From positions 17,286-81,285 of the forward strand of contig JALNZC010000013.1 in the NCBI GenBank assembly GCA_023229525.1: DNA of 64,000 nt. Direction: 5' to 3'. This document shows, one piece after another, positions 1 through 64,000 of the stretch. The DNA is from Bacteroidales bacterium (GTDB lineage Bacteria; Bacteroidota; Bacteroidia; Bacteroidales; FEN-979). Positions within the stretch are counted from its first letter, which is position 1, and every line of letters begins with the position of its first letter. The notes under the pieces were generated by a model. It searched no databases. It was not told the DNA's origin and saw only the letters and a program-made list of their open reading frames with translations. A program made the translations under genes and the position numbers.

Positions 1-324
1 GCATTGATGGAACTTGAGACAACGGAAAGTATTACAATGAATGAACTTGCCAAAAAACTCCATCTTGATAAAAGTACGGTAAGCCGTACTGTAGATAACC
101 TGTTTCAGTCGAATCTTATTGACCGTGAGATCCCGACATCTAACAGAAGAACCACCCGGATCAAACTTGACAAAAACGGACGCTCGGTTTGTAAAACCAT
201 CAATGAGGGCAATAATGAATACTATAAACAGGCATTACGTGCAATATCGCCCGAAAAACTTGCCGATTTCTTAAGCGCTTTTGAACAGTTGACCAATGGG
301 ATGATGAAACTGAATAATCGTTAA
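1..324 (+). CDS. MarR-family winged-helix transcriptional regulator (5' end outside window)
   Basis: ORF 4..324 is in frame with base 1. HTH-like segment ITMNELAKKLHLDKSTVSRTVDNL is followed by a wing (RRTTRIKLDKNG). 106 aa is short for MarR, so the N-terminus is probably cut by the window edge. Confidence 0.8.
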   Translation, partial: ALMELETTESITMNELAKKLHLDKSTVSRTVDNLFQSNLIDREIPTSNRRTTRIKLDKNGRSVCKTINEGNNEYYKQALRAISPEKLADFLSAFEQLTNGMMKLNNR

Positions 325-601
325 AATCCCGGTAAATTTCACATTACCTTCTTTTTATTTCCTCTATGTGGGTTTCTTACCAGGTGTAATTTTGCATACA
401 GACCGCAAGTATTTCCGGTTTTGATTGTCAAGCATTAAAAGGAAATATTTCAGCTTTTTAATAACCCCTGATTTAAAATTAACAAATTTTTAGCATTTTT
501 TATTTGTATATTATATTTTAAATGTTGTAATTTGCAACAGTTTCAATAAACACCATTCATTCGTTAAGAGAATCAATTATAAAAAGTTAATACCCGATAC
601 G

Positions 602-1075
602 ATGAGACATCCAAATGAAGCAGTGAATCTTTATTCTAAAAATTTTAACTGTTGCCAGTCAATCCTTGGTTCATTCGGACCGGATTTTGACCTCAACATG
701 GAGATGGTTTTGAAACTAGGAGCAGGGCTTTCCGGTGGTTTGGCTTTTCACGGAGAAACCTGTGGCGCTGTTATCGGCGCTTGTATTATTTTAGGTCTGG
801 TAAATGGCAGTAATGATCCTTCTAATGATTTAGCTGAACAGACCACTTATATTAGTGTAAAAGAATTCCTTTCGGATTTTAAAAAGAAATTCGGCACAAC
901 TGGCTGTAATAAATTATTTAACACAGATGTTTCAACCCCCGAAGGCTTCGAGTTAGCGCAAGAATCAAGCAATACCGAGATAAAAAACCTAAACGAAAAC
1001 TGCTGTGCAAATTCAACTACAACAACAGATATGGCAAAGATTACGATCTTCCTTTCTCATGCGAGAAAGGGATAA
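602..1075 (+). CDS. C_GCAxxG_C_C family protein (putative redox-active Cys-rich protein)
   Basis: 157 aa with the family hallmarks NCCQSIL near the N-terminus and GETCGAVIGA in the centre. Confidence 0.8.
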   Translation: MRHPNEAVNLYSKNFNCCQSILGSFGPDFDLNMEMVLKLGAGLSGGLAFHGETCGAVIGACIILGLVNGSNDPSNDLAEQTTYISVKEFLSDFKKKFGTTGCNKLFNTDVSTPEGFELAQESSNTEIKNLNENCCANSTTTTDMAKITIFLSHARKG

Positions 1076-1115
1076 CAATAAACATAGAACTTGAACATTA
1101 ATCAAACATTTAAAA

Positions 1116-1481
1116 ATGGAGGAAACAATCATGAAATCTCAAACTTTTCAAAAATTCGTATTCGTTTTGATCACTCTTCTGATCATCACCGGCCAATCTT
1201 TTTCAGAGAATGCTTCAAAAGAAGCAGTGGCCATTATCCGGGAATGTATACAGGAACAGGTTAATTATCCTGATTTATCAAACATAATAGATGGTCCGTG
1301 CTCAGCAGATATCCTTTTTATTATCACAGCGGAAGGCGAACTTTGCGTCAAAAGTGTAACTACAGAAAACCAGGTCCTTTCCAAGTATATTACCGAAAGG
1401 GTTTCAGCGATCCGGTTCTGCTGTCTTGAAAGTCCTGTGAACCAGTATTACCGTATTAAACTTACTTTTAGTCTGATATAA
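1116..1481 (+). CDS. hypothetical secreted protein
   Basis: 121-aa ORF with a hydrophobic signal-like N-terminus (FVFVLITLLIITGQSFS). A strong terminator follows it. No recognisable family. Confidence 0.5.
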   Translation: MEETIMKSQTFQKFVFVLITLLIITGQSFSENASKEAVAIIRECIQEQVNYPDLSNIIDGPCSADILFIITAEGELCVKSVTTENQVLSKYITERVSAIRFCCLESPVNQYYRIKLTFSLI

Positions 1482-1519
1482 AGCCAGATTCCCTTAGTTA
1501 TTATCGGTGATTGACAATA

Positions 1520-1555
1520 GCTGCCTTCCCAAAGGAAGGCAGCATTTTTATTTTA
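1520..1555 (+). terminator. rho-independent terminator
   Basis: Perfect 10-bp GC-rich stem GCTGCCTTCC / GGAAGGCAGC with loop CAAA, followed by ATTTTTATTTT. It lies 39 nt after the stop at 1481. Confidence 0.75.
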
Positions 1556-1623
1556 TAACACCGATTGATCGACAAACATTGTTAATCTGGTGTGGTAGAA
1601 ACAAATCTACAAAAAATTCAAAA

Positions 1624-1665
1624 TTGTTACAATCTGTTACGTTGCATTGAATCCTGTGTTACAAT
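1624..1665 (+). promoter_or_regulatory. three direct TGTTAC repeats upstream of the efflux operon (candidate response-regulator site)
   Basis: TGTTAC starts at 1625, 1635 and 1657 (spacing 10 and 22 bp). Two copies extend to TGTTACAAT. The site is 40-80 nt upstream of the tolC-like start at 1705. Confidence 0.3.
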
Positions 1666-1704
1666 GTCCCACGACATTTGCTGCGAATTTACTAGCTGAA
1701 ATAA

Positions 1705-2979
1705 ATGAAAAAATACTGGTTATTATTTGTGCTACTGTTCTTACATATAGAAGGGGTGTTGGCCCAGGAAAATCAATTGAGCGTTTTCACTATCGATTCG
1801 TGCATACAATACGCTTTTAAAAACAGTCCTTATTTAAAAGCAAGGAACAAAGAGGTTCTCATTGCGGCAAAAGATGTAGATATTATAAAAAGCAAACGTT
1901 TTCCGCTGATTAATGCTTCTGGTAATTATTTCCGGATAACCCAGAATGAGTATCCGTATGAATATCCATCCGGATTTGCAGGAATTGAATTGACTCAATC
2001 CGTTTGGAAAAATGGAAAAATAACAACACTCATTGAGAATGCTGCAATCGGTCAGCAAATGGCCGAAACAAAGTTTCTGATCGAGAAGAATAATATGATT
2101 TCAACCATAAATCAGCAGTATTTGATTCTATTAAAAAACCAGGAACTGGAGTTGCTTTCGAATAAAATTACTCAAAGGATCGCAATAAACCTGGAATCGT
2201 CAAAAGAACGCTATAAATCAGGAATCGCTCGCAAATCGGACGTTTTAAAAGCTGAAACCGGATTGTCGGATGCAAATTTTACGCTCACGGGATACACTAC
2301 AGAACGAAAAATCGCAGAACATAATCTGGTGAAAACTATTGGTGCAGATTTAAACCATGAGATAAAAGTGATCAACACCTTGCTGGATACGGATTTCACT
2401 TATACCACCTGGGAGTTGGAAAGGTTTTATACAATGGCGCTCAAAAATCTGCCGGAATTGAAATATTCGGATCTGTCGATATCCTGGCAGAATTTACTTA
2501 TTAAATACGAGAAGAAAACAAACGGGCCTGATCTGGATTTTTATGCCGCTTACTCGTATATCTATTCACCTGTACAAAATAATAACTGGTCCGGATCGCT
2601 TGGCCTGGCATTAAACTTTACCATTTTCAACGGTTTTGAAGCAAAAAATAAAATTGCAAAAGCATCCATCCGACGTGACCAATTTGAATATGAAAAGGAG
2701 GAATTATTACAGATGGTAAAACTCGAAATCAGGCAATCATATCTTGAATTACTGGAGGCAAAGCAACAAATAGAAAATGCAGACAAGCAGCGTGAAAATT
2801 CTGCAGAAAATCTGAAAATAGCTAACGGGGAATATCAGCAAGGGATCAGTTCCATGCTCGAGTTGCTTGATGCCGAAAACGCAGATTTTACAGCCAATCA
2901 GAATTACATCAATGCTTTATGGTGGTATCAGATGGCGAAAGCTGCAATTGAAAGAAAAACAGGAATTTCCAAATATTAA
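1705..2979 (+). CDS. TolC-family outer-membrane efflux protein
   Basis: 424 aa with a signal peptide (LLFLHIEGVLAQ) and OEP-type repeat/coiled-coil sequence. First gene of an adaptor/ABC operon with gaps of 4-28 nt. Confidence 0.85.
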   Translation: MKKYWLLFVLLFLHIEGVLAQENQLSVFTIDSCIQYAFKNSPYLKARNKEVLIAAKDVDIIKSKRFPLINASGNYFRITQNEYPYEYPSGFAGIELTQSVWKNGKITTLIENAAIGQQMAETKFLIEKNNMISTINQQYLILLKNQELELLSNKITQRIAINLESSKERYKSGIARKSDVLKAETGLSDANFTLTGYTTERKIAEHNLVKTIGADLNHEIKVINTLLDTDFTYTTWELERFYTMALKNLPELKYSDLSISWQNLLIKYEKKTNGPDLDFYAAYSYIYSPVQNNNWSGSLGLALNFTIFNGFEAKNKIAKASIRRDQFEYEKEELLQMVKLEIRQSYLELLEAKQQIENADKQRENSAENLKIANGEYQQGISSMLELLDAENADFTANQNYINALWWYQMAKAAIERKTGISKY

Positions 2980-2985
2980 TAAAAC

Positions 2986-4041
2986 ATGTTCAATAAAAAT
3001 AACCTGATAAGAACTACTTTGATTATCTGTGGAGCAATGACCCTGACATTTATATCGTGCACGGATAAAACGCCGGAAGATGTTAAATGGGAGACACAAA
3101 CTGTGAGCCGGAGAGACATTGGAACTTCGGTGATGGCAAAAGGAATTATTAAACCGAAGGTAGGAGCCGAAGTGCGAATTGGTTCACGTGCGTCGGGAAC
3201 AGTAACAAACCTGTATGTTAATGTCGGGGATTATGTGACCAAAGGAACACTTCTTGCCGAGTTGGATGATGCTGAATTAAAAGCCCAATGTGAGAAATCG
3301 AAAGCAAACCTTTACAATGCAGAAGTAACACTTAAGTATGCCGAAATTGAACTTCAACGCATGAAAAACCTGAAACTAAAAGAGTTCATATCACAACAGG
3401 TGCTTGATGACGCACAAAAAGCAAGCGAATTGGCAAACGCAAGAGTACTGCAGGAAAAAGCGAACCTTGATTTTACAAATATTCAATTAGGTTATACCCG
3501 CATTTATGCTTCTCTTTCAGGAGTAATTGGCTCTGTTTCGACACAAAAAGGCGAAACCGTGTCGGCAATCATTTCCACACCCACTTTTGTAACCATAATC
3601 GACCTGGACAGGCTTGAAGTCTGGGCGTATGTTGATGAAACTGATATAGGACGCATTGAAGAAGGACAACCTGCAAAATTTACCGTTGACACTTACCCCG
3701 AAACTGAATTCAATGGTATCGTCAGGACTATTTATCCCCAGGCGGAGATCCTGAATAACGTAGTGAATTACATTGTAATTATCGAAATAGATCAGCATAA
3801 AGGTAACATCCTGCGACCTGAAATGACAGCTTCGATAAATATTTACATGCAAACCCATGGTAACGTACTATCAATTCCAAATAAGGCATTAAAGCGAGAT
3901 GGAAATAAAAACATTATATACATTCTGGAGCATAATCAGGCCGTCGAACGTGAAGTAATTGTTGGCTTGCGTGGAAAGTATCAGAGCGAAATCATAAATG
4001 GAATTAAAGAAAATGAAGTAGTAATAATAAATAAAAAGTAA
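2986..4041 (+). CDS. efflux periplasmic adaptor subunit (HlyD/MacA-like)
   Basis: 351 aa with a lipoprotein-like N-terminus (LTFISCTD), a lipoyl/coiled-coil hairpin and beta-barrel segments typical of membrane-fusion proteins. Confidence 0.9.
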   Translation: MFNKNNLIRTTLIICGAMTLTFISCTDKTPEDVKWETQTVSRRDIGTSVMAKGIIKPKVGAEVRIGSRASGTVTNLYVNVGDYVTKGTLLAELDDAELKAQCEKSKANLYNAEVTLKYAEIELQRMKNLKLKEFISQQVLDDAQKASELANARVLQEKANLDFTNIQLGYTRIYASLSGVIGSVSTQKGETVSAIISTPTFVTIIDLDRLEVWAYVDETDIGRIEEGQPAKFTVDTYPETEFNGIVRTIYPQAEILNNVVNYIVIIEIDQHKGNILRPEMTASINIYMQTHGNVLSIPNKALKRDGNKNIIYILEHNQAVEREVIVGLRGKYQSEIINGIKENEVVIINKK

Positions 4042-4045
4042 ACCT

Positions 4046-4720
4046 ATGATCCAATTTAAGAACATTTCAAAAACTTACGAAAAGAACGGAGAGGCAACTG
4101 TTGTGGCTTTAAATGAAGTTAGCCTGTCCATTTCGCGGGGCGAATTTGTCGCCATAATCGGAGCATCCGGTTCAGGGAAATCAACTCTGATGAACATACT
4201 GGGAATGCTTGACCGTCCTTCAAACGGCACATATTATTTTGAAAACAGGGAAGTGAATAAATTAAGTGATGCAGAACTGGCCGTAATCAGGAATAAAAAA
4301 ATAGGTTTTGTATTCCAGTCATTTAACCTGTTGCCAAAAACCTCAGCCTTGGAAAATGTTGAGCTTCCGCTCATTTATTCAGATAGGAAAGAGATAAATG
4401 GCCTGGCTGCGGATGCCCTTAAAAAAGTGGGAATGGGCGACCGTTTGTCTCACAAGCCGAACGAATTATCAGGCGGACAGCAACAACGGGTTGCAATCGC
4501 CAGGGCTCTGGTCAATGAACCTGAAATTATTCTGGCCGATGAACCGACAGGAAACCTCGATTCAAAGTCTGGAGCAGAAGTCATGGAGCTTTTCAGGAAA
4601 CTGAATTCGGAAGGCAAAACCCTTGTGTTGATTACGCATGATACTGAAATTGCAAAAAAGGCAAAACGCGTAGTAAACATTCTCGATGGAAAAGTAATTG
4701 AAGATAAATTAAACCAGTAA
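4046..4720 (+). CDS. ABC transporter ATP-binding protein (MacB/LolD-type)
   Basis: Walker A GASGSGKST, signature LSGGQQQRVAIARAL, Walker B ILADEPTGNLD. Confidence 0.95.
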   Translation: MIQFKNISKTYEKNGEATVVALNEVSLSISRGEFVAIIGASGSGKSTLMNILGMLDRPSNGTYYFENREVNKLSDAELAVIRNKKIGFVFQSFNLLPKTSALENVELPLIYSDRKEINGLAADALKKVGMGDRLSHKPNELSGGQQQRVAIARALVNEPEIILADEPTGNLDSKSGAEVMELFRKLNSEGKTLVLITHDTEIAKKAKRVVNILDGKVIEDKLNQ

Positions 4721-4731
4721 AACAGAGTAAA

Positions 4732-5961
4732 ATGAACCCGGAACGAAACAGCAGAATACTATTCAGCGGTTTACGAATGATGAGCCGCTCAAAGTTGAGG
4801 ACATTCATAATGATGCTAAGTATTATCATAGGCATCACAGCCTTAACATTAACGTTAACCATAGGTAACGGGATTGAAAGAAAAGTCTTGGCGAACGTAA
4901 GGCGCATGGTCACCCCGGAGAACATTGTTATTACTGCGGAAAAAATAGAGACCGAAGGTGTTCATGAATCGGAAAAAGGTCCGAACACAGCGATAAAAAT
5001 TGAGGATATAGAAGCCATTGCCTCGCAGGTCGATGGAATTGTACTGTATGATTATTTGCAGGTAATTCCTAAAAAAGAGGTAAATTATTCAGGAGTAAAC
5101 CATTTTACGACTGTTAAAGGTTGTCGTACCGAGGGTCAGAGAATCTGGAATAAACCTGTTACACAGGGACGTTTTTTTGATCAAAGTGAATTAATAGGCA
5201 CTAAACGCGTTGCAGTTTTAGGTCCCAAGCTGGCGAAAATTCTTTTCCATGACGAGGATCCTATCGGAAAACAATTCAGTCTAGGAGATGCGCCATTTAT
5301 GATAATTGGGATCGCCGAAGCACAGGGCGCCGACGTGCACGGCTCTGATCTGGATGATGAGATCTATATTCCCATCACTACATTAATGAGACGGGTCGCA
5401 AATATCGATTATTTATTCGGTGCAAAATTCCTGTTTGAAAGTGAACTGAAAAGTGCCGGATCAGAGTCGGCAATCAGAAATATTCTAAGGGAAAGACATT
5501 CTCTAAAGGAAGGCGAAGCCGACGATTTTACAATGATAACACCTGTTCTGGTAAAAGCATTCGTTGGTAAAATTGTAAGGGTTTTTAAGGTACTTCTGCC
5601 TACTATTGCCGGAATTTCATTGTTGGCTGGAGCAATATTTATTCTTGTATTAATGAATATGGCCGTCAACCAGCGTAGAAAGGAGATCGGACTTCGAAAG
5701 GCGGTAGGTGCGAGGGAAAAGGATATAAGCCGGCAATTTTTTGCCGAAACCATATCCGTTGTATTCATTGGTGGTATTGTCGGGCTGATTATCGGATTGC
5801 TGATCTCAATGGTAATAAGCGCTAAAATGAATACTTCATTTTATATCCCTGTCCAAACCCTTCTAGCCGGAATTGTTTTGCCTATTCTCACTGGACTGAT
5901 AGCCGGAATTATTCCTGCCCGTAAAGCTTCAAAACTGAACCCTGTTGATACCATGAAATAA
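4732..5961 (+). CDS. ABC transporter permease (FtsX/MacB-type)
   Basis: 409 aa with an N-terminal TM, a large periplasmic MacB_PCD-like domain and a C-terminal FtsX 3-TM bundle ending in the PARKASKLNPVD motif. Confidence 0.9.
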   Translation: MNPERNSRILFSGLRMMSRSKLRTFIMMLSIIIGITALTLTLTIGNGIERKVLANVRRMVTPENIVITAEKIETEGVHESEKGPNTAIKIEDIEAIASQVDGIVLYDYLQVIPKKEVNYSGVNHFTTVKGCRTEGQRIWNKPVTQGRFFDQSELIGTKRVAVLGPKLAKILFHDEDPIGKQFSLGDAPFMIIGIAEAQGADVHGSDLDDEIYIPITTLMRRVANIDYLFGAKFLFESELKSAGSESAIRNILRERHSLKEGEADDFTMITPVLVKAFVGKIVRVFKVLLPTIAGISLLAGAIFILVLMNMAVNQRRKEIGLRKAVGAREKDISRQFFAETISVVFIGGIVGLIIGLLISMVISAKMNTSFYIPVQTLLAGIVLPILTGLIAGIIPARKASKLNPVDTMK

Positions 5962-5989
5962 TTTATGGGAACAACCTAAAACAATTAAG

Positions 5990-7210
5990 TTGAAAATATA
6001 CCGGAACATAAAACTTTCCATAAAGGCTTTGCTTGTCAACAAAACCCGGACTTATTTCTCGATTGCAGGCATGGCTGTGGGGATTGCAGCGGTAACCGTG
6101 ACTGTCGCAATCGGTGAATCTGCCAAACAGAAAGCCCTTGATCCAATTAAAGCCATGGGTACAAATGTGATTGTGATCAATGCAGGCAAGTTCACAGAAG
6201 TGTTTGGGCGAGCCAGGGAAGTGACCAATGTGACGACGCTCAAATTACAAGACGTCAGCGTTTTACATAAAAATAATTCCATTGAAAAAATTTCTCCCTT
6301 TCAGGAACGGCTCTTACCGGTTAAATATCAGGGGAGAAGTACAAATTCACTTATTCAGGGGGTGTCAACCGAATATCCTTCAATTCGCAATTATACTCTA
6401 AATCAGGGTGAATTCTTCACCGATGATCAGAACAAGATGTCGGAACGGCTTGCTGTTTTAGGTTCACAAACGGCAAATAATTTATTCAAAAACGAAAACC
6501 CCTTGGATAAAATCATTTATATCAACAATATACCCTTTACTGTGATCGGATCTCTTAATCCCAAAGGCTCAACATCCGAAATGGGTAATATCGATAATGT
6601 TGTGATGATCCCGGTAAAAACCATACTGCGCAGGGTGTTGAATATTGATTACCTAGCTAAGATATATCTGCAGGTACGCGAGATAGATCATATGGATATC
6701 ACAGAAAGTTATATTACTGAGCAACTCAAGGCAACCCATCAGCTAAAGCGGGAGAATGAGAAGGATGATTTCACGATCATCAATCAGTTAAATGCCATTC
6801 ATATGAGTGAGGAAACTTCGAACTCCTTTAACATTCTGATATTAGGTGTGGCAGTTATTTCGCTTATCATTGGCGGATCAGGGATACTTACTGTAATGAT
6901 TTTGTCGGTACGTGAGCGGATAACAGAGATTGGTTTACGCATCTCGGTTGGGGCAAGAAAACGTAATATCGTGTTTCAGTTCATGTACGAGTCACTCATA
7001 CTGGGTTTTGCCGGGGGATTGACTGGAACAATTTTGGGATATTTAATTTCTTTAGTTTTAAATAAATTTACTGACTGGACAACAACCGTGTCTATGCAGG
7101 CATTATTAACATCTATTGGGTTTTCCATGATTGTTGGTTTGATTTTTGGTGTGTTTCCTGCACTAAGGGCAGCAAAGTCAGATCCTATTAATGCTCTAAA
7201 AGCAGAATAA
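5990..7210 (+). CDS. ABC transporter permease (FtsX/MacB-type), TTG start
   Basis: 406 aa with the same architecture as the preceding permease. C-terminal motif ALRAAKSDPINAL. The start codon at 5990 is TTG. Confidence 0.9.
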   Translation: MKIYRNIKLSIKALLVNKTRTYFSIAGMAVGIAAVTVTVAIGESAKQKALDPIKAMGTNVIVINAGKFTEVFGRAREVTNVTTLKLQDVSVLHKNNSIEKISPFQERLLPVKYQGRSTNSLIQGVSTEYPSIRNYTLNQGEFFTDDQNKMSERLAVLGSQTANNLFKNENPLDKIIYINNIPFTVIGSLNPKGSTSEMGNIDNVVMIPVKTILRRVLNIDYLAKIYLQVREIDHMDITESYITEQLKATHQLKRENEKDDFTIINQLNAIHMSEETSNSFNILILGVAVISLIIGGSGILTVMILSVRERITEIGLRISVGARKRNIVFQFMYESLILGFAGGLTGTILGYLISLVLNKFTDWTTTVSMQALLTSIGFSMIVGLIFGVFPALRAAKSDPINALKAE

Positions 7211-7217
7211 AAACTGT

Positions 7218-7225
7218 TAAATTTG
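7218..7225 (+). promoter_or_regulatory. possible Bacteroidota -7 box (TAAATTTG) for the two-component genes
   Basis: Exact TAnnTTTG match 12 nt upstream of the ATG at 7237. Confidence 0.3.
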
Positions 7226-7236
7226 CAATAATCACC

Positions 7237-7923
7237 ATGAAAGTGAAGATTAAAATTTTAATCATAGACGATGATGATGAACTCAACCGTTTGTTAAAAG
7301 CTTACCTTGAAAAAGTAGGATATGAAGTTGTCTCCACATTAAACCCGGTTGAAGGCATTGAAATCGCAATAAAGCAAAAGCCTGATTTCATCATCCTCGA
7401 TATCATGATGCCCGGAATGGATGGATTTGAAGTCTGCCGTACCATCCGTCAACAAAGCGATGTACCAATCGTTATGCTTACTGCCCGCGGAGAAGTTACC
7501 GACCGGGTCGTTGGTTTGGAATTTGGTGCCGATGATTACATGCCCAAACCTTTTGAACCGAGAGAGCTGGACGCAAGAATAAAGGCCATACTACGGCGGA
7601 GTAGAAAGACAGAATCTGCTTCCCGGTTTCAATTCGGTGAACTGAACCTGTACCCTGAAAGATATGCAGCAGAGTTGGATGGTAAACCACTTGATGTATC
7701 CACTTTTGAATTCGATCTTTTATTATTGTTGGCCAGGAATAAAGGAAGGGTATTATCAAGGGATGCAATTATGGACTCCCTTCGGGGGATTGACTGGTCG
7801 GCCTTCGATCGTTCTGTTGATATGCTGATAAGCCGGTTAAGGCAAAAACTTAATGACGACCCTAAAAATCCCAGGTTTATCAGAACAATACGTAATGCAG
7901 GATATATATTCATTGGGGAGTAA
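7237..7923 (+). CDS. OmpR/PhoB-family response regulator
   Basis: Receiver domain (ILIIDDDD ... LDIMMPGMDG ... MLTARG) plus a winged-helix output domain (RFIRTIRNAGYIF). Confidence 0.95.
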   Translation: MKVKIKILIIDDDDELNRLLKAYLEKVGYEVVSTLNPVEGIEIAIKQKPDFIILDIMMPGMDGFEVCRTIRQQSDVPIVMLTARGEVTDRVVGLEFGADDYMPKPFEPRELDARIKAILRRSRKTESASRFQFGELNLYPERYAAELDGKPLDVSTFEFDLLLLLARNKGRVLSRDAIMDSLRGIDWSAFDRSVDMLISRLRQKLNDDPKNPRFIRTIRNAGYIFIGE

Positions 7924-7935
7924 AATTCAGAAGCC

Positions 7936-8958
7936 ATGAATTTTCTTAAACAATTAAAATCACTTGCTCATTCATTTATCGCTAAACTCATAGGACTTAT
8001 CATCTTATTGGCTTTTGCAATCATCCTCACGGTTTCTTTGTTCAAAGGATTTATATTATCGGATAAAACGACACATCTTTTCATTTTTTTAATTGTGGTT
8101 ATTATCCTGATTTTCTCGTTGGCTATTTATTTTGTTCATCGTTTATTGTTACCTGTCCGTGAATTGAATAAAGGCGTAAAGGAAATAAGCAAAGGAAATC
8201 TTGATGTTCAGCTTGCTGTTAAAAGCACTGATGAACTGGGGAAGCTGGCAAACGCTTTTAATCTGATGACAAAAAACCTGCGACTAATGGTTCGGTACAG
8301 AGAACAGTTGTTGCTCGATGTAAGTCATGAATTGCGCACACCCCTTACCAGGGCGCTTTTGGCTCTTGAGATGGCAGATGAATCGGAGTATATAACTTCT
8401 GCCAAACGTAATCTGAAAGAAGTCCAGGCCATGATAACAGAACTGCTTGAAAACCAACGGTTAAAAAATGGGTTTGACAATCTTAATATTTCGAGAATTA
8501 GTATTAAAAACCTGATCACACGAATAGCAGAAGAATATTCAGACGTTCTTCCCGGAGTTAATATAAATCTCATTTCTGAAGGTTTGTTTATTGAAGCAGA
8601 TGAAGAATTAATGAAGATAGTGCTCCGGAATCTTTTAGAAAATGCACTTAAGCATTCACCTGAGAATTCCAGTCCGGTCGAACTATCAGTCATTGATAAT
8701 GATGACCGTATTACTGTCCGGATTGAAGATTTCGGACAAGGAATAAATCCGGATGAAATTGAAAAGGTTTTCGAACCATTTTACCGTACCGACAGATCTC
8801 GTTCACGAAAAACAGGCGGTTATGGCCTTGGGTTACACTTATGCAAAAACATTATTGAGACCCATAACGGAGAAATTAAGATTTACAATAAAAATGAAGG
8901 GTATGGGCTAATTGTTGAGATTGTAATCAAAAGAAATTGGGAACATCCGTCGATCTAG
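7936..8958 (+). CDS. sensor histidine kinase (HAMP-HisKA-HATPase)
   Basis: Two N-terminal TM segments, a HAMP region, H-box SHELRTPLT, N-box LLENALKHS and G-box GGYGLGLHL. Confidence 0.9.
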   Translation: MNFLKQLKSLAHSFIAKLIGLIILLAFAIILTVSLFKGFILSDKTTHLFIFLIVVIILIFSLAIYFVHRLLLPVRELNKGVKEISKGNLDVQLAVKSTDELGKLANAFNLMTKNLRLMVRYREQLLLDVSHELRTPLTRALLALEMADESEYITSAKRNLKEVQAMITELLENQRLKNGFDNLNISRISIKNLITRIAEEYSDVLPGVNINLISEGLFIEADEELMKIVLRNLLENALKHSPENSSPVELSVIDNDDRITVRIEDFGQGINPDEIEKVFEPFYRTDRSRSRKTGGYGLGLHLCKNIIETHNGEIKIYNKNEGYGLIVEIVIKRNWEHPSI

Positions 8959-8979
8959 GATTTAAATTTTTAGCACAAT

Positions 8980-9297
8980 CTATAAATAGTCCTCTCGTGG
9001 CGGAGTGAAGACATCGATTATTTCTCCACTTTCAATTACTTCTAAAGAGTGTTCAACATTTTCAGGTATGGTATAACTGTCACCCTGATAAATAATCTCA
9101 TTGATATCCTCATATATTATCCTGTATTTCCCGGAAAGCACATATCCGATCTGCTCGTTGGGATGAGAATGGAGAGGGACTTTGTTCTCTATTTTCAGGT
9201 TCATCTTGGTAACCATTGTTTTTTCTCCAACCGCAACAACTTCAAATGAGACTCCTTTAAATTGGCGTTTTCCAGTATTTTCTTTTTTTGTTATCAT
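8980..9297 (-). CDS. cupin-domain protein
   Basis: 105 aa with the cupin metal motif HSHPNEQIGYVLSG ... IPENVEHS. Confidence 0.8.
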   Translation of the reverse strand: MITKKENTGKRQFKGVSFEVVAVGEKTMVTKMNLKIENKVPLHSHPNEQIGYVLSGKYRIIYEDINEIIYQGDSYTIPENVEHSLEVIESGEIIDVFTPPREDYL

Positions 9298-9409
9298 AAT
9301 AATAGATTTTTCAATTTCCTAAAATTATATTTCATCAAGGTCCCCCAAACACCTTCACTGATAAACCCTGCAATTAAACCGGAGTAAATGATTTTAAATG
9401 TTGAGGCCA

Positions 9410-9602
9410 CTCCGAAAAGTAGCTTATGGTAAATCTACCCATCCCCAGCCCCTCCCTGCCCACAGGGAGGGGAGCATCTCTGCTCCGGCAAAATACTGTA
9501 TATCTTGTTATTGGGTATGGTGGCGCTTTTCCCATCCCTTTTCAAGGAAGGGGTTGGGGGTGGGTAGATTGGCTGCAAACCTTTTTCGTAGACTTTTCGG
9601 AG
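9410..9602. repeat. approx. 190-bp imperfect palindromic, GC-island-containing intergenic element (possible structured RNA or MITE-like element)
   Basis: Outer arms CTCCGAAAAGT (9410-9420) / ACTTTTCGGAG (9592-9602). Middle arms AATCTACCCATCCCC / GGGGGTGGGTAGATT. Nested hairpin CCCCTCCCT-GCCCAC-AGGGAGGGG. Only short, mutually overlapping ORFs cover it. Confidence 0.6.
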
Positions 9603-9653
9603 CAGGCTCAATGTTTTATTTTTCATCGCTATGCATAAAATGAGAACAATATT

Positions 9654-10112
9654 TTATTTCCAATAATTTTTCATCATTTCCGAAACCCATAAAGGTTGAA
9701 CGATTTCTCTGTTGGGCAGGAACTCTTTAAATACGGGTTTAATATCCAATACCATTGTTCCATCTATCGCATCAAGGTACTTTACCTTTATTTTTCGTTC
9801 AGTATGTGCTATGAGTTCCACGGTACAAATTCCAATCCTGTTTGGCCTGTCTTTTTTTCTTTGTCCGAAGATGCCAACCAAAGGATAATCCGGATTGCCC
9901 CGTGGGCGACCTGAAAAAACAATTTCATTTGCTTTTACTTTGTCAAAATAATAGACTATTTCAAGATGTGAAAAATCGGAGATACAATTCAACGCTTCTG
10001 TTGGAATATCATCTGAAAGTTCTATCTCGGAAATTACTTCTTCCCAAAAATCATCAATCGGTTCTTTTCGCGAATTTTTAACTGTTCCTATAGGTCTTAA
10101 TTTAATTTCCAT
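9654..10112 (-). CDS. trmO: TsaA/TrmO-family SAM-dependent tRNA methyltransferase
   Basis: 152 aa with family motifs RPNRIGICTVELI and DGTMVLDIKP. Confidence 0.8.
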   Translation of the reverse strand: MEIKLRPIGTVKNSRKEPIDDFWEEVISEIELSDDIPTEALNCISDFSHLEIVYYFDKVKANEIVFSGRPRGNPDYPLVGIFGQRKKDRPNRIGICTVELIAHTERKIKVKYLDAIDGTMVLDIKPVFKEFLPNREIVQPLWVSEMMKNYWK

Positions 10113-10157
10113 CTTGTTAATTTTACAAAATATTAAATACAGCTAATCTCCAGATGT

Positions 10158-10508
10158 TCACTTGAACTTTTGTAAGCTTTCTTCAATTGATGAAATGATG
10201 TTGAGTGGGTTCTCATTTAATTGAATGCCAATGGAGACATGTCCGTCCCTGAAAGGCTTCACAAATTCATAGAAATTGCCATAGCGAACCAGAACGAATT
10301 CTGCTCCCCCACAATCAATGTTGCCCCGTTGTGTTACGAGCTTCAGCAGGGTTGGATTCACAATGAGTTCTTCATATTTGTCGGATTCCGAACTGCTGGT
10401 ATTCTGCAATTCTTGCCTGACTGAGGAAATTAATTTCCCATTGGTGTATATTGCTACATAGCGAATACCTAGGGATAACGAAAATATGATATCCATTAAT
10501 TGTTCCAT
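10158..10508 (-). CDS. hypothetical protein
   Basis: 116-aa ORF with no signal peptide and no recognisable motif. It lies downstream of the RND operon on the same strand. Confidence 0.45.
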   Translation of the reverse strand: MEQLMDIIFSLSLGIRYVAIYTNGKLISSVRQELQNTSSSESDKYEELIVNPTLLKLVTQRGNIDCGGAEFVLVRYGNFYEFVKPFRDGHVSIGIQLNENPLNIISSIEESLQKFK

Positions 10509-10554
10509 ACAGAATCAGTATTAAATTTCTCCGGTAAAGTTATCAATGAAAGCA

Positions 10555-13500
10555 TCACCCCAGAACCGGCGGCATTAATTTATAGATCACCGGGGTGACG
10601 ATACGTGAAAGCAATGTTGAACTGATCAATCCGCCAATGATAACGATGGCCAGAGGTGAGATCAGGGGGTTGGTAGAGATGGCAATCGGCATCAACCCCC
10701 CGATTGCCGTCATTGAAGTGAGGATGATGGGCAGAAAACGTATTTCCGAAGCGCTACGGATTGCGTCGTCAAGGGATGTGCCTTCCCTCCTCATCTGGTT
10801 CGTAAAATCGACCAGCAAAATGGTGTTCTTCACCTCAATTCCCGCAAGTGCGATCAGTCCGATGATGGCAACAAAAGAAACAGAATTCCCTGTTATCCAG
10901 AGTGCTGTCATCGCCCCGACCAGTCCGAGCGGGATCACCGAAAGAACGATCAGGGCATTCCGGAAGGATTTGAAGAGCAGGATCAGCACGCTAATGAACA
11001 GGAAGGTAGCCACGATAATGACACTTGTAAAACCACCAAATGCTTCGTTACGACTTTCGAATTCTCCACCCATCGAATAGGAATAACCGGCCGGCATCTT
11101 GAACTTGTCCATTTTACCTATTACCTCCGCGTTGACATTATCGTTCAGGAATCCTTTCCGAACAAAGGAGGTGACGGAGATTGTCCGGATCTTATTGTAG
11201 TGGTCGATTGAAAGAGGAGAAGATTCCAGCCGAAGCGAGGCAAGTTGCTTAAGAGGTACAGCTGCCCCCATGTTGCTGTTCACATAGAGATCGTTGAATA
11301 CGTCAAGTCTTGGTCTTCCTTCATGCGGGGTACCCACCAGAATATCATAACCCGTACCGTCAGCATCAGTAAACCTGCCGGTTTTAAGGCCGGCCACAGC
11401 CATACGGACTGTCCGGCCTATATTTACCGTAGGTATACCCAGTTGTTGTGCTTTGTCTTTATTTACAGCCACTATCATATCCGTTTTCAGATATTTAACC
11501 GGATTATTGACATACATGGTTCCCCTCATGCCTTTAAGCAGCGTCTCTACCCTGCCTGCCATTTGTCTCAGGGTATCCAGATTTTCCCCGAAAAGCCTGA
11601 CTTCTACAGGCGCAGGGACCATCATACCCTGTTCAAAATTCTTCACTTCGACACGTGCTCCCGGGTACGGAGTCCAGTTTTTCCTGAGAGATTCAATGAT
11701 CTCCAGTTTCTTTTTGGGATTAGTTTCGGGATTCAGTTGAACAAAGATCTCTGCAAAATCGCTACGGACGTTTGCCTGTGGTACGTTATAGTAGACCTGT
11801 GGATTTCCTTTCCCTATGTTTGAAGCAAAGTACTTCACATGGGGTTCCTTAGCCAACTGCCGTTCGATATCATGGGTTATAGAATCCGTGTACGCCAATC
11901 CCGATTGCAGTGGGGTTTCGATCCGAACCAGGAACTGGGGTTTCTCAGAGGATGGGAAAAGGCTGGTACCGATTACCTTGAATAATGCGAGAGATCCTGC
12001 AAAAAGAAGTCCGGCAATGCTGATAGTGATCCACGGTCTTGCAATGGCACGGTTAAGTACCTTTGAATAGAGACCGCTGATTAGCAGGCGTTTCATGCCG
12101 CGCATGAAAATATTGCCGCGCGATGGACCCTGATGTTCCTTCAGGATACGGCCGGCGAGAAGCGGTATAACCGTAAGAGAGACCACCAGGGAAGCGAGCA
12201 CACTCATTACTACTGCCATGGGAAGCCCACGGATGAAATCACCAGCCGTTTCGGGCATGAATGCCAACGGTAAAAATGCAATGATAAGTGTAATCGTGCA
12301 GCCTGTAACAGCAAGGCCGATCTGGTTGGTTGCTTTGAGCACGGCTTCTTTCCTACTGAATCCCTGTAACATCCACCGTTCAATGTTTTCAATAACCACG
12401 ATGCTGTCGTCGACCAGTATCCCAAGGGCAACGACCAGACCCACGATGGTCATCTGGGTCAGGGTGAAGCCGGTCATGTTGAGAAATATGATCCCCATGG
12501 CCAGTGAGAGCGGGATAGAGATCATCACGATAAGTGAAGAACGAAAACCAAGGGGCAGCAAGGTGATGGATAAAAGCAGAATCGCAATAAGGAAATCGGT
12601 TCCAAGGTCGGTAAGGCGCTTGTTTACGTTGTCGGCCTGGTCAAAGTTCTGTACCAGATCGATGGTAGGTGGCAGGCTTTTCTTAAAACGCCCGATCACC
12701 GGTTTGTACACCTTCTGGACCGAAGTAATGTTATTACCCGGTTTCAGCGCCGCTACAACGAATACACAGCGGTGGCCGTTGAGGCGGGTGTTATAATCGG
12801 AAGATGCCATGTCCTGGTAAACATCGGCAATGTCACGCATAAAAATATTCCGCCCGTTAACAGAATAAACGATCGCATTCCGGATATCCTCAACACTAGT
12901 AAATTTTCCGCTGGTTTTTACATTGAACGATTTGTTTCCTGCTTCAATGCTCCCACCGGGGATGGCCGACATTTCGCTCTGGATGGTTCCAAAAACCGCG
13001 TTCAGCGGTAGATTCATACGGGCCATCTTCTCCGGATGAAGATCAACCCTGACAAGTTGTTCTTCCAGCCCATGAATCTCCACATTTTTCAGAGCCGGGA
13101 TTTTTTCAAGTTCATCCTGCAGGTCTTCCGCTTTTTTTCTGAGTTTTTCTGACGAGATGTTTTCGGAAACGAGGGCCGTCTGAATCACATTTACACTGGA
13201 AGGAGTGACCTTCTGTACTTCAATGCTGACGATCTCCTCGGGAAGCTCTTTACGGGTGGCATTCACCTCACGCACAAGTTCCTGGTACTTATCATCCGCA
13301 TTCGTCCCGTATGCATATTCCACGTTGAGTACTGCAATCCCATCGCCTATGTTGCTTTTTATCCGTTTGATGTTTTCAAGCGCATAGATCTTTTTTTCAA
13401 GCGGATCTACCACCAGTTCTTCCATATCTTTCGGACTGGTGCCGGGATATACGATGACCACCGGGAAAAACGAAGTATGCAGTTCCGGATCTTCCGAACG

Positions 13501-13599
13501 CGGCATTGTCAGGATAGTCGAGATACCCAGTACAACGACCATCAGGAACATCACAATGGTGAACTGGGAATTTTTTATTGCTAATTCTGTGATTTTCAT
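10555..13599 (-). CDS. RND efflux transporter permease (AcrB/HAE1-type)
   Basis: 1014 aa from the Met at 13599 (MKITELAIKNSQF...). The ORF-track start at 13662 would overlap the upstream adaptor gene. Typical 12-TM RND with two large periplasmic loops. Confidence 0.95.
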   Translation of the reverse strand: MKITELAIKNSQFTIVMFLMVVVLGISTILTMPRSEDPELHTSFFPVVIVYPGTSPKDMEELVVDPLEKKIYALENIKRIKSNIGDGIAVLNVEYAYGTNADDKYQELVREVNATRKELPEEIVSIEVQKVTPSSVNVIQTALVSENISSEKLRKKAEDLQDELEKIPALKNVEIHGLEEQLVRVDLHPEKMARMNLPLNAVFGTIQSEMSAIPGGSIEAGNKSFNVKTSGKFTSVEDIRNAIVYSVNGRNIFMRDIADVYQDMASSDYNTRLNGHRCVFVVAALKPGNNITSVQKVYKPVIGRFKKSLPPTIDLVQNFDQADNVNKRLTDLGTDFLIAILLLSITLLPLGFRSSLIVMISIPLSLAMGIIFLNMTGFTLTQMTIVGLVVALGILVDDSIVVIENIERWMLQGFSRKEAVLKATNQIGLAVTGCTITLIIAFLPLAFMPETAGDFIRGLPMAVVMSVLASLVVSLTVIPLLAGRILKEHQGPSRGNIFMRGMKRLLISGLYSKVLNRAIARPWITISIAGLLFAGSLALFKVIGTSLFPSSEKPQFLVRIETPLQSGLAYTDSITHDIERQLAKEPHVKYFASNIGKGNPQVYYNVPQANVRSDFAEIFVQLNPETNPKKKLEIIESLRKNWTPYPGARVEVKNFEQGMMVPAPVEVRLFGENLDTLRQMAGRVETLLKGMRGTMYVNNPVKYLKTDMIVAVNKDKAQQLGIPTVNIGRTVRMAVAGLKTGRFTDADGTGYDILVGTPHEGRPRLDVFNDLYVNSNMGAAVPLKQLASLRLESSPLSIDHYNKIRTISVTSFVRKGFLNDNVNAEVIGKMDKFKMPAGYSYSMGGEFESRNEAFGGFTSVIIVATFLFISVLILLFKSFRNALIVLSVIPLGLVGAMTALWITGNSVSFVAIIGLIALAGIEVKNTILLVDFTNQMRREGTSLDDAIRSASEIRFLPIILTSMTAIGGLMPIAISTNPLISPLAIVIIGGLISSTLLSRIVTPVIYKLMPPVLG

Positions 13600-13612
13600 A
13601 AACAGACAGGAA

Positions 13613-14656
13613 TCAGTGAATAATGTTGATAAGAGAATTGTCCGAAAGGTATGCGCTCCCACTGACGATCAGGGAATTACATCCTTCAAGACCGCCATCG
13701 ATCAACATGTTATTGCGGGTAATCCCGGCAATGGAAACATTCGTACGGATGGCTTTTCGACGGTCATGGGTTACGAATACATAACCTTTGCTACCATCGC
13801 CATCCAGAAGGGCATCATAAGGAATGATCCAGAGTTTCCGGCCGTGTGATGGTGTGATTTTAACCTTGCCGAACATACCTGATGCTACGGAACGGCTGAG
13901 GCTCACCCTTGGTTTGATATCGATCGTAAAAGTGCCCGTGACCGGATCAACTCCTTCAGATTTTTTAGTGACAGAGCCTCTGACTGATTTCATATCAGGC
14001 AAATCGGAGGTGATGATTGCGGAATCCCCTGTTGACAGGTTGCTCCATTGCCCATCGCTTACAGCCACCCTCAGGATCCAGTTTCCGTCGCCAGCTCCGT
14101 TGGTCTGAAACACCGGTGTGCCCGGACTGACTACCTGCCCTTCATTCACGAATTTCCTGAGTACATAGCCATTCTCCGTCGCACGGATCTCCGAGAAGTT
14201 CTTATTGAAACGGGCTGTCTTGAGTTGTTCATTCGCAATGTCTAGTCCTGTCCGGGCGTTTTGAAACTGCTCTAGAGTGACCACACTGTCACGGTATAGA
14301 TTGCTTAGTCTGTTGAAATCGCGTTGAGCTTTCTCATAGGCCAGGTTGGCCTGGGTCACCTGGGCCGTAATTTCCGTCAGATCGAGTGTTGCAAGCAACT
14401 GGCCCTTTTTAATCGCATCACCTTCCCTGACGAACAGGTGTTGTACAATACCTCCGGTTTTAAACGAACGCATGGTTTCATCATCGGTAGTGAAACTGCC
14501 GGATGCATACACCGGTTCATATACGGTTTGCTGCTGCAGGGTGATCACTTTTACCGGAACCGGGACTTCGGTTGTTACATACGGTTTTATTTCGGAACGG
14601 CTGCATGCTGCGATAATCACAGGGAGCAAAAAAAGATATAATCTGTTTGTTTTCAT
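13613..14656 (-). CDS. efflux RND periplasmic adaptor subunit
   Basis: 347 aa with lipoprotein signal (PVIIAACS) and HlyD_D23/biotin-lipoyl-like segments. Sits between the TolC-like and RND genes. Confidence 0.9.
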   Translation of the reverse strand: MKTNRLYLFLLPVIIAACSRSEIKPYVTTEVPVPVKVITLQQQTVYEPVYASGSFTTDDETMRSFKTGGIVQHLFVREGDAIKKGQLLATLDLTEITAQVTQANLAYEKAQRDFNRLSNLYRDSVVTLEQFQNARTGLDIANEQLKTARFNKNFSEIRATENGYVLRKFVNEGQVVSPGTPVFQTNGAGDGNWILRVAVSDGQWSNLSTGDSAIITSDLPDMKSVRGSVTKKSEGVDPVTGTFTIDIKPRVSLSRSVASGMFGKVKITPSHGRKLWIIPYDALLDGDGSKGYVFVTHDRRKAIRTNVSIAGITRNNMLIDGGLEGCNSLIVSGSAYLSDNSLINIIH

Positions 14657-14667
14657 GTGTTTGATTT

Positions 14668-16035
14668 TTAAATTGTGGATGATGCTGTTTGACGTTTCAG
14701 GTCGGCATAGGCCGACAATACTTTATATCTGTTCAATTTTACCTGGATCTCGGATGCTGTAAGCTGATTTCGTGCATCCATGAATTCTATCAGGCTGTTG
14801 ATTCCTTCCGCGTAACCTTTATCGATCAGATTGAAATAGGCTCTGGCGCTTTTATATTGCTTTTCGGAAGATTCGAGGTTAACCATTGCAGTACTGAGGT
14901 TATTACGTGCAACTCCAGCTGCAACAGTGAATTGTTTACTTGTATTTTCAGTACGGATGGCCAAATCGTCCATTTCAAGTTTTGTTGTGGAGATCTTCAC
15001 GCTGTTGCGGAGGCCGCTGAAGATGGGAATGGTGACCTGGAACCCTGCCAGGATATACTTGCTTTTACTGTCGAATTGCCAATCAAAAGCCTGTGAGCCC
15101 AAGTCGACAAAGGTGTTGACTTTCGGAACGGCATAACGCTGGTTCATACTGAGCTCTGCCTGGCGGATGGAGGTGGCAGTAACAAGTTCCTTCAGTTCGC
15201 TCCGGTTCATAATAACCGGGGTCTCCGAGATCGCCTTTGAGAGTTCGGGAGGCAATGGCAACGATTCATAAATAACGGTATCAGCAAGCGGCCGGTTCAG
15301 CAGGAAATTAAACCATGAACGGGCATTCTGCTGTTGGTTTTCCACTTCATGAAGCCTGGAAGTGATCGCCTCTATTTCGCTCTCTGCCCGAAGGATATTG
15401 GCCGCCAGGCCTTTGCCGTTGCGAACCAGCGATTCATTGATCTGCAGGTTTCGCCTGACAAGATCCTGTGCGCTTTCATAGACCTTAGCCGCATCCACAG
15501 CCAGGCAATAGTTGTAATATGCCGTTTCGATATCGTGGATGAGCTCTTGCCGGTAAGTTTCAACTTCATACTCGACCAAATGTATTTCCTGTTTTTTGAT
15601 CCTGTAATTATAATACAGATCTGTGTTTACCAGAGGGTATGCAATTCTCACCCGGGCATCATAAAAATTCTTTGGCAGAAGATGGATGTCACTATTTTCG
15701 ACCTGAGGGAAATTATGTGACGAAGTTAACTGGTTCAGGGTGGAATAGACCGGATTTAATAGGTCTCCCACCGGGAACTCGATAGTACGCCCTCCTTCAG
15801 CCCATGTATAATCACCGGTAAAACCTGCAGAAGGGTAAAACCAGCTCCTGGCCTCTTTCAGCGCCAGCAGGCTCTGTTCAAGCCCAATATTCTTCTGTTT
15901 CATGACCAGGTTGTTGGCTAACCCTTCTTCTATATACTTTGGAAGATATACCTGGGCTCTGATCGAAGCGGGATGAACAAATCCCACGATAAGGAGTGCA
16001 CTAATAAATAACATCTCTAATTTATTATACATCAT
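14668..16035 (-). CDS. TolC-family outer-membrane efflux protein
   Basis: 455 aa with a signal peptide and duplicated OEP repeats. Part of a tight operon with 11-14 nt gaps. Confidence 0.85.
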   Translation of the reverse strand: MMYNKLEMLFISALLIVGFVHPASIRAQVYLPKYIEEGLANNLVMKQKNIGLEQSLLALKEARSWFYPSAGFTGDYTWAEGGRTIEFPVGDLLNPVYSTLNQLTSSHNFPQVENSDIHLLPKNFYDARVRIAYPLVNTDLYYNYRIKKQEIHLVEYEVETYRQELIHDIETAYYNYCLAVDAAKVYESAQDLVRRNLQINESLVRNGKGLAANILRAESEIEAITSRLHEVENQQQNARSWFNFLLNRPLADTVIYESLPLPPELSKAISETPVIMNRSELKELVTATSIRQAELSMNQRYAVPKVNTFVDLGSQAFDWQFDSKSKYILAGFQVTIPIFSGLRNSVKISTTKLEMDDLAIRTENTSKQFTVAAGVARNNLSTAMVNLESSEKQYKSARAYFNLIDKGYAEGINSLIEFMDARNQLTASEIQVKLNRYKVLSAYADLKRQTASSTI

Positions 16036-16043
16036 ATATATTA

Positions 16044-16057
16044 TTAACAGTGTTTAG
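16044..16057 (-). promoter_or_regulatory. candidate TetR operator copy 1 (CTAAACACTGTTAA on minus strand)
   Basis: Shares the 12-mer CTAAACACTGTT with the site at 16732-16745. Lies in the 39-nt tetR-tolC spacer. Confidence 0.4.
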
Positions 16058-16074
16058 TATGAATACAAAAAAAA

Positions 16075-16704
16075 CTAAATTTTGTCCAATATTTTGACAA
16101 GTTCTTCAAATCCGCTCAAATGAACTGGTGGATGATCACCATCAATACCCATGCAATCGATACCTTTACAACGGTCACGTATTTCCAATGCAACCATGCC
16201 GTGAACACAACTCCATATCAGGAAAGAGAGTGCATCGGGATCATGACCTGCGAAACGGCCTGCAGCCATGCATTCCTTCACGGTATTGGCCAGAAATCCA
16301 AATGCTCTTTCTCCATCATGCCAATTCTTCTCCTTTACTTTTTCGAGGAAATTCATCGGGGCCTTGGCCATAAACATAAGATCGTACCTTTCGGTATCCT
16401 CAAATGCGAACTCAAGGTAGACTCTGCCAATCGCCTTAAGTCTTTCAAGCGGGTCAGCCACAGCCATAAGAACTGAACTTCTGGTAGCCAGTTCATTGAA
16501 TGCAAAGGAATGAAGCTCATGGAGGATCTCATCCTTGTCTTTGAAATAAAGGTAGATTGTTGCCGGACTATATTCGATACGCTCGGCAATATTGCGGATG
16601 GAAGTTTCATCGATACCTTTTTCAATGAAAAGTTCATGTGCAGCTTTCAGTATCAAAGCTTTAAGCTCGAGTTTTTCTTTGCTTTTCCGTTCAATGATAC
16701 CCAT
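16075..16704 (-). CDS. TetR/AcrR-family transcriptional regulator
   Basis: N-terminal TetR HTH (ETSIRNIAERIEYSPATIYLYFKDKDEIL). Heads the RND operon. Confidence 0.9.
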   Translation of the reverse strand: MGIIERKSKEKLELKALILKAAHELFIEKGIDETSIRNIAERIEYSPATIYLYFKDKDEILHELHSFAFNELATRSSVLMAVADPLERLKAIGRVYLEFAFEDTERYDLMFMAKAPMNFLEKVKEKNWHDGERAFGFLANTVKECMAAGRFAGHDPDALSFLIWSCVHGMVALEIRDRCKGIDCMGIDGDHPPVHLSGFEELVKILDKI

Positions 16705-16723
16705 GATGAATAATTTAACGCTG

Positions 16724-16745
16724 CAAATATACTAAACACTGTTTA
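16724..16745 (-). promoter_or_regulatory. candidate -7 box (TATATTTG on minus strand) with adjacent palindromic operator TAAACAcTGTTTA
   Basis: CAAATATA at 16724-16731 is the reverse complement of TAnnTTTG, 20 nt upstream of the tetR ATG. The palindrome at 16733-16745 abuts it. Confidence 0.4.
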
Positions 16746-16900
16746 TAAAATCCAAATTTTTTAGCAATTATTTTTTATTTTTTTTTATAAATTTGCTGTT
16801 TATTTATTAACAATGAAGGATCAAAGTTAAGGGTATTTGATGTAATCAGAAGGTTTTCACAGGTTCTTTACACTTTGATCCACCTTTAATCATTATCCAG

Positions 16901-18286
16901 ATGAAAAGATTTATCCTCTGCGGAATGCTACCGCTGCTGCTCGTTATTGGGGCCAATGCCCAAAACACCGAACAGAAGAAGGGTCTTCAGGAGTTCAAAA
17001 AGAATCCAGAACAAAAGCCCATGGATCAAAAATCTCCCGAGAAAAAACCGCTTTTCGGTATTGTATTTTCCGGTTATGTGAAAACGGATATCATCTACGA
17101 TACCCGCCAGACCTGTGGTTTGCGAGATGGTCATTTTCTGCTCTACCCGGAACCGGTAAAACCTGACGCCGAGGGTAAGGATATTAACGCAAAAGCAACG
17201 TACAACATCCTTTCCATCCAGACGCGCTTTGCCGCCTCAGTTACTGGTCCTGATGCTCTGGGGGCCAAGACGTCGGCCTATATTGAAGCGGAATTTTTCG
17301 GGAATATCAATCCGAACATCAATTCCTTCAGGCTTCGCCATGCATGGATTAAGTTAAACTGGCCGCATACCGAACTGTTGGTCGGTCAATGGTGGCATCC
17401 TATGTTTGTCCCAGAATGCTCTCCGGGTACGGTTTCGTTCAATACGGGTGCGCCTTTCGTGGTGTTCTCACGCAATCCACAAATAAAGATCACCCAGCGT
17501 GCGGGAAAATTCAGTCTTGCCCTGACCGTGCTTTCGCAGGTTGATTTTATGAGCGACGGTCCTGAAGGGGCAAATACCAAATACATCCGGAATTCGGTAA
17601 TCCCCGAATCGGACCTGCAGTTTCAGTTTCTCACGGTGGACAAGGTTAAAAACATCGAATTCCTGTGCGGTTTCGGGATCAACTGGCAGATGCTCACCCC
17701 CAGGTTATCCTCTTTGGTTACCCTCAGTCCGGCGTACGATACAGTGATCAACGGAAAAGTATTCCACCACGATGTAGTCACCGATACTTATAAAACTGAT
17801 GTTAAATCCACCTCCATGGCCTATAATGCCTATGTCAAACTTAAATTGAAAAAGGTGACATTCAAGCTGGGCGGGGAATACGGCGGGAACAACAACGCTT
17901 ATACCATGCTGGGCGGTTACGTGGTGAGATCTGTGACTGATCCGACCCGCGGATTGGTCGATTATGCAAATATCCGCACCTTTGCCGCCTGGGCCGAATT
18001 ACATACAAATGCGGTCCGCTGGCAACCCGGTCTTTTTGCAGCATACAGCAAAAACCTTGGCGCAGGTGAAATGGTTGCAGGTCCTTATTACGTCCGGGGT
18101 AACAATATCGATTATGCTTACCGCATCTCGCCCAGGCTCGTTTTCAATGCAAATAAATTCAGGCTGGCCGGGGAACTTGAATATACAGTGGCGGCATATG
18201 GCACGACCAATGAAAAGGGATTTGTAAGCTCCCCCTCTGAGGTTGGAAACCTCAGGTTCCTGCTTGGGGTATATTACTTTTTTTAA
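16901..18286 (+). CDS. putative outer-membrane porin (beta-barrel)
   Basis: 461 aa with a signal peptide (LLLVIGANAQ), a charged linker, then alternating beta-strand-like sequence. C-terminal aromatic signature LGVYYFF. Confidence 0.55.
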   Translation: MKRFILCGMLPLLLVIGANAQNTEQKKGLQEFKKNPEQKPMDQKSPEKKPLFGIVFSGYVKTDIIYDTRQTCGLRDGHFLLYPEPVKPDAEGKDINAKATYNILSIQTRFAASVTGPDALGAKTSAYIEAEFFGNINPNINSFRLRHAWIKLNWPHTELLVGQWWHPMFVPECSPGTVSFNTGAPFVVFSRNPQIKITQRAGKFSLALTVLSQVDFMSDGPEGANTKYIRNSVIPESDLQFQFLTVDKVKNIEFLCGFGINWQMLTPRLSSLVTLSPAYDTVINGKVFHHDVVTDTYKTDVKSTSMAYNAYVKLKLKKVTFKLGGEYGGNNNAYTMLGGYVVRSVTDPTRGLVDYANIRTFAAWAELHTNAVRWQPGLFAAYSKNLGAGEMVAGPYYVRGNNIDYAYRISPRLVFNANKFRLAGELEYTVAAYGTTNEKGFVSSPSEVGNLRFLLGVYYFF

Positions 18287-18336
18287 ACCACTTTGATCTC
18301 AAACGTTTTTCTTCCTGCAAAAGGTGTATCCTGGCT

Positions 18337-19512
18337 CTAAAACGAACCCTTCAAGCGGATAAAGATGGAGGTCTGCGAAAACCCCGATGTTGTCGGATCA
18401 TAGGACTGAAAGGATTGCGCAATCACCGAAAGATCCAGGTTGTTCATGAGGGAGAAAGTAAAAGTGGGGATGATGAAATACATGCTGTTGTTTGGATTAT
18501 AGATACCTGCCAGCGCAAGGCTTATCAGCGGAGTGACAGGGTAGGAGATGTTGCCAAAGATGGAGAAACCGTTCAGGAAGGGGTTCTTGGCATTCAGCAA
18601 TCCCGAATTGAACTGGTTGATTAGAATATTTAGAGAGTTCACCGGATTTGAATTGTAAAAACCTTCAAACTGGATGAATATAGAATTCCTGAAGGTGTAA
18701 TCATATTCCACTGAAGAGAGAAATACACCTGCTGTATCACCGAAATGCTGCAGCGGCTGGAACCAGGTCATCTCCCCCTTAAATCCGCCTTTGGCGATCT
18801 GCCCGGCCCATCCCAATCCAACCACCAGGTCGCTCTGGGTATATATCCCCGCCAATCCCTGGAAATCATATTTCCATTTGTTGAACCTGTACAAACCAGC
18901 AGCAGTGATTTTCTGGTCCTTATCAGCTTTGACGGCGATCTCGGCTTTTGACGAAGGACCGGTAAAATACTGGATCCTTATTGCATCGCTCCCAGGTTTT
19001 TCTTCATAATCAAAATCGAAGTAAGAATAGGTATTGAATATATCGTTGGGATTCCATACAAAAGTCTGGCTCCAGTTTATTCTCTGGCGACCCAGGGTGA
19101 CCTGGAAGTTTTTCCGTGTATAATCCAACCAAGCCCGGTCAATGGCAACATTGAGCACATAGGAATTCCCTGAAAAGAGGTTCCACGACATATTCACTAC
19201 TCCGTTATCATAGGCGATAAAATCCTTGTATTGCGGATTCAGCTTTGTAAGTTCACCCCAGTAAAAACGGTTTCTCTCCTCGAAGCAGAAGGTGAAGCTC
19301 TTGGAGATGTTCCACCTGAAGTTTAGACGGTTATGGATCAGGTTGCTGGTAACCCAGGTAGAACCAGTGTTTGGGATGATCATGGTTTGCATGTCTTTCA
19401 GATATCCGTTGAATGACCAGTTCCGCTCTTTCTTCACCGGGATGGAATCCTGCGATTTGGCATCAAAAGCAATGACACACAATAAAAGTAATGTTAGCAA
19501 TCTCCGTGACAT
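18337..19512 (-). CDS. hypothetical outer-membrane beta-barrel protein (last gene of the ABC exporter operon)
   Basis: 391 aa with a signal peptide (LLCVIAFDAKSQ), aromatic-rich alternating sequence and C-terminal ...RLKGSF. Confidence 0.5.
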   Translation of the reverse strand: MSRRLLTLLLLCVIAFDAKSQDSIPVKKERNWSFNGYLKDMQTMIIPNTGSTWVTSNLIHNRLNFRWNISKSFTFCFEERNRFYWGELTKLNPQYKDFIAYDNGVVNMSWNLFSGNSYVLNVAIDRAWLDYTRKNFQVTLGRQRINWSQTFVWNPNDIFNTYSYFDFDYEEKPGSDAIRIQYFTGPSSKAEIAVKADKDQKITAAGLYRFNKWKYDFQGLAGIYTQSDLVVGLGWAGQIAKGGFKGEMTWFQPLQHFGDTAGVFLSSVEYDYTFRNSIFIQFEGFYNSNPVNSLNILINQFNSGLLNAKNPFLNGFSIFGNISYPVTPLISLALAGIYNPNNSMYFIIPTFTFSLMNNLDLSVIAQSFQSYDPTTSGFSQTSIFIRLKGSF

Positions 19513-19560
19513 GATCTTCCGACAATTTCTCCTTACAACACTTTTTTCATTCTTTTTCTT

Positions 19561-20271
19561 TCATGAATGAGGGACAGTAGGAGCGTTGTTCCGTTTGATG
19601 TCCCCGACGATCTTGCCGTCTTCAAGTGTTATTACCCGCCGCGCCTTCGCAACAACCCGTGAATCGTGGGTTGAAAATATAAAGGTGATGTTCTCTTCCC
19701 GGTTCAGCTTCTCCATGATCTCCAGCAGGTTCTCCGCCGATCTGGAATCGAGGTTGGCGGTAGGTTCATCGGCAAGGATGAATTTTGGCTTCGATGCCAG
19801 GGCACGGGCTACCGCAACCCGTTGCTGCTGGCCTCCCGACAGCTTATTGGGCCTTACGTTGATCTTATCTCCCAACCCTACGGAATCAAGCAGCTCAATG
19901 GTTCGTTTATCCCTTTGATCTTTGTTCACTCCCTGAAGCTGCATGATGAACTCCACGTTTTCCTTGGCGGTTAACACCGGAATCAGGTTAAATGATTGAA
20001 AGACGAAGCCAATATTTCTCAACCTGAAATCGATCAGTTTCCTGGATGTCAATTCCGTAATGTCCGTTTGGTCAATGATGATCTCACCTCCCGACGGTGA
20101 ATCAAGTCCACCCAGCAGGTTAAGCATTGTTGTTTTCCCTGATCCAGATGGTCCTACAATGCTGGTGAACTCACCTACATTGAAAGCCAGGTCAACCCCG
20201 TTCAAGGCATAAACCGGAATCGTCTTCTCATCATATACCTTACTCAGATTTTTTATCTCAATGATGTTCAT
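19561..20271 (-). CDS. ABC transporter ATP-binding protein (LolD/MacB-type)
   Basis: Walker A GPSGSGKTT, signature LSGGQQQRVAVARAL, Walker B ILADEPTANLD. Confidence 0.95.
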   Translation of the reverse strand: MNIIEIKNLSKVYDEKTIPVYALNGVDLAFNVGEFTSIVGPSGSGKTTMLNLLGGLDSPSGGEIIIDQTDITELTSRKLIDFRLRNIGFVFQSFNLIPVLTAKENVEFIMQLQGVNKDQRDKRTIELLDSVGLGDKINVRPNKLSGGQQQRVAVARALASKPKFILADEPTANLDSRSAENLLEIMEKLNREENITFIFSTHDSRVVAKARRVITLEDGKIVGDIKRNNAPTVPHS

Positions 20272-20280
20272 CTTTAAATA

Positions 20281-20312
20281 ATTTGAAGATTTGAGGATTT
20301 GAAAATTTGAAA
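20281..20312. repeat. 8-bp tandem array (ATTTGARR) x4
   Basis: Read as atttgaag atttgagg atttgaaa atttgaaa. Starts 9 nt upstream of the ATPase start codon. Confidence 0.9.
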
Positions 20313-20323
20313 ATTAAACTCAT

Positions 20324-20435
20324 CATTTCACCATTTCACCATCTCACCATCTCACCATCTCACCACCTCACCATCTCACCACCTCACCATCTCACCACCT
20401 CACCATCTCACCATCTCACCACCTCACCATCTACT
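20324..20435. repeat. 8-bp tandem array (CAYYTCAC) x about 14
   Basis: In-phase units are catttcac x2, then catctcac/cacctcac x11, then a degenerate unit. The array begins at the stop codon (20431-20433) of the upstream permease gene. Confidence 0.9.
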
Positions 20436-21651
20436 CCACCCTTATTGCTTCCACCGGTTTTAACTTCAGGGCTTTTCGGGCAGGCATAATGGCAGAGAGA
20501 ATGGCTGTAAAGATGATCATCAGGGTCAGGTGGAAATAGAGTTTGATTTTAATAAAAGGATAAATATTCGGATCGAATCCATAGGCTTCCAACCCTTTTG
20601 ACATAGAGGATAAGTCAATACCCTGCCGGTGAAAATAGCTAACCAGAAATGCGCTCAGGATCATTCCGATGATCCCTCCGATGGTGGTTAGAAAGATCGT
20701 CTCCAGCATGATCATCCGGAACACCCTCGCTCTGCTCATTCCCACGGCCATAAGCATTCCAAGCTCCCGTGTGCGCTCAAAAACGATCATCAGCATCGTA
20801 TTGACAATACCAAAAGCCAGGGCAAATAAAATAATGCCCAGGATGATGTATACTTCCATTGCAATGGTTGAGGTGATGAGGCCCATTTCAGGCCGGAGTT
20901 CAATCCAGTTCCGGATGTCAAACCCTGGAAACCTGCTCTTCAGAGAAGGCTCCACAATCGGGATCTGATCAATATCATTAAGAATGATGGCAATCTCCTG
21001 ACAACTGTTCTCATTTCCAGTCAGCAAACCGAGATCTTTCTTTTTAACGAACACAGTTGTTTCGTCAAATACATTATTGGCCGTCTGATAGATCCCGTTG
21101 ACGGAAAAGGCTGCTTCGGTAAGGTCCCCATCGGTATTCTGAAAACGAAGCACTACTTTTGACTTCAGTCTGACCTTCAGTTTATCCACCAGTTTCCTGC
21201 CCAGGACCAACTGATTCTTTTTGTTCCCTATGAAGTAACCACCACCGGAATCGGAAATGGTGGTATAAAGGGTGCTCACTTTCTTTTCCTGTAATGGATC
21301 GACGCCTACGATTTGCACTCCAGCCGCTGAATTGGGAGAGGCAGCCATTCCGGTGATCCGGATCCGGGTGCAAACCGCTTTTACATCTGGTATCTTCGAA
21401 ATTACTCCTGCGATGCTGTCGGCACCGGGAATTGAATATTGAGGTTCAAAGTTCTTAAGGAATCCAGGGTAGTGGATCTGTATATGGGAAATTTCGTTAT
21501 TTATGTCCATCCTCACCTTTTGCTCCACCATCCCGGTTATGATTGCTGCTGCAAAGATCCCTCCGGTCAGACCGAGTGTTACTGAAAGGATGACGATCAG
21601 GCTCCTTACCTTGTTTCTCCAGACATTTTTGAATGCGATTTTAATGATCAT
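20431..21651 (-). CDS. ABC transporter permease (FtsX family)
   Basis: 406 aa with an N-terminal TM, an extracytoplasmic domain and a C-terminal FtsX bundle. Ends ARKALKLKPVEAIRVE. Confidence 0.9.
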   Translation of the reverse strand: MIIKIAFKNVWRNKVRSLIVILSVTLGLTGGIFAAAIITGMVEQKVRMDINNEISHIQIHYPGFLKNFEPQYSIPGADSIAGVISKIPDVKAVCTRIRITGMAASPNSAAGVQIVGVDPLQEKKVSTLYTTISDSGGGYFIGNKKNQLVLGRKLVDKLKVRLKSKVVLRFQNTDGDLTEAAFSVNGIYQTANNVFDETTVFVKKKDLGLLTGNENSCQEIAIILNDIDQIPIVEPSLKSRFPGFDIRNWIELRPEMGLITSTIAMEVYIILGIILFALAFGIVNTMLMIVFERTRELGMLMAVGMSRARVFRMIMLETIFLTTIGGIIGMILSAFLVSYFHRQGIDLSSMSKGLEAYGFDPNIYPFIKIKLYFHLTLMIIFTAILSAIMPARKALKLKPVEAIRVE

Positions 21652-21660
21652 GAGACTACA

Positions 21661-22881
21661 TTATTTATGAAGAGACTCAACAACCTTTAACTTAAGGGCT
21701 TTCCTGATGGGATAAATACAGGTCAGCAAAACAATGACCAGCACACTGATCACATTCCAGAGGATGAACCCGGGTTTCACTGCCAGGGGCATCAGCGGTT
21801 CAATGCCAAAACTGATAAATGCCTGGGCCATTCCTCCCCACAGGTGAATAGGGTAGACGTGGAAATAAACCATGATCGGCACCGCAGTAACCACTCCTGC
21901 AATTGTTCCGGTAAGACCGATGAAGATCATCTCAAGAGTAAGGATAATGGCCAACCGGGTTTTCTGCATGCCCACTGAAACCATCACGCCAAACTCTTTC
22001 AGGCGTTCGTTGGTCATCATGATTACCGTTCCGAAAATACCAAAACCGACGATCATATATAAAATGGCAATGATGATCATCCCGCCTCCTGTCTTGGCCT
22101 TCAACGCTTGCATAACCTCTTCCATCATTTCATCCCAGCGCATGATCTCGAACTTCTCCATACCGATTTCGCTTTTCAAAACAGCCACCGTAGAATTGAT
22201 CTCATCGGGGTTAAGCAGAGTTAATGAAAGCGATGTTATCCGGTTCCCGGTACTGAAAAATTCCTGAGCCGTAAGCAGATTCATATAAACCATCTGGTTA
22301 TCGAGCTGGGGTGAAGGCATATGGATAATTCCGCAGACAGGGAATTTCCCGGCTGCACTGACACCATGATACCCTTGTCCCAAAAGTACAAGGGTGTCGC
22401 CGGTTGTCAGTCCGAGAAATGACGCGAGCCCCTGGGAAACCAGGATACCATTCCCATGAGTATCCAGATATCTGCCTTTAATCACTTTCCTTGAGAGGTG
22501 GGTCAGTGCGTCTTCCTTACCAGGATCTGTTCCCGAGAGCATTACCGCTTTTGTTTGCTTACCATATGAGGAGAGGGCAAAATATTCCAGGCGGGGGACT
22601 GTTTTATCCACATTTTTCGTTGCGGTGACATGGGATGTAAGTGAATCATCGTAAAGAATGGAATTATTGATATCCCTGTCATCCCAATACCCTTTTTTAT
22701 GTATTTGGATATGACCGGTGTATGACTGGATCGAGATGGCGACAAGGTTATCGAACCATCCGGTTTGCAAAGACCTGACGATCAATGCCAGGAATATGGC
22801 CAGAAAGATCGATGCCGCAGTCAACAGGGTCCTTCGCTTATTCCGCCAGATATTACGCCATGCAAGCCTGAATTCACTCAT
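21661..22881 (-). CDS. ABC transporter permease (FtsX family)
   Basis: 406 aa, paralogous architecture. Ends IRKALKLKVVESLHK. Confidence 0.9.
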   Translation of the reverse strand: MSEFRLAWRNIWRNKRRTLLTAASIFLAIFLALIVRSLQTGWFDNLVAISIQSYTGHIQIHKKGYWDDRDINNSILYDDSLTSHVTATKNVDKTVPRLEYFALSSYGKQTKAVMLSGTDPGKEDALTHLSRKVIKGRYLDTHGNGILVSQGLASFLGLTTGDTLVLLGQGYHGVSAAGKFPVCGIIHMPSPQLDNQMVYMNLLTAQEFFSTGNRITSLSLTLLNPDEINSTVAVLKSEIGMEKFEIMRWDEMMEEVMQALKAKTGGGMIIIAILYMIVGFGIFGTVIMMTNERLKEFGVMVSVGMQKTRLAIILTLEMIFIGLTGTIAGVVTAVPIMVYFHVYPIHLWGGMAQAFISFGIEPLMPLAVKPGFILWNVISVLVIVLLTCIYPIRKALKLKVVESLHK

Positions 22882-22887
22882 TTGTTA

Positions 22888-23649
22888 CTATCTTATTTTT
22901 ATCATGTTCTGTTGTGAGAAGAACCCTTCTTCGACCTTGATGTTGAACTTCATATCATCGATCTGCATAACGGTTTTCTGTCCTTTTTTAGTCTGGGGCG
23001 CCATCTCGATCCGGGTTGGAATTTCGCGGTCGCCCATCTTTCTGATTTCATAGTTGTTCGCAACATTTACCAACTTGTTGTCCTCGTCATAATATTCGGT
23101 CATCCACTGGTCATAGCCTTTTACCGTGATCCACATGACCACCTTCCCCCAAACTACGGGTGCGTCGGGCAAAGGCGTCAGTTCGATCTTATAACAGTCC
23201 AGATCCCGAACCTTTTCTCTCCCCAGCAGTTTATGGGTATAATCTATCACGATGGATGACTGCCGTACCAGGTCATCGTTGGTAAAATCGGAACCCATCC
23301 ATGACTGAAGCATCATCGACGGAGGTATTTTGATGGTTTTATCGATTGAAGGTACCCAGTTCCACATCTCGGTCTTGATTTTGAGGAAGACTTGTCCCTT
23401 GTCTTTGGCAGGGGCGGTGATCAAAACGAGAGAGTACTCCCTGCCTTTCGACCAGGTTTTCATCGAAATGGTCCGGGTCCAGTCGGGCCTCACCACCGTC
23501 ATGGTCATGGTTCCCTGGCTCGACAATCCACGGGTTTTCTCATCGGCTTTCCGGACAATGTCGTCCGCATTGAGATTCTGGGCCTGCATCCCTTGCAGGC
23601 CGGCCAACATCAGGGTGGTCAGGATCAGTTTTTTAAGTTTATCTGTCAC
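22888..23649 (-). CDS. LolA-like outer-membrane lipoprotein-sorting family protein
   Basis: 253 aa with a signal peptide and a LolA_like-type sequence (...MWNWVPSIDKTIKIPPSMMLQSWMGSDFTNDDL...). Typically encoded beside FtsX exporters. Confidence 0.7.
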   Translation of the reverse strand: MTDKLKKLILTTLMLAGLQGMQAQNLNADDIVRKADEKTRGLSSQGTMTMTVVRPDWTRTISMKTWSKGREYSLVLITAPAKDKGQVFLKIKTEMWNWVPSIDKTIKIPPSMMLQSWMGSDFTNDDLVRQSSIVIDYTHKLLGREKVRDLDCYKIELTPLPDAPVVWGKVVMWITVKGYDQWMTEYYDEDNKLVNVANNYEIRKMGDREIPTRIEMAPQTKKGQKTVMQIDDMKFNIKVEEGFFSQQNMIKIR

Positions 23650-23659
23650 TCTTCGGAGT

Positions 23660-24241
23660 TTATTTATATATGTTAATTATTCTTTTCTTGATCTCATTGA
23701 GTGGATAGTTTTCAGGATCAGAAATATACTCATAGATCACCCCGCTGAATAATGTACTGAGGTAGGCCACATCTACCTTGGGTTTTTTGGATCCCTGGCT
23801 TTTAAAATAACATTCCAGCATCTCAAGCGGCTGCTTTGAAGATGCCCGGATTTCATCTTTAAGGATTTCCTGAACCGTTGGTTGACTGAATATCGCCATA
23901 TACATTTTCCATATAATAAGATTTGATTTCAGATGGCGGAAGAGTCGGTTTAAATATTGCAGGAGGCCTTTCCGGTCGATCACACCCGCCCGATCGGGGT
24001 CGAAAGTGTCCAGCATTCCAAGCTGTGAAAGAATTTCCCGGAAAATCTCTTTCAGAAGTTCCTCCTTACTTATATAATAATTATACATCAGGCCTTTTGA
24101 AATGCCGGCGTGATTGGCCAGTTCACTGATAGAAACGGCATGGTATCCCTTGGTTGCAAAACACTCGATCGCTGCATCCAGGATGTGGGAGCGTTTACTG
24201 TCGCGGATCTCTTCATATTGTTCTTTTGTTCTCGGGCTCAT
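23660..24241 (-). CDS. TetR-family transcriptional regulator
   Basis: N-terminal HTH (FATKGYHAVSISELANHAGISKGLMYNYYISKEELL). First gene of the exporter operon. Confidence 0.9.
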   Translation of the reverse strand: MSPRTKEQYEEIRDSKRSHILDAAIECFATKGYHAVSISELANHAGISKGLMYNYYISKEELLKEIFREILSQLGMLDTFDPDRAGVIDRKGLLQYLNRLFRHLKSNLIIWKMYMAIFSQPTVQEILKDEIRASSKQPLEMLECYFKSQGSKKPKVDVAYLSTLFSGVIYEYISDPENYPLNEIKKRIINIYK

Positions 24242-24246
24242 ATTTT

Positions 24247-24270
24247 ATGACTGAACGGTCGGTCAAAGAT
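24247..24270 (-). promoter_or_regulatory. candidate -7 box (TATCTTTG on minus strand) overlapping an imperfect palindrome TGACTGAACGGTCGGTCA
   Basis: CAAAGATA at 24263-24270 is the reverse complement of TAnnTTTG. The 7/9-matched palindrome at 24247-24264 lies between the box and the tetR ATG (24241). Confidence 0.35.
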
Positions 24271-24403
24271 ACAATAAAAAAAATAACTACATCTCATCCC
24301 CGCCAAAAAAAATGTTAATGGATTGAAATACAGATGAGAAAATTCATGGTATGCTTTGTGGTCGATTTTCTCAGCTAAAATACCTTCGCAGGAAATCAAT
24401 AGG

Positions 24404-24781
24404 TTAACCGGCTCTCATGAAAACAATGATAAATATTAATGCAACTATTGCCGGTAGTGCCTGGACAAAAAATATTTTCCTGGTTGCGGTTATAGCTCCA
24501 TAGATACCGGCGATGATTACACAACCCAAAAAGAAGAGGGAAATATTGGATCTCCATAAATTATCCGTGATGAAGAATGTCCAGATCAGTCCGGCCGAAA
24601 GAAAACCGTTATACAATCCCTGATTTGCAGCTAGCGTTTTTGTCGGTTTAAACAAATCGCCGGCGAGCAGATCCTTAAATGTTTCTTTTCCTTTGGTCTC
24701 CCAGGCAAACATCTCTATCCATAAAAAATACAAATGTTCCAGGGCAACAATTCCGATCAAAATTTCTGCTATGGTTTTCAT
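24404..24781 (-). CDS. DUF1304-family membrane protein
   Basis: 125 aa with 4 predicted TMs. N-terminal IVALEHLYFLWIEMFAW is typical of DUF1304. Confidence 0.75.
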   Translation of the reverse strand: MKTIAEILIGIVALEHLYFLWIEMFAWETKGKETFKDLLAGDLFKPTKTLAANQGLYNGFLSAGLIWTFFITDNLWRSNISLFFLGCVIIAGIYGAITATRKIFFVQALPAIVALIFIIVFMRAG

Positions 24782-24784
24782 GTT

Positions 24785-25213
24785 TTATGATTCTAAATAC
24801 TCTTTTAAGGCAATATTAACAAAATGGGTCCAGCCTTCAACAAAATTCTCCCTTGCAAAATCCGGACTTCCTGCCGCCAAGGTTTCAAGGCCACGATGGG
24901 TCAGTCTTAATGTGGTTTTGTCGTCCTGGTTAAAAAGTTCAAATGTCACAAACGAATTACCCGGATAACCGTCATATCTCCAGCTGTAGGTGAGTTTTTT
25001 TTCGAAGATGGCTTCCGTTACTTCACAGCGGTGTAAATATTGGGTTTCAGGATCTTTCCCTCCATAAAACTGAAATTTAAATCCAACTTCCGCCTTGAAT
25101 TCAGCAAGGTCGAAGTACCATTTCCTCATTTCATTTATATCGGTAAGTGCCTGCCACACTTTTATAATTGGAGCGTTATAGTTCCGTTCAAGAATGATCG
25201 GTTGATTTTCCAT
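24785..25213 (-). CDS. SRPBCC/AHSA1-domain protein
   Basis: 142 aa with an Aha1/START-like sequence (ERNYNAPIIKVWQALTD ... WYFD...). Confidence 0.8.
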   Translation of the reverse strand: MENQPIILERNYNAPIIKVWQALTDINEMRKWYFDLAEFKAEVGFKFQFYGGKDPETQYLHRCEVTEAIFEKKLTYSWRYDGYPGNSFVTFELFNQDDKTTLRLTHRGLETLAAGSPDFARENFVEGWTHFVNIALKEYLES

Positions 25214-25454
25214 AGCAATTCATTTTAGAATTAATATTTAGACTTTTTTGATGTTATTTTTTTTTACAAAAAGGTTAATTTTGATTAACGGTTTAATCGT
25301 ATGTTTCATTATATAAAGATAAAGGAAATTGACCGCATCAGAAAATAGGCAGAAAAGCATAAATGAATGATTAGTATTTATCTGCGGAATATTGTACATA
25401 TCTTTGTTGTAGTAAAAATATTGGATTTAAGGTTTTTGTATAAAAGAAGGAGTT

Positions 25455-27119
25455 ATGAGCAAAAATTACACTGTTTCCCGGTATATTCTTTATCGCTTGC
25501 AGGAGATCGGCATTAAACACCTTTTCGGGGTTCCGGGAGATTATAACCTCGATTTCCTTGACGACGTCGTTGAAAGTCCCATCCGGTGGGTGGGGAATTG
25601 CAACGAGCTGAATGCCGGTTATGCAGCCGACGGCTATGCCCGCCTGAACGGGGCAGGAGCGGCTGTGGTTACTTACGGCGTAGGCGGACTGAGCATTCTG
25701 AATGCAGTGGCAGGCGCTTTTGCAGAGCAAGTGCCCGTGATCGTCATCAGTGGCGCCCCTCCGGCCCGGCGCAGAGAATCGGGAGCCATGGTCCACCATC
25801 TCATTTCCAATTATTATCTCCAGTTGGACATCTTCAGGAAAATTACGGCCGATGCAGCCCTTCTTACCGATCCAAATACTGCTCCAGATGAGATAGACCG
25901 TGTTATCCGGAATTGCATCACCCGGAAACTGCCCGTCTACCTTGAACTCCCGGCCGATATGACCAATGCCTTGTGCCGCGAGCCAGGGAAGCTGGTTTAT
26001 TCCACGTTATCTGTTTCCAATGGAGACAGCCTGGCAGAATGTGTTGCTGAAGCTGCAGAGATGCTCAATAATGCCGGTCATCCACTGATCCTCGCAGGAG
26101 TGGAGTTACTCCGTTTCGGACTCGGGAACGAAGCGCTTCAACTGGTTGAAAAAACGGAAGTTCCTTTTGCCACCATGCTCAGCAGCAAATCGGTGTTGCC
26201 GGAGTTACATCCCCAGTTCACCGGTATATATCAGGGTGGCTGGAGTCGTGAAGCGGTACGCCGGCAAGTGGAAGACTCTGACTGTCTTTTGTCGCTCGGG
26301 GTATGGATGACCGACCTGGATACGGGTTTGTTCAGCATGAATCTCGACAACCGGCGGATGATTACCGTTGGAGGAGACCAGGTACGAATCGGCAGCCATT
26401 ATTATCACCAGATACAACTGGGAGATTTCATCCGGGAACTGGCCCTTGCGGTTAAACCCAGGTCTTATCTGGCTTCACATCCGGCTGAATCCTATCGTCC
26501 CAAACGACCGTTCATACCTGAACCTTCGCGTATTCTGACCGCGATCCGCTTATACGAATGCCTTAACTTTTATCTCGACGACCAGATGATCCTTCTGGCA
26601 GAACCCGGCGACGCTTTTTGCGCAACCCCGGAATTCCACATAGAAGAAGCCGAAAATTTCATTGTACAAGCCTATTATTGTTCTATCGGTTATTGTACAC
26701 CGGCAGCTTTGGGCGTCGCTCTGGCACGTCCGGGAAAACGGCCGGTTGTCCTCACCGGTGATGGCGCCTTCCAGATGACGGCACAGGAAGTATCCACCCT
26801 GATAAGGGAGCGTTGTCCTGCAGTGATCGTGATCATCAACAATGATGGCTACCTGATTGAGCGGCGCCTCCACAAAGACGGGCCGTATAATGACATCCGG
26901 ATGTGGCGGTACGCTGAAATGCCCGGAGTATTTGATGATGGGTCCTTTGCTATCGGTATCCGGGTCACCACAGAGGAAGAGATGGAACAAGCCATGAAAA
27001 TTGCGGAAAAGGAGAGAAACAAACTTGTGCTTATCGAAGCATGCCTACCTTACCGCGATTGCTCTACAGGACTGGAACGACTCGGTAATGCCTTCCGGCA
27101 GGCACAACAGAAAAAATAA
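25455..27119 (+). CDS. thiamine-diphosphate-dependent alpha-keto-acid (indolepyruvate/phenylpyruvate-type) decarboxylase
   Basis: 554 aa. The N-terminus ...HLFGVPGDYNLDFLD matches the IpdC/PDC family. TPP-binding GDGAFQMT ... NNDGY motif in the C-terminal domain. Confidence 0.85.
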   Translation: MSKNYTVSRYILYRLQEIGIKHLFGVPGDYNLDFLDDVVESPIRWVGNCNELNAGYAADGYARLNGAGAAVVTYGVGGLSILNAVAGAFAEQVPVIVISGAPPARRRESGAMVHHLISNYYLQLDIFRKITADAALLTDPNTAPDEIDRVIRNCITRKLPVYLELPADMTNALCREPGKLVYSTLSVSNGDSLAECVAEAAEMLNNAGHPLILAGVELLRFGLGNEALQLVEKTEVPFATMLSSKSVLPELHPQFTGIYQGGWSREAVRRQVEDSDCLLSLGVWMTDLDTGLFSMNLDNRRMITVGGDQVRIGSHYYHQIQLGDFIRELALAVKPRSYLASHPAESYRPKRPFIPEPSRILTAIRLYECLNFYLDDQMILLAEPGDAFCATPEFHIEEAENFIVQAYYCSIGYCTPAALGVALARPGKRPVVLTGDGAFQMTAQEVSTLIRERCPAVIVIINNDGYLIERRLHKDGPYNDIRMWRYAEMPGVFDDGSFAIGIRVTTEEEMEQAMKIAEKERNKLVLIEACLPYRDCSTGLERLGNAFRQAQQKK

Positions 27120-27150
27120 TTGGTTGTTTAATCTCCGGACCAGAAAACAT

Positions 27151-27606
27151 TTATTTGACTGCAAGGTTGGTTCTAAGCCTGATGTCAGCGGATGAACTTC
27201 CAACGCTAATTTCAAAATTACCCGGATCCACTTTCCATTGCTTATCTTTCACGTCATAGTATGCAAATGAACGGGAATTAAAGTGCATCGTCACCTTCTT
27301 CTCCTGTCCGGGATTCAGGACAACCTTAGCGAATCCTTTCAATTCTTTTACCGGGCGCGGTAACGGATTGTGGGTATCGGACACATATAGCTTAATGGTT
27401 TCACTGCCAGCAATGACATTCACCTCTGTGCGCTGCCATTCCTGGTTGTTGAGTGCAAAATGCTCGACGCTTGCAATCACACCCTGCGATTGAAGGGCTT
27501 TGATATAGCTAACGGCCAAACGGGAAGCCAGCCAGGGATCTTCTCCATAACTCTCAAAATTTCGGCCTCCGGCAGGGAACCGATGAATATTCACGCAGGG
27601 ACCCAA
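27151..27606 (-). pseudogene. glycoside hydrolase family 3 (beta-glucosidase) remnant, 5'-truncated with a large internal deletion
   Basis: The 151-aa ORF joins a GH3 N-domain fragment (GPCVNIHRFPAGGRNFESYGEDPWL ... EHFALNNQEWQR) directly to the C-terminal Fn3-like domain (LYV...PVKELKGFAKVVLNPGQEK...VGSSSADIR). A stop codon lies immediately upstream of the TTG start. Confidence 0.7.
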
Positions 27607-27682
27607 ACATTTTTACCTCCCGGATAAGCATCCTGAAATTCGATTATTTAAAATTAGAAATTTTTTTTATCCTGTGATCTCT

Positions 27683-28456
27683 TCATCTACATTCTTCCAC
27701 ACAAAACACCTCCGTTTCCTCGTACCGCGACGCAACAACGATTTTTGTGCCTTTTGCATGCCGGCTGAACAGGTCATATACCAGCTTTGGGTGGTTATTT
27801 ACGGCCGAAAGATGCGAAAGTACCAGAAGTTGCATCCAAGGTGACCGATGGGTGTTGAAAAGGTCCAACGCCTGGTCGTTCGAGAGGTGTCCCTCGGCGC
27901 CCCGGATCCGCCGTTTCAGATAAAGCGGATAACGACCCCTTTCCAGCATTTGTTCATCATAGTTTGCTTCCAGGAAGGCTGCATGACATTGGCTGAGGTG
28001 ATGTATAACATGTTCACATGCTGTACCGATGTCCGTGAAAACACCCGCTGTAATATGGTCAGCGCTTATCGTAAAACTATGTGGTTCGGAAGCATCATGC
28101 CGTTTGGGAAATGGATTCACCCTGAGATCGCCAATATGAACCGGCATACCTGTGGTAAATGGTTTTATCATCTGCGGATCCAGGTTCAGACGGCTGTTTC
28201 GCCAGGTTGCCCCAGTAATATATACGGGTATCCCGTATTTATGTGAGAGCACCTCAACACCTCGGGTATGATCGGTATGTTCATGCGAGATGAATATGGC
28301 TTTAACATTCCGGATGGATAATCCCAGCCTGATCATCCGCCGCACTGTTTCCCGGCAGGAAATTCCGGCATCGATCAGCACAGCATCCGGCCCGTTACCG
28401 ATGTAATAACAGTTTCCATTACTCCCTGAATTGAGCGAGGCAAGGTAGAGGGGCAT
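27683..28456 (-). CDS. MBL-fold metallo-hydrolase
   Basis: 257 aa with the HxHxDH motif (ISHEHTDHTRG). Confidence 0.85.
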   Translation of the reverse strand: MPLYLASLNSGSNGNCYYIGNGPDAVLIDAGISCRETVRRMIRLGLSIRNVKAIFISHEHTDHTRGVEVLSHKYGIPVYITGATWRNSRLNLDPQMIKPFTTGMPVHIGDLRVNPFPKRHDASEPHSFTISADHITAGVFTDIGTACEHVIHHLSQCHAAFLEANYDEQMLERGRYPLYLKRRIRGAEGHLSNDQALDLFNTHRSPWMQLLVLSHLSAVNNHPKLVYDLFSRHAKGTKIVVASRYEETEVFCVEECR

Positions 28457-28473
28457 AGGTATAACCAGGAATT

Positions 28474-29019
28474 TTACAATTGAATAGTGTAATTATATAT
28501 TACCGGACTCTCATTCTTTTTCTTCGGTCCGGCTTCAGGTTTATCACGCTTATTGGAAGTTGTAAAGGTGTAACTGATACTCGACGATTTAGGAAGATGG
28601 AAATTGATCGTGGTTTTTGACGTCATTTTAACGCGCACACCTCTGTTCTTCACTTTCTCAAACCGGAGTAGACTGACAACCCGGAGTGCCTCTTCATCGC
28701 AGCCATAACCTAGTCCTTTCAAAATGCGTGGGTTGTCCACGTCACCATTGTCATGAACGTCGTATTCAACAATAACAAAACCTTCCACTTTTGCTTGAAG
28801 TGCAGATTCAGGATAGCGCAGGTTTTCTGCAATAAACTCCCTGAAAGCCTTATTCCCTCCAGTGTATTTTGGCAGTTTAAGAAAACGTTTTTTTTGATGG
28901 TGATCAAGCATGATCCATATGATTTTATCCCGTTTATCTTTTTTAACGGGAGAACGAAGGTAGAACTTTTTCTCGTTGATGGAAAGGGTACTGATTTTCT
29001 TTATAGATCCCTGTGTCAA
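28474..29019 (-). CDS. TonB C-terminal-domain-containing protein (start uncertain)
   Basis: TonB_C-like segment PKYTGGNKAFREFIAENLRYPESALQAKVEGFVIVEYDV. No clear N-terminal TM. An internal Met (MLDHH...) could be the true start. Confidence 0.6.
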   Translation of the reverse strand: MTQGSIKKISTLSINEKKFYLRSPVKKDKRDKIIWIMLDHHQKKRFLKLPKYTGGNKAFREFIAENLRYPESALQAKVEGFVIVEYDVHDNGDVDNPRILKGLGYGCDEEALRVVSLLRFEKVKNRGVRVKMTSKTTINFHLPKSSSISYTFTTSNKRDKPEAGPKKKNESPVIYNYTIQL

Positions 29020-29119
29020 ATGATATCGAATGAATTCATGTCAATAAATAATTTTATAACACAATATCCGTTCATTACGATATCTTTCATCCCGGATCTA
29101 TTAAATTTATATTATTAAA

Positions 29120-29428
29120 ATGAAGAAAACATTTTTTGGTTTAATGGTTTGCGCAACCCTGATGGGAGCCTGCAGTAAGAGTTCCAACAGTTTTGTACCC
29201 GATTGCAGCGGGAGTACAAAATCATTCAGTAATGATGTTTTACCGGTATTTCAAAGTGCCTGTGTGAGCTGTCATTCGCAATATTCAGGTTATTCACAGA
29301 TATCGGCAGCTAAAACTACTATCAGAAGCAAAATCGTTGATGGCAGTATGCCCCCGGGAAATTCATTATCAACTGCACAGAAGAACAATATTGTTTGTTG
29401 GATTGATAATGGCGCTCCCAATAATTAA
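29120..29428 (+). CDS. small lipoprotein with one c-type haem motif (PSCyt1-like)
   Basis: 102 aa with a lipobox (LMGACS), a single CVSCH and a downstream GSMPP. Confidence 0.6.
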   Translation: MKKTFFGLMVCATLMGACSKSSNSFVPDCSGSTKSFSNDVLPVFQSACVSCHSQYSGYSQISAAKTTIRSKIVDGSMPPGNSLSTAQKNNIVCWIDNGAPNN

Positions 29429-29478
29429 TCAATCCCAATCAAGGCATACAGCTGTAGTATAGTCCTGCATGCAATGTC

Positions 29479-30228
29479 TTAAAATTTCCTGATGCATCGT
29501 ACATTGAGATAGCTGTTTTTACTCGTCCAGCCTACATTTGGCGGTTCAATATCAAATTCTACAATCCATGCCCCTGGAATTGATTGTTCTGTCGAACTCC
29601 AATACCAAAATGGAGCAAATCCACCAATGATCGACTGGTGCACATACACTGAATCCAGTTCGTCAACCGAAGGAAGAAACCAATCGGTAAATCCGCCGGT
29701 TGTCAATGTGTCACATACACTTGCAGCAATACCCGGAGTCGGGCATACCGCGAGAATTGCAGCTGTGTTCGTAGCTCCGGTACCCAGGGCAGTTCCGTTG
29801 GCCCCTGGTATGGTATCTGTATCACAACCATAAAGATAATAATCTGGTAGGTCCGTTTCCGATGCAATTAATCCATGCTGGCCTGAAGGATCGAGATAGA
29901 AAACAACTCCCCCTCCCACATGTTGTCCCAAATAATAAGTTGAGGTGTTTATTTTTAACCATCCTACCCCGTCAAATATATATAGTCCGTTCCCGAATGG
30001 TCCATTTGCGGTTACATAAATCAATAAACCGGTTGTTGCATTCAAGGGTCGGTTGTTATAATCGATCCTTGGAAGTAAAAGTCCCTTGTTTTCAGATTTT
30101 ATTTCAAGCATTGCCGAAGAATCCGGAGCGCTTCCGTCATTATTTATTGATACCTGGCCCACTGCTGGCATATTGTATAACAAATGCATTAAAACCACAA
30201 TAAACAAAAAATGATAAAGTGTTTTCAT
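29479..30228 (-). CDS. DUF1566 (Lcl C-terminal-like) domain secreted protein
   Basis: 249 aa with a signal peptide. Motifs GGVVFYLDPSGQHGLIAS ... GFTDWFLPSVDELDSVY ... YWSSTE are typical of DUF1566. Confidence 0.65.
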   Translation of the reverse strand: MKTLYHFLFIVVLMHLLYNMPAVGQVSINNDGSAPDSSAMLEIKSENKGLLLPRIDYNNRPLNATTGLLIYVTANGPFGNGLYIFDGVGWLKINTSTYYLGQHVGGGVVFYLDPSGQHGLIASETDLPDYYLYGCDTDTIPGANGTALGTGATNTAAILAVCPTPGIAASVCDTLTTGGFTDWFLPSVDELDSVYVHQSIIGGFAPFWYWSSTEQSIPGAWIVEFDIEPPNVGWTSKNSYLNVRCIRKF

Positions 30229-30614
30229 AATTAATCCTCGTTAAAAATTATTATTCGAATGTATTTCTATCCAAATTTCTTCGGAACTCAAGATTTGGCG
30301 GGGCAAATCTTGAATATTATTGTCGGCCGTTTTGATTAAACTCCCGGATAAAGATCCGTCGATGACAAAGTTAATATAAAAACACCTAATTGAATATTTA
30401 GATATGTAAAATATTCACCTCATTACCAGTTTGGTCCTGATCCCGGATGCACCCTCTTCCATCGCAGAAACAGGCCATTTAAAAATCAGTATTGAAGACA
30501 GGATCACATTTCGTTAAGGTAGTTGCTGAAGATAAAACCGAGATGGTCAAATTGATCAAAATGAGGTAAGATAATTATCCAATCCCCGTTTACTTTTCAA
30601 ATGAAGGAAGTAGC

Positions 30615-31502
30615 CTACCGGTTATAGTTTCTTTCGGAATGACATCCCGGGGCGCATGTACCGCCGTTCTCCTGTGATACGAAATGGATGGGCATTTCCC
30701 ATTTACCGAAAGGAACCTTTTCGGCGATCAGTTGTGGGTTTAAGGCTCCGTGGACATTGTGGCAACTGATGCAGGTTCTGCTTTTACTGCCTTGGAGATG
30801 AAGATAATGCAGATTCTGCGTGCCACTCCTGAAACCCGTAGCAGTTCCGGTAGTTTTCAGCAGGAGCAAATCGCTGTTGTGGCAGGTAAAACAGACCAGG
30901 AAGTTTTCCTTGTGTGCTGAAGTATAAATCCCCTCGGGGAATGAACCATTCAGGATGAACGGGTTTGATGATCCGTGGGGCGTGTGACAGGCTGAACATC
31001 CCGGATTGGTTTTTCCACCGTGGAAATAGGTGCTGTTGATCACGTTCTTGCGGATATTCATAATGGGTTTGTTATCGGCGGTGACCGACTTGTTATGGCA
31101 GGTGAGGCAGGTTTTTGTCTCTTCGGCCAGCAGCAGTTTCTTTTCTGCTGATGCATGCGGAGAGTGGCAGTTCATGCAATTCTTCTCAGCAGTCACTGGT
31201 GGATGGGGGTGAGTGGCTTCTTGTGTAGCGGCCTGAATGTCGTCGTGGCAACTGAAGCATAGATCCGGGGTTTGTGCAGCCAGGGAGAAGCCTTTTTCTC
31301 CTTGGGAAGGGTGGGTATTACCGTTAGGCTTATGACAAATTCCGCAATTTTTTACAGCTGCTACATGTTTATACTCAGGTTCCATCAATTTTGAATGACA
31401 TTCGAGGCAATCCTGTGGATTTTTATACGGGACGGAGCTAAATACCAGGTTCAGTCTGGCCATATCAAACACAATAAAGATCATGACCAGGGAGAGTCTC
31501 AT
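30615..31502 (-). CDS. multihaem c-type cytochrome (8 CXXCH + 1 CX3CH)
   Basis: 295 aa with a hydrophobic N-terminus. Motifs are CLECH, CGICH, CFSCH, CMNCH, CLTCH, CSACH, CFTCH, CISCH plus C-terminal CAPGCH. The start overlaps the upstream barrel gene stop (ATGA at 31499-31502). Confidence 0.9.
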   Translation of the reverse strand: MRLSLVMIFIVFDMARLNLVFSSVPYKNPQDCLECHSKLMEPEYKHVAAVKNCGICHKPNGNTHPSQGEKGFSLAAQTPDLCFSCHDDIQAATQEATHPHPPVTAEKNCMNCHSPHASAEKKLLLAEETKTCLTCHNKSVTADNKPIMNIRKNVINSTYFHGGKTNPGCSACHTPHGSSNPFILNGSFPEGIYTSAHKENFLVCFTCHNSDLLLLKTTGTATGFRSGTQNLHYLHLQGSKSRTCISCHNVHGALNPQLIAEKVPFGKWEMPIHFVSQENGGTCAPGCHSERNYNR

Positions 31503-33466
31503 TTCCTGTACCAGTTAAAGTTTCTCACTATTTGAATAAATCCGCCCACATAATTGGTTTGCTCATGGAGATAATCACGCCGGAACACCTCCACGCCAAC
31601 TTTAAAGAATATCTGACGGAAAAGTGTGGTGAACTGGACACGACCGGTTAACAGGTTAAGGTCGATCTGCTGGCCTATTTGTTTACGATAACCGAATTCT
31701 ACGGAAAGAGTACTTTGATGCGCAAACTGGTATCCAACATTCCCGGTCACATCAATGAACTGCTGGCGTGTATTCTCAGCCGTCAGGTTGTAATCGCGCA
31801 TGTTCCCGCTGAGCGAAATGGTAACCTTGTATCCTAAATTTCCCTGCAGCTGTGCCCAATAACGGATAAGACGGTAGGGCACGATCGTACTCTGGTAATT
31901 CTCGAATTCCACACCGCCACTGGCAAACTTGTACTCAAGACGGCAGCCGTAAGTAGTTTGGGTGAAATAGTTCAAGGTAAGGTACTCCGCGGTTGTCAGG
32001 TTTGAATACCCCTGGTCGGCCCACTTGAAATATATCTCAAACAGGCGGTTGAAGAACGACACGCTGGCGTTGATGCATTGAAAATTGACATCATACTGAT
32101 AAGACCCCGGGAGCATGGCAACATAATCAACGTATACGCTCCCTTTATTTGGAATTTGTCCACCCGGCATACGCTGGATTTCCAGGAACGTGTTGCGCTG
32201 GATCAACACATAATCGAAATTGGGCTCATAGATGATCGTTCCGGTAACATCCTTCACAACTACCGAATTGAGATCAATATTGGCCTGGTTTAGCAAGGTC
32301 ATCTGACCGTCAGTAAGCACGTGCTCTTCGTGCAGGATAGGCTGGGGAACAGGTTCACTTGTATGTTTCTGACGTTGCCAATTATAAGTATAACCCAGCA
32401 TCAACCTGCCTTTTAAGGGGATTTTCTTCTCATAGTTTATATTGATACCCGCGATAAGGTTATTCTCTTTATAAAATGTATGACGGATCTGGTTATATTC
32501 CAGCGACAATCCCGAATTGAGGCTTTCGTACAACCGGTGACGCAGCATGGCCCGGATCGCATTCTGATTCATTTCCTGCGAATCCCTGCGGTAATCGTAA
32601 AAGTTATAACTTGTGCTTAAGCTGAAGCGTTTTGGGAGGTTCAGGTTTATGCTTTCATCTACCTGGATCCTGCGAAAAACGTCGGAGCCCCGCTGATCGA
32701 TACCGGAAATTGCTGAGATAAAGCTGTAATTGCGCTTTTTATCGAAGGAAATAGTATTGTTGAGACTCAGGTTATCGGAGATATTCCTTGATTCAGCGAT
32801 GTTTACATCATTCCTTGAATAGTCATTGTGAAAATAAATGAGTTGGCTGTTATCATAAGCAGAAAAGGATTTGTCGATCCGTGCCTGGATGGTTTGCTGT
32901 TGGGTGATGAATGAACGACCGGTAAGGATCTCAGTTTCGTACCATTTCCCCTGTTGGTAAGAGGCCTGGATGGGAAGGATCTTGTTCATCCAGATAAAAT
33001 TACCTCCAAAGTTGATGGTATTTGAGTGGATATTTGATAGGTTTTCACGACTGGTGTATACATTGTTATAGTTGAAAAAACCACTGAAGTTAATGGTCTT
33101 CTGGCGAAAGAAAGTGAGGGTGGCATCCAGTTTTTCCATAGTTCGTACCTCAGCCTGGTCGGGGATGACGAGAAAAAGATCCTTTCCGATAACCGGGTTG
33201 AATTCTCCGCCCAGGTGGAGCGAGATAAAATCAGGATGAATGAAATAACTGTCGGTGTTAAGTAGTATCCCACCATAAAACCGTGAACTTTCTTGGGTGT
33301 TGTAGATCTCGTTGGAATATCCGGCCTGGTAACGGTAATCGGCCCCAAGTTTCACAGCGCCATTTATCGAGTTGAGCGCCCAGAACCTCCGGGAAATGGA
33401 ATAATTCTGGGATAATCCCAGTGCGGGCAAAAGCAGCATTATGCAAAAAAAACGCAAGCCTTTCAT
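31499..33466 (-). CDS. large outer-membrane beta-barrel protein (candidate porin of a porin-cytochrome complex)
   Basis: 655 aa with a signal peptide (MLLLPALGLSQ) and no Cys-haem motifs. Tyr/Asn/Ser/Gly-rich with alternating amphipathic strand-like segments throughout. Sandwiched between two multihaem cytochrome genes. Confidence 0.65.
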   Translation of the reverse strand: MKGLRFFCIMLLLPALGLSQNYSISRRFWALNSINGAVKLGADYRYQAGYSNEIYNTQESSRFYGGILLNTDSYFIHPDFISLHLGGEFNPVIGKDLFLVIPDQAEVRTMEKLDATLTFFRQKTINFSGFFNYNNVYTSRENLSNIHSNTINFGGNFIWMNKILPIQASYQQGKWYETEILTGRSFITQQQTIQARIDKSFSAYDNSQLIYFHNDYSRNDVNIAESRNISDNLSLNNTISFDKKRNYSFISAISGIDQRGSDVFRRIQVDESINLNLPKRFSLSTSYNFYDYRRDSQEMNQNAIRAMLRHRLYESLNSGLSLEYNQIRHTFYKENNLIAGININYEKKIPLKGRLMLGYTYNWQRQKHTSEPVPQPILHEEHVLTDGQMTLLNQANIDLNSVVVKDVTGTIIYEPNFDYVLIQRNTFLEIQRMPGGQIPNKGSVYVDYVAMLPGSYQYDVNFQCINASVSFFNRLFEIYFKWADQGYSNLTTAEYLTLNYFTQTTYGCRLEYKFASGGVEFENYQSTIVPYRLIRYWAQLQGNLGYKVTISLSGNMRDYNLTAENTRQQFIDVTGNVGYQFAHQSTLSVEFGYRKQIGQQIDLNLLTGRVQFTTLFRQIFFKVGVEVFRRDYLHEQTNYVGGFIQIVRNFNWYRK

Positions 33467-33480
33467 CCCTTATTCCTGTT

Positions 33481-34035
33481 TCAGTTTAAAAAATACCGTT
33501 TATTCCCACCATGTGGATTATGACAAGTTGTACATGGCGATTCACCGATCTTCTCATGCTCCGGAGTTGCAAGGATACGGTCTGATTCATGGCAAGTGAA
33601 GCATAGCGCTTGTCCTGTTCGCAAAAGCAATTTTGGGTTCTCCGAATTGTGTGGGCTATGGCATTTGGTACAATTACCGGAGACCACTGGTCCATGCTCG
33701 AATTTCCCGTCATACGCATCATGACACTGATAGCAAAGACCAGGTTGAGGTTCGATCATGTTCCCAGGACGGTTGGGATCGTGACATACCCCGCATTTTT
33801 TAAGGGCAAACGGTGGATGTGCCGGGTGCTTCGATGCAGCAGTATTGGCAGCCAGTTCATTTAACAGGGCGGAATCCGATTTATTTCCGGTCTGTTTTGC
33901 AACCATTTTAACCGAATCATTCTTTTCGGGCACACCGTCGAAGAAGACAGTAAGCATCCTGTGCGAACATCCCAGTAAAAAGGAAAAAATGATCACTATC
34001 AGAGAAAGAGATATGTTTTTTTTTACCGGTGTCAT
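33481..34035 (-). CDS. pentahaem c-type cytochrome lipoprotein
   Basis: 184 aa with a lipobox (FSFLLGCS). Motifs are CGVCH, CYQCH, CTKCH, CFTCH, CTTCH. Confidence 0.9.
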   Translation of the reverse strand: MTPVKKNISLSLIVIIFSFLLGCSHRMLTVFFDGVPEKNDSVKMVAKQTGNKSDSALLNELAANTAASKHPAHPPFALKKCGVCHDPNRPGNMIEPQPGLCYQCHDAYDGKFEHGPVVSGNCTKCHSPHNSENPKLLLRTGQALCFTCHESDRILATPEHEKIGESPCTTCHNPHGGNKRYFLN

Positions 34036-34046
34036 CGTTATGTGTT

Positions 34047-35116
34047 TTATTTCGGGCTGATTGCACCGTACACATTGATCTTGTCGGGTCCGTATTGGTT
34101 GGTTACAAAGATGAGATAGTTAAGATTGTAAGCCTGATCCACATATTTATGGAAGTATTTCAGATTGTCATAATCGATGGTCACCTTTGCCGGAAGCCAC
34201 ATATCACCGGGGCCTTGATAAGGTCCGCCGAAAAAGAGCAGTACGCGACCAGTTTTATCAAAAATCTGCGTATTCTCGAAACTTGCATCCACCACATACA
34301 GGTTCTCTTTTTTATCTACGGCGATACCTTTGGGTCGTGCAAACTGGCCAAGGCCGCTCCCGTTGCTTCCCACAGATGACAAGTATTTCCCATCATGGGT
34401 ATAGGTCTTACATTAAAATCACCGATATCACTTACATAAACCTTATCGGGTGTAACATAAATGTTGGCCGGAGAATAAAGGTAACCAGGCTGACCCTGTT
34501 CGGCGTCAGGGAACGTATAGAGAAGTTCACGGGTATTCTTTTTATAAACGTTGATCCTGTTGTTTTTGATATTGGTTACCCAGATCGTATCGCCGGTCAC
34601 AAAGACATCGGTCGGCTTAAATTTATCGGTCTCGCCAAAAGCGCCTATATAGGTTCCGTCCGCTTCAAAGACAACTACTTGCATTCGAATTCCATCGGCA
34701 ACATATAGTTTTCCGGTATCGTCCACGAAACAATTGAGTGGAAGTTTGAGTTTCCCGTTGCCTATCGGTTCGAAATAGGTGAAGGTATTTTTCTCAAGGT
34801 CGATCACTTCAATGAGACCCATGCCTGTATCACAGATATAGATCTTTCCTCCATGCATAGCAATACCGTATGGTTTTTTAATCGGCTTTACCGGGGATTC
34901 GCCAAAAATGAACCGCGAAAATGCTGATTGTTTACCGGTGCTGTTCTCGGAACTGCTGAAAGAAGTCAGAAACTGGATCCTTGCTGTGTCTGGCGGGGGT
35001 GGGTAGGTAACCACTACTTTAAAGGTGGACGTTTTATGCAAACGCCTCGAGCAACCTGAAAAAAGCAGGAATAGGATTCCCGGGATCAGCAATACGGTAA
35101 GAATTTTTCTGTACAT
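34047..35116 (-). pseudogene. NHL-repeat beta-propeller lipoprotein, interrupted by a 1-nt frameshift (or assembly error)
   Basis: ORFs 34316..35116 and 34047..34382 overlap in different frames. Joined at about 34407-34411 they read ...VYVSDIGDFNV/KTYTHDGKYLSSVGSNGSGLGQFARPKGIAVD..., a continuous NHL repeat paralogous to the 40787..41794 protein. Lipobox LLFSGCS. Confidence 0.7.
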
Positions 35117-35145
35117 GGTTAGCTACGTTTCCCAAAAATGATTAA

Positions 35146-35172
35146 TTGGAGGGGATTAAATGGCCCTTCCAA
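35146..35172 (-). terminator. intra-operon hairpin (attenuator or partial terminator) after the tetrahaem cytochrome gene
   Basis: On the minus strand, TTGGAAGGG-loop-CCCCTCCAA (8/9 paired), followed by TTAATCATTTTT. Lies between the cytochrome stop (35206) and the NHL start (35116). Confidence 0.45.
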
Positions 35173-35205
35173 ATCATTGCTTCAACAGATAAAAATGATA
35201 AAAAT

Positions 35206-35835
35206 TTATTTGTTATGGCAGGTAAGGCAGAGGGCACTGGCGACATTGGTCTTCCGTAGCAGGTGCGCAATTCCGGTTCCGTTGTGTACATTGTGACAGG
35301 ATGCACATTCCAGTTTGTTATTGAACAACATGGTCTGTGAAATGGTTCCGGTACCGATTCCTGAAGGATGGGTAGTAGGATTCCACAGACCGGGGTCGGC
35401 TGCTGCCAGCGCAGCGTCGAAAACAAAGGAGATCGGGTGGTCATTCCGCAGATCAGTTCCCACATTGTTGACCGTTGTGATAAAATGAGTCCCGTTTGTT
35501 GTACCACCGAAGTTTTCGAGGGCTACGGTGCCGTCGTGGCAACTCAGACAGAGTTTCGAACTGCCGCTGGGTTGTGTAATGGTTGCTGCTCCGTTAAATG
35601 TCGGACTGGTGTATAGCTGGAAGGTTGCGGTAGTAGATCTGTGGTTCCATAGCGGAGCATCCGGAATGGTGATATCCGCATTGTGCGGTGTGTGACAGCA
35701 GATGCAAATCTGTTGGGTAGTATTCCAGGTCTGCGCTGAAAAATCGTGAGCAGAACCTACGATGGTTTGCCCTAAACCAACATTAACAAGAAAGAAAAAT
35801 GCCGGCAATGCAGTTAATAGTTTCTTGATTTTCAT
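35206..35835 (-). CDS. tetrahaem c-type cytochrome (secreted)
   Basis: 209 aa with a Sec signal (FFFLVNVGLGQ). Motifs are CICCH, CLSCH, CASCH, CLTCH. Colinear similarity to residues about 20-205 of the 559-aa cytochrome (PLWN, CLSCHDGT.AL, NDHP.SF.(Y/F)DA.LAAAD). Confidence 0.9.
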   Translation of the reverse strand: MKIKKLLTALPAFFFLVNVGLGQTIVGSAHDFSAQTWNTTQQICICCHTPHNADITIPDAPLWNHRSTTATFQLYTSPTFNGAATITQPSGSSKLCLSCHDGTVALENFGGTTNGTHFITTVNNVGTDLRNDHPISFVFDAALAAADPGLWNPTTHPSGIGTGTISQTMLFNNKLECASCHNVHNGTGIAHLLRKTNVASALCLTCHNK

Positions 35836-35936
35836 TTTTAGATTGTTTGTTAGTTTGTTTAATTGATATAATTTGAATTGATTATGAGCTCATTAATGTA
35901 ATTTGACAAAACCATTTTTATACTCCGGTAGGGCGA

Positions 35937-35954
35937 AGTCAAAGATTATGCCAA
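35937..35954 (-). promoter_or_regulatory. candidate sigma-54-type promoter (TTGGCAT-N5-TTTGACT, minus strand)
   Basis: The reverse complement of AGTCAAAGATTATGCCAA has GG/-12 spacing matching TGGCAC-N5-TTGC, except the -12 element reads TTGA. It lies about 100 nt upstream of the cytochrome ATG (35835). A 13/17-identical copy occurs at 41877-41894. Confidence 0.35.
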
Positions 35955-36204
35955 AAACAATAATAATAGGGATGGATGGCTATACGGCTATTATTTTTGC
36001 CCGGATTGAGTAAAAATTATAACAGGACAGTAGTTGTAAATGCCACAAATTTAATTACATAATAAATGTTTTCCAGATTATTTTCATATCCTGGAAGTTT
36101 ATCGTTTTTCTTTGGAAAAACAAGAGATCGAAAGAGTAACCGGAATATAAAATCCGGGTGGGTCAATTCACTCAATCCGGGGTGGGGCAAATTACCCAAC
36201 TGCC

Positions 36205-37584
36205 TCATAGACTGTATTTCTTCATCTTATAACGGAGGGTATCACGGGTAATCCCAAGCAATCTGGCCGCCCGGGTCTGATTTTGGCTGGTCTTTTTCAG
36301 TGCAGTGATGATGGTCTGTTTCTCAATGTCATACAATGATGTGCCTTCGGCGAAGAATCCTCCCACTTCTTCGGATGCACGTTGCAAAGGTTTCTGTTCC
36401 TCTTTAAGTTTCACCATTTCGGCAGGCAGGCTTTCAGCATGGATAATATCGCTTGTTTCAAGAATGACAGCCCGTTCGATAACATTGCGCAATTCCCGTA
36501 TATTTCCAGGCCAGTTGTACATTTCAAGAAGTTGTTTGGCCGCAGGATCGATCATCTGGATATTTTTTCTGAAGCGGGAATTGAAATATCTAAGGAAATG
36601 ATCGGAAAGTAATGGGATATCCTCCGTATGTTCACGCAGTGGCGGGATGATGATGCGGAAAACCGTAAGACGGTAATACAGATCTTCGCGAAAGGTCTTC
36701 TCTTCAATGGAACGTTTCATGTCTTTGTTGGTCGCGGCGATGATGCGGATGTCGACCGGAATATCGGCAGTACCGCTGATCCGGCGGATCACCCTGTTTT
36801 CGATTACGCCGAGAAGTTTCACCTGGGTAGCCTGGTTGATCTCCCCGATCTCATCCAGGAAAACGGTGCCTCCTTCAGCCATCTCGAACAGTCCTTTCTT
36901 AAGTTTTTTTGCATCGGTAAAAGCCCCCTGTTCATGACCGAAAAGTTCGCTCTCCAGCAGTGTTTCGGGGAGCGAGGAGCAATTGATTGTGACAAAGGGC
37001 TTACTGGCCCGGCTGCTTTCGTTGTGGATAGCGTGCGCGAAAAGGTCTTTCCCCGTGCCACTTTCACCCAGCAGCAGAATGGTGGTGGTATTGATCCGGG
37101 CTATCTTCTTCGACAACTGGATGATCTTGAGAATTTCGGGTGAGCGGCCGACAATATGGTCGAAGGTGACTTTTTCCTTGTGTTGCCGCCTGAGCAACTG
37201 AACCTCGTTGTTGACGCTGATCTTCTCCCGGATTATGTCTATAATAGCATAGATTTCCTTGAAGGAAAAGGGTTTGTTTATATATTCCTGGGCCCCGAGT
37301 TTCATTGCCTTGACCGCGGTATCGATCGAACCGTAAGCAGTCATAAAAACAATGTTGGTATCCTCGTGCATGGCCCGGATTCGTGTGATCACCTCCAGCC
37401 CCTGGATACCAGGGAGTTTATTGTCGACAAAGGTAATGTCGGGAAACTGTGATTCAAAGAGCTGCAGCCCCTCTTCCCCGCTCTCGGCGGTAAACACGGA
37501 ATATCCCTGCGCCTTCAATTTTTTTTCAAATGACCAGCGAATCAGCTGTTCATCATCGATCACCAATATTTTCAAAGTTTGCAT
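36205..37584 (-). CDS. sigma-54-dependent response regulator (NtrC family: REC-AAA+-Fis HTH)
   Basis: Receiver (ILVIDDE ... DNKLPGIQG), AAA+ Walker A GESGTGKDL, GAFTGA-type loop (GAFTDA) and a C-terminal HTH (RAARLLGITRDTLRYKMKKY). Confidence 0.95.
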   Translation of the reverse strand: MQTLKILVIDDEQLIRWSFEKKLKAQGYSVFTAESGEEGLQLFESQFPDITFVDNKLPGIQGLEVITRIRAMHEDTNIVFMTAYGSIDTAVKAMKLGAQEYINKPFSFKEIYAIIDIIREKISVNNEVQLLRRQHKEKVTFDHIVGRSPEILKIIQLSKKIARINTTTILLLGESGTGKDLFAHAIHNESSRASKPFVTINCSSLPETLLESELFGHEQGAFTDAKKLKKGLFEMAEGGTVFLDEIGEINQATQVKLLGVIENRVIRRISGTADIPVDIRIIAATNKDMKRSIEEKTFREDLYYRLTVFRIIIPPLREHTEDIPLLSDHFLRYFNSRFRKNIQMIDPAAKQLLEMYNWPGNIRELRNVIERAVILETSDIIHAESLPAEMVKLKEEQKPLQRASEEVGGFFAEGTSLYDIEKQTIITALKKTSQNQTRAARLLGITRDTLRYKMKKYSL

Positions 37585-37620
37585 CTAAAGGTATTGGTTC
37601 ATCCAACAAACGGGAACTTG

Positions 37621-39075
37621 CTAATTTACCGGAAGAGAAATATAGAATGTGCAGCCTTTGTCAGGATTGTTCTCAACCCTGATCTCCCCCTGGTGCATAT
37701 CAATGATCTCCTTGACAATGGCCAATCCAAGACCCGTTCCCTGGGTCCGGGTGGTGTAAAAGGGTTTGAAGATATCCGGCAGTTTGTCCTCAGGAATACC
37801 GATACCGGTATCCCTGACCGCGATTTGTACCTTTTTCCCGGCAGCCGACCAGGAGGTCTCATAAGTGATGGTGCCACGTACATCCGATGCCTGCACTGCA
37901 TTCAAACCCAGGTTCAGCAGCACATTCTCCACCTGTTCCGGGTCGAAATAAAAGAGCGGTATATCTTTGCCCAATTCCACCTTGAAATTAATCTTTTTAT
38001 TGATAGCCTGATTCTCAAGAAAAAAAACAACCGATTTAATAATTTCATTGATGTCGGCTTCCTGTGGATTAAGATCCTTCGAGCGGGAGTAGTTGAGGAG
38101 GTTTGAAACTGCTTTATTCACGCGGTTTGCCTGTCGCTGGATCTCCTCAAGTACCGGTTTATTTTCGGTATCCTTGGTTTCCTCAATAATAATTTCAATG
38201 GCATTCGCTATTCCGGTGATCGGGTTGCGGATTTCGTGGGCCAGCCGGGCCGACATCTCCCCGATAGTGGCCAGTTTCTGTGAAGTCCTGATCTCCTGTT
38301 GATGGTATTTCTGAAGCTCATTCTGTGTCTGCTGGAAATGTCCCACCATTTCGTTGAAACTTTTTCCCAACCGGCCCAATTCGGTTGACTTCGGGATAGT
38401 AAGTCGTTCGTTGAGGTTCCCCTGGTTAATGACATTGATGGCCTTTTGGAACTCAGAAAGCGACTTCCTGACGATCTTGTAATGGAGGGTTAAAACAAAC
38501 CCGAGAACAAGTAAGATCAGGATCACCGTGAAGATAAAGCTGAACTGACGGGTGAAAGCAATGGTGTCGCCCGGGGAGTGCATGGCGAAATCGATTCCGA
38601 TATACCCCAGGATGGGTTTGGTAGATGCATGACAATTATAGCAGGTCGGACTGTTTTTCAGGCGGATGATAGCCCGGGAAAAAGGAACGTTTGCATCCTG
38701 GAATGTCGTCAGGGTGATGTCGTTAGGTAAGGACGCAAGCTTCCGAAGGTTAATGGTATCGAATTCATTCGGATTGAATTGGGAAGGGTATAGCACTTTC
38801 CCATCGGCATCAATTAAATAAGAATGAATAACCTGCCCGTTCTTGTCAAGCTGACGCAGACTTGGTTTGATGATCCGGCCGTCATGCACGGCTACGATCT
38901 GGCCCTTCATCAGAGTGAGTACCGACAAAATATCCTCTTTTGCATTCTCGTAGATCTTTTTGCTGAGGTAATAATTATAGATGTAAAAAGAGAAGAAGGA
39001 CATTACCGTAATGACCACGATGATGGTTGTTACAATTTTAAACCGGAAGGAGGTAAAATTAATTTCTATTTTCAT
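37621..39075 (-). CDS. sensor histidine kinase with a periplasmic domain carrying a c-type haem-binding motif
   Basis: TM1 (IVTTIIVVITVMSFFSFYIY), an extracytoplasmic domain of about 150 aa containing SPTCYNCHAS, TM2 (FSFIFTVILILLVLGFVLTL), HAMP, H-box LAHEIRNPITG and G-box GTGLGLAIV. Confidence 0.9.
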   Translation of the reverse strand: MKIEINFTSFRFKIVTTIIVVITVMSFFSFYIYNYYLSKKIYENAKEDILSVLTLMKGQIVAVHDGRIIKPSLRQLDKNGQVIHSYLIDADGKVLYPSQFNPNEFDTINLRKLASLPNDITLTTFQDANVPFSRAIIRLKNSPTCYNCHASTKPILGYIGIDFAMHSPGDTIAFTRQFSFIFTVILILLVLGFVLTLHYKIVRKSLSEFQKAINVINQGNLNERLTIPKSTELGRLGKSFNEMVGHFQQTQNELQKYHQQEIRTSQKLATIGEMSARLAHEIRNPITGIANAIEIIIEETKDTENKPVLEEIQRQANRVNKAVSNLLNYSRSKDLNPQEADINEIIKSVVFFLENQAINKKINFKVELGKDIPLFYFDPEQVENVLLNLGLNAVQASDVRGTITYETSWSAAGKKVQIAVRDTGIGIPEDKLPDIFKPFYTTRTQGTGLGLAIVKEIIDMHQGEIRVENNPDKGCTFYISLPVN

Positions 39076-39107
39076 TCAATCCTGCATTAAAAAACGTTTT
39101 TTTAGGA

Positions 39108-40787
39108 TCAGTAAGTTTCAGGGTTATGATTTTCCCCATGGCATACAAGCCGGCAGCTGCCATGACGGACCCCGGTATCTGTGAACTGGATGATCCCTCC
39201 GGAAGGACTTACCACAGCGGTATTAAAATTAACGAGGTTGGAGTTGTTCGTTGTCGTGCCGGGACTGCCTATACCATGTGCATCATGGCAGACATTGCAG
39301 GGTGTGCGCTCTTCTACGATATGTAAACGATGTCTCGGGAAGCTATTGATATTGTTGATAATGTTGTTCCGGTTATGACAGGTGTAGCAAAGAGCATAGG
39401 CAGCGGCCGATTCCGTGGTATTATCGGCTGTAAGGTACTGTGCTTTCATGATATGTGGATAGATCGATCCGTGGGGGCCGGCCGGAGAACCGGTACCATC
39501 ACTGGCGTGACAGGCGGTACAGTAAATTACAGTGGAGGCCGTATTGGGTGCGATCAGATTCCCTGTGATCTCCGTATTGTTCCGTGGTCCGACCACCGGA
39601 TGGAACGAGGGGTTAGTCGTGGCAAATTCAAGACGTACATTGTTTTGTACGATAACGCGGGGAGAGGCCGGTGGGGCCATCCCTGGAGTATTGGTATGAC
39701 AACGGTAACAGATCTGGTACTCGTAAACAGCCGGGTTTACCTGACTCCCATTCTGGTCGATCCCTTTTACACCGGTGATAAAGCCATTCACGTTGGGCGC
39801 CACAGCCGTGGTATTGTTGGCCTGGTGGGCATTATGACAGTCGGTGCACTCTACATGGTTTGTGCTCACCAGCGCATTCTCAACAGGGTCGTGAATCCCT
39901 TGGTAGCCATATACATTGTGCTTGTAGGTTTTTGCAGCTTGAGCCTGGATGTTCTTAACTGCCACGTTTCCATTATGGCAATCGAGGCAGTTATTTTCCT
40001 CGGGAAGCCAATCCATCAAACGGAGTTTCCCGGCGGCGGAATGGGGATTATGACAGTTTTCGCACCCATTATCGGCAACTGTAGTATACGGGCTATGGAA
40101 CCAGGGATTGGGGGCGACGCCATTCCAGGTGCTGGTTGAGTTACGGTGGCTTGCAGTAACCCAATTTGCAGGTGTATGGCAAACAAGACAAAGGTTCGAT
40201 GCCTGTGTAGTAGCCACGAGAAAAGCTGAATAGATATTCTTGTGTGGATCATGACAGGAGGTACACTGGAGTTTACCGTTCTCCAACTTTACAGGACCGG
40301 TGAGGGTAGCCGGATTCACCAGTTGTCCGTCGGCGGCTGCGAGTGTAGCATCATAGATAAACGAGAGCGGGTGGTCGTTGGAGATATCCTTGGTGAGGTT
40401 GCTCACCCCAGTAGGCATTGTCGTAACGCCGCCAGCCATGATAATCGGCGTTGTACGGCTGATGATGCTTCCAAGGGCAATGGTACCATCGTGACAGGAG
40501 AGACAGAGGATCGATGCCCCGTCGGGTTGTCCGAGAATAGCCTGTGTAGTGGAACTGGCATAAAGGGTATAGGTTAGTCCCGGGTCAGACCGGTTCCACA
40601 GGGGGTGATCCGGCCGTGAATTATGAGGTGCATGGCAAAAAATGCATATTTCGGATTCTGTAGTTGCTTTGATGGCGCCGGGTCCACTTACCGACAGGTT
40701 ATGCTTTGTGGATACTATGGTTTGTGAATAAACAGCCAGCGGTATCCAGAACAACTGCAGCAGGCTGATCTTCAGTAGTCTAATCAT
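39108..40787 (-). CDS. multihaem c-type cytochrome (11 CXXCH + 1 CX3CH)
   Basis: 559 aa with a Sec signal. Motifs are CIFCH, CLSCH, CTSCH, CLVCH, CENCH, CLDCH, CTDCH, CYRCH, CTACH, CYTCH, CNVCH plus C-terminal CRLVCH. The start overlaps the upstream NHL gene stop (TAATG). Confidence 0.9.
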   Translation of the reverse strand: MIRLLKISLLQLFWIPLAVYSQTIVSTKHNLSVSGPGAIKATTESEICIFCHAPHNSRPDHPLWNRSDPGLTYTLYASSTTQAILGQPDGASILCLSCHDGTIALGSIISRTTPIIMAGGVTTMPTGVSNLTKDISNDHPLSFIYDATLAAADGQLVNPATLTGPVKLENGKLQCTSCHDPHKNIYSAFLVATTQASNLCLVCHTPANWVTASHRNSTSTWNGVAPNPWFHSPYTTVADNGCENCHNPHSAAGKLRLMDWLPEENNCLDCHNGNVAVKNIQAQAAKTYKHNVYGYQGIHDPVENALVSTNHVECTDCHNAHQANNTTAVAPNVNGFITGVKGIDQNGSQVNPAVYEYQICYRCHTNTPGMAPPASPRVIVQNNVRLEFATTNPSFHPVVGPRNNTEITGNLIAPNTASTVIYCTACHASDGTGSPAGPHGSIYPHIMKAQYLTADNTTESAAAYALCYTCHNRNNIINNINSFPRHRLHIVEERTPCNVCHDAHGIGSPGTTTNNSNLVNFNTAVVSPSGGIIQFTDTGVRHGSCRLVCHGENHNPETY

Positions 40788-41794
40788 TACTTTCCTCCGT
40801 TCATGAGTTGAAATACCTGTATTCTCGAATTATAGCTATCAGCAATATAGATCTGGTCGCGATTATCAATATAAATACCAGAGGGCATCCAGAACTCCAT
40901 GTTCCCGTGTCCGCGTGTACCAAAGGTGTATAGTAACTGCCCCTGCGGGTTAAAGATCTGTACGGCGCTGAACAGGGCATCAGCAATATAAATATTGCCG
41001 TAGGAGTCAGTGGCGATCCCTTTCGGACGGGCGAAATCGCCACTGCCGTCACCAGGTTTACCGAACTGAGAGATGAATTCGCCATCAGCGGAAAAGATCT
41101 GAATGCGAAAATTCAAGGCATCCACGATATATACTTTGCCATTCCTGTCGACCCACACTGAGGTTGGATAATTGAATTCACCAGGTGCAGTGCCTCTTTT
41201 CCCGAACCGTTTCAACACTTTCCCATATTCATCCAGCACTGATACCCGGTGGGCATTGGTCTCCACCAACCAGATCCGGTGATCCGACGGCACCCAGGCT
41301 ATCCCTGTAGGCCGGTCGAAAGTGGAGTCGGTAAGCAGTGTGAGCGACTTTTTATCCGGTGTACATAAAAAAATCTTATTATAATAGGAATCGGTGAAAA
41401 GAAAACTATTTTCCTTGAAAGGTGTAATACCTACCAGGGAGGGGAAATTTTTGTACTTTTTATTTCTGAAGTGGGTTATTTCACCCACTTTGTCTTTCAC
41501 CTTGAAGATCACCCCGTTCTCCTGGTCAAGTACATACAAAGAAAGGGAATCCTTTGCAATAACACCTACCGGACGTGTTAGTTCCATTGAGTTTTTTTTA
41601 CCCAGAATGAGTTCGGCGATGCGTGTACCGAGACTGCGTTTTGGTTTTTCATTGGCAAGTGGAGGATATTGAGATATCCAGGCAATATAAGGCGAATCCT
41701 CAACCTTTCGGACAAACTCCTGCGCCCGAGCCTGAAACACGCCACAGGTATAAATTATGATAAACAGGATGATGATTATTCTGTTAGTTTGCAT
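40787..41794 (-). CDS. NHL-repeat six-bladed beta-propeller protein (secreted)
   Basis: 335 aa with a signal peptide. Repeated NHL units, e.g. GEFNYPTSVWVDRNGKVYIVDALNFRIQIF, GDFARPKGIATDSYGNIYIADALFSAVQIF, MEFWMPSGIYIDNRDQIYIADSYNSRIQVF. Confidence 0.9.
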   Translation of the reverse strand: MQTNRIIIILFIIIYTCGVFQARAQEFVRKVEDSPYIAWISQYPPLANEKPKRSLGTRIAELILGKKNSMELTRPVGVIAKDSLSLYVLDQENGVIFKVKDKVGEITHFRNKKYKNFPSLVGITPFKENSFLFTDSYYNKIFLCTPDKKSLTLLTDSTFDRPTGIAWVPSDHRIWLVETNAHRVSVLDEYGKVLKRFGKRGTAPGEFNYPTSVWVDRNGKVYIVDALNFRIQIFSADGEFISQFGKPGDGSGDFARPKGIATDSYGNIYIADALFSAVQIFNPQGQLLYTFGTRGHGNMEFWMPSGIYIDNRDQIYIADSYNSRIQVFQLMNGGK

Positions 41795-41876
41795 CAGATC
41801 CGGGAGGGTTTTTTACAGGTAATCCGGAGATCGTCCGGGTTTCAATTCTTAACAAAATTAGAATTTTGTTGCAACT

Positions 41877-41894
41877 AGTCAAATTTAGTGCCAA
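41877..41894 (-). promoter_or_regulatory. candidate promoter for the NHL-cytochrome-kinase-regulator operon (TTGGCAC-N5-TTTGACT; alternatively a sigma-A -33/-7 promoter)
   Basis: The minus strand reads TTGGCACTAAATTTGACT, about 83 nt upstream of the ATG at 41794. The same TTTG is followed after 19 nt by TAATTTTG (a perfect TAnnTTTG), so a housekeeping promoter is an equally good reading. Confidence 0.35.
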
Positions 41895-41987
41895 ACAATA
41901 GAAATAGCGAAAGGAGAATACGATAAGTCCACAATACAATATTTTATTATCTTTTTCGTACTTTTATCTGGATTGAATATTAAAAAC

Positions 41988-44900
41988 ATGAAAAAAATAC
42001 CTACCCTGCTTTTCTCTTCACAGATGACCCTTTTGCTTTTGATGATCTTTGCCATAGCTATCGGGTCGGCCACTTTCATCGAGGAAAAATTTGACATAGT
42101 TACGGCTCGCCTATTGGTATACGATGCCTGGTGGTTCGAACTTGTGCTGTTGCTTCTCGCCCTCAATTTCATAGGGAATATCAGTCGATATAAGCTTTGG
42201 CGCAGAGAGAAGATATCAATCCTGTTATTTCATCTTGCGTTCATTCTCCTGATCCTCGGAGCAGGGATCACCCGTTACCTGGGTTTTGAAGGGATGATGC
42301 ATATACGGGAAGGGAATTCTTCACGGGTCATATATAGCTCCACTCCCTATCTTCAGGTGAATGCGACCGGGAAGGATTTCGATTTCTCTTTGAATAAACC
42401 CCTTCTATTCAGTGAGATGGTTCCTAACCGGTTCAGTTTTGGATTCGACACCAGGGGGAAGGGAAAGATTTCAGTTTCTTTCCATGATTATATGAAGAAT
42501 GCCGTATCACGGATCAATGAAAATGTAAGGGGAGGTACAACGATTGTTCAGATGGTCCTTGCCGCTTCGGAAGGCAGAGAAACAGTGCTCATCGAAAAAG
42601 GAGAGATTGTGGATCTGGGAAATGCTGTGATCGCGTACGAAAATAACAACCGGAAGGATGCCATCCGGCTTTCGGAAAGAAATGGGAAACTTTTTCTCTC
42701 ATCACCCTCCGGTATCGTGATGTCGTTCATGCATGGTATGGGCAGTACCAGTGATACTACTGTTAATCCACCGGTGACAGATACCATACAGGAATTTAAG
42801 GCAGGTTATATTTATAGTACTCAGGATGTCCTGCTGCTTTTCGTTAAACGATTTACCGGCGCTGAAAAAGAGTTGGTCCGTGGAAAGGCCAATGACCAGG
42901 GTTCCGAGGTGCTTTTCGTGGATGTGGCCTTTGAAGGCAAAACCCGCACTGTTCCTTTGTTCGTCGGCACAGGATACAATACGGCTGTAAAAGAACTCAA
43001 TCTGGATGGGGTTAGAATGAAACTCGCATACGGAAACAAAGAAATTACCTTACCCTTCTCCCTTCAGCTCGACGATTTCATCCTTGACCGCTATGCAGGA
43101 TCAATGAGCCCATCCTCATATGCCAGCGAGGTCACCCTCATCGATAGCGAAAGGAATCTCCGGGAAAAACGGCGGATATATATGAACCATGTGCTTGATC
43201 ACCGGGGCTACCGTTTTTTTCAGTCCTCATACGATATGGATGAAAAAGGGACGGTGCTTTCGGTGAACCACGACCGGGCAGGAACATGGGTCTCTTACGC
43301 CGGGTACATCCTGCTGGCAATCGGTTTCATCGGCACACTTTTCAACAAAAACTCCAGATTTCGCATCCTTAGCAAAGCAATCGACCGGATCCGGTCGGAA
43401 CGGAAGGCAGGGATCATGGTCACCCTTTTCTTCTTCCTTTTTGCCTCTGTTTCCTGCTTTGCCCAGCAAGAAACTGTTCAGCCATACGTCGGGGCCGATC
43501 ATGCGGAGAAATTCGGACACCTGTTGGTGCAGACTTTCGATGGACGTTTTGAACCGATTCATACCCTGGCCTACGATGTGATGCATAAAATTTCACGAAA
43601 GGACCAAATTCACACCGACAAAAAGGGCGATATGGATGCAATCCAGGTTTTCATGGATATGCTTATGGATCCCGAATACTGGAAACACCAGAAGATCATC
43701 TATGTGCGTGAAAAAGCTGTGAGGGATATCCTTGGTGTAGGCGGACAATATGCCTGTTTTTATGATTTTGTCGACCAGCAGTCGAACTACAAACTTTCCT
43801 CCTTTGCTGAAAAAGCCTTCCGCAAGAGACCTGCAGAGCAGAATGCTTTCGATAAGGAAATCATCAAAGCGGATGAACGGATCAACATATGGATGAGCGT
43901 TCAAAACGGTTCATTGCTCAAGATCTTCCCGGAGCAAAACGCGATCAATCACGGGTGGATCAGTTTTGTTGATACATTGGCCCGAGTGCCCCTCACCGGG
44001 AAATTGCGCGATATAAACAGCGATCTTCCCCTGAATCAGTTAGATTATAACAATTTAATGCGTTATTACCTTCAGGCTGTTTATGACGGCGCCCGGACGG
44101 GTGACTATACAAATGCCGACCTCGTGCTGAAGCACCTGGAAAGTACCCAGCGGGAAGGAACCCCCGAAAATCTTTTACCAACCATTTCCAAAATAAATAC
44201 AGAGATATGGTATAATAAATCGCAGATCTTTATAACACTACGGAATATTTACGGAGTACTCAGTCTGTTCCTGCTCGTGTTTGCCTTTGCGGAAAACCTT
44301 CGATCACGCAAGAGCCGTTTCGTTTCCTGGACATTAAATTTACTGACGATTGTGCTCGGTGCAGCATTTTTATACCACACCTGGGGTATGGCGCTCCGGT
44401 GGTATCTCACCGGACATGCCCCCTGGAGTAACGGTTATGAGGCATTGTTGTTGGTCGCCTGGGGAAGTCTCCTGGCCGGATTCTGTTTCATGAAATACTC
44501 CCGGATCACGCTGGCGGCCACAGCAGTACTTGCTTTTATGGTACTAATGACGGCAGGTCACAGCAGTTACGATCCACAGCTGACCAACCTTCAACCTGTG
44601 CTGAAATCCTATTGGCTGATCGTACATGTAGCGGTGATCACCGTAAGTTATGGATTCCTGGCGCTTGGTTTTTTACTTGGGCTGATCAATATGTTCATCT
44701 TTCTTTTCAAAACGAAAATCCAAGCCTTCCGCCTCGACCTGATTATCAGGGAGCTGACCCTGACCAACGAAATGACGCTGATCATCGGAATTGTGCTGGC
44801 GACCATCGGTACCTTTCTTGGCGGTGTCTGGGCCAATGAATCCTGGGGCCGGTACTGGGGCTGGGATGCCAAGGAAACATGGGCGTTGGTCATCGTGATC

Positions 44901-45155
44901 ACCTACGCGATTATCTTGCATCTTAGATTCGTTCCAGGGTTAAAGGGAAATTTTATTTTCAACATAGCGTCAGTGATTGGTTTCGGAAGTGTGATCATGA
45001 CTTTTGTCGGGGTTAATTATTATCTTTCGAAAGGACTTCACAGTTATGCTGCTGACGATAAAAAGGTGTTTCCTTTGTGGGGTTGGGGATTAATTCTGGG
45101 GATAATCTTACTCATGATTGTGGCAGGTTATAGGGAACGTTTGTCGAAGAAATGA
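41988..45155 (+). CDS. ccsBA: fused System II cytochrome c biogenesis protein CcsBA (ResB-CcsA)
   Basis: 1055 aa from the ATG at 41988 (the ORF track begins at TTG 41973). The N-terminal part is ResB-like with TMs and a large soluble domain. The C-terminal part is CcsA-like with the Trp-rich WWD motif WGRYWGWDAKETWALV. Confidence 0.9.
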   Translation: MKKIPTLLFSSQMTLLLLMIFAIAIGSATFIEEKFDIVTARLLVYDAWWFELVLLLLALNFIGNISRYKLWRREKISILLFHLAFILLILGAGITRYLGFEGMMHIREGNSSRVIYSSTPYLQVNATGKDFDFSLNKPLLFSEMVPNRFSFGFDTRGKGKISVSFHDYMKNAVSRINENVRGGTTIVQMVLAASEGRETVLIEKGEIVDLGNAVIAYENNNRKDAIRLSERNGKLFLSSPSGIVMSFMHGMGSTSDTTVNPPVTDTIQEFKAGYIYSTQDVLLLFVKRFTGAEKELVRGKANDQGSEVLFVDVAFEGKTRTVPLFVGTGYNTAVKELNLDGVRMKLAYGNKEITLPFSLQLDDFILDRYAGSMSPSSYASEVTLIDSERNLREKRRIYMNHVLDHRGYRFFQSSYDMDEKGTVLSVNHDRAGTWVSYAGYILLAIGFIGTLFNKNSRFRILSKAIDRIRSERKAGIMVTLFFFLFASVSCFAQQETVQPYVGADHAEKFGHLLVQTFDGRFEPIHTLAYDVMHKISRKDQIHTDKKGDMDAIQVFMDMLMDPEYWKHQKIIYVREKAVRDILGVGGQYACFYDFVDQQSNYKLSSFAEKAFRKRPAEQNAFDKEIIKADERINIWMSVQNGSLLKIFPEQNAINHGWISFVDTLARVPLTGKLRDINSDLPLNQLDYNNLMRYYLQAVYDGARTGDYTNADLVLKHLESTQREGTPENLLPTISKINTEIWYNKSQIFITLRNIYGVLSLFLLVFAFAENLRSRKSRFVSWTLNLLTIVLGAAFLYHTWGMALRWYLTGHAPWSNGYEALLLVAWGSLLAGFCFMKYSRITLAATAVLAFMVLMTAGHSSYDPQLTNLQPVLKSYWLIVHVAVITVSYGFLALGFLLGLINMFIFLFKTKIQAFRLDLIIRELTLTNEMTLIIGIVLATIGTFLGGVWANESWGRYWGWDAKETWALVIVITYAIILHLRFVPGLKGNFIFNIASVIGFGSVIMTFVGVNYYLSKGLHSYAADDKKVFPLWGWGLILGIILLMIVAGYRERLSKK

Positions 45156-46405
45156 TCCTCTTAAAAAAGGCGTCCCACCATTATTTCCGATCAGTATTAC
45201 TCCACCGTTATTGGGACCCCTTCATTGGTTACAAATTGGGGTGGGATGGAAGGGGAAATAAGTTGGTTGAAGATGAAAATGAAAGTAAATGGTTACGATA
45301 CATCTTCACCGAATATTCAAAGGGGACATCCTTGAAGGATATCAAATCGACACTTCATGTAAATGGAATAAAGACACGAAGGGGTAATGATCTTTGGTCG
45401 ATGGGATCGTTACAGGTGATGTTAAGGAATGACATTTATATTGGTAATCAAGTTTTTGTGGATAAAAAGTCGAAGATTGTCATTCGTAACACCATTCCCC
45501 AATTGGTATCCAATACCCTTTGGGATGAAGTTCAACATAGACGAAATTCGATATTGGTAAGAAGAAACCAAGTCAACCGGACGAAGAAATTTTATCTGTT
45601 CCGGGACTTCCTGATTTGTAAATGTGGTACCCCTATGGGTGGAAGAAGTCGGATCGACAAAGGATTAAACCATTATTACTGTCCACTTCCGGAAAGGAAA
45701 TTCAATAACAATTATAAAAATGATGTCCACTGTGATATGAAACGGGGGTTGAACATCCCGACGACCAATGGTGTCCTTTGGAATAAAATCATCGACATTC
45801 TTTCTGATACGATGGAGTTGAAAAAGACTTTGACAAAAATGACAAACATCGGAAAATTGGGGAACTCAAAAGGTTTGAAGGTGGAAAGTAAATCAATTGA
45901 AGATAAAATTCGTAAACTACTGAAAGTCAAATCTGATATAGAAAAAGGGTTAGTCGAAGTCGAAACAAAAAAAATCTTACAAAAATACCCCTCAAATGAG
46001 GTTTACCAGTCTTTACGAAAATCTCTGACCAACTCGCTCAACCAGACCAAATCAGAAATTGAAAAATTAAGAAATTCACTTCAACAGATTGGGGATCAAC
46101 AATCTTGGTTTTTGTGGATTGAAACCTTCGGAAATGACATTAGTGAAAAAAGACACCTTCCGGATCCTTTAAAAAAAATATTATTAAAACAAGTATTGGA
46201 TTGTATAACTGTGGATTATGACTGGGTGGAGAAGGTTCATCGACTAAATATTTCCTTCAAAATACCCGTATTCACGGGTGATCGGGAGGACAAATATTCA
46301 CCAAATATACTTGTGCCTTCGGAAACCCTTGGTAATCAACCCGACCAACTTGTCCCCGTTGAAACCTACTCCACCGTTACCGATTTGGCCAGGTTTCGCG
46401 GTTGA
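45152..46405 (+). pseudogene. large serine recombinase remnant lacking the N-terminal resolvase catalytic domain
   Basis: The ORF begins at the recombinase-domain boundary (...IGYKLGWDGRGNKLVEDENESKWLRYIFTEYSKGTSLKDIKSTLHVNGIKTRRGNDLWSMGSLQVMLRNDIYIGN). It has a zinc-ribbon (FLICKCGTPMGG...YYCP) and a coiled-coil tail. No catalytic Ser domain is present. The last 40 nt run antisense into the glmS 3' end. Confidence 0.65.
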
Positions 46406-48204
46406 TCAACGTTGCAGCCACGCATCACGGCGATGTGGTAAGAGAGAAGTTGTAATGGGATCGTAGCCAACAAAGGAACCAGCATCTCCTCTGTATCGGG
46501 GATCTCGATGTAATGGTCGGCCAGTTTCTTGACTGATTCATCTCCTTCTGTGATGATGGCAATGATTTTCCCTTTTCGGGCTTTCACCTCTTCAATATTG
46601 GAGATTACCTTATCATAGATACCACGCCGGGTAGCGATGAAAACTACGGGCATGTGCTCATCGATCAAGGCAATAGGACCATGTTTCATTTCTGCGGCAG
46701 GATAACCTTCTGCATGGATATAGGAAATTTCCTTCAGTTTGAGTGCACCTTCCAATGCGACAGGGAAATTATATCCACGGCCCAGGTAAAGTGAATTCTT
46801 GACATCTTTGTAAATATGGGCGATCTCCCTGACCTTTTCGTTCAGCTTTATGGTCCGGTCAACCTTGGCAGGAATGGATTCAAGTTCAAGCAAAATTCGC
46901 TGAAAATTTGATTTTGAAAGGGTTCCTTTTCGCTGTGCAATCAGCAATCCAAAGAGAGTAAGCACTACAACCTGGGAGGTAAATGCTTTGGTTGAAGCAA
47001 CTCCGATCTCAGGTCCTGCATGTGTATAAACACCGGCATGGGTAGCCCTGGCAATGGAAGATCCAACCACATTGCAAATCCCAAGTACGGTAGCTCCTTT
47101 TGATTTGGCCAATTCAATGGCGGCAAGCGTATCGGCTGTTTCACCCGACTGGGAGATTGCAATAATGACATCCTCCTCCGACAATACCGGGTTACGGTAA
47201 CGGAATTCAGACGAATACTCCACTTCAACTGGTATACGCGCCAGGTCTTCGATCAGGTATTCACCCACGAGTCCGGCATGCCAGGATGTGCCGCACGCCG
47301 TGATGATAATGCGTTTCGTGTTGAGTATTTTTTGTTCATAGTTCTGGATACCGCCAAGCGTCACAATACCCTGGTCAACGTGCAAACGGCCGCGCATGGA
47401 GTCATGAATCGACCGCGATTGCTCATATATTTCTTTCAACATGAAGTGGTCAAATCCACCTTTTTCTATCTCACTCAGGTTGAGTTCAAGTTTTTGGATA
47501 TATGGGGTTTGATTTTTATTTTTTATCGTCTTTATCTTTAAATCTTGTCCCCGTTCGATGATAGCAATTTCTTCATCATTGAGATAAACCACATGATCGG
47601 TATATTCAATGATCGGTGTTGCATCTGAAGCGATAAAAAACTCACCTTCCCCGATTCCGATAACCATCGGACTGCCTTTACGGGCGGCAATAATCTTATC
47701 TGGAAATTCTTTAGCCAGGATCACGATGGCATAAGCGCCGATGACCTGGTTCAAGGCGATCCGGACGGCTTCTTCAACCGGAACATGCTCATTGAGAATA
47801 ATATCTTCGATAAGGTGTATTAACACTTCCGTATCCGTATCACTGGCAAACTGATAACCGCGATTCTTCAGCTCACTGCGCAATACTGCGTAGTTTTCAA
47901 TAATTCCGTTATGGATAATGGCAAGTGTCTTATTTTGAGACAAATGTGGATGAGCATTGATCTGATTGGGTTCCCCGTGGGTTGCCCAGCGGGTATGTGC
48001 CATACCGATCGTGCCTGAAATATTCTTCCCTGTGACAAATTCCTCAAGTTCAGACACTTTCCCTTTACATTTAAAAACCCGGATGTCGTTGTTCAACAGG
48101 CATATTCCCGCACTGTCATATCCCCGGTATTCCAGACGGTGCAGCCCTTTTAATAAAATGGGATATGCATCCCTGGGACCGATATAGGCTACAATTCCAC
48201 ACAT
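46366..48204 (-). CDS. glmS: glutamine--fructose-6-phosphate aminotransferase
   Basis: 612 aa with the Ntn-amidotransferase start MCGIVAYIG, two SIS domains and the conserved C-terminus ...NLAKSVTVE. Confidence 0.97.
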   Translation of the reverse strand: MCGIVAYIGPRDAYPILLKGLHRLEYRGYDSAGICLLNNDIRVFKCKGKVSELEEFVTGKNISGTIGMAHTRWATHGEPNQINAHPHLSQNKTLAIIHNGIIENYAVLRSELKNRGYQFASDTDTEVLIHLIEDIILNEHVPVEEAVRIALNQVIGAYAIVILAKEFPDKIIAARKGSPMVIGIGEGEFFIASDATPIIEYTDHVVYLNDEEIAIIERGQDLKIKTIKNKNQTPYIQKLELNLSEIEKGGFDHFMLKEIYEQSRSIHDSMRGRLHVDQGIVTLGGIQNYEQKILNTKRIIITACGTSWHAGLVGEYLIEDLARIPVEVEYSSEFRYRNPVLSEEDVIIAISQSGETADTLAAIELAKSKGATVLGICNVVGSSIARATHAGVYTHAGPEIGVASTKAFTSQVVVLTLFGLLIAQRKGTLSKSNFQRILLELESIPAKVDRTIKLNEKVREIAHIYKDVKNSLYLGRGYNFPVALEGALKLKEISYIHAEGYPAAEMKHGPIALIDEHMPVVFIATRRGIYDKVISNIEEVKARKGKIIAIITEGDESVKKLADHYIEIPDTEEMLVPLLATIPLQLLSYHIAVMRGCNVDQPRNLAKSVTVE

Positions 48205-48249
48205 GGTAAAATTAAATTTATGTCAAAAGTAAAAAAAAATAAGAAGAAA

Positions 48250-49608
48250 TCAGTTCAAAATAGTGTAGGTCACTTTTAGTTGCAACCGGTCGGATAGATT
48301 ACCCGTAAACTTGGAATTTGTACCGTTAAGGATAACACGGCCCGGGTTAAGGATATTCAGAATCGGGTTGCTTACGAGGATATAAAGGTCGAAGTGGTCT
48401 TTATAATAATTGGCCATCATTTTCTGCATGTGTTGTGTGATCCGGAAAAAGTAGGTTCGTTTGTCCGGATCGTAAATCCCGCCAAAATAGGCTGAACCTT
48501 CAAGATCATCTACCAGTAAACCGATTCTTCCGATACTGTCTTGCCGGATCATAGTAATACTTTGGGGTGGTGGATAGATTGTATCGGTTTCCGGAGTTTT
48601 AAGCATAAGCAGCGCATCGTTGATGGCCACGACTTTCCCCTTTCCGAATTTACTTAAATAGGGAATCTTGACCTTTATTTTTATGCCACCTAGCCCCTGG
48701 AGAAATAATTGATTGGCTCCTTGTGCCGAATCATGGTTAAGAAGTTGCCGTTTCACATCCTGACTTGCATCGAGGTATCCGTTGTGATCGATATTCACAA
48801 AACGCGCACAACTTTCATTCAAGGGCATTTCAAACGATAGCGAATCATTGTTGGGATTTATTCCGTCATGATAATAGACTACCAATTTGGATAGACCGCC
48901 GGTGGTCTGGAAATTGAGCAAAGCGCCTTTACTGTTCACCGGCGTGCAGGCAACATAAAGTCCTTTGAAAAATTTAATGAATGCTGCATTACTTTCAAGC
49001 ACACTGGATGGGGCGTACAGAATTTTGTTGCCAAGATAGTTGGTGATATTACTCAAGTTTATGCGTAGCTGAGCCTGCTCTTTGGAACCGGAAACCATTA
49101 CGCTGTCGGTAGGTCGCGGAGAAAAATTCAAGTCAGCCAGCATCGTTGAATAGGTTCCAATTATTTGATTTGAGAAATATGAGCTATCGTAGTGGATATC
49201 CTGGCTTATCTCATAAACCTTAATGTTTTGCCGGGTAGTGGTATCGCCGGTGTAACTGACGTAATAAAGTTTTAGAATAAGGGAATCAAGAACGGGGTCG
49301 GTCCCGAAATCGGCTCCTGTAGTAGAAAGTTGCACCTGGCTGTAAAAGCTGCAGGTGGTTTTCCCGAAGACCGGATCCAGTATGGATCCTACCATTAGTG
49401 AAGTAGGATTACTCGTTCGGATGGAATCCTGCTTCACTGAAAAAGCAAGCACGGTGCAAGTATCGGTGGTCTTCACGTTCAACGTATCGCTGGGAGGTAA
49501 AAGGTCAATCCCGATCTCGTAAGGATCTTTTTTACAGGAAAAGAGAGCCAATATAAGGAGGACGCCGGTGAAAAACGGGGCAGTTAGGGTAGTCCTGAAT
49601 GATTTCAA
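48250..49608 (-). CDS. DUF4270-family lipoprotein
   Basis: 452 aa with a lipobox (LALFSCKK) and a GSILDPVFGKT motif. Its position next to the short glycogen-synthase-like gene is the usual Bacteroidota arrangement. Confidence 0.6.
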   Translation of the reverse strand: MKSFRTTLTAPFFTGVLLILALFSCKKDPYEIGIDLLPPSDTLNVKTTDTCTVLAFSVKQDSIRTSNPTSLMVGSILDPVFGKTTCSFYSQVQLSTTGADFGTDPVLDSLILKLYYVSYTGDTTTRQNIKVYEISQDIHYDSSYFSNQIIGTYSTMLADLNFSPRPTDSVMVSGSKEQAQLRINLSNITNYLGNKILYAPSSVLESNAAFIKFFKGLYVACTPVNSKGALLNFQTTGGLSKLVVYYHDGINPNNDSLSFEMPLNESCARFVNIDHNGYLDASQDVKRQLLNHDSAQGANQLFLQGLGGIKIKVKIPYLSKFGKGKVVAINDALLMLKTPETDTIYPPPQSITMIRQDSIGRIGLLVDDLEGSAYFGGIYDPDKRTYFFRITQHMQKMMANYYKDHFDLYILVSNPILNILNPGRVILNGTNSKFTGNLSDRLQLKVTYTILN

Positions 49609-49634
49609 ACGTTTTGTGTTTTGGTGGTTGATAT

Positions 49635-50462
49635 CTAATCCACAGCGACCTCATCGTTTACCAGGATCTCTTCGTAAAATTCATTATAAGCATCCAGGTA
49701 ACGGTCAAGAGGTTGAAACTCAAGAAATGGCTTTTCAATTTCCTGAATATAACTGATCAATTCCGGATTGATTTTCGGAGAACCAAGAATCACACCATCG
49801 GAAAAATCAATCGCCGCTTTTATCACATTAACGTAATCCGGCGTTTTATAGTGTTTCAGATCTTTGTTGGTTATACCTTCAAGTTTGATTTTGTTGGCGA
49901 AATTTTTATTCATCATCTCCGCAAAGTCGTCATCGTATATTGAAAATATAACTTTTGTATCGGTGAACAATGGGTTATCGCAATACGCTTTTTTAATATA
50001 GAGCGGCAGCAGACTGGTTAACCATCCATGGCAATGAACGACATCGGGCCCCCAACCTAATTTTTTAACCGTCTCCAGGACACCCCTTGAAAAAAAGATT
50101 GCCCGTTCGTCGTTATCATTAAAAAATTTATTGTTTTTATCATACAGGGTATATTTCCGTTGAAAATAATCCTCATTGTCGATAAAATAGATCTGCATAC
50201 GGGCTTGTTGAATGGAAGCCACTTTAATAATCAACGGGTGATCCGTATCGTCGATGATCAGATTCATTCCCGATAAACGGATGACTTCATGAAGCTGATT
50301 CCGGCGTTCATTGATATTGCCGTATCGGGGCATAAAAGTCCGGATTTCCCTCCCCTTCTCCTGAATTCCCTGGGGAAGGTAACGCCCGATAATACCCATT
50401 GGACTTTCTTTCAAATACGGGGTGATTTCCTGCGCAACAAATAAAACTTTTGTTTTTTCCAT
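49635..50462 (-). CDS. glycogen/starch synthase-like protein (short, N-terminal GT5 domain type)
   Basis: 275 aa. The sequence VLFVAQEITPYLKESPMG ... PDVVHCHGWLTSLLP is typical of the Glyco_transf_5 domain. Confidence 0.75.
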   Translation of the reverse strand: MEKTKVLFVAQEITPYLKESPMGIIGRYLPQGIQEKGREIRTFMPRYGNINERRNQLHEVIRLSGMNLIIDDTDHPLIIKVASIQQARMQIYFIDNEDYFQRKYTLYDKNNKFFNDNDERAIFFSRGVLETVKKLGWGPDVVHCHGWLTSLLPLYIKKAYCDNPLFTDTKVIFSIYDDDFAEMMNKNFANKIKLEGITNKDLKHYKTPDYVNVIKAAIDFSDGVILGSPKINPELISYIQEIEKPFLEFQPLDRYLDAYNEFYEEILVNDEVAVD

Positions 50463-50933
50463 TTTTTCCTCTCGGTTTTATCCCTGTTTGAATCCTTGTG
50501 CGAAGATTCCCCGCTAATATTGACGGGGAAAAATGAACTGAAAATGTTCTCTTCCAGTATAGAAAATCCCTACTACTAATAATAAATAATAGGGCACTTC
50601 AAAATCGGCTGCAAAGATACTAAAAATTTTTGAGATAATTTCCAAAGGAAAAATGTAAATAAATGATATTTATCATATTATAATTTTTTAAGTCCTTGGA
50701 TGAAAAAAAGTTATGATTGACATATTACCTTTTGCCTCTTTCCCCGATTAAGCATTAAAAAAGATACCAGGAAGGGAGGTAATTTCCGATGGACTAAAAA
50801 ACAAAAGCGAAAAAGCAGGCCCCTGGGAGGGACATTTTTTCGGGAGAAGGACCGGTCTGCCAAATCAATCCGGGTCACCGTAAACTGCCGGCGGTAGAAT
50901 CGGGCAGCATAAACCAAAATAAAACCATAAGTC

Positions 50934-51410
50934 ATGAAAAAATTTATTATATTATCGATGCTGGGTATCATGCTTTTTAGCGATGCTATCTTTTCAACCG
51001 GGACCTTTGCGAGCAATCCTTCCCCGGAAGGTGTGTGGATCAAGTTTTCTCTTATTTTCCATCGTCCGAAATTTAATTGTGAAAGGGGTTTCGGAATCTG
51101 TTTTGATATCGATTATGGATTTACAGGGTCAGACGGTACTGCAGAGCCAAAAGGATGTGCAGTACGAGGTCAGATCAATAACCTGAACCAGTTGGTGGTT
51201 GAAATCAAAGAATCTGCCCTGATGGGTTATGAGGGTGGGTCGACTCTTTCTTATTTCAAGGATAAAAAAACCATCACTATAGCCGATCCTTATACTTTTT
51301 CAGAGACCACGTGTAAATCGCTCGGACTGAAATCCCAATTTACGATCAAACCAGGCGAATATCCCGTAATTTTTAAAGATGGATTGTATATCGTGGTATT
51401 TCAACCATAA
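50934..51410 (+). CDS. hypothetical secreted protein
   Basis: 158-aa ORF with a signal peptide (ILSMLGIMLFSDAIFS). A strong hairpin follows it. Confidence 0.5.
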   Translation: MKKFIILSMLGIMLFSDAIFSTGTFASNPSPEGVWIKFSLIFHRPKFNCERGFGICFDIDYGFTGSDGTAEPKGCAVRGQINNLNQLVVEIKESALMGYEGGSTLSYFKDKKTITIADPYTFSETTCKSLGLKSQFTIKPGEYPVIFKDGLYIVVFQP

Positions 51411-51497
51411 ATGGAAAGCTACCCTTGAATCCTTACGCGCGTTTTTCCCGTCGCCTTATGACGAGATTAGTGAGCGGGAATTATCACCTTAAGGATC

Positions 51498-51531
51498 GAA
51501 GATTCCTCGTGGCTTGCCACGAGGAATCTTC
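51498..51531 (+). terminator. perfect 16-bp hairpin (probable terminator)
   Basis: GAAGATTCCTCGTGGC-TT-GCCACGAGGAATCTTC, 88 nt after the stop at 51410. A T-run (CGTTTTTTC) lies 8 nt downstream. Confidence 0.55.
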
Positions 51532-51624
51532 ATTAAACGTTTTTTCAACTTAGATCAGGGATAGACATAATTATAGGGAAAGCCTTTTTTTCTTCGTAAC
51601 CGATTTAAAAACAAGAATTTAATA

Positions 51625-52248
51625 ATGAAAGTGATGGAACGTTCGATAATTGCAATCGTATTGATACTTAACTTGCTTGTTCCGGCAGCAGGATGCAGGC
51701 AGTTACTCGGGTTTAAATATGGGATGACCCAACCCCGGGAGGAGACACCCGAAAAACTGATATTGTTCCTGGAAAAGGAAAAATTTCCCATGGATAATAT
51801 GTACCTGTTTCCAGATTCCTTATCCTGGTTTCAGGCTTTACGAAATCCGGTTTTCAGGAAAAACATGCTAAGTCACATGGTTTTTGATCATGAGGGTCAG
51901 CTTTTGGAACGCGACACAGCACAATGTCAGTGGTCGGGTTATGATTTTATCAGGACCCTCGACCGCGATTCGTCATACCGGAAAATTCAGGGATTTCAGA
52001 TAAACAACTTACTCGGTCAAATAAAACCTTTTGGGGGTCACTCCGAAAGTGTTGGCTTTCCCTTAGATCCCGATTTTACTATCGTCATCACATGGGCAAA
52101 GTTTATCGGAACTTACAACAAACGTCTTTTTGTCCTTTCCAGAGCGGTCAGCGAAAACAGATCAGCCAAGATCCGGTTAATCTATTTGAATATCGATATG
52201 CAGGAAAGCTGGAATTTGACTAAAAAGCAAAAGGTGGCCATCCAATAA
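51625..52248 (+). CDS. hypothetical lipoprotein
   Basis: 207 aa with a lipobox-like LLVPAAGC. No confident family assignment. Confidence 0.45.
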   Translation: MKVMERSIIAIVLILNLLVPAAGCRQLLGFKYGMTQPREETPEKLILFLEKEKFPMDNMYLFPDSLSWFQALRNPVFRKNMLSHMVFDHEGQLLERDTAQCQWSGYDFIRTLDRDSSYRKIQGFQINNLLGQIKPFGGHSESVGFPLDPDFTIVITWAKFIGTYNKRLFVLSRAVSENRSAKIRLIYLNIDMQESWNLTKKQKVAIQ

Positions 52249-52282
52249 CGGGGAATTATGAAAATTATAAGACTTATGACAA

Positions 52283-53227
52283 GTGGGTGTATTGAAAAGA
52301 GGGGATTGTTTATTACTATTGTTTGCGTTATTCCTGCCGGTGTCGTTAAGCGGGCAGTACCTCGTACTGAAGGATACCATCTTGCTGGTTCCCCTGAGCA
52401 AACTTGCCGAACCGGAGAAATCTGTTATAAATTTCCGGTTCACACAAGCAATGGAATACTCACTGACTGCTTCCAATCTGCTATTGTCCAATTGGCAACA
52501 GACAGAAAATTCAAATCAATTCACTTTCCTTCAAAACTTTAAATACAGTGCACAATTATTTGATGACCATTTTTTCAAAATAACGAATATCTTTTTACAC
52601 AATCTGGGAATTCAGATATTTTTCGACAGCTTGACAAAAATTGCATTCGACGATAATACCCTTGATACCCGGATCGAATTCAAATTCGGTCGTTCTGTAA
52701 ACCTCACCTTTTTATCGAACCTATCCACCCGATTTTTTAACGGATATGATTATCAATCGGATGGTTCCGGCTCGGTTACACGTACACCCGCTTCTTCATT
52801 TTTAACACCACTTATCTGGACGTTTTCCGGTGGAATAGGGATTCAGGTCCCACGATTCCTTATGTTAAACTTCGGTCTTTCCGCAGCCAGGCTCACCTGG
52901 ATCAGGAACAAAAAACGATTGGAAAGTTCGGGCAGGACAGACTTTTTCGGTGTCCCTAAAGAGAAAGACCATTTGTTTGAATTCGGGCTTAGCATGCATC
53001 TTTTGGTTGATAAAAACCTGGGGAATTGGGGAAACTGGAACTGCGATGTACTGATTTTTAAAAATTACAACAAACCCGTTGATCTGGTTCTGAAAAACCT
53101 GATAGGAATAAAGATCAATAAATTCATAAAAACCTGTGTTCAAACACGGTTGATCTACGAAGAGGATGTCAGCAAAACCCTTCAGATGGAAAACCTGATC
53201 TCGATTGGGTTTAATATCCGCCTTTAA
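52283..53227 (+). CDS. hypothetical outer-membrane-type protein (start uncertain)
   Basis: 314 aa with a hydrophobic N-terminus (LLLLFALFLPVSLSGQ), strand-like alternating sequence and a C-terminal ...IGFNIRL. Confidence 0.45.
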   Translation: MGVLKRGDCLLLLFALFLPVSLSGQYLVLKDTILLVPLSKLAEPEKSVINFRFTQAMEYSLTASNLLLSNWQQTENSNQFTFLQNFKYSAQLFDDHFFKITNIFLHNLGIQIFFDSLTKIAFDDNTLDTRIEFKFGRSVNLTFLSNLSTRFFNGYDYQSDGSGSVTRTPASSFLTPLIWTFSGGIGIQVPRFLMLNFGLSAARLTWIRNKKRLESSGRTDFFGVPKEKDHLFEFGLSMHLLVDKNLGNWGNWNCDVLIFKNYNKPVDLVLKNLIGIKINKFIKTCVQTRLIYEEDVSKTLQMENLISIGFNIRL

Positions 53228-53245
53228 CTGTGAAAAACTTCACAG
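53228..53245 (+). terminator. short hairpin immediately after the stop codon
   Basis: CTGTGAA-AAAC-TTCACAG starts 1 nt after the TAA at 53225-53227. Confidence 0.4.
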
Positions 53246-53296
53246 ACCCTTTCAATTTTAAATGTTTTAAATCAGTAATTTTGCCACCCATATTGG

Positions 53297-53331
53297 GATT
53301 TTAGATTTTAGATTTACGATTTTAGATTTAT
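53297..53331. repeat. 7-bp tandem array (GATTTWM) x5
   Basis: Read in phase as gatttta gatttta gatttac gatttta gatttat. Confidence 0.9.
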
Positions 53332-53371
53332 GCAACAACCTATTGATAGCCACTTGTATGCTACATCTTTT

Positions 53372-53483
53372 ATCCAGCATCCAGCATCCAGCATCCAGTA
53401 TCCAGCATCCTGTATCCCGCATCCTGCATCCTGCATCCCGCATCCTGTATCCAGCATCCAGCATCCGGCATCCAGCATCCTGC
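53372..53483. repeat. 7-bp tandem array (ATCCWGY) x16
   Basis: Sixteen in-phase heptamers (atccagc, atccagt, atcctgt, atcccgc, atcctgc, atccggc variants). The array ends 25 nt before the ATG at 53508. Confidence 0.95.
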
Positions 53484-53507
53484 ATCTGATAACAAACTCG
53501 AACAACA

Positions 53508-56500
53508 ATGTATAAGATCACGAAACATCCGATCCTTGAAATAGCGGAAACCGAAAAAACCATTTTTTTATTTGAAGGACGGGAAATCACAGGCGACAAA
53601 GGTTTTACCATTGCTGCTGCGCTGCACCAGGCCGGGTATCCGGTTCACAGCCATAGCCTGACCAACCGCGAGCGTAGCCTTGAATGCGGCATTGGAAAAT
53701 GCGGTGCCTGCGAGATGCTGGTCGACGGACAGATCAAACGTATCTGTATAACCCGTGTCGACGGGGTGAAGGTAGTAAGTGAGATCCCTTCTGACTATGC
53801 TCCTTCCCCGGTCAATGTGAAAAAAGATATTCCGCTGAATATTTACAAGACATCCGTGGCCATTATCGGTGCGGGTCCGGCAGGACTGGCTGCCCGTGAA
53901 GAACTGAACAAACATCGTATCCCGAATCTGGTCATTGACAATAATGATAAAATCGGCGGTCAATTTAATATGCAGACCCACCAATTTTTCTTTTTTGAGA
54001 AGAAGCAGAAATTCGGTGGGATGAGGGGATTTGATATTGCAAAAATGCTGGCCGGAGATAACCACGAAGGGATTTTCCTGAATTCTACCGTATGGGATAT
54101 CCTCGAAGGAGGACGGATTGCCGTTAAAAATATCCTCACGGACGAAATCTTTTTTGTCGACACGGAGTACCTGATTGTTTCCACCGGGGCGGTTCCTTTC
54201 ATGCCTGCATTTGAAAACGATGATTTGCCGGGCGTTTTTACTGCCGCAGTGGTTCAAAAAATGATGAACAACGAATTGACCCTTCTGGGTAAAAATGTGC
54301 TCACCGTCGGCGCAGGAAATATCGGCTACCTCACCTCGTATCAGCTTATGCAGGCAGGAGCCAGGGTCAAGGCGATCGTAGAAGCCCTGCCTAATGAAGG
54401 CGGTTTCCCGGTGCAGGCTAACCGGGTCAGACGACTTGGCATTCCCATCCTTACTTCGCATATGCTGCTGAAAGCCATACCCAATGAAAAACACGATGGT
54501 ATTATAGGTGCAGTTATTTCCGAATGCAGTGATTTTAAACCTATCCCCGGAACCGAAAAGGTGATTGATGGCATCGATGCCATTAATATCTGCACAGGTC
54601 TGGTTCAGGATGATCAGCTCTTGATTAAAGGGAATGAAATTTTCGGCCGCCGTTGCTTTGGCGCCGGAGATGCAATACGCATTGGCGAAGGTACCAGCGC
54701 CGTTTTGCGTGGCCGGCAGGCAGCCTTCGACGTCCTGCAAGAAATGGGGGAACATTTTGATTATGATGAATTCCTGTCTTTATCAAAAGAATATATTGAT
54801 TCGCAGCAACATCCCATACGCGTAATCCAGGAACCATACCAACCAAGCGCCGAACGGATGCAGGAAAAAGGTTTCGTACTGATCGACTGTCTTTACGGTT
54901 TTGCCTGCAATCCATGCGCGTTTTCCTGTCCCCACGGAGCCATAACCAAATCATCGACCAGTACCGTACCGGAAATCGACTTTGGAAAGTGCATCGGTTG
55001 TATGGATTGTGTTTTCCAATGCCCTGGATTGGCCATATTCGGATATAATCTCAAAAAGGACTGGCTCTTTTTACCCATTGAATATGAAGTTACCGAAAAA
55101 TCGGCATGCTACCTGGTCGATAACAACGGAAATCGACTGGGGGAGGGCATTGTGGAAAAAATCCTGCGTAAGCAAAATAAAACCAACATTGCCCGGGTGA
55201 AGTCACTGACCCTCCACGGTGAAGGTCTTAGCAAGGTCAGCGGGTTCATTGTAAAAGAGAATTTCCCTGATCCCATTGAGTATAAACCGTATAAACAGGA
55301 AACACGGGAATCAACCTACATTTGTCATTGCGACGATGTAACCCTGGATGAAATCCTGGAAACCATCGGAGACCGGAAATTTATTTCGGTAGACGAAGTA
55401 AAACATACCACCCGTCTTGGGATGGGCGCTTGCCGGGGAAAACGATGCATTAAACGTTTAAAATCAATCCTTTACGGTTCAGGAATTTCCATTGTTGGGG
55501 AACCGACACCCCGAGGACCTTTATCGAATCAGGTTTCGATGGGGGAACTTTATCCGCGAACTGTTCACGAAAAGGTGATCACGGGTGTGAACGGGCAAAA
55601 GCCGAAAAAGGTGAAAGTAAAATCATTGATTGCCGGTGGCGGGATCGGGGGAAGCGCTTTATTTCGTTACCTCAGCGAAGCCGGTCAGAAACCGGTACTG
55701 ATCAATTCAGGTCGCGGCGCCTCATGGCGTAACATTGCCGGCGGACGTCCAAATTTTACCCTTCCCGAACTATCAGAAATTGCGGTGCAAAATCATGAGA
55801 TCTTTAAGGATTTGCAGAAAATTCATAATATCGATTACCGGCAGATATTATATGTCACCTTTGCGCATGATGACTCAATGTACAAATCGCTGGCTGATTC
55901 CATGTCTTGGTCAAATGCACGGATGGTGGAGCCCAAAGATTTCAGGAAAGAAATTGCGCCTGGCATCAATCCGGACCTTACTACCTATCAGGCTGCATTT
56001 ATTACCCGCGATTGCTGGCAGGCAACTCCCGGCCGGGTTATCGACCTGATCCGCCGCATAGGAATCAACCGGGGAGGAAAGGTCGAAGAGGATTGTAAGC
56101 TGATCGATGTAAACCAGGTAGAAGACAAATATATTATATTGGTGCAGGATCACCGGAAACAGTTTATAGAATATGAGACAGGGATCTTTATCAATGCGTT
56201 GGGTCCTGAAGGAGAAAAATTTGCCCGGCAATTGAATATCGAAACAGGGCTTTTTCCGGTGAAACACCAGGCTTTCATCACACGCAGGTTACCCATGCTC
56301 GGAAAAGACGGGATGCCTCTTCCCATGCTTATCGATCGCCGTCGCTACAAAGGATTCACGGCAGTATATGGCCAGCAACTGGCTGAAACCGGTCAGATCA
56401 TCGGGTGTGCCTCGCCTGCCATAGAGCCGATGGAGGCAGATAAAAATATAAAAATCAACTCGGAAGATTTTGTGGAAATCGTAGCTGAGATTTTCACGAA

Positions 56501-56741
56501 TTGGATTCCTGATCTCTCTTCCGTCGGATTCCAGGCTGTGTGGGCAGGTTATTATGTGGAACCCCGTATGGTCATTGATACAGAACTTGGACTATTCCTC
56601 GGTTTACGCGGACAGGGATTCATGCTTGGTCAATACCTGGCAAAGATGTATGTCGACCAACTACTGGGAAAAACAGTGCCATCCTATTTCAACAGGCTTA
56701 AACTGAGCGGTGACGGAATGCCGGAGAAAGCGTTTAAGTAA
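53508..56741 (+). CDS. multidomain Fe-S flavoprotein: 2Fe-2S + pyridine-nucleotide-disulfide oxidoreductase + 4Fe-4S ferredoxin + BFD-like 2Fe-2S + DAO-type FAD oxidoreductase
   Basis: 1077 aa. N-terminal CGIGKCGACEMLVDG, a Rossmann motif VAIIGAGPAGLAA with a second VGAGNIGYL, CNPCAFSCP and CIGCMDCVFQCP, CHCDDVT...GMGACRGKRC, and a C-terminal DAO-like GGGIGGSALFRYL. Confidence 0.85.
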   Translation: MYKITKHPILEIAETEKTIFLFEGREITGDKGFTIAAALHQAGYPVHSHSLTNRERSLECGIGKCGACEMLVDGQIKRICITRVDGVKVVSEIPSDYAPSPVNVKKDIPLNIYKTSVAIIGAGPAGLAAREELNKHRIPNLVIDNNDKIGGQFNMQTHQFFFFEKKQKFGGMRGFDIAKMLAGDNHEGIFLNSTVWDILEGGRIAVKNILTDEIFFVDTEYLIVSTGAVPFMPAFENDDLPGVFTAAVVQKMMNNELTLLGKNVLTVGAGNIGYLTSYQLMQAGARVKAIVEALPNEGGFPVQANRVRRLGIPILTSHMLLKAIPNEKHDGIIGAVISECSDFKPIPGTEKVIDGIDAINICTGLVQDDQLLIKGNEIFGRRCFGAGDAIRIGEGTSAVLRGRQAAFDVLQEMGEHFDYDEFLSLSKEYIDSQQHPIRVIQEPYQPSAERMQEKGFVLIDCLYGFACNPCAFSCPHGAITKSSTSTVPEIDFGKCIGCMDCVFQCPGLAIFGYNLKKDWLFLPIEYEVTEKSACYLVDNNGNRLGEGIVEKILRKQNKTNIARVKSLTLHGEGLSKVSGFIVKENFPDPIEYKPYKQETRESTYICHCDDVTLDEILETIGDRKFISVDEVKHTTRLGMGACRGKRCIKRLKSILYGSGISIVGEPTPRGPLSNQVSMGELYPRTVHEKVITGVNGQKPKKVKVKSLIAGGGIGGSALFRYLSEAGQKPVLINSGRGASWRNIAGGRPNFTLPELSEIAVQNHEIFKDLQKIHNIDYRQILYVTFAHDDSMYKSLADSMSWSNARMVEPKDFRKEIAPGINPDLTTYQAAFITRDCWQATPGRVIDLIRRIGINRGGKVEEDCKLIDVNQVEDKYIILVQDHRKQFIEYETGIFINALGPEGEKFARQLNIETGLFPVKHQAFITRRLPMLGKDGMPLPMLIDRRRYKGFTAVYGQQLAETGQIIGCASPAIEPMEADKNIKINSEDFVEIVAEIFTNWIPDLSSVGFQAVWAGYYVEPRMVIDTELGLFLGLRGQGFMLGQYLAKMYVDQLLGKTVPSYFNRLKLSGDGMPEKAFK

Positions 56742-56743
56742 AA

Positions 56744-56881
56744 GATGCAGGATGCAGGATACAGGATGCAGGATTTTGGATGCTAGATGCTGGATACTGG
56801 ATGATGGATACTGGATAACGAACGGTTGTCAGAAAGGATTAACTCTATCCTGTATCCTGTATCCTGTATCCTGTATCCTCT
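56744..56881. repeat. inverted heptamer arrays: (GATRCWG) x11 - 26-nt spacer - (ATCCTGT) x5
   Basis: In-phase units run from 56744 to 56820, and the opposite-orientation array from 56847 to 56881. Together they fill the spacer between convergent stops at 56741 and 56888 and can pair as a long hairpin. Confidence 0.9.
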
Positions 56882-56887
56882 ATAGGT

Positions 56888-57799
56888 TTATCCCCTAACG
56901 AATAACGCCTTTATAATGTGTGTTGCCATTTTTGGATTTTCTTTCAACCTGCGGGTAGAATAACCAAACCACTTTTTGCCGAAAGGTACGTATACCCTCA
57001 TGATATGTCCCTTGTCAACGATTGACTTCCGCAATTCCGGGGTGACGCCATAAAGCATCTGAAATTCGCACCTCTCTTTCGGAATCCCATATTTTTCGAT
57101 AAGACGATAAGCTCCTTCAACCAATGTTTTATCGTGGGTGGCAATGCCGGGGAATATGCCCTCGCTGAACATGTATTCAAGGTCATCCAGGTAATGGGCG
57201 TTGATTTCCTGGTATTTTTTCCAGGCAATCGTTTCGGACTCCACATAGATGCCTTTGCAGAGTCTGAAATTCAGGGGAATTTCATGGGAATGAAGATCAT
57301 GAAGATCCTGCAAATCTTTCAATGTTCTTTTAAGATAAGCCTGTACAACCAGCCCCACATTTTTTGGAAATTCCCGGTGCAGTTTTCTGAACAATTCAAT
57401 TTCCCGGTCAGTACACTGTGAATCTTCCATATCGATCCTGATGAAATTATTGTGACCAGCGGTTTTCTCCACGATCTCACGAATGTTTTGATAACAGATT
57501 TCCGTATCGATCAGCAAACCGAAACTGGTTGGTTTAAGAGAATAATTGGCATCAATTTTTTCTTTCTCGATCCGGTCGATAATCTCGAGATATGCTTTTT
57601 TATTTTCTGAGGCCTCATCCAATCTGGTGATAAATTCTCCCAACAGATCAATTGTTGCCTTTATTTTCTTTTCATTTAACTCACGGCAGGCACGAATGGC
57701 ATCTTCAATGGTTTCACCGGCGATATATTTACGGGAAAAGATCCAAACCAGTTTTTCAGGCATGAAGGGAAGCAGGAGTGTGATGAATCGGTTAAACAT
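56888..57799 (-). CDS. proline dehydrogenase (monofunctional Pro_dh family)
   Basis: 303 aa with a Pro_dh TIM-barrel-type sequence (YIAGETIEDAI ... ATIDLLGEF ... LVVQAYLKRT ... ATHD...). Confidence 0.85.
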   Translation of the reverse strand: MFNRFITLLLPFMPEKLVWIFSRKYIAGETIEDAIRACRELNEKKIKATIDLLGEFITRLDEASENKKAYLEIIDRIEKEKIDANYSLKPTSFGLLIDTEICYQNIREIVEKTAGHNNFIRIDMEDSQCTDREIELFRKLHREFPKNVGLVVQAYLKRTLKDLQDLHDLHSHEIPLNFRLCKGIYVESETIAWKKYQEINAHYLDDLEYMFSEGIFPGIATHDKTLVEGAYRLIEKYGIPKERCEFQMLYGVTPELRKSIVDKGHIMRVYVPFGKKWFGYSTRRLKENPKMATHIIKALFVRG

Positions 57800-57833
57800 A
57801 AGTATATACCATTTAGTGGTTTAATCATTTCAG

Positions 57834-57841
57834 CAAAGGTA
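57834..57841 (-). promoter_or_regulatory. possible -7 box (TACCTTTG on minus strand) for proline dehydrogenase
   Basis: CAAAGGTA is the reverse complement of TAnnTTTG, 35 nt upstream of the ATG at 57799. Confidence 0.3.
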
Positions 57842-57879
57842 AAGGGAAATAGTTATTTGGGAATCACCAAATTAATTTT

Positions 57880-57887
57880 TAATTTTG
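57880..57887 (+). promoter_or_regulatory. possible -7 box (TAATTTTG) for the yceD-rpmF-plsX-fabH cluster
   Basis: Exact TAnnTTTG match 20 nt upstream of the TTG start at 57907. Confidence 0.3.
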
Positions 57888-57906
57888 CAGCCTTTTTCAT
57901 GGGAAG

Positions 57907-58437
57907 TTGAATTACGCAGGGCAATATGAAATTTTGTTCAGTGGTTTGAAGCTGGGCAGGTTTACTTTTGATTTTCAAATTGATCAAAAGTTCTTTGAAC
58001 ATTTTGATAATGCCGAAATAAAAGATGGCCGGGTCGGTGTTACTGTCACTATGAACCGGGAAGAGCGCATGATGGACCTTCATTTTGCAATCGAAGGCAC
58101 AGTTAAGGTTCCATGCGACCGATGTAATGAATTGATCGATATCGGCATCGACGGTGAGGAAAGGTTGATTATCAAGCTGGGCGACCGTTATTACGAAGAG
58201 AGTGACAACGTACAGATCATACCTGAAACGGATCAAAAAATTGACCTGGGCCCTTTTATTTATGAGTATATTTACCTGCTGATACCGTTCCGTAAAGTTC
58301 ATCCGGATGATGAATACGGAAACAGTATGTGTGACCCGGAGATAATAATGAAGTTGAAAGAGCTGAGTGAAAGGCACATCCCCGATCCGCGTTGGGAAGC
58401 GCTCAACCAGCTTAAAAATCTAAAATCTAAAATCTAA
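57907..58437 (+). CDS. yceD: YceD/DUF177-family protein, TTG start
   Basis: 176 aa with a Cys pair CDRCNE and a conserved position upstream of rpmF-plsX-fabH. The last approx. 8 codons (LKNLKSKI plus the stop) are encoded by the heptamer array. Confidence 0.75.
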   Translation: MNYAGQYEILFSGLKLGRFTFDFQIDQKFFEHFDNAEIKDGRVGVTVTMNREERMMDLHFAIEGTVKVPCDRCNELIDIGIDGEERLIIKLGDRYYEESDNVQIIPETDQKIDLGPFIYEYIYLLIPFRKVHPDDEYGNSMCDPEIIMKLKELSERHIPDPRWEALNQLKNLKSKI

Positions 58438-58448
58438 AATCGTAAATT
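58414..58448. repeat. 7-bp tandem array (TAAAATC-type) x5
   Basis: Read as aaaaatc taaaatc taaaatc taaaatc gtaaatt. This is the reverse complement of the GATTTWM family at 53297-53331. Confidence 0.9.
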
Positions 58449-58456
58449 TTTTCATT

Positions 58457-58642
58457 ATGCCACATCCAAAACACAAAATTTCCACTACCCGCAGAGATAA
58501 ACGCAGAACCCACGACAAAGCCATAGCCCGTGCCACCATCGTTTGTTCCAATTGCGGCGCTCCTGTTCTGTATCACCGGGTTTGTGGAGAATGCGGTTAT
58601 TACCGCGGAAAACAAGCCATCGTGAAGGCAACTACCGAATAG
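58457..58642 (+). CDS. rpmF: 50S ribosomal protein L32
   Basis: 61 aa beginning MPHPKHKISTTRRDKRRTH, with a CxxC...CxxC zinc ribbon. Confidence 0.95.
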   Translation: MPHPKHKISTTRRDKRRTHDKAIARATIVCSNCGAPVLYHRVCGECGYYRGKQAIVKATTE

Positions 58643-58669
58643 TTTTTAGTTCAACCCAAAGCATAGCCA

Positions 58670-59629
58670 ATGAAAATCGGCCTCGATGTTTCAGGGGGTG
58701 ACTTTGCACCAAAAGCCACACTAAATGGAGCCATCATGGCTCTGAAGGAACTCCCCCAATCCGACAAAATCGTATTGATTGGTGATAAGGAGATCATTCT
58801 TTCCTATCTTAAAGAAGAAAAGGTCAATCCTTCGGAGTTTGAAATTGTTGATGCCCCCGATGTCATTGAGATGGATGAACAACCCACCAAGGCATTGGTT
58901 AACAAGCCGGATTCAAGTATTTCGGTAGGGTTCCGCCTGCTCAAACACAAGGAAGTCCAAGCTTTTGCCAGTGCGGGCAGCAGTGGAGCCATGCTGGTCG
59001 GTTCGATTTATAGTGTGAATACCATTCAGGGGGTCATACGGCCCAGTACACCTGCATATATCCCGAAGGAAAACGGCGGATCGACAGTACTCATTGATGT
59101 AGGGACAAACCCCGATGCCAAACCAGACGTCATGTACCAATTCGGATTGCTGGGTTCCCTATTTGCAGAACATGTGTTTCATGTTAAAAAACCGCGCGTA
59201 GGATTGCTGAACATCGGCTCCGAGGAAAAAAAAGGCAGCCTTACTACCCAGAGCGCTTTTCAACTGATGAAAGATTCGAAGGATTTCCATTTTGTTGGTA
59301 ATGTGGAAGGCCGTGAGTTGTTCCGCGACAATGTGGATGTCATTGTTTGCGACGGGTTTGTCGGAAACATTGTCCTCAAACAGGTGGAAGCCATGTACCG
59401 CGTCCTTGTGAAAAGGGGTATCAGGGATACTTACCTCGACCGTTTCAATTATGAAACTTATGGAGGGACCCCGATTCTGGGTATCAATTCCACGGTACTT
59501 GTGGGTCACGGAATTTCCAATGGAAATGCTGTCCGTCGCATGATTTTAATGGCAAAGGAGGTGCATGAAGCAAAACTTTCCCAAAAGATCAAGCACGCGC
59601 TTGAGCCTTATTCTCTTATCAACATTTAA
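58670..59629 (+). CDS. plsX: phosphate acyltransferase PlsX
   Basis: 319 aa. Sequence MKIGLDVSGGDFAP ... GNVEGRE ... DGFVGNIVLK is typical of PlsX, and it sits between rpmF and fabH. Confidence 0.95.
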   Translation: MKIGLDVSGGDFAPKATLNGAIMALKELPQSDKIVLIGDKEIILSYLKEEKVNPSEFEIVDAPDVIEMDEQPTKALVNKPDSSISVGFRLLKHKEVQAFASAGSSGAMLVGSIYSVNTIQGVIRPSTPAYIPKENGGSTVLIDVGTNPDAKPDVMYQFGLLGSLFAEHVFHVKKPRVGLLNIGSEEKKGSLTTQSAFQLMKDSKDFHFVGNVEGRELFRDNVDVIVCDGFVGNIVLKQVEAMYRVLVKRGIRDTYLDRFNYETYGGTPILGINSTVLVGHGISNGNAVRRMILMAKEVHEAKLSQKIKHALEPYSLINI

Positions 59630-59635
59630 TCAATC

Positions 59636-60625
59636 ATGTCAAGAATCAGAGCCAAGATATCAGGGATTCATGCCTGGGTTCCCCCTTACATACTGACCAA
59701 TAAGGAACTGGAATCCATGGTGGAAACCACCGATGAGTGGATCGTAACACGAACAGGTATCCGCGAACGTCACATTCAGAAAGGGGAAGGGTTGGGGACG
59801 TCGGATATGGGCGTTGAAGCAGTTCGGGGATTACTCGAAAAAACAGGGACCAGGCCGGAAGAAATTGATATGGTGATCTGTGCAACAGTAACCCCGGATA
59901 TGGTTTTCCCGGCGACAGCCAATATCATCAGTGACAAGGCAGGAATTAAAAACGCATTCAGCTACGATCTCAATGCAGCCTGCTCAGGGTTGCTTTATGC
60001 AGTGGTCACCGCTTCAAAATTCATTGAGACCGGCACTTGTAAGAAAATTGTGGTTGTCGGCGCCGATAAAATGTCATCCATCACGGATTATTCCAACCGT
60101 GAAACCTGCGTATTGTTTGGTGATGCTGCTGGCGCCATGCTGCTCGAACCGACTACGGAAGACATCGGGATCATGGATTCCATTATGCAGACCGACGGAT
60201 TCGGAAGGGTACATCTGCATATGAAAGCCGGTGGATCGCTTAGGCCCTCCTCTCATGAAACGGTTGATGCCAAAGAACATTTCGTTTATCAGGAGGGACA
60301 ACCGGTATTTAAATTCGCCGTGACAAAAATGGCCGATGTAGCTGCAGAGATCATGGAACGCAACAACCTCACCGGCGAAGATATTTCTTTCCTGGTCCCT
60401 CACCAGGCGAACCTGCGGATCATCGAAGCCACGGCCCGCCGTATGGGCATTGGTAAAGACCAGGTGACGATCAACATCGAAAGGTACGGCAATACCACCT
60501 CAGCCACCATTCCACTTTGCCTCTGGGAATGGGAAAACAAACTCAAAAAAGGCGACAACATCATCCTCGCTGCCTTTGGCGGAGGATTCACCTGGGGTAG
60601 TATCTGGGTGAAGTGGGCCTACTAG
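59636..60625 (+). CDS. fabH: beta-ketoacyl-ACP synthase III
   Basis: 329 aa with catalytic triad contexts [19 protein letters not shown] and [10 protein letters not shown]. Confidence 0.95.
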
Positions 60626-60715
60626 ATGCCGGATGCTGGATACAGGATACAGGATGCAGGATACTGGATAACAGATTACAGAAAAATCGTAAATCGTAAA
60701 TTGTAAATCGTAAAT
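60625..60715. repeat. 13 in-phase heptamers grading from GATRCWG to CGTAAAT
   Basis: Read as gatgccg gatgctg gatacag gatacag gatgcag gatactg gataaca gattaca gaaaaat cgtaaat cgtaaat tgtaaat cgtaaat. The first unit shares its G with the fabH stop codon. Confidence 0.9.
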
Positions 60716-60736
60716 CAAACTACAATACCTCCCGTC

Positions 60737-63700
60737 ATGAAATTACCATTCGCCTTCTTGTTATTCTTTCTTTACCTTGCCTTCTCTTCTGCTGATGCAC
60801 AGGTAGTTCAGACTGCAAAAAATGATGAGCTATCGGTTTCATCCCTGTTTTCGGGGAAGACCGAACGGTATTTCCGCTTTCTTATCCATGATAAAAAGGA
60901 AATAGGCAAACTGACCAAAATTATCCCGATCGATAATGTAAAAGGTGATACCGTATGGGCTTATGCCAACCGAAAACAATTTGCTGCGTTCGTAACCCTG
61001 GGATATGATTATAAAATATTACCCAATCCGGGTGAACTCATTCATCCGCTGATGGTCAATAAAATCAATTTAAAAGACCGCAACAATTGGGATTATTATC
61101 CAACCTATACTGCTTATCTCGATCTGATGAGCCAGTTCCAGGCAAATTATCCTGCCTTATGTAAAATTGATACTATCGGCGTAACAACCGACGGTCGTTT
61201 ACTTCTTGCAGCCAAAATTTCCGACAATGTCAACACAGATGAAGGTGAACCGGAGTTTTTGTATACTTCCTCCATGCATGGGGACGAGACCACGGGATAT
61301 GTACTGATGCTGCATCTGATGGATTACCTATTAACGAATTATGGCATCGACAGCCGGGTAACAAACATGGTGAACAATACGGAAATCTGGATCAATCCCC
61401 TGGCCAATCCCGACGGCACTTACATGGGTGGCAATAACACTGTATTCGGGGCCACCCGGGGCAATGCCAATGGGGTGGATCTGAACCGCAACTATCCTGA
61501 TCCGGAAGACGGACCCCATCCCGACGGTGAAGTCTGGCAGGCAGAAACCCAGGCATTCATGAATTTTGCCGGCCTTCATCATTTTGTAATGTCTGCCAAC
61601 TTTCACGGAGGTGCCGAGGTATTCAACTACCCGTGGGATACCTGGGCAAAATTGCATCCTGATAATAACTGGTGGATTTTTACAGGCCGCCAATTTGCCG
61701 ATACTGTGCATGTGCATAGCGGAGGAGGATATATGACCGATCTGAACAATGGGATCACCAATGGTTATGCCTGGTATGAAGTAAACGGAGGGAGACAGGA
61801 TTACATGAACTATTTTTGGCATTGCCGCGAAGTGACCATTGAGTTGTCGAGTACAAAAATATTACCGGCAAACCAATTGGTTAGCCACTGGAACTATAAT
61901 TACCGCTCATTCCTGAACTATATCGACCAATCCCGATATGGTATCCAGGGTGTGGTGACCGATTCTCTTACTGGGAACCCTTTACACGCCCAAGTGTTTA
62001 TTGTGGGTCATGATTTCGACAGTTCGCAGGTGTATTCATCGGCTTTGAATGGCGATTATCATCGTCCGATCAAGACTGGAAACTATACACTTACCTTTTC
62101 AGCTTCCTGTTATCATCCGAAAACAATTCAAAACGTTAGTGTTACTGACCTGAGTACCACTGTTTTAAATGTTCAGCTTCAATCCTTCGGAGGCCTTAAC
62201 CCGGATTTCACAGCAAATAAAGTAAACGTAACCTTTGGTGAACCGGTACATTTTACCGATTTGTCATGTGGCAGCCCGGTGAGCTGGGAGTGGATCTTTG
62301 AGGGTGGAACCCCTGCTACCTCAACCGATCCGAATCCAGTTGTGAATTATTCCGCTGCAGGCACCTATGATGTTTCACTTACCATTTCGGATGGTGTTAA
62401 CGCTCAATCCTTGCTGAAACAGGATTACATAACGGTTGCACAGAATATAATCATGGCCAATGGTTCCATCACTACCTGTACCGGAAATTTTTTCGATTCG
62501 GGGGGGCCCGACAACAATTACAGCAACAACGAAAATAAAGTGATGACCATCAATGCTGCTACACCGGGGGCTATGCTCAAGGTCTCGTTTTCTCAATTTG
62601 AAACCGAGAGTGAATATGATTATCTATATATTTACAATGGAACTACGGTAACTGCACCCCAGATTACCGGCAGCCCTTTCAGCGGGACGACAAACCCTGG
62701 TGTTATTACTGCTTCAAATGCAAGCGGGGCGCTTACTTTTAAATTCACTTCGGATGGTTCGGTCACAAAAACCGGATGGGAAGCTACCATTGAGTGTGAA
62801 GGAGGTTCCATTGGCCATGTCATCAGTGGTACCATTACCTATCCCAATACCGGAAACACCCCGATGAATAATATTCCGGTTAAGCTCAAGAATGCGTCCG
62901 GGACAGTGATTGCCACTGTCGCTACGAATGTATCCGGGAGCTATTCTTTCACGGAGGTAACCGATGGTAACTATACCCTTGAGGCGTCCACGGATAAGCC
63001 CTGGGAAGGTGTTACCGCAGGAGATGTTTTATTGTTCAGAAAACATATCGCAAATATCGCTCCATTATACGGGATCTATCTGGCTTGCGGTGATGTGAAC
63101 GGCAGCGGTTCCCTTACGGCAAGCGATGTCCTGTTGATCAAAAAAAGAATTATTACCCTTATTAATTCATTCCCTGTTGGGGATTGGCTCTTTAATAATC
63201 TGCCTGTTATCGTTAACGGTAATGATGTGACCCAGAATTTTAACGGAATAATTTATGGTGATGCCAATGCTTCCTATATCTGGACAAATGCGGATACCCC
63301 CGGTCTTACTACCGATCCTTTGAATCTGGTAAAATCCAATACGGGATCAACCATTACCCTCGGATCAGCAAATGTTGCAACTCAGGGTCAGGTCATATTA
63401 CCCCTGAATGTGTCCTCGATCCAAAACCTCGGCGCATTCCAGTTCAGCATTCAATATGATCCCACAAAATTATCGTTTGTTGAAGCCACCCACTGGTATC
63501 CGGGAATTGATGAAGTATTGGTCGCCAATCCTCAACCCGGTAGCGTGACATTCATCTGGGCTGCCGATGTTCAGGGAATTTCCATTTCCGGAGATCGCTT
63601 ATGCCAACTTGTTTTTAATCCGGTCTCAACCGGAAGACCGGAAATTTCCTGGTCCGGTAATCCCATCCCTTGCGAATGGTATGATTTTGATGTGAATAAG

Positions 63701-64000
63701 CTGGAGATCGGTATGCTGAAAACTACTGTCGATAACGAAACGGGGATGAATGACCAGATGGAGGATGACGTTCGGATCTATCCCAATCCAGGAGCCGGTA
63801 TGTTTACTTTATCCCTGAAAACTCCCGGAAACACTAACGCAGAAATTGTTGTTTATAATGCCCTTGGCCTTCAGGTAGCCCGTCTAATTGCTACTGATTT
63901 TAGCAAGCCGGAGACAACACAGATCAACCTCAGTGATTTACCCAACGGCGTTTATTTTCTGCAGATCCAGACAGAAAGGGGAAAGATTACGAGAAAAGTG
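60737..64000 (+). CDS. secreted multidomain M14 zinc carboxypeptidase (M14 + PKD + CUB + CarboxypepD_reg-like + dockerin-like + cohesin-like + T9SS C-terminal domain), 3' end at window edge
   Basis: Not in the ORF track because no stop occurs in the window. My translation from the ATG at 60737 stays open for 1088 codons. Signal peptide, zinc motifs SSMHGDETTG and NFHGGAEV, PKD (VHFTDLS...GTYDVSLTISDG), CUB-like (CTGNFFDSGGPDNNY...YLYIYNG), GDVNGSGSLTASDVLLIKK, FQFSIQYDPTKLSFVEA and a terminal RIYPNPGAGMFTL...NGVYFLQIQTERG. Confidence 0.85.
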   Translation, partial: MKLPFAFLLFFLYLAFSSADAQVVQTAKNDELSVSSLFSGKTERYFRFLIHDKKEIGKLTKIIPIDNVKGDTVWAYANRKQFAAFVTLGYDYKILPNPGELIHPLMVNKINLKDRNNWDYYPTYTAYLDLMSQFQANYPALCKIDTIGVTTDGRLLLAAKISDNVNTDEGEPEFLYTSSMHGDETTGYVLMLHLMDYLLTNYGIDSRVTNMVNNTEIWINPLANPDGTYMGGNNTVFGATRGNANGVDLNRNYPDPEDGPHPDGEVWQAETQAFMNFAGLHHFVMSANFHGGAEVFNYPWDTWAKLHPDNNWWIFTGRQFADTVHVHSGGGYMTDLNNGITNGYAWYEVNGGRQDYMNYFWHCREVTIELSSTKILPANQLVSHWNYNYRSFLNYIDQSRYGIQGVVTDSLTGNPLHAQVFIVGHDFDSSQVYSSALNGDYHRPIKTGNYTLTFSASCYHPKTIQNVSVTDLSTTVLNVQLQSFGGLNPDFTANKVNVTFGEPVHFTDLSCGSPVSWEWIFEGGTPATSTDPNPVVNYSAAGTYDVSLTISDGVNAQSLLKQDYITVAQNIIMANGSITTCTGNFFDSGGPDNNYSNNENKVMTINAATPGAMLKVSFSQFETESEYDYLYIYNGTTVTAPQITGSPFSGTTNPGVITASNASGALTFKFTSDGSVTKTGWEATIECEGGSIGHVISGTITYPNTGNTPMNNIPVKLKNASGTVIATVATNVSGSYSFTEVTDGNYTLEASTDKPWEGVTAGDVLLFRKHIANIAPLYGIYLACGDVNGSGSLTASDVLLIKKRIITLINSFPVGDWLFNNLPVIVNGNDVTQNFNGIIYGDANASYIWTNADTPGLTTDPLNLVKSNTGSTITLGSANVATQGQVILPLNVSSIQNLGAFQFSIQYDPTKLSFVEATHWYPGIDEVLVANPQPGSVTFIWAADVQGISISGDRLCQLVFNPVSTGRPEISWSGNPIPCEWYDFDVNKLEIGMLKTTVDNETGMNDQMEDDVRIYPNPGAGMFTLSLKTPGNTNAEIVVYNALGLQVARLIATDFSKPETTQINLSDLPNGVYFLQIQTERGKITRKV

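Follow-up and report, generated by a model that had tools for sequence, protein, structure and literature searches.

The ten-gene island at positions 30615-45155 of the window (the whole 64-kb stretch of DNA that we analysed) is probably the Bacteroidota/FCB-group version of an omcE-type extracellular cytochrome ('nanowire') module. Its gene content matches the component list published for the minimal omcE cluster, as known from Geobacter sulfurreducens and other Desulfuromonadia, which comprises OmcE, two multihaem cytochromes, two beta-propeller lipoproteins and a large beta-barrel and adjoins resB/ccsB (bioRxiv 10.1101/2025.10.22.684050). A sequence-only reading had proposed candidate extracellular electron-transfer machinery here. 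That proposal gains from component-by-component homology to the Geobacter/Desulfuromonadia cluster, which we judge to be stronger support than it was originally given, whereas its MtrCAB/Pcc-type framing missed that E4 and the head of C12 are OmcE homologues. The features are as follows.

30615-31502, minus strand: c9, a 295-aa periplasmic multihaem cytochrome, MtrA-like (8 CXXCH, 1 CX4CH)
31499-33466, minus strand: BAR, a 655-aa outer-membrane beta-barrel with Sec signal peptide (MCK9422381.1, locus tag M0Q38_07270, Bacteroidales MAG)
33481-34035, minus strand: L5, a 184-aa pentahaem lipoprotein, lipobox LLGC (5 CXXCH)
34047-35116, minus strand: N1, an NHL beta-propeller lipoprotein, lipobox FSGC
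35206-35835, minus strand: E4, a 209-aa tetrahaem OmcE homologue with Sec signal peptide (4 CXXCH)
35939-35953, minus strand: sigma-54-type -24/-12 element TGGCATAATCTTTGA, some 105 nt 5' of the start codon of E4
36159-36174 and 36183-36198, no strand: tandem palindromes TGGGT-N6-ACCCA, candidate UAS
36205-37584, minus strand: RR, a 459-aa NtrC-type sigma-54-dependent response regulator
37621-39075, minus strand: HK, a 484-aa sensor histidine kinase with two TM segments (1 CXXCH)
39108-40787, minus strand: C12, a 559-aa 12-haem cytochrome (11 CXXCH, 1 CX4CH)
40787-41794, minus strand: N2, a 335-aa NHL beta-propeller that always accompanies C12
41472-41487, no strand: exact palindrome TGGGTTATTTCACCCA lying inside the N2 gene, where its codons specify G-E-I-T-H
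41879-41893, minus strand: sigma-54-like -24/-12 element TGGCACTAAATTTGA, some 85 nt 5' of N2
41973-45155, plus strand: CcsBA, a 1060-aa fused ResB-CcsB System II cytochrome c synthetase, divergent from the island

All ten consecutive open reading frames lie within the 14.5 kb at the coordinates and on the strands described earlier, and the earlier estimate of about 31 haem-binding motifs holds, with 29 CXXCH and 2 CX4CH counted; six-frame translation of the 64 kb yields just three more CXXCH outside the island's haem-motif genes. The spacing is operon-tight, as had been claimed, with overlaps of 1 nt (N2/C12) and 4 nt (BAR/c9), other gaps of 11 nt and 14 nt, and 369 nt between the regulator gene and E4. 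The earlier domain assignments (NHL, Paired_CXXCH, HAMP-HisKA-HATPase, Response_reg-Sigma54_activat-HTH_8, ResB plus Cytochrom_C_asm) agree with ours. In CcsBA, ResB matches at E 1.7e-22 and Cytochrom_C_asm at E 6.4e-34, and the protein scores 164 bits against TIGR03144 (cut-off 187.6). The earlier description of the module as self-contained lacks support: no inner-membrane quinol dehydrogenase or oxidase is encoded in the island or in the rest of the window.

OmcE-type cytochromes and their companions

On homology, E4 is an OmcE-family tetrahaem protein. It matches OmcE filament structures over its full length (the OmcE filament PDB 7tfs_A, E 1.7e-27; 9yuq_N, probably from the D. soudanensis OmcE bundle, E 7.7e-24) and is 33-41% identical to known filament formers. 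Its four CXXCH motifs and distal His30, His51, His133 and His184 are invariant or nearly so across 238 aligned sequences, of which 120 are OmcE of the Geobacter type, 73 are E4 orthologues and 45 are heads of C12 proteins. E4 retains all eight haem-ligand positions, including the N-terminal histidine arm. We take the N-terminal histidine to be the one that bridges subunits, by analogy with OmcS. Both OmcE proteins that have been examined experimentally form filaments, and E4 may well be a filament subunit too.

The head of C12 (residues 1-205) is, by the same kind of comparison, a second OmcE-like module, matching 7tfs at E 1.6e-33 as a protein and at E 1.5e-44 as a profile. It is fused to four 'paired CXXCH' units holding 8 haems, and the whole protein has 28 invariant histidines for its 12 haems. 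The best 120 database matches of C12 are all at least 59% identical over the full length and are spread over Bacteroidota, Ignavibacteria and Calditrichota. Its AlphaFold2 model has a pLDDT of 38. A role as filament-end adaptor is speculative.

The two propellers are homologues, by sequence alignment, of the NHL propellers in Desulfuromonadia omcE clusters (comparisons with Geobacter and two other Desulfuromonadia loci), which bears out the earlier statement that NHL genes accompany omcE-type loci. N2 (NHL domain, E 2.6e-26) shares 30-33% identity with the propeller encoded just 5' of omcE (E 4e-44 to 5e-50), and N1, which has NHL matches in Pfam and NCBIfam, is 25-29% identical to the cluster propellers (E 1e-24 to 3e-34). 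N1 had been correctly named as a propeller gene, but a 1-nt deletion (AAA to AA, near 34409) was overlooked, which in this assembly splits it into frames of 266 and 111 aa. A near-identical metagenome contig encodes the intact 356-aa protein; the copy here may thus be impaired.

How do the remaining components fit? The 295-aa c9 is homologous to the 9-haem cytochrome found in omcE clusters of Desulfuromonadia, as judged from 35-36% identity to the 332-370-aa proteins of Geobacter and relatives (E 1e-49 to 1e-53). L5 carries a Paired_CXXCH match (E 1.8e-28). BAR is confidently modelled as a barrel, as had been predicted: AlphaFold2 gives it a mean pLDDT of 91.7, about 28-30 strands and very short loops. 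Residues 385-455 form an insert, about 70 aa long, that is highly conserved. It has no family in Pfam or NCBIfam; its own family comprises 2220 50%-identity representatives at E<=1e-3. Profiles, the model and Foldseek rule out a TonB-dependent or SusC-type protein. Homology to the Desulfuromonadia omcE-cluster barrels is undetectable in sequence comparisons; what the two barrels share, and what a common 'porin' role would be based on, is their position and fold class.

Conceivably, BAR and c9, possibly with L5, form an MtrAB/Pcc-like trans-outer-membrane wire with no filament at all, while E4 and C12 act as monomeric terminal reductases on the surface, in the manner of MtrC/OmcA or OmcB. We consider this arrangement rather unlikely. 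The top solved structure for c9 is MtrA (6r2q_A, E 5e-11), the generic large barrels found with BAR are headed by MtrB of the same complex (6r2q_B, TM-score 0.45), and C12 residues 356-504 match PF22113, the MtrC/MtrF domain II/IV family (E 8.2e-12, 45 bits, cut-off 30). Moreover, polymerisation of E4 is an inference, since sequence cannot reveal polymerisation. Yet the MtrB_PioB profile gives no match and the DmsE/MtrA family TIGR03508 reaches only 72 bits (cut-off 192), the accessory genes are of the omcE-cluster rather than the mtr or pcc type, E4 has the complete OmcE ligand set with its N-terminal arm, and the OmcE proteins studied so far make filaments.

Distribution and putative regulatory sites

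A co-occurrence survey, as the sequence-only reading had advised, found the seven-gene core (E4-N1-L5-BAR-c9 plus N2-C12) syntenic in 77 loci of GTDB species-representative genomes, belonging to Bacteroidota, Calditrichota and Chlorobiota/Melioribacteraceae, plus one Phycisphaeraceae. The set is complete in 25 of the 29 loci having full flanks; L5 lies directly upstream of the barrel gene in 70 of the 77, and an N2-type gene immediately 5' of C12 in 50. In the literature searched, we found no report of omcE-type clusters in Bacteroidota and allied phyla. Lutibacter profundi is a cultured carrier, and its cluster adjoins an NrfD, 4Fe-4S and cytochrome c module.

That neighbourhood, together with sub-threshold similarity to NrfB, NrfH and DmsE-type proteins, might point to a network in the periplasm that works on a soluble substrate (nitrite, sulfur or nitrogen oxyanions), either as respiratory reductase or as electron store, with the barrel as its substrate porin. 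This seems highly improbable to us, because the NrfD module is adjacent in just 2-3 of 77 loci, a barrel of 28-30 strands far exceeds the size of a solute porin, and catalytic-family matches are lacking. As noted earlier, Nrf, Hao and Otr hallmarks are missing: no island protein reaches the Pfam or NCBIfam threshold for these families (Nrf-type profiles score 17-30 bits, cut-offs 134-184), and a motif scan finds no CXXCK in the island proteins.

The kinase (HAMP, HisKA, HATPase_c) had been called haem-sensing. What stands of this, and its sole basis, is the CXXCH of the periplasmic domain (C145/C148/H149), invariant in 27 orthologues; the domain probably binds haem c, but it matches no Pfam family or solved structure and so cannot be classified. 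RR combines Response_reg, Sigma54_activat (E 2.5e-65), AAA_lid_14 and HTH_8. Among close relatives, TGGCATAATCTTTGA is the sole conserved block in its part of the intergenic region, and a -24/-12 element precedes E4 in 12 of 31 loci with the regulator versus 1 of 26 without. One or two TGGGT-N6-ACCCA palindromes occur at the same position in 26 of 29 regulator-containing loci, 19 of which have two at 22-24 bp spacing (background rate 0.086 per kb); they are likely binding sites (UAS) for the sigma-54 activator. The TGGGTTATTTCACCCA palindrome is kept in 24 of 25 N2 orthologues from HK/RR-bearing loci, whereas in 22 orthologues from loci lacking HK/RR the segment varies in both protein and DNA, and it may be a regulator operator overprinted on the N2 gene. 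Conservation of TGGCACTAAATTTGA is limited to the four closest relatives (L004, L005, L006 and L008). Conservation of the regulatory sites tracks the presence of the regulator across loci, and HK and RR appear to control the operon via the two conserved palindromes and the -24/-12 promoter.

A proposed mechanism and the direction of electron flow

How might such an island export electrons? We envision that CcsBA matures roughly 30 haem sites and that the MtrA-like c9 and the lipoprotein L5 take up electrons in the periplasm and carry them into the wide, short-looped barrel and across it; the barrel might double as exit and mounting site. E4 subunits would polymerise extracellularly, each donating a histidine to its neighbour's haem and so creating a continuous haem wire. 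A separate NHL propeller goes with each OmcE-type gene (N1 with E4, N2 with C12), and the propellers are probably periplasmic holding or assembly factors. C12, joining through its OmcE-like head only, would sit at one end of the filament, as base adaptor or reactive tip. Candidate acceptors of the electrons would be Fe/Mn oxides, humics or partner cells. HK would phosphorylate RR, which would bind the two TGGGT-N6-ACCCA palindromes and fire the -24/-12 promoter of the E4-N1-L5-BAR-c9 operon.

Alternatively, the same machinery may run inwards, with Fe(II), a cathode or a syntrophic partner as the electron source. Multihaem wires are reversible and sequence fixes neither direction; in the sulfate reducer Desulfovibrio ferrophilus IS5, clusters of NHL propellers and multihaem cytochromes, proposed to form an outer-membrane electron-transfer complex, have been connected with the uptake of electrons from solid donors (PMC5815863). 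We nevertheless think it unlikely, given that the window shows neither markers of Fe(II) oxidation nor a carbon-fixation context and that the Geobacter systems homologous to the island are tied to the reduction of external acceptors. Filament formation and electron export are the functions we infer for the island. As a relative of the Geobacter omcE cluster, it suggests that minerals or partner cells outside the cell may receive electrons from Bacteroidota and allied phyla.

Comparison with known systems

With the Desulfuromonadia omcE cluster, the island shares a tetrahaem subunit of the OmcE family, complete in its eight haem ligands, as well as homologous versions of the 9-haem cytochrome and of the two NHL propeller lipoproteins that flank the OmcE-type genes. 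Both also have a large barrel immediately downstream and an adjacent ResB/CcsB haem ligase (resB/ccsB directly precede the Desulfuromonadia cluster). The island differs in several ways: no homology can be detected between its barrel family and the barrel of Geobacter type, a 5-haem lipoprotein stands in for the 8-haem cytochrome, gene order is rearranged into two units, the CXXCH kinase and sigma-54 regulator form an insertion, ResB and CcsB make up a single protein, and glycosylation genes are absent. The island also adds a 12-haem protein with an OmcE head, which according to the preprint (bioRxiv 10.1101/2025.10.22.684050) known OmcE operons do not encode, and its host phyla lie outside the five listed there. 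Geobacter itself can produce current and reduce Fe(III) oxide without OmcE, according to PMC13194489, and the physiological role of the protein there is debated.

The omcS companion (osc) cluster of Geobacter (Shen et al. 2025, Cell Chem Biol 32:239, as cited in PMC13194489 and the preprint) compares by concept: alongside a filament-forming cytochrome it encodes dedicated proteins for folding and secretion as well as porin-like ones. OmcS is hexahaem and, according to a 2025 review, has minimal sequence similarity to OmcE.

Like MtrCAB of Shewanella and Pcc/Ext of Geobacter, the island joins a large barrel, a periplasmic MtrA-like cytochrome and a multihaem lipoprotein, and MtrB and MtrA are the top matches, by structure for BAR and by sequence for c9. 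Family-level membership is lacking, however (TIGR03508 below cut-off, no MtrB_PioB), MtrB with its 26 strands has fewer than BAR (about 28-30), and the extracellular partner is OmcE-like rather than MtrC-like. The D. ferrophilus IS5 system resembles the island by description alone, in its co-expression of multihaem cytochromes with NHL-repeat beta-propeller proteins.

OmcE-type cytochromes in the island

The decisive result for the identity of the island is that E4, its small tetrahaem cytochrome, is by sequence a full-length homologue of OmcE. Residues 8-209 match residues 9-232 of PDB 7tfs_A, the OmcE of the Geobacter sulfurreducens filament (E 1.7e-27), and chain 9yuq_N is matched with E 7.7e-24; the 9yuq entry, with 16 chains, probably represents the OmcE bundle of Desulfuromonas soudanensis. 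A second OmcE-like module makes up the first 205 residues of C12, the 12-haem cytochrome, whose head (residues 11-205) matches OmcE with E 1.6e-33 and a profile E of 1.5e-44. BLASTP identities to OmcE are 36-41%; E4 and the C12 head, compared with each other, share 40-44%, and with Geobacter-type OmcE about 33%. The four CXXCH motifs of E4 (C44/C47/H48, C96/C99/H100, C177/C180/H181 and C203/C206/H207) are accompanied by distal histidines H30, H51, H133 and H184, a pattern of bis-His ligation of four haems. In an alignment of 73 E4-type proteins with 45 C12 heads and 120 OmcE homologues of Geobacter type, the four motifs and four distal histidines were kept in 66-73 of the 73 E4 proteins, in 45 of 45 heads and in 120 of 120 Geobacter-type proteins; the same ligand set has been reported as conserved in OmcE homologues (bioRxiv 10.1101/2025.10.22.684050).

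The sequence-only reading had placed ten genes here, nine transcribed on the minus strand from N2 to c9 and one, ccsBA, divergent; all ten are where it put them, and its domain calls agree with Pfam and NCBIfam profile searches, except that N1 is broken into two open reading frames by a single-base deletion near 34409.

Genes of the island (window positions, strand, basis)
40787-41794, minus: N2, NHL propeller (Pfam/NCBIfam)
39108-40787, minus: C12, 559-aa cytochrome with 11 CXXCH and one CX4CH (motif count)
37621-39075, minus: HK, histidine kinase, its periplasmic domain bearing one CXXCH (domains)
36205-37584, minus: RR, NtrC-type sigma-54 regulator (REC, sigma-54 AAA+ and HTH domains)
35206-35835, minus: E4, 209-aa tetrahaem cytochrome (motif count)
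34047-35116, minus: N1, NHL propeller, frameshifted here (Pfam/NCBIfam)
33481-34035, minus: L5, 184-aa pentahaem lipoprotein (motif count)
31499-33466, minus: BAR, 655-aa protein outside Pfam and NCBIfam families (AlphaFold2 barrel)
30615-31502, minus: c9, 295-aa cytochrome with 8 CXXCH and one CX4CH (motif count)
41973-45155, plus: CcsBA, fused ResB-CcsB gene, divergent from the island (PF05140, PF01578)

The source of the window is a Bacteroidales MAG, and its proteins carry the public names 'hypothetical protein' or 'cytochrome c3 family protein'. In six-frame translation, 29 of the 32 CXXCH motifs of the whole 64 kb sit in island genes. With both ResB (PF05140, E 1.7e-22) and CcsA (PF01578, Cytochrom_C_asm, E 6.4e-34) domains, CcsBA is a predicted System II cytochrome c synthetase, scoring slightly below the cut-off of TIGR03144 (164 against 187.6 bits). 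The deletion in N1 changes AAA to AA; a near-identical JGI metagenome contig (L001), which differs by one SNP and one indel in 1087 nt, encodes an intact protein of 356 aa. N2 is likewise split in locus L012 and in the complete Lutibacter profundi genome, and such splits may be assembly errors or genuine decay.

Two open reading frames outside the island look incomplete. The one at 45152-46405 (plus) overlaps the ccsBA stop codon (ATGA) and holds the 'Recombinase' domain of large serine recombinases without the N-terminal catalytic resolvase domain; it may be a mobile-element remnant at the island edge. The other, at 27151-27606 (minus, 151 aa), has a partial GH3 N-terminal domain and an Fn3-like domain only, and is probably a gene fragment.

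Distribution of the module, its barrel and a proposed route for electrons

As to co-occurrence across Bacteroidota, which had been put forward as a check, 77 loci were recovered when the species-representative genomes of GTDB were scanned with BAR, and the order E4-N1-L5-BAR-c9 is conserved in them. N2 and C12 are always paired; 20 loci have the pair upstream of this core and 7 have it downstream. All seven genes are present in 25 of the 29 loci with full 10-kb flanks. HK and RR occur in about half of the loci; in 15 of the 77, CcsBA is encoded no more than 10 kb away. Carriers in Bacteroidota comprise Bacteroidales, Lentimicrobiaceae, Rikenellaceae, Marinilabiliaceae, Lutibacter, Chitinophagales, Cyclobacteriaceae and Vicingaceae, with the cultured Lutibacter profundi LP1 having the complete set and CcsBA (at about 2.848-2.870 Mb of CP013355.1); beyond Bacteroidota they are Calditrichota, 'Chlorobiota'/Melioribacteraceae and one Phycisphaeraceae.

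The loci vary around this plan. The protein at the c9 position has 8-26 CXXCH in 287-729 aa, and in the closest relatives (L004-L006) it bears an N-terminal extension with 5-6 extra haems; the short c9 of the window was considered as a truncation and is instead a natural length variant. Further OmcE-like paralogues, five-CXXCH proteins of 216-246 aa, lie downstream of c9 in L012, L013, L033, L051, L052, L056, L057, L060, L068, L070 and L073; in part of these loci a third, distant NHL protein follows. The paralogues are similar to the '5-heme OmcE-like proteins' of an October 2025 preprint (bioRxiv 10.1101/2025.10.22.684050). In the window, a scan of the 386-nt gap after c9 for remnants of an OmcE-like gene found none. 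The core module is present two or three times in some genomes: in that of L036 (two complete copies in tandem on a single contig), in one MAG with L016, L019 and L023, and in another with L043 and L061. In L034, L048 and L066 the L5 position is taken by a far larger protein (450-773 aa, 5 CXXCH), and neither a C12-type gene nor an intact E4 was found; L034 and L066, which have full flanks, also had no N2. The barrel and c9 may exist as a conduit without OmcE-type parts.

BAR belongs to no family in Pfam or NCBIfam. Its AlphaFold2 model, built with 52 homologues and confident (mean pLDDT 91.7), consists of a signal peptide and about 28-30 long strands, joined on both faces by loops of only 2-9 residues; the single insert, of about 70 residues (385-455), holds the most conserved sequence of the BAR family. 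Barrels of some 30 strands have, by textbook geometry, a lumen of roughly 4 nm, with room for a folded cytochrome, a calculated value rather than one taken from the model. Foldseek returned generic large barrels only, at 7-10% identity, the top TM-score (0.45) belonging to MtrB of the Mtr complex (6r2q_B). A TonB-dependent or SusC-type transporter, a 22-strand barrel with a plug, was considered and rejected: in the model, strands begin immediately after the signal peptide and there is no N-terminal plug, Pfam gave no match (TonB_dep_Rec and Plug included), and Foldseek TM-scores are 0.2-0.35 at 7-10% identity. In public data the family has 2220 representatives at 50% identity with E<=1e-3, 715 of them with E<=1e-30.

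How might these proteins work together? From homology, synteny and predicted fold, we envision that CcsBA would attach the haems and that c9, which is MtrA-like, and L5 would conduct electrons from the periplasm through a wide BAR. E4 would exit through BAR, or assemble on it, and then polymerise outside the cell into an OmcE-type filament through His-haem coordination between subunits. As in Desulfuromonadia, each of the two propellers has an OmcE-type gene for a neighbour; they would act as assembly or holding factors. C12 would take one filament end, because it could contact the filament only through its OmcE-like head. A rather doubtful elaboration is that C12 might be a dedicated end subunit of the E4 nanowire, either a base joining the filament to the barrel/c9 conduit or a reactive tip or stopper.

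C12 is paired with a propeller of its own, N2, and none of the other cluster proteins compared is as conserved; its best 120 matches listed, which span phyla, have at least 59% identity over the full length. The notion that its twelve haems represent three fused OmcE modules of four was rejected, since the OmcE profile matches residues 6-218 only; the tail consists of four paired-CXXCH units. Four of its invariant histidines exceed the need of the 12 haems, and one of these, H214, sits directly after the OmcE module, where it could cap an interface haem left unsatisfied. AlphaFold2 with 42 homologues gave a C12 model of pLDDT 38, too low for use.

A predicted sigma-54 circuit

Candidate control elements accompany the regulator genes.

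Elements (window positions, strand)
35939-35953, minus: -24/-12-type element TGGCATAATCTTTGA, about 105 nt upstream of E4
36159-36174 and 36183-36198, strandless: two palindromes TGGGT-N6-ACCCA, directly 3' of the regulator stop codon
41472-41487, strandless: exact palindrome copy TGGGTTATTTCACCCA inside the N2 coding sequence, codons 104-108

The gap between RR and E4 measures 369 nt; in the part of it where the -24/-12 element lies, close relatives conserve no other block. Of the 31 loci with the regulator, 12 have an element of this type upstream of E4, as against 1 of 26 without it. One or two palindromes stand at the same place in 26 of 29 regulator-containing loci, two of them spaced 22-24 bp in 19, over a background of 0.086 per kb. 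Together with the -24/-12 element they form what is predicted to be the classical layout of an enhancer-binding protein and a sigma-54 promoter. Regulator, kinase, promoter element and candidate activator sites are all present for NtrC-type two-component control of this predicted promoter.

The kinase had been described as haem-sensing. Its CXXCH is invariant in 27 orthologues, which makes haem-based redox sensing a reasonable suggestion; the periplasmic domain that carries it matched no Pfam family and no solved structure, and so falls in no known class.

The palindrome copy within N2 looks like a putative DNA operator overprinted on a protein loop. In 24 of 25 orthologues from loci with HK and RR, the segment reads TGGGTGAnATnnCCCA, which translates as (V/L)G(E/D)I(P/T)(H/Q), whereas in 22 orthologues from loci without them it varies in both DNA and protein. 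It may serve autoregulation, as a roadblock or as a downstream enhancer.

An RNA-level explanation of subunit excess, a hairpin 3' of the E4 stop codon acting as an attenuator, was rejected because its folding energy is no better than that of shuffled sequences (z = 0.61). No Rfam family, riboswitches included, matched at E<=1 in the 369-nt leader or the rest of 30000-46500.

Comparison with known electron-transfer systems

We favour an OmcE-type filament; alternatively, the same parts could constitute a non-filamentous porin-cytochrome conduit, or could run in reverse. Likeness to Mtr is limited to BAR, through its fold match to 6r2q_B, and to c9, whose best solved-structure match is 6r2q chain A (E 5e-11), which we take to be MtrA, the database listing giving another name. 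Profile searches for the components of MtrCAB/Pcc conduits found neither an MtrA/DmsE decahaem cytochrome (TIGR03508, 72 bits against a cut-off of 192) nor an MtrB/PioB barrel (no Pfam or NCBIfam match to MtrB_PioB) nor an MtrC-type decahaem lipoprotein (L5 on PF22113, 16.8 bits against 30). A periplasmic reductase system is a much less likely alternative: CXXCK is absent, and Nrf-type matches reach 15-30 bits against cut-offs of 134-184, in keeping with the earlier view that Nrf, Hao and Otr are missing.

The sequence-only reading had also called the module self-contained, which did not hold, as no quinol dehydrogenase was found within the 64-kb window. At 4841-8689 of L081 (L. profundi LP1, CP013355.1), directly upstream of the cluster, an NrfCD/ACIII-like module encodes a 4Fe-4S protein, a membrane protein of NrfD type, two small proteins and a mono-haem cytochrome c. 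It could be the quinol oxidase that feeds the electron system; a general tie was rejected, since such modules are adjacent in only 2-3 of the 77 loci.

The cytochrome nanowires characterised so far are mainly those of Geobacter and Desulfuromonas, together with those of two archaea, and many Bacteroidota of sediments, groundwater and digesters are usually regarded as fermenters. Earlier metagenome work had only unclassified 'putative PCC' genes in Bacteroidetes, and in the literature that we searched no paper links OmcE with Bacteroidota or Ignavibacteria. Both the omcE cluster and its make-up were already described in the 2025 preprint, which lists OmcE homologues in five phyla, Bacteroidota, Ignavibacteriota and Calditrichota not among them (bioRxiv 10.1101/2025.10.22.684050). 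What our predictions add is a conserved seven-gene module of omcE type across FCB-group phyla (77 loci), a family of barrels for which no homology to those of Geobacter type was detected, the C12 fusion, and a dedicated circuit of CXXCH kinase and sigma-54. If the module works as we infer, such Bacteroidota could use minerals or humics for respiration or link up electrically with partner cells, the palindrome/sigma-54 circuit would offer a handle for induction, Lutibacter profundi LP1 would be a cultured test organism, and the C12 fusion would be a concrete candidate for filament start, end or cell connection.

We compared the omcE loci of G. sulfurreducens and two other Desulfuromonadia, whose genes run from resB-ccsB through a 9-haem and then an 8-haem cytochrome, an NHL lipoprotein, omcE and (a second NHL lipoprotein) to a barrel candidate of 741-774 aa. 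The link that the sequence-only reading drew between NHL proteins and omcE-type loci is thereby confirmed.

Island proteins against Desulfuromonadia counterparts
c9 against the 9-haem cytochrome: identity 35-36%, E 1e-49 to 1e-53
N2 against the propeller upstream of omcE: identity 30-33%, E 4e-44 to 5e-50
N1 against either propeller: identity 25-29%, E 1e-24 to 3e-34
L5 against both cytochromes: repeat-level similarity only, E 1e-14 to 5e-27

BAR is unlike the Desulfuromonadia barrels, to which no homology was detected by BLASTP (E 0.029), by profile-profile comparison with hhalign (probability 0.3-0.4%), with a 230-member BAR-family HMM against the three barrels (E 0.29 or worse), or by BAR profile against their sequences. 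The omcE cluster has been defined by two multihaem cytochromes besides OmcE, two beta-propeller lipoproteins and a large beta-barrel, and it adjoins resB/ccsB (bioRxiv 10.1101/2025.10.22.684050). In the island, the two further cytochromes are c9, by homology, and L5, at the level of repeats; the propellers are N1, with a clear lipobox though frameshifted here, and N2, with a doubtful one; the barrel is BAR as modelled by AlphaFold2; and the resB/ccsB neighbour is the fused, divergent ccsBA. On these predicted counterparts, the island matches the published definition of the omcE cluster gene by gene.

Follow-up and report, generated by a model that had tools for sequence, protein, structure and literature searches.

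A cytochrome, barrel and cytochrome gene trio in a Bacteroidales genome forms the core of a locus centred on a relative of OmcE, a nanowire cytochrome

In a Bacteroidales bacterium (FEN-979), a pentahaem lipoprotein cytochrome, a predicted outer-membrane β-barrel and a nonahaem cytochrome are encoded by three contiguous genes, whose products probably make up an electron conduit across the outer membrane. These genes form the core of a larger locus organised around a relative of OmcE, the nanowire cytochrome of Geobacter. The window, i.e. the whole stretch of DNA that was analysed, comprises 64,000 nt (assembly GCA_023229525.1, contig JALNZC010000013.1, positions 17,286–81,285 of the forward strand). 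Within it, the trio is embedded in a locus of ~11 kb together with an OmcE-homologous tetrahaem cytochrome, two NHL β-propellers, an undecahaem cytochrome, a putative haem-sensor kinase, a sigma-54 regulator and a divergent ResB-CcsA gene (Table 1). A more specific reading, in which the trio would be the outer-membrane core of an extracellular electron transfer locus of the OmcE/Uet type and the nonahaem cytochrome would act as a wire inside a barrel of ~30 strands, has in our judgement slightly better than an even chance of being correct. In the literature we found no earlier report of loci of the OmcE or conduit type from Bacteroidales.

Layout and conservation of the locus

The three minus-strand ORFs follow one another closely: 14 nt separate the pentahaem gene from the barrel gene, while the barrel and nonahaem genes share a true ATGA stop/start overlap at their junction (...AGGAAATGAGAC...), through which the nonahaem cytochrome appears to be translationally coupled to the barrel. 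This arrangement is exactly the one described in an earlier reading made from the sequence only (hereafter, the sequence-only reading), and the lipobox of the first product and the haem motifs of both cytochromes were likewise counted correctly there. No haem motif is present in the middle product, also in agreement with that reading. The Pfam model Paired_CXXCH_1 matches both trio cytochromes (E 1.8e-28 and 7.8e-32), so that their haem motifs lie far beyond chance.

The gene order tetrahaem cytochrome, NHL protein, small lipoprotein cytochrome, barrel and long cytochrome is found in ~60 loci of Bacteroidota, Ignavibacteria and Calditrichota as well as in Omnitrophota-like relatives, and the module also occurs on Omnitrophota-like and unassigned contigs. 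Synteny of the trio is kept in ~59 of 62 loci. In the Bacteroidota, Ignavibacteria and Calditrichota genomes, a haem lipoprotein adjoins the barrel gene upstream (59 of 62 loci), a multihaem cytochrome follows it downstream (59 of 61), and a tetrahaem gene lies no more than 3.5 kb away (48 of 53). The first NHL gene is split in this assembly by a 1-nt deletion near position 34410, visible as a gap in the DNA alignment; its orthologues are single intact ORFs of 356–380 aa. This frameshift counts against the conduit reading.

Table 1 Features of the locus (positions in the window)
Feature	Coordinates	Strand	Evidence
Nonahaem c-type cytochrome, 295 aa	30615..31502	-	8 CXXCH + CAPGCH
Outer-membrane β-barrel (predicted), 655 aa, undescribed family	31499..33466	-	AlphaFold2 model, DSSP strand list
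Pentahaem lipoprotein cytochrome, 184 aa	33481..34035	-	5 CXXCH, lipobox LLGC, FFFDGVP peptide just past the anchor
NHL-repeat β-propeller lipoprotein	34047..35116	-	Pfam NHL; split into 266-aa and 111-aa ORFs
Tetrahaem cytochrome, 209 aa, OmcE nanowire subunit homologue	35206..35835	-	Match to PDB 7tfs_A
Sigma-54-like -24/-12 element, TGGCAT-N5-TTTGA	35939..35953	-	~105 nt upstream of tetrahaem gene; weak evidence
Sigma-54-dependent response regulator	36205..37584	-	Pfam Response_reg, Sigma54_activat, HTH_8
Sensor histidine kinase, putative haem-c sensor	37621..39075	-	Single CXXCH in periplasmic loop
Undecahaem cytochrome, 559 aa	39108..40787	-	11 CXXCH + one CX3-4CH
Second NHL β-propeller protein, 335 aa	40787..41794	-	Pfam NHL, E 2.6e-26
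Second sigma-54-like element, TGGCAC-N5-TTTGA	41879..41893	-	~85 nt upstream of NHL/undecahaem operon; weak evidence
ResB-CcsA fusion, System II cytochrome c maturation, 1060 aa	41973..45155	+	Divergent; Pfam ResB, Cytochrom_C_asm; NCBIfam CcsB E 3.9e-48

The barrel and its candidate occupant

The AlphaFold2 model of the middle product (pLDDT 89.6, pTM 0.68) contains 29–30 strands, at residues 27–384 and 442–653, and on this model we are confident that the protein is a very large barrel of the outer-membrane type, well above the ~18 strands that the sequence-only reading had taken as the least width for threading a cytochrome. Strand-like sequence does not extend along all 655 residues as had been proposed, since a small domain is inserted at ~385–441; this β-rich insert of ~57–70 aa separates strand 18 from strand 19, and no part of the family is more conserved. 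The turns measure only 2–6 residues on both faces, and the model lacks long pore-closing loops, an N-terminal plug like that of TonB-dependent receptors and any usher-like periplasmic domain at either terminus. The earlier remark that the barrel lacks a terminal aromatic residue is accurate for its last residue (the protein ends NFNWYRK), but a nearly invariant phenylalanine, F650, precedes a basic tail. Exactly at this position 29 of 50 family members terminate (...R[KR]F), and the 'missing' aromatic is explained because the clade of the window's barrel carries 4–5 basic-tail residues beyond it.

The barrel appears to represent a new sequence family, which comprises 2217 representative clusters at E ≤ 1e-3. 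No match was obtained in Pfam, NCBIfam (MtrB/PioB models included) or PDB sequences, and hhalign detected neither similarity to MtrB/PioB (probability 1.1%) nor homology to the barrels of Geobacter-type OmcE loci (0.9%) or of the Uet-type loci L138 and L151 (0.17%). A Foldseek search of the PDB gave generic large barrels, among them TonB-dependent receptors, SusC and LptD; MtrB had the top TM-score among the matches listed, in support of the sequence-only reading, but this score was only 0.44. Such generic matches, and the absence of a known family, could also describe a conventional porin or transporter that happens to lie beside cytochrome genes. We disfavour this explanation as highly improbable, given that cytochrome genes flank the barrel gene on both sides in ~95% of at least 60 loci from several phyla, that the genes overlap, and that the model has neither the receptor plug nor long loops.

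The nonahaem cytochrome resembles MtrA, which is the sole significant PDB fold match (6r2q_A; E 1.6e-4, TM 0.41/0.45) of its AlphaFold2 model (pLDDT 77.7) and ranks first when the family profile is compared with PDB sequences (E 1.6e-13); against the DmsE/MtrA model it scores 72 bits, with a cut-off of 192. Its CX3CH site (CAPGCH) is invariant across 39 homologues, as are nine further histidines that are available as distal ligands. The signal peptide is atypical, with an Asp and an Arg within the hydrophobic stretch, which counts against the conduit reading; the 39 homologues have ordinary ones. By these comparisons the protein is an MtrA-like haem wire, and our guess is that it occupies the barrel.

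The remaining cytochromes and accessory genes

The tetrahaem cytochrome matches the OmcE structure 7tfs_A over its full length (E 1.7e-27) and 9yuq_N with E 7.7e-24; at least 98% of alignment rows retain each of its eight haem-ligand histidines, all of which align with histidines of OmcE. A ninth conserved histidine, absent from filament-forming OmcE, counts against the conduit reading, and the protein is at most a candidate filament subunit. An OmcE-like N-terminal domain is also found in the undecahaem cytochrome (residues 11–205 match 7tfs_A, E 1.6e-33), together with a region like domain II/IV of MtrC/MtrF (Pfam PF22113, 45.4 bits, cut-off 30); 37 of the 42 long FCB (Bacteroidota/Ignavibacteria/Calditrichota) loci encode a homologue. 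Both proteins are candidates for the outside component of the conduit.

How these two cytochromes would leave the periplasm bears on the function of the barrel. Both have signal peptides, neither sequence contains a lipobox, and Pfam and NCBIfam scans revealed no T9SS sorting domain in either, so that some export route is needed. The barrel might then be mainly an usher-like pore for the secretion or anchoring of one or both, gated by the insert, with the pentahaem and nonahaem proteins remaining in the periplasm and passing electrons to the foot of the extracellular cytochrome. In chaperone-usher systems, too, the plug is an insertion between strands of the barrel, placed on the face towards the periplasm, and by analogy the conserved insert at residues 385–441 could be such a plug; in addition, a 30-strand lumen exceeds the width that one MtrA-like wire requires. 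A preprint on OmcE, which prefers a nanowire mounted on a porin, proposes for the large barrel in OmcE/OmcS regions a role 'as a secretion or anchor' (bioRxiv 10.1101/2025.10.22.684050). We regard this role as possible but rather unlikely: the nonahaem protein is MtrA-like and apparently coupled to the barrel, the barrel has no usher-type terminal domains and finds FimD only as a weak Foldseek match (rank 24, TM-score 0.29), and, NHL proteins aside, the locus encodes no ATPase or chaperone. Secretion and conduction can also overlap, if the anchored cytochrome itself conducts through the pore.

The pentahaem protein is a paralogue of the 9-haem cytochrome of Geobacter-type loci (E 1e-29 to 1e-34). 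In 56 of 59 orthologues, a cysteine precedes the conserved peptide [FLI][DE]GV[PSD] by no more than 20 residues; lipobox and downstream peptide are conserved in 56–57 of the 59. The residues after the lipid-anchor cysteine follow the consensus S-P-K-T, and 48 of 56 orthologues have no acidic residue at positions +1 to +4, the other eight having at least one. Surface lipoproteins of Bacteroidota reportedly bear an acidic export signal at these positions, and because it is absent here the pentahaem protein is more probably anchored facing the periplasm than displayed on the surface in the manner of MtrC or OmcB. The same absence weakens the case for a classical Mtr/Pcc/Ext sandwich, in which the pentahaem protein would be surface-exposed (like MtrC, OmcB and ExtC), the nonahaem protein would insert from the periplasmic side and the barrel would clamp both. 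The combination of a lipoprotein cytochrome, a barrel and a signal-peptide cytochrome fits this architecture, and in ExtEFG of Geobacter, too, a pentahaem lipoprotein is found together with a barrel and a multihaem cytochrome of the periplasm; nevertheless, the tetrahaem cytochrome and the undecahaem cytochrome, with its MtrC/MtrF-like domain, are better candidates for the outside, and the barrel falls outside the MtrB/PioB family, which makes the sandwich quite unlikely in our view.

Among the accessory genes, which the sequence-only reading had not connected to the trio, the first NHL propeller is homologous to propellers in OmcE-type and Uet-type loci, and the second finds homologues in Geobacter-type (E 1e-38 to 1e-45) and Uet-type loci (E 1e-45 to 1e-50). 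The sigma-54 response regulator is syntenic in six loci, and a single CXXCH was present in each of the orthologous kinases that were inspected. The sigma-54-like element upstream of the tetrahaem gene also precedes this gene in three related loci; over the entire window, the count of such elements is not above chance.

Relation to known systems and direction of electron flow

Of the systems described so far, the locus comes closest to the OmcE cluster of Geobacter and to the Uet cluster rather than to Mtr, Pcc or Ext; its cytochromes and propellers are homologous to those of the former two, its barrel not detectably so. The sequence-only reading is supported in part, by the barrel, the MtrA-like nonahaem protein and the synteny, but the modules with which it compared the trio are not the nearest relatives. 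The minimal OmcE cluster consists of two multihaem cytochromes, two β-propeller lipoproteins, OmcE and a large β-barrel (bioRxiv 10.1101/2025.10.22.684050), and the Uet cluster of a tetrahaem cytochrome, a 28-strand barrel, two NHL proteins and an undecahaem cytochrome (bioRxiv 10.1101/2022.05.06.490989); cytochrome maturation genes, resB/ccsB in the former and CcsAB in the latter, are reported next to both.

Geobacter-type OmcE loci (Geobacter/Desulfuromonas; 7TFS; OmcE bundles of D. soudanensis), which we retrieved using the OmcE sequence, share with the window an OmcE-homologous tetrahaem cytochrome with all eight ligand histidines, a large barrel a few genes from the OmcE-like gene and neighbouring resB/ccsB. 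The window's nonahaem cytochrome is homologous to the 9-haem cytochrome of these loci (E 1e-51 to 1e-57), and its two propellers are homologous to theirs (E 1e-38 to 1e-45). The barrel of these loci is longer (746–769 aa versus 655 aa) and not detectably homologous. The window's system, known from its genes, adds the undecahaem cytochrome, the pentahaem lipoprotein, a two-component regulator and the ninth tetrahaem histidine, whereas it has no 8-haem cytochrome and no glycosylation genes, and the host phyla of window-type loci lie outside the five covered in the OmcE preprint (bioRxiv 10.1101/2025.10.22.684050). The Uet system (Ca. Tenderia electrophaga, Tenderiales, Gallionella; PMC10734462) was compared via metagenome loci L138 and L151, whose NHL proteins and undecahaem start are homologous to those of the window. 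It likewise combines a tetrahaem cytochrome, a predicted barrel of ~28 strands, two NHL proteins, an undecahaem cytochrome and System II maturation genes; its SurA-like PPIase, c7 trihaems and cupredoxin are absent from the window, where a pentahaem lipoprotein and an MtrA-like nonahaem protein are found instead.

In Shewanella MtrCAB (6R2Q), too, an elongated multihaem wire is combined with a large barrel, but MtrB has 26 strands and is therefore narrower, and the window has a 9-haem wire and no MtrC-type decahaem lipoprotein. The barrels of Geobacter porin-cytochrome clusters are smaller, with roughly 18–22 predicted strands, and we know of no OmcE-like subunit or NHL propeller in these clusters. 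Compared by composition only, OmaB-OmbB-OmcB, ExtABCD, ExtEFG and ExtHIJKL resemble the window in having a periplasmic multihaem cytochrome, a barrel and a lipoprotein multihaem cytochrome (summarised in PMC4282303, PMC12133095). The Desulfovibrio ferrophilus clusters DFE_0448-0451 and DFE_0461-0465 (PMC5815863, PMC9769857), compared by description, share multihaem cytochromes clustered with NHL propellers and a link to extracellular electron exchange, but are reported without a porin. We rejected the 'Bacteroidetes_1' putative EET cluster from a bioanode (Ouboter et al. 2021, PMC8258643) as the same system: it too contains Bacteroidota multihaem cytochromes around one β-barrel, flagged there as uncharacterised, but this barrel has 426 aa and is unrelated to the window's family (hhalign 0.2%), and among its neighbours, in place of OmcE-like or NHL proteins, are cytochromes whose C-terminal extensions span the membrane.

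The role proposed for the Uet cluster of Ca. Tenderia electrophaga is electron uptake, and the present module might similarly work inward, with Fe(II), reduced minerals, cathodes or partner cells as the donors. The window and Uet-type loci have tetrahaem, NHL and undecahaem proteins in common, and a link to electron uptake has been made for the cytochrome and NHL protein clusters of D. ferrophilus (PMC5815863). We consider uptake unlikely, as no carbon-fixation or high-potential oxidase genes were seen in the window. The hosts are MAGs of Bacteroidales, Ignavibacteria and Calditrichota, largely anaerobic heterotrophs, which also speaks against it. The 64-kb window contains no inner-membrane quinol dehydrogenase, which counts against the conduit reading; in one relative, a NapC/NirT-type cytochrome lies directly upstream of the module and would link it to the quinone pool.

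In the mechanism that we infer for the OmcE/Uet-type conduit, the ~30-strand barrel would span the outer membrane with the nonahaem wire in its lumen carrying electrons across, and the pentahaem protein on the periplasmic face would feed or drain this wire. The OmcE-like tetrahaem and undecahaem cytochromes would be the partners outside, the two NHL propellers may be assembly or scaffold factors, and expression would be under the haem-sensing kinase and the sigma-54 activator. Conduits of this kind can run in either direction; in a fermentative Bacteroidales host, the flow would likely be outward, to Fe(III), humic substances or partner cells.

Layout and proposed regulation of the locus

The three genes lie on the minus strand exactly where the sequence-only reading had placed them, separated by a 14-nt gap between the pentahaem lipoprotein and the barrel and joined by a true ATGA overlap at the barrel/nonahaem junction (AGGAAATGAGAC). 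They are the most downstream genes of a larger locus on the same strand, and the remaining genes of the window have housekeeping and efflux functions.

Features of the locus and its flanks, in locus order, followed by flanking genes and promoter-like elements
Feature	Position	Strand	Remarks
NHL propeller (NHL2)	41794..40787	-	first in locus order
Undecahaem cytochrome	40787..39108	-	11 CXXCH
Histidine kinase	39075..37621	-	one CXXCH in periplasmic loop
Sigma-54 response regulator	37584..36205	-	
Tetrahaem cytochrome	35835..35206	-	OmcE homologue
NHL lipoprotein	35116..34047	-	lipobox; frameshifted in window
Pentahaem lipoprotein	34035..33481	-	184 aa; lipobox LLGC, 5 CXXCH
Barrel	33466..31499	-	655 aa; signal peptide, no haem motifs
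Nonahaem cytochrome	31502..30615	-	295 aa; 8 CXXCH + CAPGCH
ResB-CcsA fusion	41973..45155	+	1060 aa; System II cytochrome maturation; divergent from locus
Recombinase-domain protein	45152-46405	+	start overlapped by ResB-CcsA stop (4 nt)
Monohaem lipoprotein cytochrome	29120-29428	+	102 aa; just downstream of locus, opposite strand; weak c551/cbb3-type matches
Sigma-54-like -24/-12 element	35939-35953	-	TGGCAT-N5-TTTGA; ~105 nt upstream of tetrahaem operon
Sigma-54-like element	41879-41893	-	TGGCAC-N5-TTTGA; ~85 nt upstream of NHL2/undecahaem operon

Compared with two related loci (L001 and L002), the NHL lipoprotein gene carries a 1-nt deletion near 34410 that cuts it into ORFs of 266 and 111 aa, and its orthologues are single intact ORFs of 356-380 aa; the deletion could reflect faulty assembly, or it could be genuine and leave a pseudogene. 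At the other flank, the overlap between the ResB-CcsA and recombinase genes may be the boundary of a mobile island.

A sigma-54-like element also precedes the tetrahaem gene in three compared loci (L002, L003 and L004). Counted across the whole window the pattern is not above chance, and the position of the elements and the conservation of the one before the tetrahaem gene are weakly suggestive of a regulatory role. Scans for sigma-70 promoters and terminators, with Bacteroidota promoter types outside their scope, gave no signal above shuffled controls. The single CXXCH of the histidine kinase (CYNCH, at about residue 143) falls in a loop between two membrane segments, and every orthologous kinase inspected has exactly one such motif, which suggests a periplasmic haem-c redox sensor.

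The barrel and the adjacent cytochromes

Sequence identity between the barrel and a deposited Bacteroidales MAG protein is 100%, and its family is large, comprising 2217 representative clusters at a cut-off of E<=1e-3 and 721 at the stricter E<=1e-30. It matched no family at E<=0.1 in a Pfam set that lacked PF27730.1, and NCBIfam gave a single, non-significant hit (E 0.012), to a model for phage tail tubes. Nothing significant was found among PDB sequences with either the single sequence or a 50-sequence profile (an amidase appeared at E 0.26-0.5). Two distant relatives, P0405 and P0407, carry the precomputed accession PF27730.1, a recent Pfam family that may already cover part of the barrel superfamily.

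The sequence-only reading had likened the trio to the Mtr modules of Shewanella. Membership of the MtrCAB or MtrAB-PioAB systems is not borne out, as the barrel lies outside the MtrB/PioB family (Pfam MtrB_PioB, NCBIfam TIGR03509): a profile of its own family did not recover MtrB (6r2q_B) from the PDB sequences, and its comparison with a Zoogloea MtrB/PioB sequence gave an hhalign probability of 1.1%. A Foldseek search of the PDB upheld the likeness in so far as MtrB had the highest TM-score listed (0.44), but all of the matches were generic large barrels. The lack of the usual C-terminal aromatic residue, which had seemed anomalous, has a simple explanation: F650 is near-invariant, 29 of the 50 family members end exactly in ...R[KR]F, and the clade of the window protein has added a short basic tail beyond the terminal Phe.

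The AlphaFold2 model of the barrel, built from a 50-sequence alignment, is confident (pLDDT 89.6, pTM 0.68) and contains 18 long strands in residues 27-384 and a further 11-12 in residues 442-653, for a total of 29-30, with connecting turns of just 2-6 residues throughout. From standard barrel geometry, 30 strands would give a C-alpha diameter of ~5.5-6 nm; the barrel is thus predicted to be wider than the 26-strand MtrB and similar to the ~5-nm pore reported for the 28-strand UetC (bioRxiv 10.1101/2022.05.06.490989). With no long loops, so wide a pore has to have some occupant in its lumen. Between strands 18 and 19 the model places a beta-rich insert of ~57-70 residues (aa ~385-441), which is the best-conserved stretch of the family, is kept in relatives that are only ~20% identical, and gave no significant hit in Pfam, NCBIfam or the PDB. 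Such an insert could act as the plug of a gated pore that secretes or anchors OmcE-like proteins, and the barrel of OmcE clusters has been treated as a putative secretion pore or anchor (bioRxiv 10.1101/2025.10.22.684050). As the main function this is the leading alternative to the reading preferred below, though we consider it rather unlikely, and it is compatible with an electron conduit through the same barrel.

A candidate for such a conduit is the nonahaem cytochrome, which, like the pentahaem lipoprotein, matches the Pfam family Paired_CXXCH_1 (E 7.8e-32 and 1.8e-28, respectively). Its eight CXXCH motifs, its C-x3-CH site and nine further histidines are invariant among 39 homologues, a pattern that fits nine bis-His haems. 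The AlphaFold2 model (pLDDT 77.7) has one significant fold match in the PDB, namely MtrA (6r2q_A; E 1.6e-4, TM 0.41/0.45, 23% identity), and MtrA is likewise the top PDB sequence for the family profile (E 1.6e-13). By threshold, the protein, with its nine haem sites, falls outside the periplasmic decahaem family of MtrCAB (72.1 bits against a cut-off of 192.2 for the DmsE/MtrA model TIGR03508 of NCBIfam), yet it is MtrA-like in both fold and profile. The homologues have ordinary signal-peptidase-I signal peptides without a lipobox, and the conserved module of the family is its C-terminal ~210 residues. An MtrC-like C-terminal surface domain in the longer homologues (up to 25 CXXCH) was considered and rejected, because their extra haems belong to an N-terminal extension of paired-CXXCH repeats.

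The three-part composition of the Geobacter Pcc/Ext conduits is indeed present, as had been proposed: a periplasmic multihaem cytochrome, a porin-like barrel and a multihaem lipoprotein. The one NCBIfam match that bears on these modules, to the GSU2203 decahaem family, was sub-threshold (46.7-53.7 bits, cut-off 325). The pentahaem protein is nevertheless not the surface decahaem lipoprotein of MtrCAB (MtrC/OmcA), as it has five haems and matches PF22113 below threshold (16.8 bits, cut-off 30). Surface lipoproteins of Bacteroidota are reportedly marked by an acidic export signal directly after the lipidated cysteine. Among 59 orthologues, 57 contain a [FLI][DE]GV[PSD] peptide (typically FFFDGVP) and 56 have a cysteine at most 20 residues upstream of it; the residues that follow this cysteine are typically S-P-K-T, with any acidic residue in just 8 of the 56. 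Since the acidic signal is mostly absent, we infer that the lipoprotein faces the periplasm. An Mtr-like sandwich with the lipoprotein outside, as put forward in the sequence-only reading, shares the three-part composition but conflicts with this orientation; we regard it as doubtful, and less likely than either the secretion pore or a nonahaem conduit. The Bacteroidetes_1 cluster (Ouboter et al. 2021) was also considered as the same system and rejected, its barrel being 426 aa long with an hhalign value of 0.2%.

OmcE-like cytochromes and the loci that carry them

The tetrahaem cytochrome is a full-length homologue of the Geobacter sulfurreducens OmcE nanowire subunit (PDB 7TFS, 7tfs_A; E 1.7e-27) and also matches the 16-chain PDB entry 9YUQ (E 7.7e-24). 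It has four CXXCH motifs and four distal histidines. In an alignment of 54 rows (52 homologues from Bacteroidota, Ignavibacteria and Calditrichota, the window protein and OmcE), H30, H51, H133, H184 and the four motif histidines are each conserved at >=98% and align with the histidines of OmcE. A ninth histidine, H65 (PLWNH), is kept in 93% of these rows, and the equivalent position is an arginine in OmcE (7TFS), 9YUQ and the window undecahaem. It has been speculated that nine histidines would suit a filament 'stopper' (bioRxiv 10.1101/2025.10.22.684050). H65 may affect polymerisation and, given the arginine in the filament-forming OmcE, polymerisation of the tetrahaem is not to be assumed.

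Residues 11-205 of the undecahaem are OmcE-like as well (E 1.6e-33). A speculative arrangement, which we think unlikely, is a nanowire machine widespread in the FCB group of phyla (Bacteroidota, Ignavibacteria and Calditrichota), in which the tetrahaem forms a surface polymer and the undecahaem acts as a base or tip adaptor into the 30-strand barrel, itself wired by the MtrA-like nonahaem. The adaptor role is suggested by the OmcE-like N-terminal domain of the undecahaem, which has the same N-terminal His-bearing arm. No anchor, initiator or terminator protein has been found in OmcE operons (bioRxiv 10.1101/2025.10.22.684050); if this arrangement were true, the undecahaem would be a concrete candidate for that part, and the system would be the first nanowire system in Bacteroidota.

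When one genome per species was scanned with 12 closer barrel sequences, 74 loci were recovered, in Bacteroidales, Flavobacteriaceae, Cyclobacteriaceae, Saprospiraceae, Ignavibacteria ('Chlorobiota') and Calditrichota, and the barrel family reaches a Candidatus Omnitrophica MAG. The gene content is well preserved: a haem-protein ORF adjoins the barrel upstream in 59 of 62 loci (with five haems in 43 and nine in 13), and 59 of 61 have a multihaem gene directly downstream of it. A tetrahaem gene is found no more than 3.5 kb away in 48 of 53, and 37 of 42 long loci encode an undecahaem homologue. In each of the seven loci with a listed full ORF map, the NHL lipoprotein gene separates the tetrahaem from the small cytochrome, and in six of them a kinase and regulator lie upstream. 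Distant relatives show the order tetrahaem, NHL, small cytochrome, barrel, NHL, undecahaem, further cytochrome. One Bacteroidota MAG (L020:800-13120) has two whole modules in tandem, each with tetrahaem, NHL, pentahaem, barrel and cytochrome. The sole cultured strain among the 74, Carboxylicivirga marina N1Y132, possesses the full cluster; downstream of its barrel lies a 954-aa cytochrome with 24 CXXCH.

OmcE homologues have been described in five phyla, with Bacteroidota, Ignavibacteriota, Calditrichota and Omnitrophota not among them (bioRxiv 10.1101/2025.10.22.684050). For comparison, 80 metagenome loci were fetched with an OmcE query rebuilt from its alignment to the window tetrahaem. The Geobacter-type order in these is resB, ccsB, 9-haem, 8-haem, propeller lipoprotein, OmcE, (second propeller) and a barrel of 746-769 aa. 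The 9-haem cytochrome matches both the window nonahaem (E 1e-51 to 1e-57) and the pentahaem lipoprotein (E 1e-29 to 1e-34), the propeller lipoproteins match NHL2 (E 1e-38 to 1e-45) and OmcE matches the tetrahaem (E 1e-18 to 1e-29); matches of the nonahaem and pentahaem to the 8-haem protein are weak (E 1e-10 to 1e-15). The window thus shares with the OmcE cluster an OmcE-homologous tetrahaem, two beta-propeller proteins and two multihaem cytochromes. A large barrel is present in both, but it is not of the same family: hhalign of the two family alignments gave 0.9%, and a profile of the Geobacter-type barrel found no match in the 74 loci. Barrels of the window type do occur beside OmcE homologues in three metagenome loci (L118-L120), each time accompanied by an NHL protein and an undecahaem.

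The Uet locus of Ca. Tenderia encodes a tetrahaem, a PPIase, a 28-strand barrel, c7 trihaems, a cupredoxin, two NHL proteins, an undecahaem and CcsAB (bioRxiv 10.1101/2022.05.06.490989). The window has in common with this description the tetrahaem, the large barrel (~28 strands in Uet), two NHL proteins, the undecahaem and CcsA/B, and none of the PPIase UetB, the trihaem c7 proteins UetD/E/G or the cupredoxin UetF is encoded in 30615-45155. These parts are all carried by two loci that we judge to be Uet-type from gene order alone (L138:7249-19548 and L151:7295-19534), which run NHL, OmcE-like tetrahaem, SurA-like PPIase, large barrel, c7 trihaems, two NHL, undecahaem. They show that the Uet tetrahaem is itself an OmcE homologue. 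Their NHL proteins are also homologous to those of the window, as is the beginning of their undecahaem to its window counterpart. Against the barrels of these loci, Uet-type by gene order only, the window barrel scored 0.17% in hhalign.

Overall, HMM and profile-profile comparisons of the window barrel with the Geobacter-type and Uet-type barrels gave no signal, and homology at the level of the fold is possible. At least three large barrels with no detectable sequence relationship occur in OmcE-centred loci, which argues for a conserved core of OmcE and propellers around which the barrel serves as a housing that can be exchanged. The locus is of the OmcE/Uet type, has a barrel family of its own and is a hybrid in its parts: it shares the nonahaem with Geobacter-type loci and the undecahaem with Uet-type ones.

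A proposed route for electrons and its implications

Taken as a whole, the best-supported reading, which we hold with moderate confidence, is that of a barrel-housed nonahaem conduit. The MtrA-like nonahaem would sit inside the barrel as a wire that spans the outer membrane and is fed from the periplasmic face by the pentahaem lipoprotein. Outside, the OmcE-like tetrahaem, the undecahaem or both would take the electrons, with a direction of flow that is not readable from sequence. The NHL propellers would aid assembly, and expression would be controlled by the haem-sensing kinase and the sigma-54 activator. The 64-kb window encodes no inner-membrane quinol dehydrogenase. In one distant relative, a NapC/NirT-family cytochrome (L077:2160-3689) stands immediately upstream of the locus and is a candidate for the quinol dehydrogenase link that is absent from the window.

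Knowledge of cytochrome nanowires, and of conduits of the porin-cytochrome kind, comes chiefly from Geobacter, Shewanella and a few Proteobacteria. Bacteroidetes loci have been vaguely noted as 'putative novel PCCs' (PMC6344600), and our incomplete coverage of the literature yielded nothing substantive on OmcE in Bacteroidota, so that a prior description is possible. The loci compared here extend the OmcE-centred set (OmcE-like subunit, NHL propellers and nonahaem) well past the reported phyla: Bacteroidota, Ignavibacteria and Calditrichota commonly have it, and it reaches Omnitrophota-like genomes. With the full cluster present in a cultured strain, C. marina N1Y132, the questions that it raises are testable. 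If the locus is functional, abundant Bacteroidota of sediments and groundwater would count as electron exchangers with minerals, humic substances and partner cells.

Follow-up and report, generated by a model that had tools for sequence, protein, structure and literature searches.

An OmcE/Uet-type cytochrome cluster from an uncultured Bacteroidales bacterium, with a conserved hairpin after the tetrahaem cytochrome gene

Background

Cytochrome nanowires are, to our knowledge, known from only a handful of organisms. Among filaments built from the tetrahaem cytochrome OmcE, those of Geobacter sulfurreducens (7TFS; PMC12954529) and the filament bundle of Desulfuromonas soudanensis (9YUQ; preprint 10.1101/2025.10.22.684050) provide the only two solved subunit structures. 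One haem-ligand histidine of OmcE works across subunits, and such a histidine-haem link between subunits is common to OmcS and OmcE (PMC9473688). The minimal omcE cluster comprises two multihaem cytochromes, two beta-propeller lipoproteins, OmcE itself and a large beta-barrel; a neighbouring gene for a large outer-membrane beta-barrel is one criterion used there for the OmcE type, and the five phyla listed as carrying omcE include none of the Bacteroidota, Ignavibacteriota or Calditrichota (10.1101/2025.10.22.684050).

A gene set with related content, uetABCDEFGHIJ, has been described from 'Ca. Tenderia electrophaga' and the Tenderiales, and also from some Gallionella; it encodes the tetrahaem UetA, the ~28-strand barrel UetC, the NHL proteins UetH and UetI and the undecahaem UetJ, with ccsAB adjacent (10.1101/2022.05.06.490989; PMC10734462). 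Uet has been proposed to serve electron uptake in an aerobic autotroph and was modelled as a conduit (10.1101/2022.05.06.490989; PMC10734462), while polymerisation was raised by its authors as a possibility (10.1101/2022.05.06.490989).

Here we analyse a 64,000-nt stretch of DNA (the window) from a Bacteroidales bacterium of the FEN-979 lineage (GCA_023229525.1, contig JALNZC010000013.1, positions 17,286-81,285, forward strand). The host is uncultured. The locus is an OmcE/Uet-type extracellular-electron-transfer cluster, the subunit family of which is already known from OmcE; our literature search returned no account of this cluster in Bacteroidota or sister phyla within the literature covered, although one may exist.

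Results

A tetrahaem relative of OmcE, predicted to be secreted

The cluster includes a small cytochrome gene.

35206..35835, minus strand: OmcE-family tetrahaem cytochrome, 209 aa, with four CxxCH motifs and PDB matches to 7TFS and 9YUQ

The initial annotation of this DNA had recognised a 209-aa tetrahaem reading frame, and the frame is present with its four motifs, CICCH (residue 44), CLSCH (96), CASCH (177) and CLTCH (203). A Sec signal peptide occupies residues 1-22 and the predicted mature N-terminus is Gln23. In an alignment of 49 sequences the haem-binding residues C44/C47/H48, C96/C99/H100, C177/C180/H181 and C203/C206/H207 are invariant, and so are four extra haem-ligand histidines (H30, H51, H133 and H184) that align with OmcE residues, such that all eight haem-ligand histidines (H30, H48, H51, H100, H133, H181, H184 and H207) are retained without exception in the 49 relatives. 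One relative, P0002, shows 89% identity. Of the sequence strings that had been singled out around the haem motifs, the C-terminal ...ALCLTCHNK was read correctly, but His30 sits 13 and not 6 residues before the first cysteine, and at the third motif the sequence is CASCHNVH where CHDxH had been given. For this protein Pfam and NCBIfam gave generic multihaem labels only, such as Paired_CXXCH_1, and returned no OmcE-specific family. An AlphaFold2 model, made from the 49-sequence alignment and without haems, reached a pLDDT of 50.4 and was too poor for use; Foldseek with this model produced a single meaningless match, and in place of a fold comparison the PDB was searched by sequence and by profile.

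With the 209-aa protein as query against all PDB sequences, phmmer recovered 7TFS at E 1.7e-27 (residues 8-209) and 9YUQ at E 7.7e-24, and the family profile recovered them at 2.9e-41 and 1.6e-36 respectively; whether by single sequence or by profile, these were the sole significant matches. The likeness to OmcE that had been suggested is real, strong and full-length, although identity to the Geobacter protein is only 36%. The likeness to OmcS suggested alongside it was not detectable: no chain of OmcS (hexahaem, 6EF8) was among the PDB matches even when the cutoff was relaxed to E<=10 for the single sequence or E<=1 for the profile, and no archaeal cytochrome filament was matched in the same searches. 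Judged by sequence, the protein belongs to the OmcE superfamily as a tetrahaem cytochrome, predicted to be secreted, and is a clear relative of OmcE.

Its position within that superfamily is distinct from that of the known filaments. A neighbour-joining tree groups the standalone proteins of this cluster type into a clade of their own, with the Geobacter and Desulfuromonas OmcE branching apart; the two proven filament formers score slightly higher with a profile of the undecahaem N-terminal module (described below) than with that of the standalone proteins (168 vs 138 and 137 vs 130 bits). The 209-aa protein is accordingly placed, on these comparisons, in a standalone 'UetA-like' sister clade and not together with the two proven filament formers. 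With a cutoff of E<=1e-30 the superfamily numbers 390 cluster representatives, and with E<=1e-10 it numbers 3142; proven filaments come from two members only.

Natural proteins with two to four tandem OmcE-like modules exist, in which 8-9 residues separate the last haem-motif histidine of one module from the first histidine of the next. Added together, the 2 residues of the monomer's C-terminal tail and the 6-7 residues of its N-terminal arm, counted from the conserved Gln23, equal the length of this tandem linker. Fusions that require no extra linker argue for a head-to-tail contact between modules, and the 209-aa protein may well polymerise into a filament in this manner; it is also predicted to lie outside the cell.

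Gene content and conservation of the cluster

Four genes follow the cytochrome on the same strand.

34047..35116, minus strand: NHL beta-propeller lipoprotein with lipobox LFSGC, from domain scan, immediately downstream of the cytochrome
33481..34035, minus strand: pentahaem lipoprotein cytochrome with lipobox LLGC, E 6e-33 to a Geobacter cluster cytochrome
31499..33466, minus strand: outer-membrane beta-barrel, 655 aa, ~29 strands, AlphaFold pLDDT 92.1
30615..31502, minus strand: cytochrome with 8 CxxCH and one CxxxCH, homologous to the 370-aa Geobacter omcE-cluster cytochrome (E 1e-57)

The downstream series of NHL, barrel and cytochrome genes that had been annotated previously is confirmed, the complete order being NHL, 5-haem, 655-aa barrel and 8-haem. 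The NHL reading frame at 34316-35116 is interrupted by a 1-nt deletion near 34410 and runs on in another frame to 34047; intact NHL relatives are 356-361 aa long. Since the frame remains open and conserved past the shift, this is either an assembly error or a mutation that arose very recently. The protein is a homologue of the NHL protein encoded in the Geobacter cluster. The last cytochrome has 295 aa, compared with 431-433 aa in close relatives, and its length varies widely among loci.

The barrel was modelled by AlphaFold from an alignment of database homologues. It matched no Pfam or NCBIfam family, and a profile search against PDB sequences found nothing; Foldseek with the model returned outer-membrane barrels only, the best being MtrB (6R2Q_B) at a TM of 0.42. 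Homology to the 752-aa barrel beside Geobacter omcE was not detectable by BLAST, phmmer or hhalign (probability 9%). The protein is 100% identical to a deposited Bacteroidales MAG protein.

Upstream of the cytochrome, beyond the regulatory genes described in the next section, lie three further genes.

39108..40787, minus strand: UetJ-like cytochrome with 11 CxxCH and one CxxxCH, residues 1-204 forming an OmcE-like module
40787..41794, minus strand: second NHL beta-propeller protein, matching its NHL counterpart in the Geobacter omcE cluster at E 2e-50
41973..45155, plus strand: fused ResB/CcsA (CcsBA) for system II cytochrome c maturation, divergent from the cluster

The OmcE-like module of the undecahaem protein is 42% identical to the 209-aa protein and matches Geobacter OmcE at E 2e-37. 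The second NHL frame and the start of the undecahaem gene share one base, an overlap suggestive of translational coupling. Between 30000 and 42500 an Rfam scan yielded nothing relevant. All parts of the minimal omcE cluster are present in the window, including the large-barrel neighbour, which lies two genes downstream.

This gene order recurs in most of 80 genome loci, drawn mainly from Bacteroidota, Ignavibacteriota and Calditrichota. Within this set an NHL gene directly follows the cytochrome gene in 63/71, a barrel lies within 5 kb in 54/63, and the undecahaem gene is present in 35/37.

A sigma-54 promoter and an adjacent two-component system

The region upstream of the cytochrome gene carries candidate control elements and two regulatory genes.

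35939..35953, minus strand: sigma-54 type -24/-12 promoter TGGCAT-N5-TTGA, ~102 nt upstream of the cytochrome ATG, invariant in close relatives
36159..36199, minus strand: TTGGGTAATTTGCCCCA and TTGAGTGAATTGACCCA, palindrome-like sites of 17 bp each, ~210-250 bp 5' of the promoter
36205..37584, minus strand: NtrC-type sigma-54 activator with receiver, AAA+ Sigma54_activat and HTH_8 domains, from domain scan
37621..39075, minus strand: sensor histidine kinase with a periplasmic CxxCH (CYNCH at residue 145), from domain scan
41879..41893, minus strand: TGGCAC-N5-TTGA, the second motif of sigma-54 type, ~85 nt before the NHL-undecahaem-kinase-regulator operon

The 64 kb window holds just two exact matches to the motif, of which TGGCAT-N5-TTGA is one. 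Its -12 element reads GA and not the GC of the TTGC-like sequence expected, but a variant of the form (T/A/C)GGCA(C/T)-N5-TTG(T/A/C) recurs among loci with a response-regulator-like gene. In ~24/31 loci with such a gene upstream this motif occurs 33-105 nt before the ATG, and few of the rest have it, so that motif and regulator gene co-occur across loci, and a sigma-54 score >=10/12 is attained by 21% of loci vs 0.6% of shuffles. By motif and conservation, then, the cytochrome gene is predicted to be driven from a sigma-54 promoter. That the cytochrome is the first gene after a promoter, as annotated initially, holds good, though the promoter is of the sigma-54 type. Among other candidates, sigma-70 type promoters were no more frequent than chance (27 found vs 21.7 expected, with a model unsuited to Bacteroidota), and a TAnnTTTG motif at 36053 was poorly conserved among relatives; both were set aside. 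The second sigma-54 motif is not conserved in more distant loci.

Control of the cytochrome gene probably rests with its neighbours, the haem-motif sensor kinase and the NtrC-type regulator. The CxxCH haem motif of the kinase is retained in 15/15 full-length orthologues. The palindrome-like sites are not significant by count alone in the window (7 observed vs 3 expected); their position, and tandem repeats of such sites in two relatives (L081 and L083), make them candidate binding sites for the enhancer-binding regulator.

A conserved hairpin between the cytochrome and NHL genes

A stem-loop follows the stop codon of the cytochrome gene.

35146..35172, minus strand: conserved mRNA stem-loop between the cytochrome and NHL genes, from sequence, alignments, covariation and enrichment across loci
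35134..35145, minus strand: U-rich tail UUAAUCAUUUUU 3' of the hairpin, from sequence; the terminator scan did not report it

A 9-bp hairpin with a T-run had been annotated here. Its position stands, but the full stem does not: the 5' arm UUGGAAGGG (35172-35164) and the 3' arm CCCCUCCAA (35154-35146), separated by a 9-nt loop, pair at 8/9 positions, 5 of them G-C, the exception being an A·C mismatch (35167/35151). The T-run is interrupted, and its T5 portion (35138-35134) begins 7 nt past the stem, which means that the hairpin is not a textbook terminator; with an interrupted U-rich tail, any terminator would be non-canonical and probably weak. Our terminator scan of the window did not report a hairpin at 35146-35172, and the spacer folds no better than shuffled sequence (z -0.27; best 40-nt hairpin -9.7 kcal/mol).

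Taken by itself the hairpin is therefore not above chance, and it is comparison with relatives that shows it to be conserved. Eight close relatives keep the same stem, with 7/10 pairs changed on both sides, and 88.8% of cells in their alignment are paired, a value reached by 0/500 shuffles. Within its subclade the window hairpin ranks as the weakest, and it has the sole mismatch at pair 50-69 among the 8 relatives; throughout this subclade the U-tract is interrupted, as UUUAUCGUUUAU or UUAAUCAUUUUU. More widely, a hairpin of <= -10 kcal/mol follows the homologous gene in 88% of 76 loci vs 35% of shuffles, and strict terminators occur at 32/88 junctions between the OmcE gene and the next gene, vs 1.7 expected, and at 0-4 of the remaining cluster junctions. 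Geobacter omcE is itself followed by GGGTGGACTCCGGTCCACCC-T7, that is, a terminator hairpin. The annotated layout of major subunit, hairpin and machinery is thus a conserved property of the cluster family, shared with the omcE locus of Geobacter.

The NHL ATG lies 29 nt beyond the hairpin. The TAnnTTTG motif is absent from the last 300 nt before the NHL start, and neither a Bacteroidota -7 motif nor a sigma-54 motif was found close to it. We regard the hairpin as a candidate partial terminator or 3'-end stabiliser; it may function as a terminator or attenuator, and the subunit is probably made in excess of its assembly machinery on account of it.

Discussion

Our preferred account, which we hold to be reasonably probable, is that the 209-aa protein is an OmcE-type subunit encoded in a sigma-54-driven cluster, produced in an excess set by the hairpin and assembled head to tail into a haem wire. 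The periplasmic haem-containing sensor kinase would signal to the NtrC-type regulator, which would activate the sigma-54 promoter ~100 nt upstream of the cytochrome gene. The stem-loop just past the stop codon would cause most transcripts to be terminated or stabilised, leaving subunit mRNA in great excess over the read-through message for the NHL protein, the pentahaem lipoprotein, the ~29-strand barrel and the octahaem cytochrome. After Sec export the subunit would receive its haem from the adjacent CcsBA and be delivered through or onto the barrel, where subunits would stack head to tail.

A less probable reading, though one that deserves serious weight, is that the protein does not polymerise and is instead an extracellular or barrel-associated redox component of a porin-cytochrome conduit, with the hairpin ending a monocistronic gene and the downstream genes being served by their own promoter. 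UetA of 'Ca. Tenderia electrophaga', with the same parts list, was first modelled in this way; the family is very large, yet only two filaments are proven and the window protein falls outside their clade; and the strong canonical terminator of many loci would fit a full stop. Against this, every one of the eight haem-ligand histidines is kept, of which one acts across subunits in OmcE (PMC9473688), and the architecture is that of OmcE, a standalone protein of ~210-230 aa with two residues past the last CxxCH, to which the tandem-module fusions without extra linker may be added. A separate promoter for the downstream genes is disfavoured by the 29 nt between hairpin and NHL gene and by the lack of a -7 or sigma-54 motif nearby, and the Uet authors themselves considered polymerisation possible (10.1101/2022.05.06.490989).

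Two other explanations concern the hairpin and the state of the locus. It is rather unlikely, in our estimation, that the hairpin serves chiefly as a 3' stem-loop that shields processed or terminated mRNA from exonucleases, and not as a transcription attenuator, an arrangement that would still leave the subunit more abundant than the machinery. An interrupted U-tract, as in the window's subclade, is poor for intrinsic termination and the stem covaries nonetheless, both in favour of this reading; but most other lineages, Geobacter included, have a canonical GC-rich stem with a direct T-run, which points to termination as the ancestral role. We think it very improbable that the cluster is decaying and non-functional in this genome, so that nothing is over-expressed or polymerised. 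The 1-nt deletion that splits the NHL gene near 34410, the pair 50-69 mismatch that only the window hairpin shows among the 8 relatives, and the short last cytochrome (295 aa against 431-433 aa) could all be read as pseudogenisation, and yet the remaining cluster genes are intact, the NHL frame is open and conserved after the shift, the barrel is 100% identical to a deposited Bacteroidales MAG protein, and last-cytochrome length varies widely among loci in any case.

The preferred account, of an OmcE-type subunit made in excess, has a wider extension. Bacteroidota, Ignavibacteriota and Calditrichota dominate many sediments, aquifers and digesters, and we know of no work that regards these abundant anaerobes as nanowire producers. 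The OmcE/Uet-type cluster is common in these phyla, and metagenomes hold thousands of homologues of the family. In its fullest form, which we judge to be quite unlikely as a whole, the proposal would be that these phyla build OmcE-type filaments from the standalone subunit, with the co-conserved 11-haem protein as a base or primer wiring the filament to the barrel, a haem-sensing kinase and sigma-54 as a switch, and a subunit excess set by the hairpin. The OmcE-like N-terminal module of the 11-haem protein would dock onto the C-terminal end of the filament, head to tail as in the tandem fusions. The locus offers testable handles on these ideas: the covarying hairpin shared with Geobacter omcE is a likely stoichiometry device, the sigma-54 promoter and haem-motif sensor kinase are a likely redox switch, and the undecahaem protein with its OmcE-like head is a candidate anchor. 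Going by record names, the carriers include the cultured Ignavibacterium album and Caldithrix abyssi, which makes the ideas testable.

Comparison with known systems

The arrangement of the locus has analogues of varying closeness. Pilus and fimbrial operons such as that of papA place an abundant subunit first, then a stem-loop, then low-copy assembly genes; the analogy with papA-type attenuation is one of layout only, and the proteins and secretion route are unrelated. In the osc companion cluster of Geobacter OmcS a secreted multihaem subunit is accompanied by beta-propeller and channel-like partners, and the general logic is similar; OmcS, however, is hexahaem and without detectable similarity to the 209-aa protein.

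The Uet cluster is much closer, having the same parts list when window genes are matched to the published description by domain content and haem count. It differs in that the trihaem c7 cytochromes UetD, UetE and UetG are replaced here by 5-haem and 8-haem cytochromes, and among the nine cluster genes neither a PPIase (UetB) nor a cupredoxin (UetF) domain was detected with Pfam or NCBIfam. The OmcE of Desulfuromonas soudanensis WTL (DSOUD_2954, 9YUQ), which forms antiparallel filament bundles, is a full-length homologue of the 209-aa protein and, as here, belongs to a minimal cluster without glycosylation genes; its phylum is a different one.

Likeness to Geobacter sulfurreducens OmcE (GSU0618, 7TFS) extends from protein to locus. 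Both proteins are standalone tetrahaem cytochromes of ~210-230 aa that carry a Sec signal peptide; in alignment their four CxxCH motifs coincide, as do the four additional histidines, and both end two residues after the last CxxCH (...CHNK here, ...CHKK in OmcE). In both, a hairpin follows the gene, in Geobacter a terminator, and an NHL propeller, a large barrel, homologous multihaem cytochromes and ResB/CcsB adjoin it. Gene order differs, however, the barrels are without detectable homology, and the glycosyltransferase block beside Geobacter omcE (L084) has no counterpart in the ~25-50 kb of the window examined. Beyond the gene set of the Geobacter cluster, the window has a two-component system and sigma-54 control, together with an undecahaem cytochrome that carries an OmcE-like module of its own.

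OmcE-superfamily membership

The 209-aa tetrahaem cytochrome almost certainly belongs to the OmcE superfamily. Its reading frame is as the initial annotation described it, with four CxxCH motifs and a C-terminus ending in ALCLTCHNK. When all PDB sequences were searched, the only significant matches, both full-length, were chain A of 7TFS (E 1.7e-27), the OmcE filament of Geobacter sulfurreducens (PMC12954529), and 9YUQ (E 7.7e-24), from the OmcE filament bundles that Desulfuromonas soudanensis forms (preprint 10.1101/2025.10.22.684050); a 49-member family profile recovered the same two (2.9e-41 and 1.6e-36) and no further matches. OmcS was absent from the PDB matches of both the sequence and the profile, so that of the likeness to OmcE and OmcS proposed at first, only the OmcE part holds. 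The four CxxCH motifs, together with H30, H51, H133 and H184, are invariant across the 49 sequences and align with residues of OmcE, in which one haem takes its histidine ligand from the adjacent subunit (PMC9473688). Pfam and NCBIfam returned generic multihaem labels only for the 209-aa protein. A signal peptide (AlphaFold helix 2-21) is directly followed by Gln23, which is near-invariant among relatives and fits the 'Q-rule' of signal peptidase I substrates from Bacteroidetes.

Features of the window
34047-35116 (-), NHL protein, next gene after the 209-aa cytochrome
35146-35172 (-), hairpin, one A·C mismatch among nine positions, T5 run starting 7 nt past the stem
35206-35835 (-), tetrahaem cytochrome, 209 aa, CICCH 44, CLSCH 96, CASCH 177, CLTCH 203
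35939-35953, sigma-54 motif upstream of the 209-aa cytochrome gene
37621-39075 (-), sensor kinase, CYNCH (CxxCH) at residue 145 in the periplasmic domain
39108-40787 (-), 559-aa cytochrome, 11 CxxCH and one CxxxCH
40787-41794 (-), NHL protein, 335 aa
41879-41893, sigma-54 motif preceding the NHL-undecahaem-kinase-regulator operon by about 85 nt
41973-46405 (+), ResB/CcsA fusion, 1060 aa (system II cytochrome c maturation), divergent from the cluster, then a Recombinase-domain protein of 417 aa

The standalone proteins of the window type are split from the N-terminal modules of undecahaem cytochromes by profiles as well as by a neighbour-joining tree, and the two proven OmcE proteins fall within neither group. 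Geobacter OmcE scores 168 bits against the undecahaem-module profile and 138 against the standalone profile, and Desulfuromonas OmcE 137 and 130 respectively. Because the proven OmcE proteins are placed apart from the standalone clade, the 209-aa protein is best described, on these comparisons, as a superfamily member with OmcE architecture rather than as an established OmcE orthologue. Residues 1-204 of the 559-aa cytochrome constitute an OmcE-like tetrahaem module that shares 42% identity with the 209-aa protein and retains all eight histidines, and this module matches Geobacter OmcE more closely (E 2e-37) than the standalone protein does (E 7e-30). The undecahaem gene is always paired with an NHL gene upstream, and the reading frames of the two overlap. 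In many related loci, between one and three further OmcE-like paralogues of 30-50% identity are present, either directly 3' of the main OmcE-like gene or at the operon end (L001:14890-15932; L023:15822-17328; L058:10922-11581; L062:10295-11775; L075:10701-11357 and 16518-18003), which could be minor or alternative subunits; the window has no such extra gene.

That the 209-aa protein forms true filaments is a tentative proposition, which we would put slightly under an even chance. An exhaustive search gave 390 cluster representatives at E<=1e-30, and among the best matches are proteins in which OmcE-like modules, two to four in number, stand in tandem (P0361, P0362, P0363, P0365 and P0471, all database proteins from outside the window). 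The gap between the last haem-motif histidine of a module and the first histidine of its successor is 8-9 residues at 7 of 11 measured junctions. In monomers the C-terminal tail is two residues long (45 of 46) and the N-terminal arm, counted from the conserved Gln, 6-7 residues, which together make 8-9. Since junction length equals monomer tail plus arm, the fusions resemble subunits connected end to end without any extra linker. This offers indirect evidence for head-to-tail stacking, being the geometry expected if, in an assembled chain, each C-terminus abutted the N-terminus of the following subunit; such proteins have the look of haem-wire segments pre-assembled covalently. In P0361 (1400 aa), the C-terminal regions resemble, by eye, Ig-like and BNR-like propeller repeats.

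Gene cluster and conserved order

The downstream genes listed in the initial annotation agree with the reading frames seen in the window. Every omcE cluster of the smallest type carries genes for two multihaem cytochromes, two beta-propeller lipoproteins, OmcE and a large beta-barrel (preprint 10.1101/2025.10.22.684050); the window cluster holds every one of these parts, its two cytochromes being a pentahaem lipoprotein and an octahaem cytochrome. At the G. sulfurreducens omcE locus, a 370-aa cytochrome matches the window octahaem cytochrome (E 1e-57), the NHL protein matches the 335-aa NHL protein (E 2e-50), and the adjoining resB and ccsB genes correspond to the ResB/CcsA fusion gene that adjoins the window cluster. 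The 3' end of that fusion gene is overlapped by 4 nt by the Recombinase-domain frame.

The 655-aa protein of the cluster has no family assignment. A model built with 55 homologues (pLDDT 92.1) has about 29 long strands and a small inserted domain, and Foldseek returned outer-membrane barrels only, the best being MtrB of the Mtr porin-cytochrome complex (TM-score 0.42). Direct comparison detected no homology between the window barrel and that of the Geobacter omcE locus. A deposited Bacteroidales MAG protein is 100% identical to the window barrel.

A scan of one genome per species yielded 497 relatives. The best 80 loci were retained. By the taxon labels of their MAG records, most belong to Bacteroidota, Ignavibacteriota/Chlorobiota and Calditrichota, and some to KSB1, Gemmatimonadota and Proteobacteria. 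Gene order is conserved across loci (subunit, NHL, small cytochrome, barrel, cytochrome): the NHL gene comes next after the subunit gene in 63 of 71, a barrel lies <=5 kb away in 54 of 63, and 35 of the 37 with sufficient flank have the NHL-undecahaem pair.

Several structural peculiarities were seen. The NHL gene at 34047-35116 is split by a 1-nt deletion near 34410 (relative AATGTGAAGA, window AATGT-AAGA), and the frame after the shift is open and conserved. Its equivalent is likewise split in a Bacteroidota-type locus (L089:2200-3286) and in a G. sulfurreducens assembly (L085:8340-9423), and unbroken in the Geobacter omcE locus L084; these splits could be assembly error or recurrent propeller loss. 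The final operon cytochrome (30615-31502, -) has 295 aa in the window versus 431-433 aa in the closest relatives (the contig of P0002, an 89%-identical protein, and locus L081), and from about 290 to about 600 aa in more distant loci. Just past the cluster, on the opposite strand (29120-29428, +), is a predicted 102-aa lipoprotein with one CVSCH haem motif.

A conserved hairpin after the subunit gene

The hairpin lies where the initial annotation placed it, but the 9-bp stem claimed for it is broken by the A·C mismatch and the T-run stands 7 nt off the stem. A terminator scan did not report the window hairpin, its spacer folds like shuffled sequence (z -0.27), and on its own it does not exceed chance. 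The same stem is nevertheless kept by eight close relatives (75-95% protein identity), with differing loops and with two-sided changes at 7 of 10 stem pairs (e.g., UUGG/CCAA to CCGG/CCGG); 88.8% of stem cells are paired, a value reached by 0 of 500 shuffles and compared with 44-66% in slid controls, and the window is the only sequence mismatched at its A·C position. Across 76 loci, the best hairpin 3' of the homologous gene averages -17.0 kcal/mol versus -9.1 in shuffles, and in 55 it is better than all ten of its own shuffles. Strict terminators (>=6 pairs, >=3 G-C pairs, T-rich tail <=2 nt away) occur at 32 of 88 subunit-to-next-gene junctions, where 1.7 are expected, and number 0-4 at other cluster junctions; spacers there are about 0-40 nt, whereas those 3' of the subunit gene have a median length of 105 nt. 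Directly 3' of Geobacter omcE lies AAAAAGGGTGGACTCCGGTCCACCCTTTTTTT.

In the window only 29 nt separate the hairpin from the NHL start codon, and neither the Bacteroidota -7 motif (TAnnTTTG) nor a sigma-54 motif was found in the 300 nt before that start, so that expression of the downstream genes comes most simply from read-through. We think it likely that the hairpin sets expression.

Promoter and regulation

The upstream regulator is an NtrC-type sigma-54 activator, preceded by the sensor kinase. Because the periplasmic CxxCH is retained in all 15 full-length kinase orthologues from related loci, its sequence suggests a haem-based redox sensor, and a c-type-haem sensor kinase is a candidate for control of the sigma-54 promoter. 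The promoter block TTTTTGGCATAAT(C/A)(T/A)TTGA is invariant in close relatives, in which the surrounding spacer varies. The motif (T/A/C)GGCA(C/T)-N5-TTG(T/A/C) stands 33-105 nt 5' of the ATG in about 24 of 31 loci with an upstream RR-like gene and in few others; 21% of loci reach a sigma-54 motif score >=10 out of 12, versus 0.6% of shuffles, and the exact TGGCAY-N5-TTGH has just two copies in 64 kb. A pair of palindrome-like 17-bp sites, located about 210-250 bp upstream of the promoter, are candidates for binding the activator. Within the coding region of the 335-aa NHL protein, GTGGGTTATTTCACCCA (41471-41487) reproduces almost perfectly the palindrome making up the putative activator sites 5' of the cytochrome gene in L081. 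Beside the putative sites in the window, and directly 3' of the regulator gene, a terminator-like hairpin, CCGGATTTTATATTCCGG with a T-rich tail (36140-36157, -), may shield the cytochrome promoter against transcripts reading through from upstream.

Proposed mechanism and comparison with known systems

We propose a model in which the haem kinase would sense a redox signal and the regulator would switch on the sigma-54 promoter. The hairpin would then end or stabilise most transcripts, giving abundant subunit mRNA, while limited read-through would provide for the propeller, the barrel and the conduit cytochromes. After export and maturation by CcsBA, the subunit would assemble extracellularly on the barrel, possibly on the undecahaem protein's OmcE-like head. 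The comparisons establish homology, synteny, the fold of the barrel, conservation of the hairpin and the association of the promoter motif with the regulator. Transcript ratio, localisation and polymerisation are what we infer here, and the package as a whole seems to us somewhat more probable than otherwise.

Earlier work has described filaments of OmcE as well as the omcE and Uet clusters. The uet cluster of 'Ca. Tenderia electrophaga' comprises tetrahaem UetA, the barrel UetC (28 predicted strands), the NHL proteins UetH and UetI, undecahaem UetJ and ccsAB (preprint 10.1101/2022.05.06.490989; PMC10734462). Its PPIase, cupredoxin and trihaem proteins are absent from the window cluster, whereas the UetA, UetC, UetH, UetI, UetJ and ccsAB set agrees with the window parts list, the 559-aa cytochrome, with its 11 CxxCH motifs and one CxxxCH, being comparable to UetJ. 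Against the literature searched, four things are new: the wide spread of the cluster in Bacteroidota, Ignavibacteriota and Calditrichota, where the 2025 preprint names only Thermodesulfobacteriota, Pseudomonadota, Aquificota, Campylobacterota and Nitrospirota (10.1101/2025.10.22.684050); the predicted control of the cluster by sigma-54 and a haem kinase; the undecahaem protein with an OmcE-like head; and a covarying candidate terminator common to window-type clusters and Geobacter.
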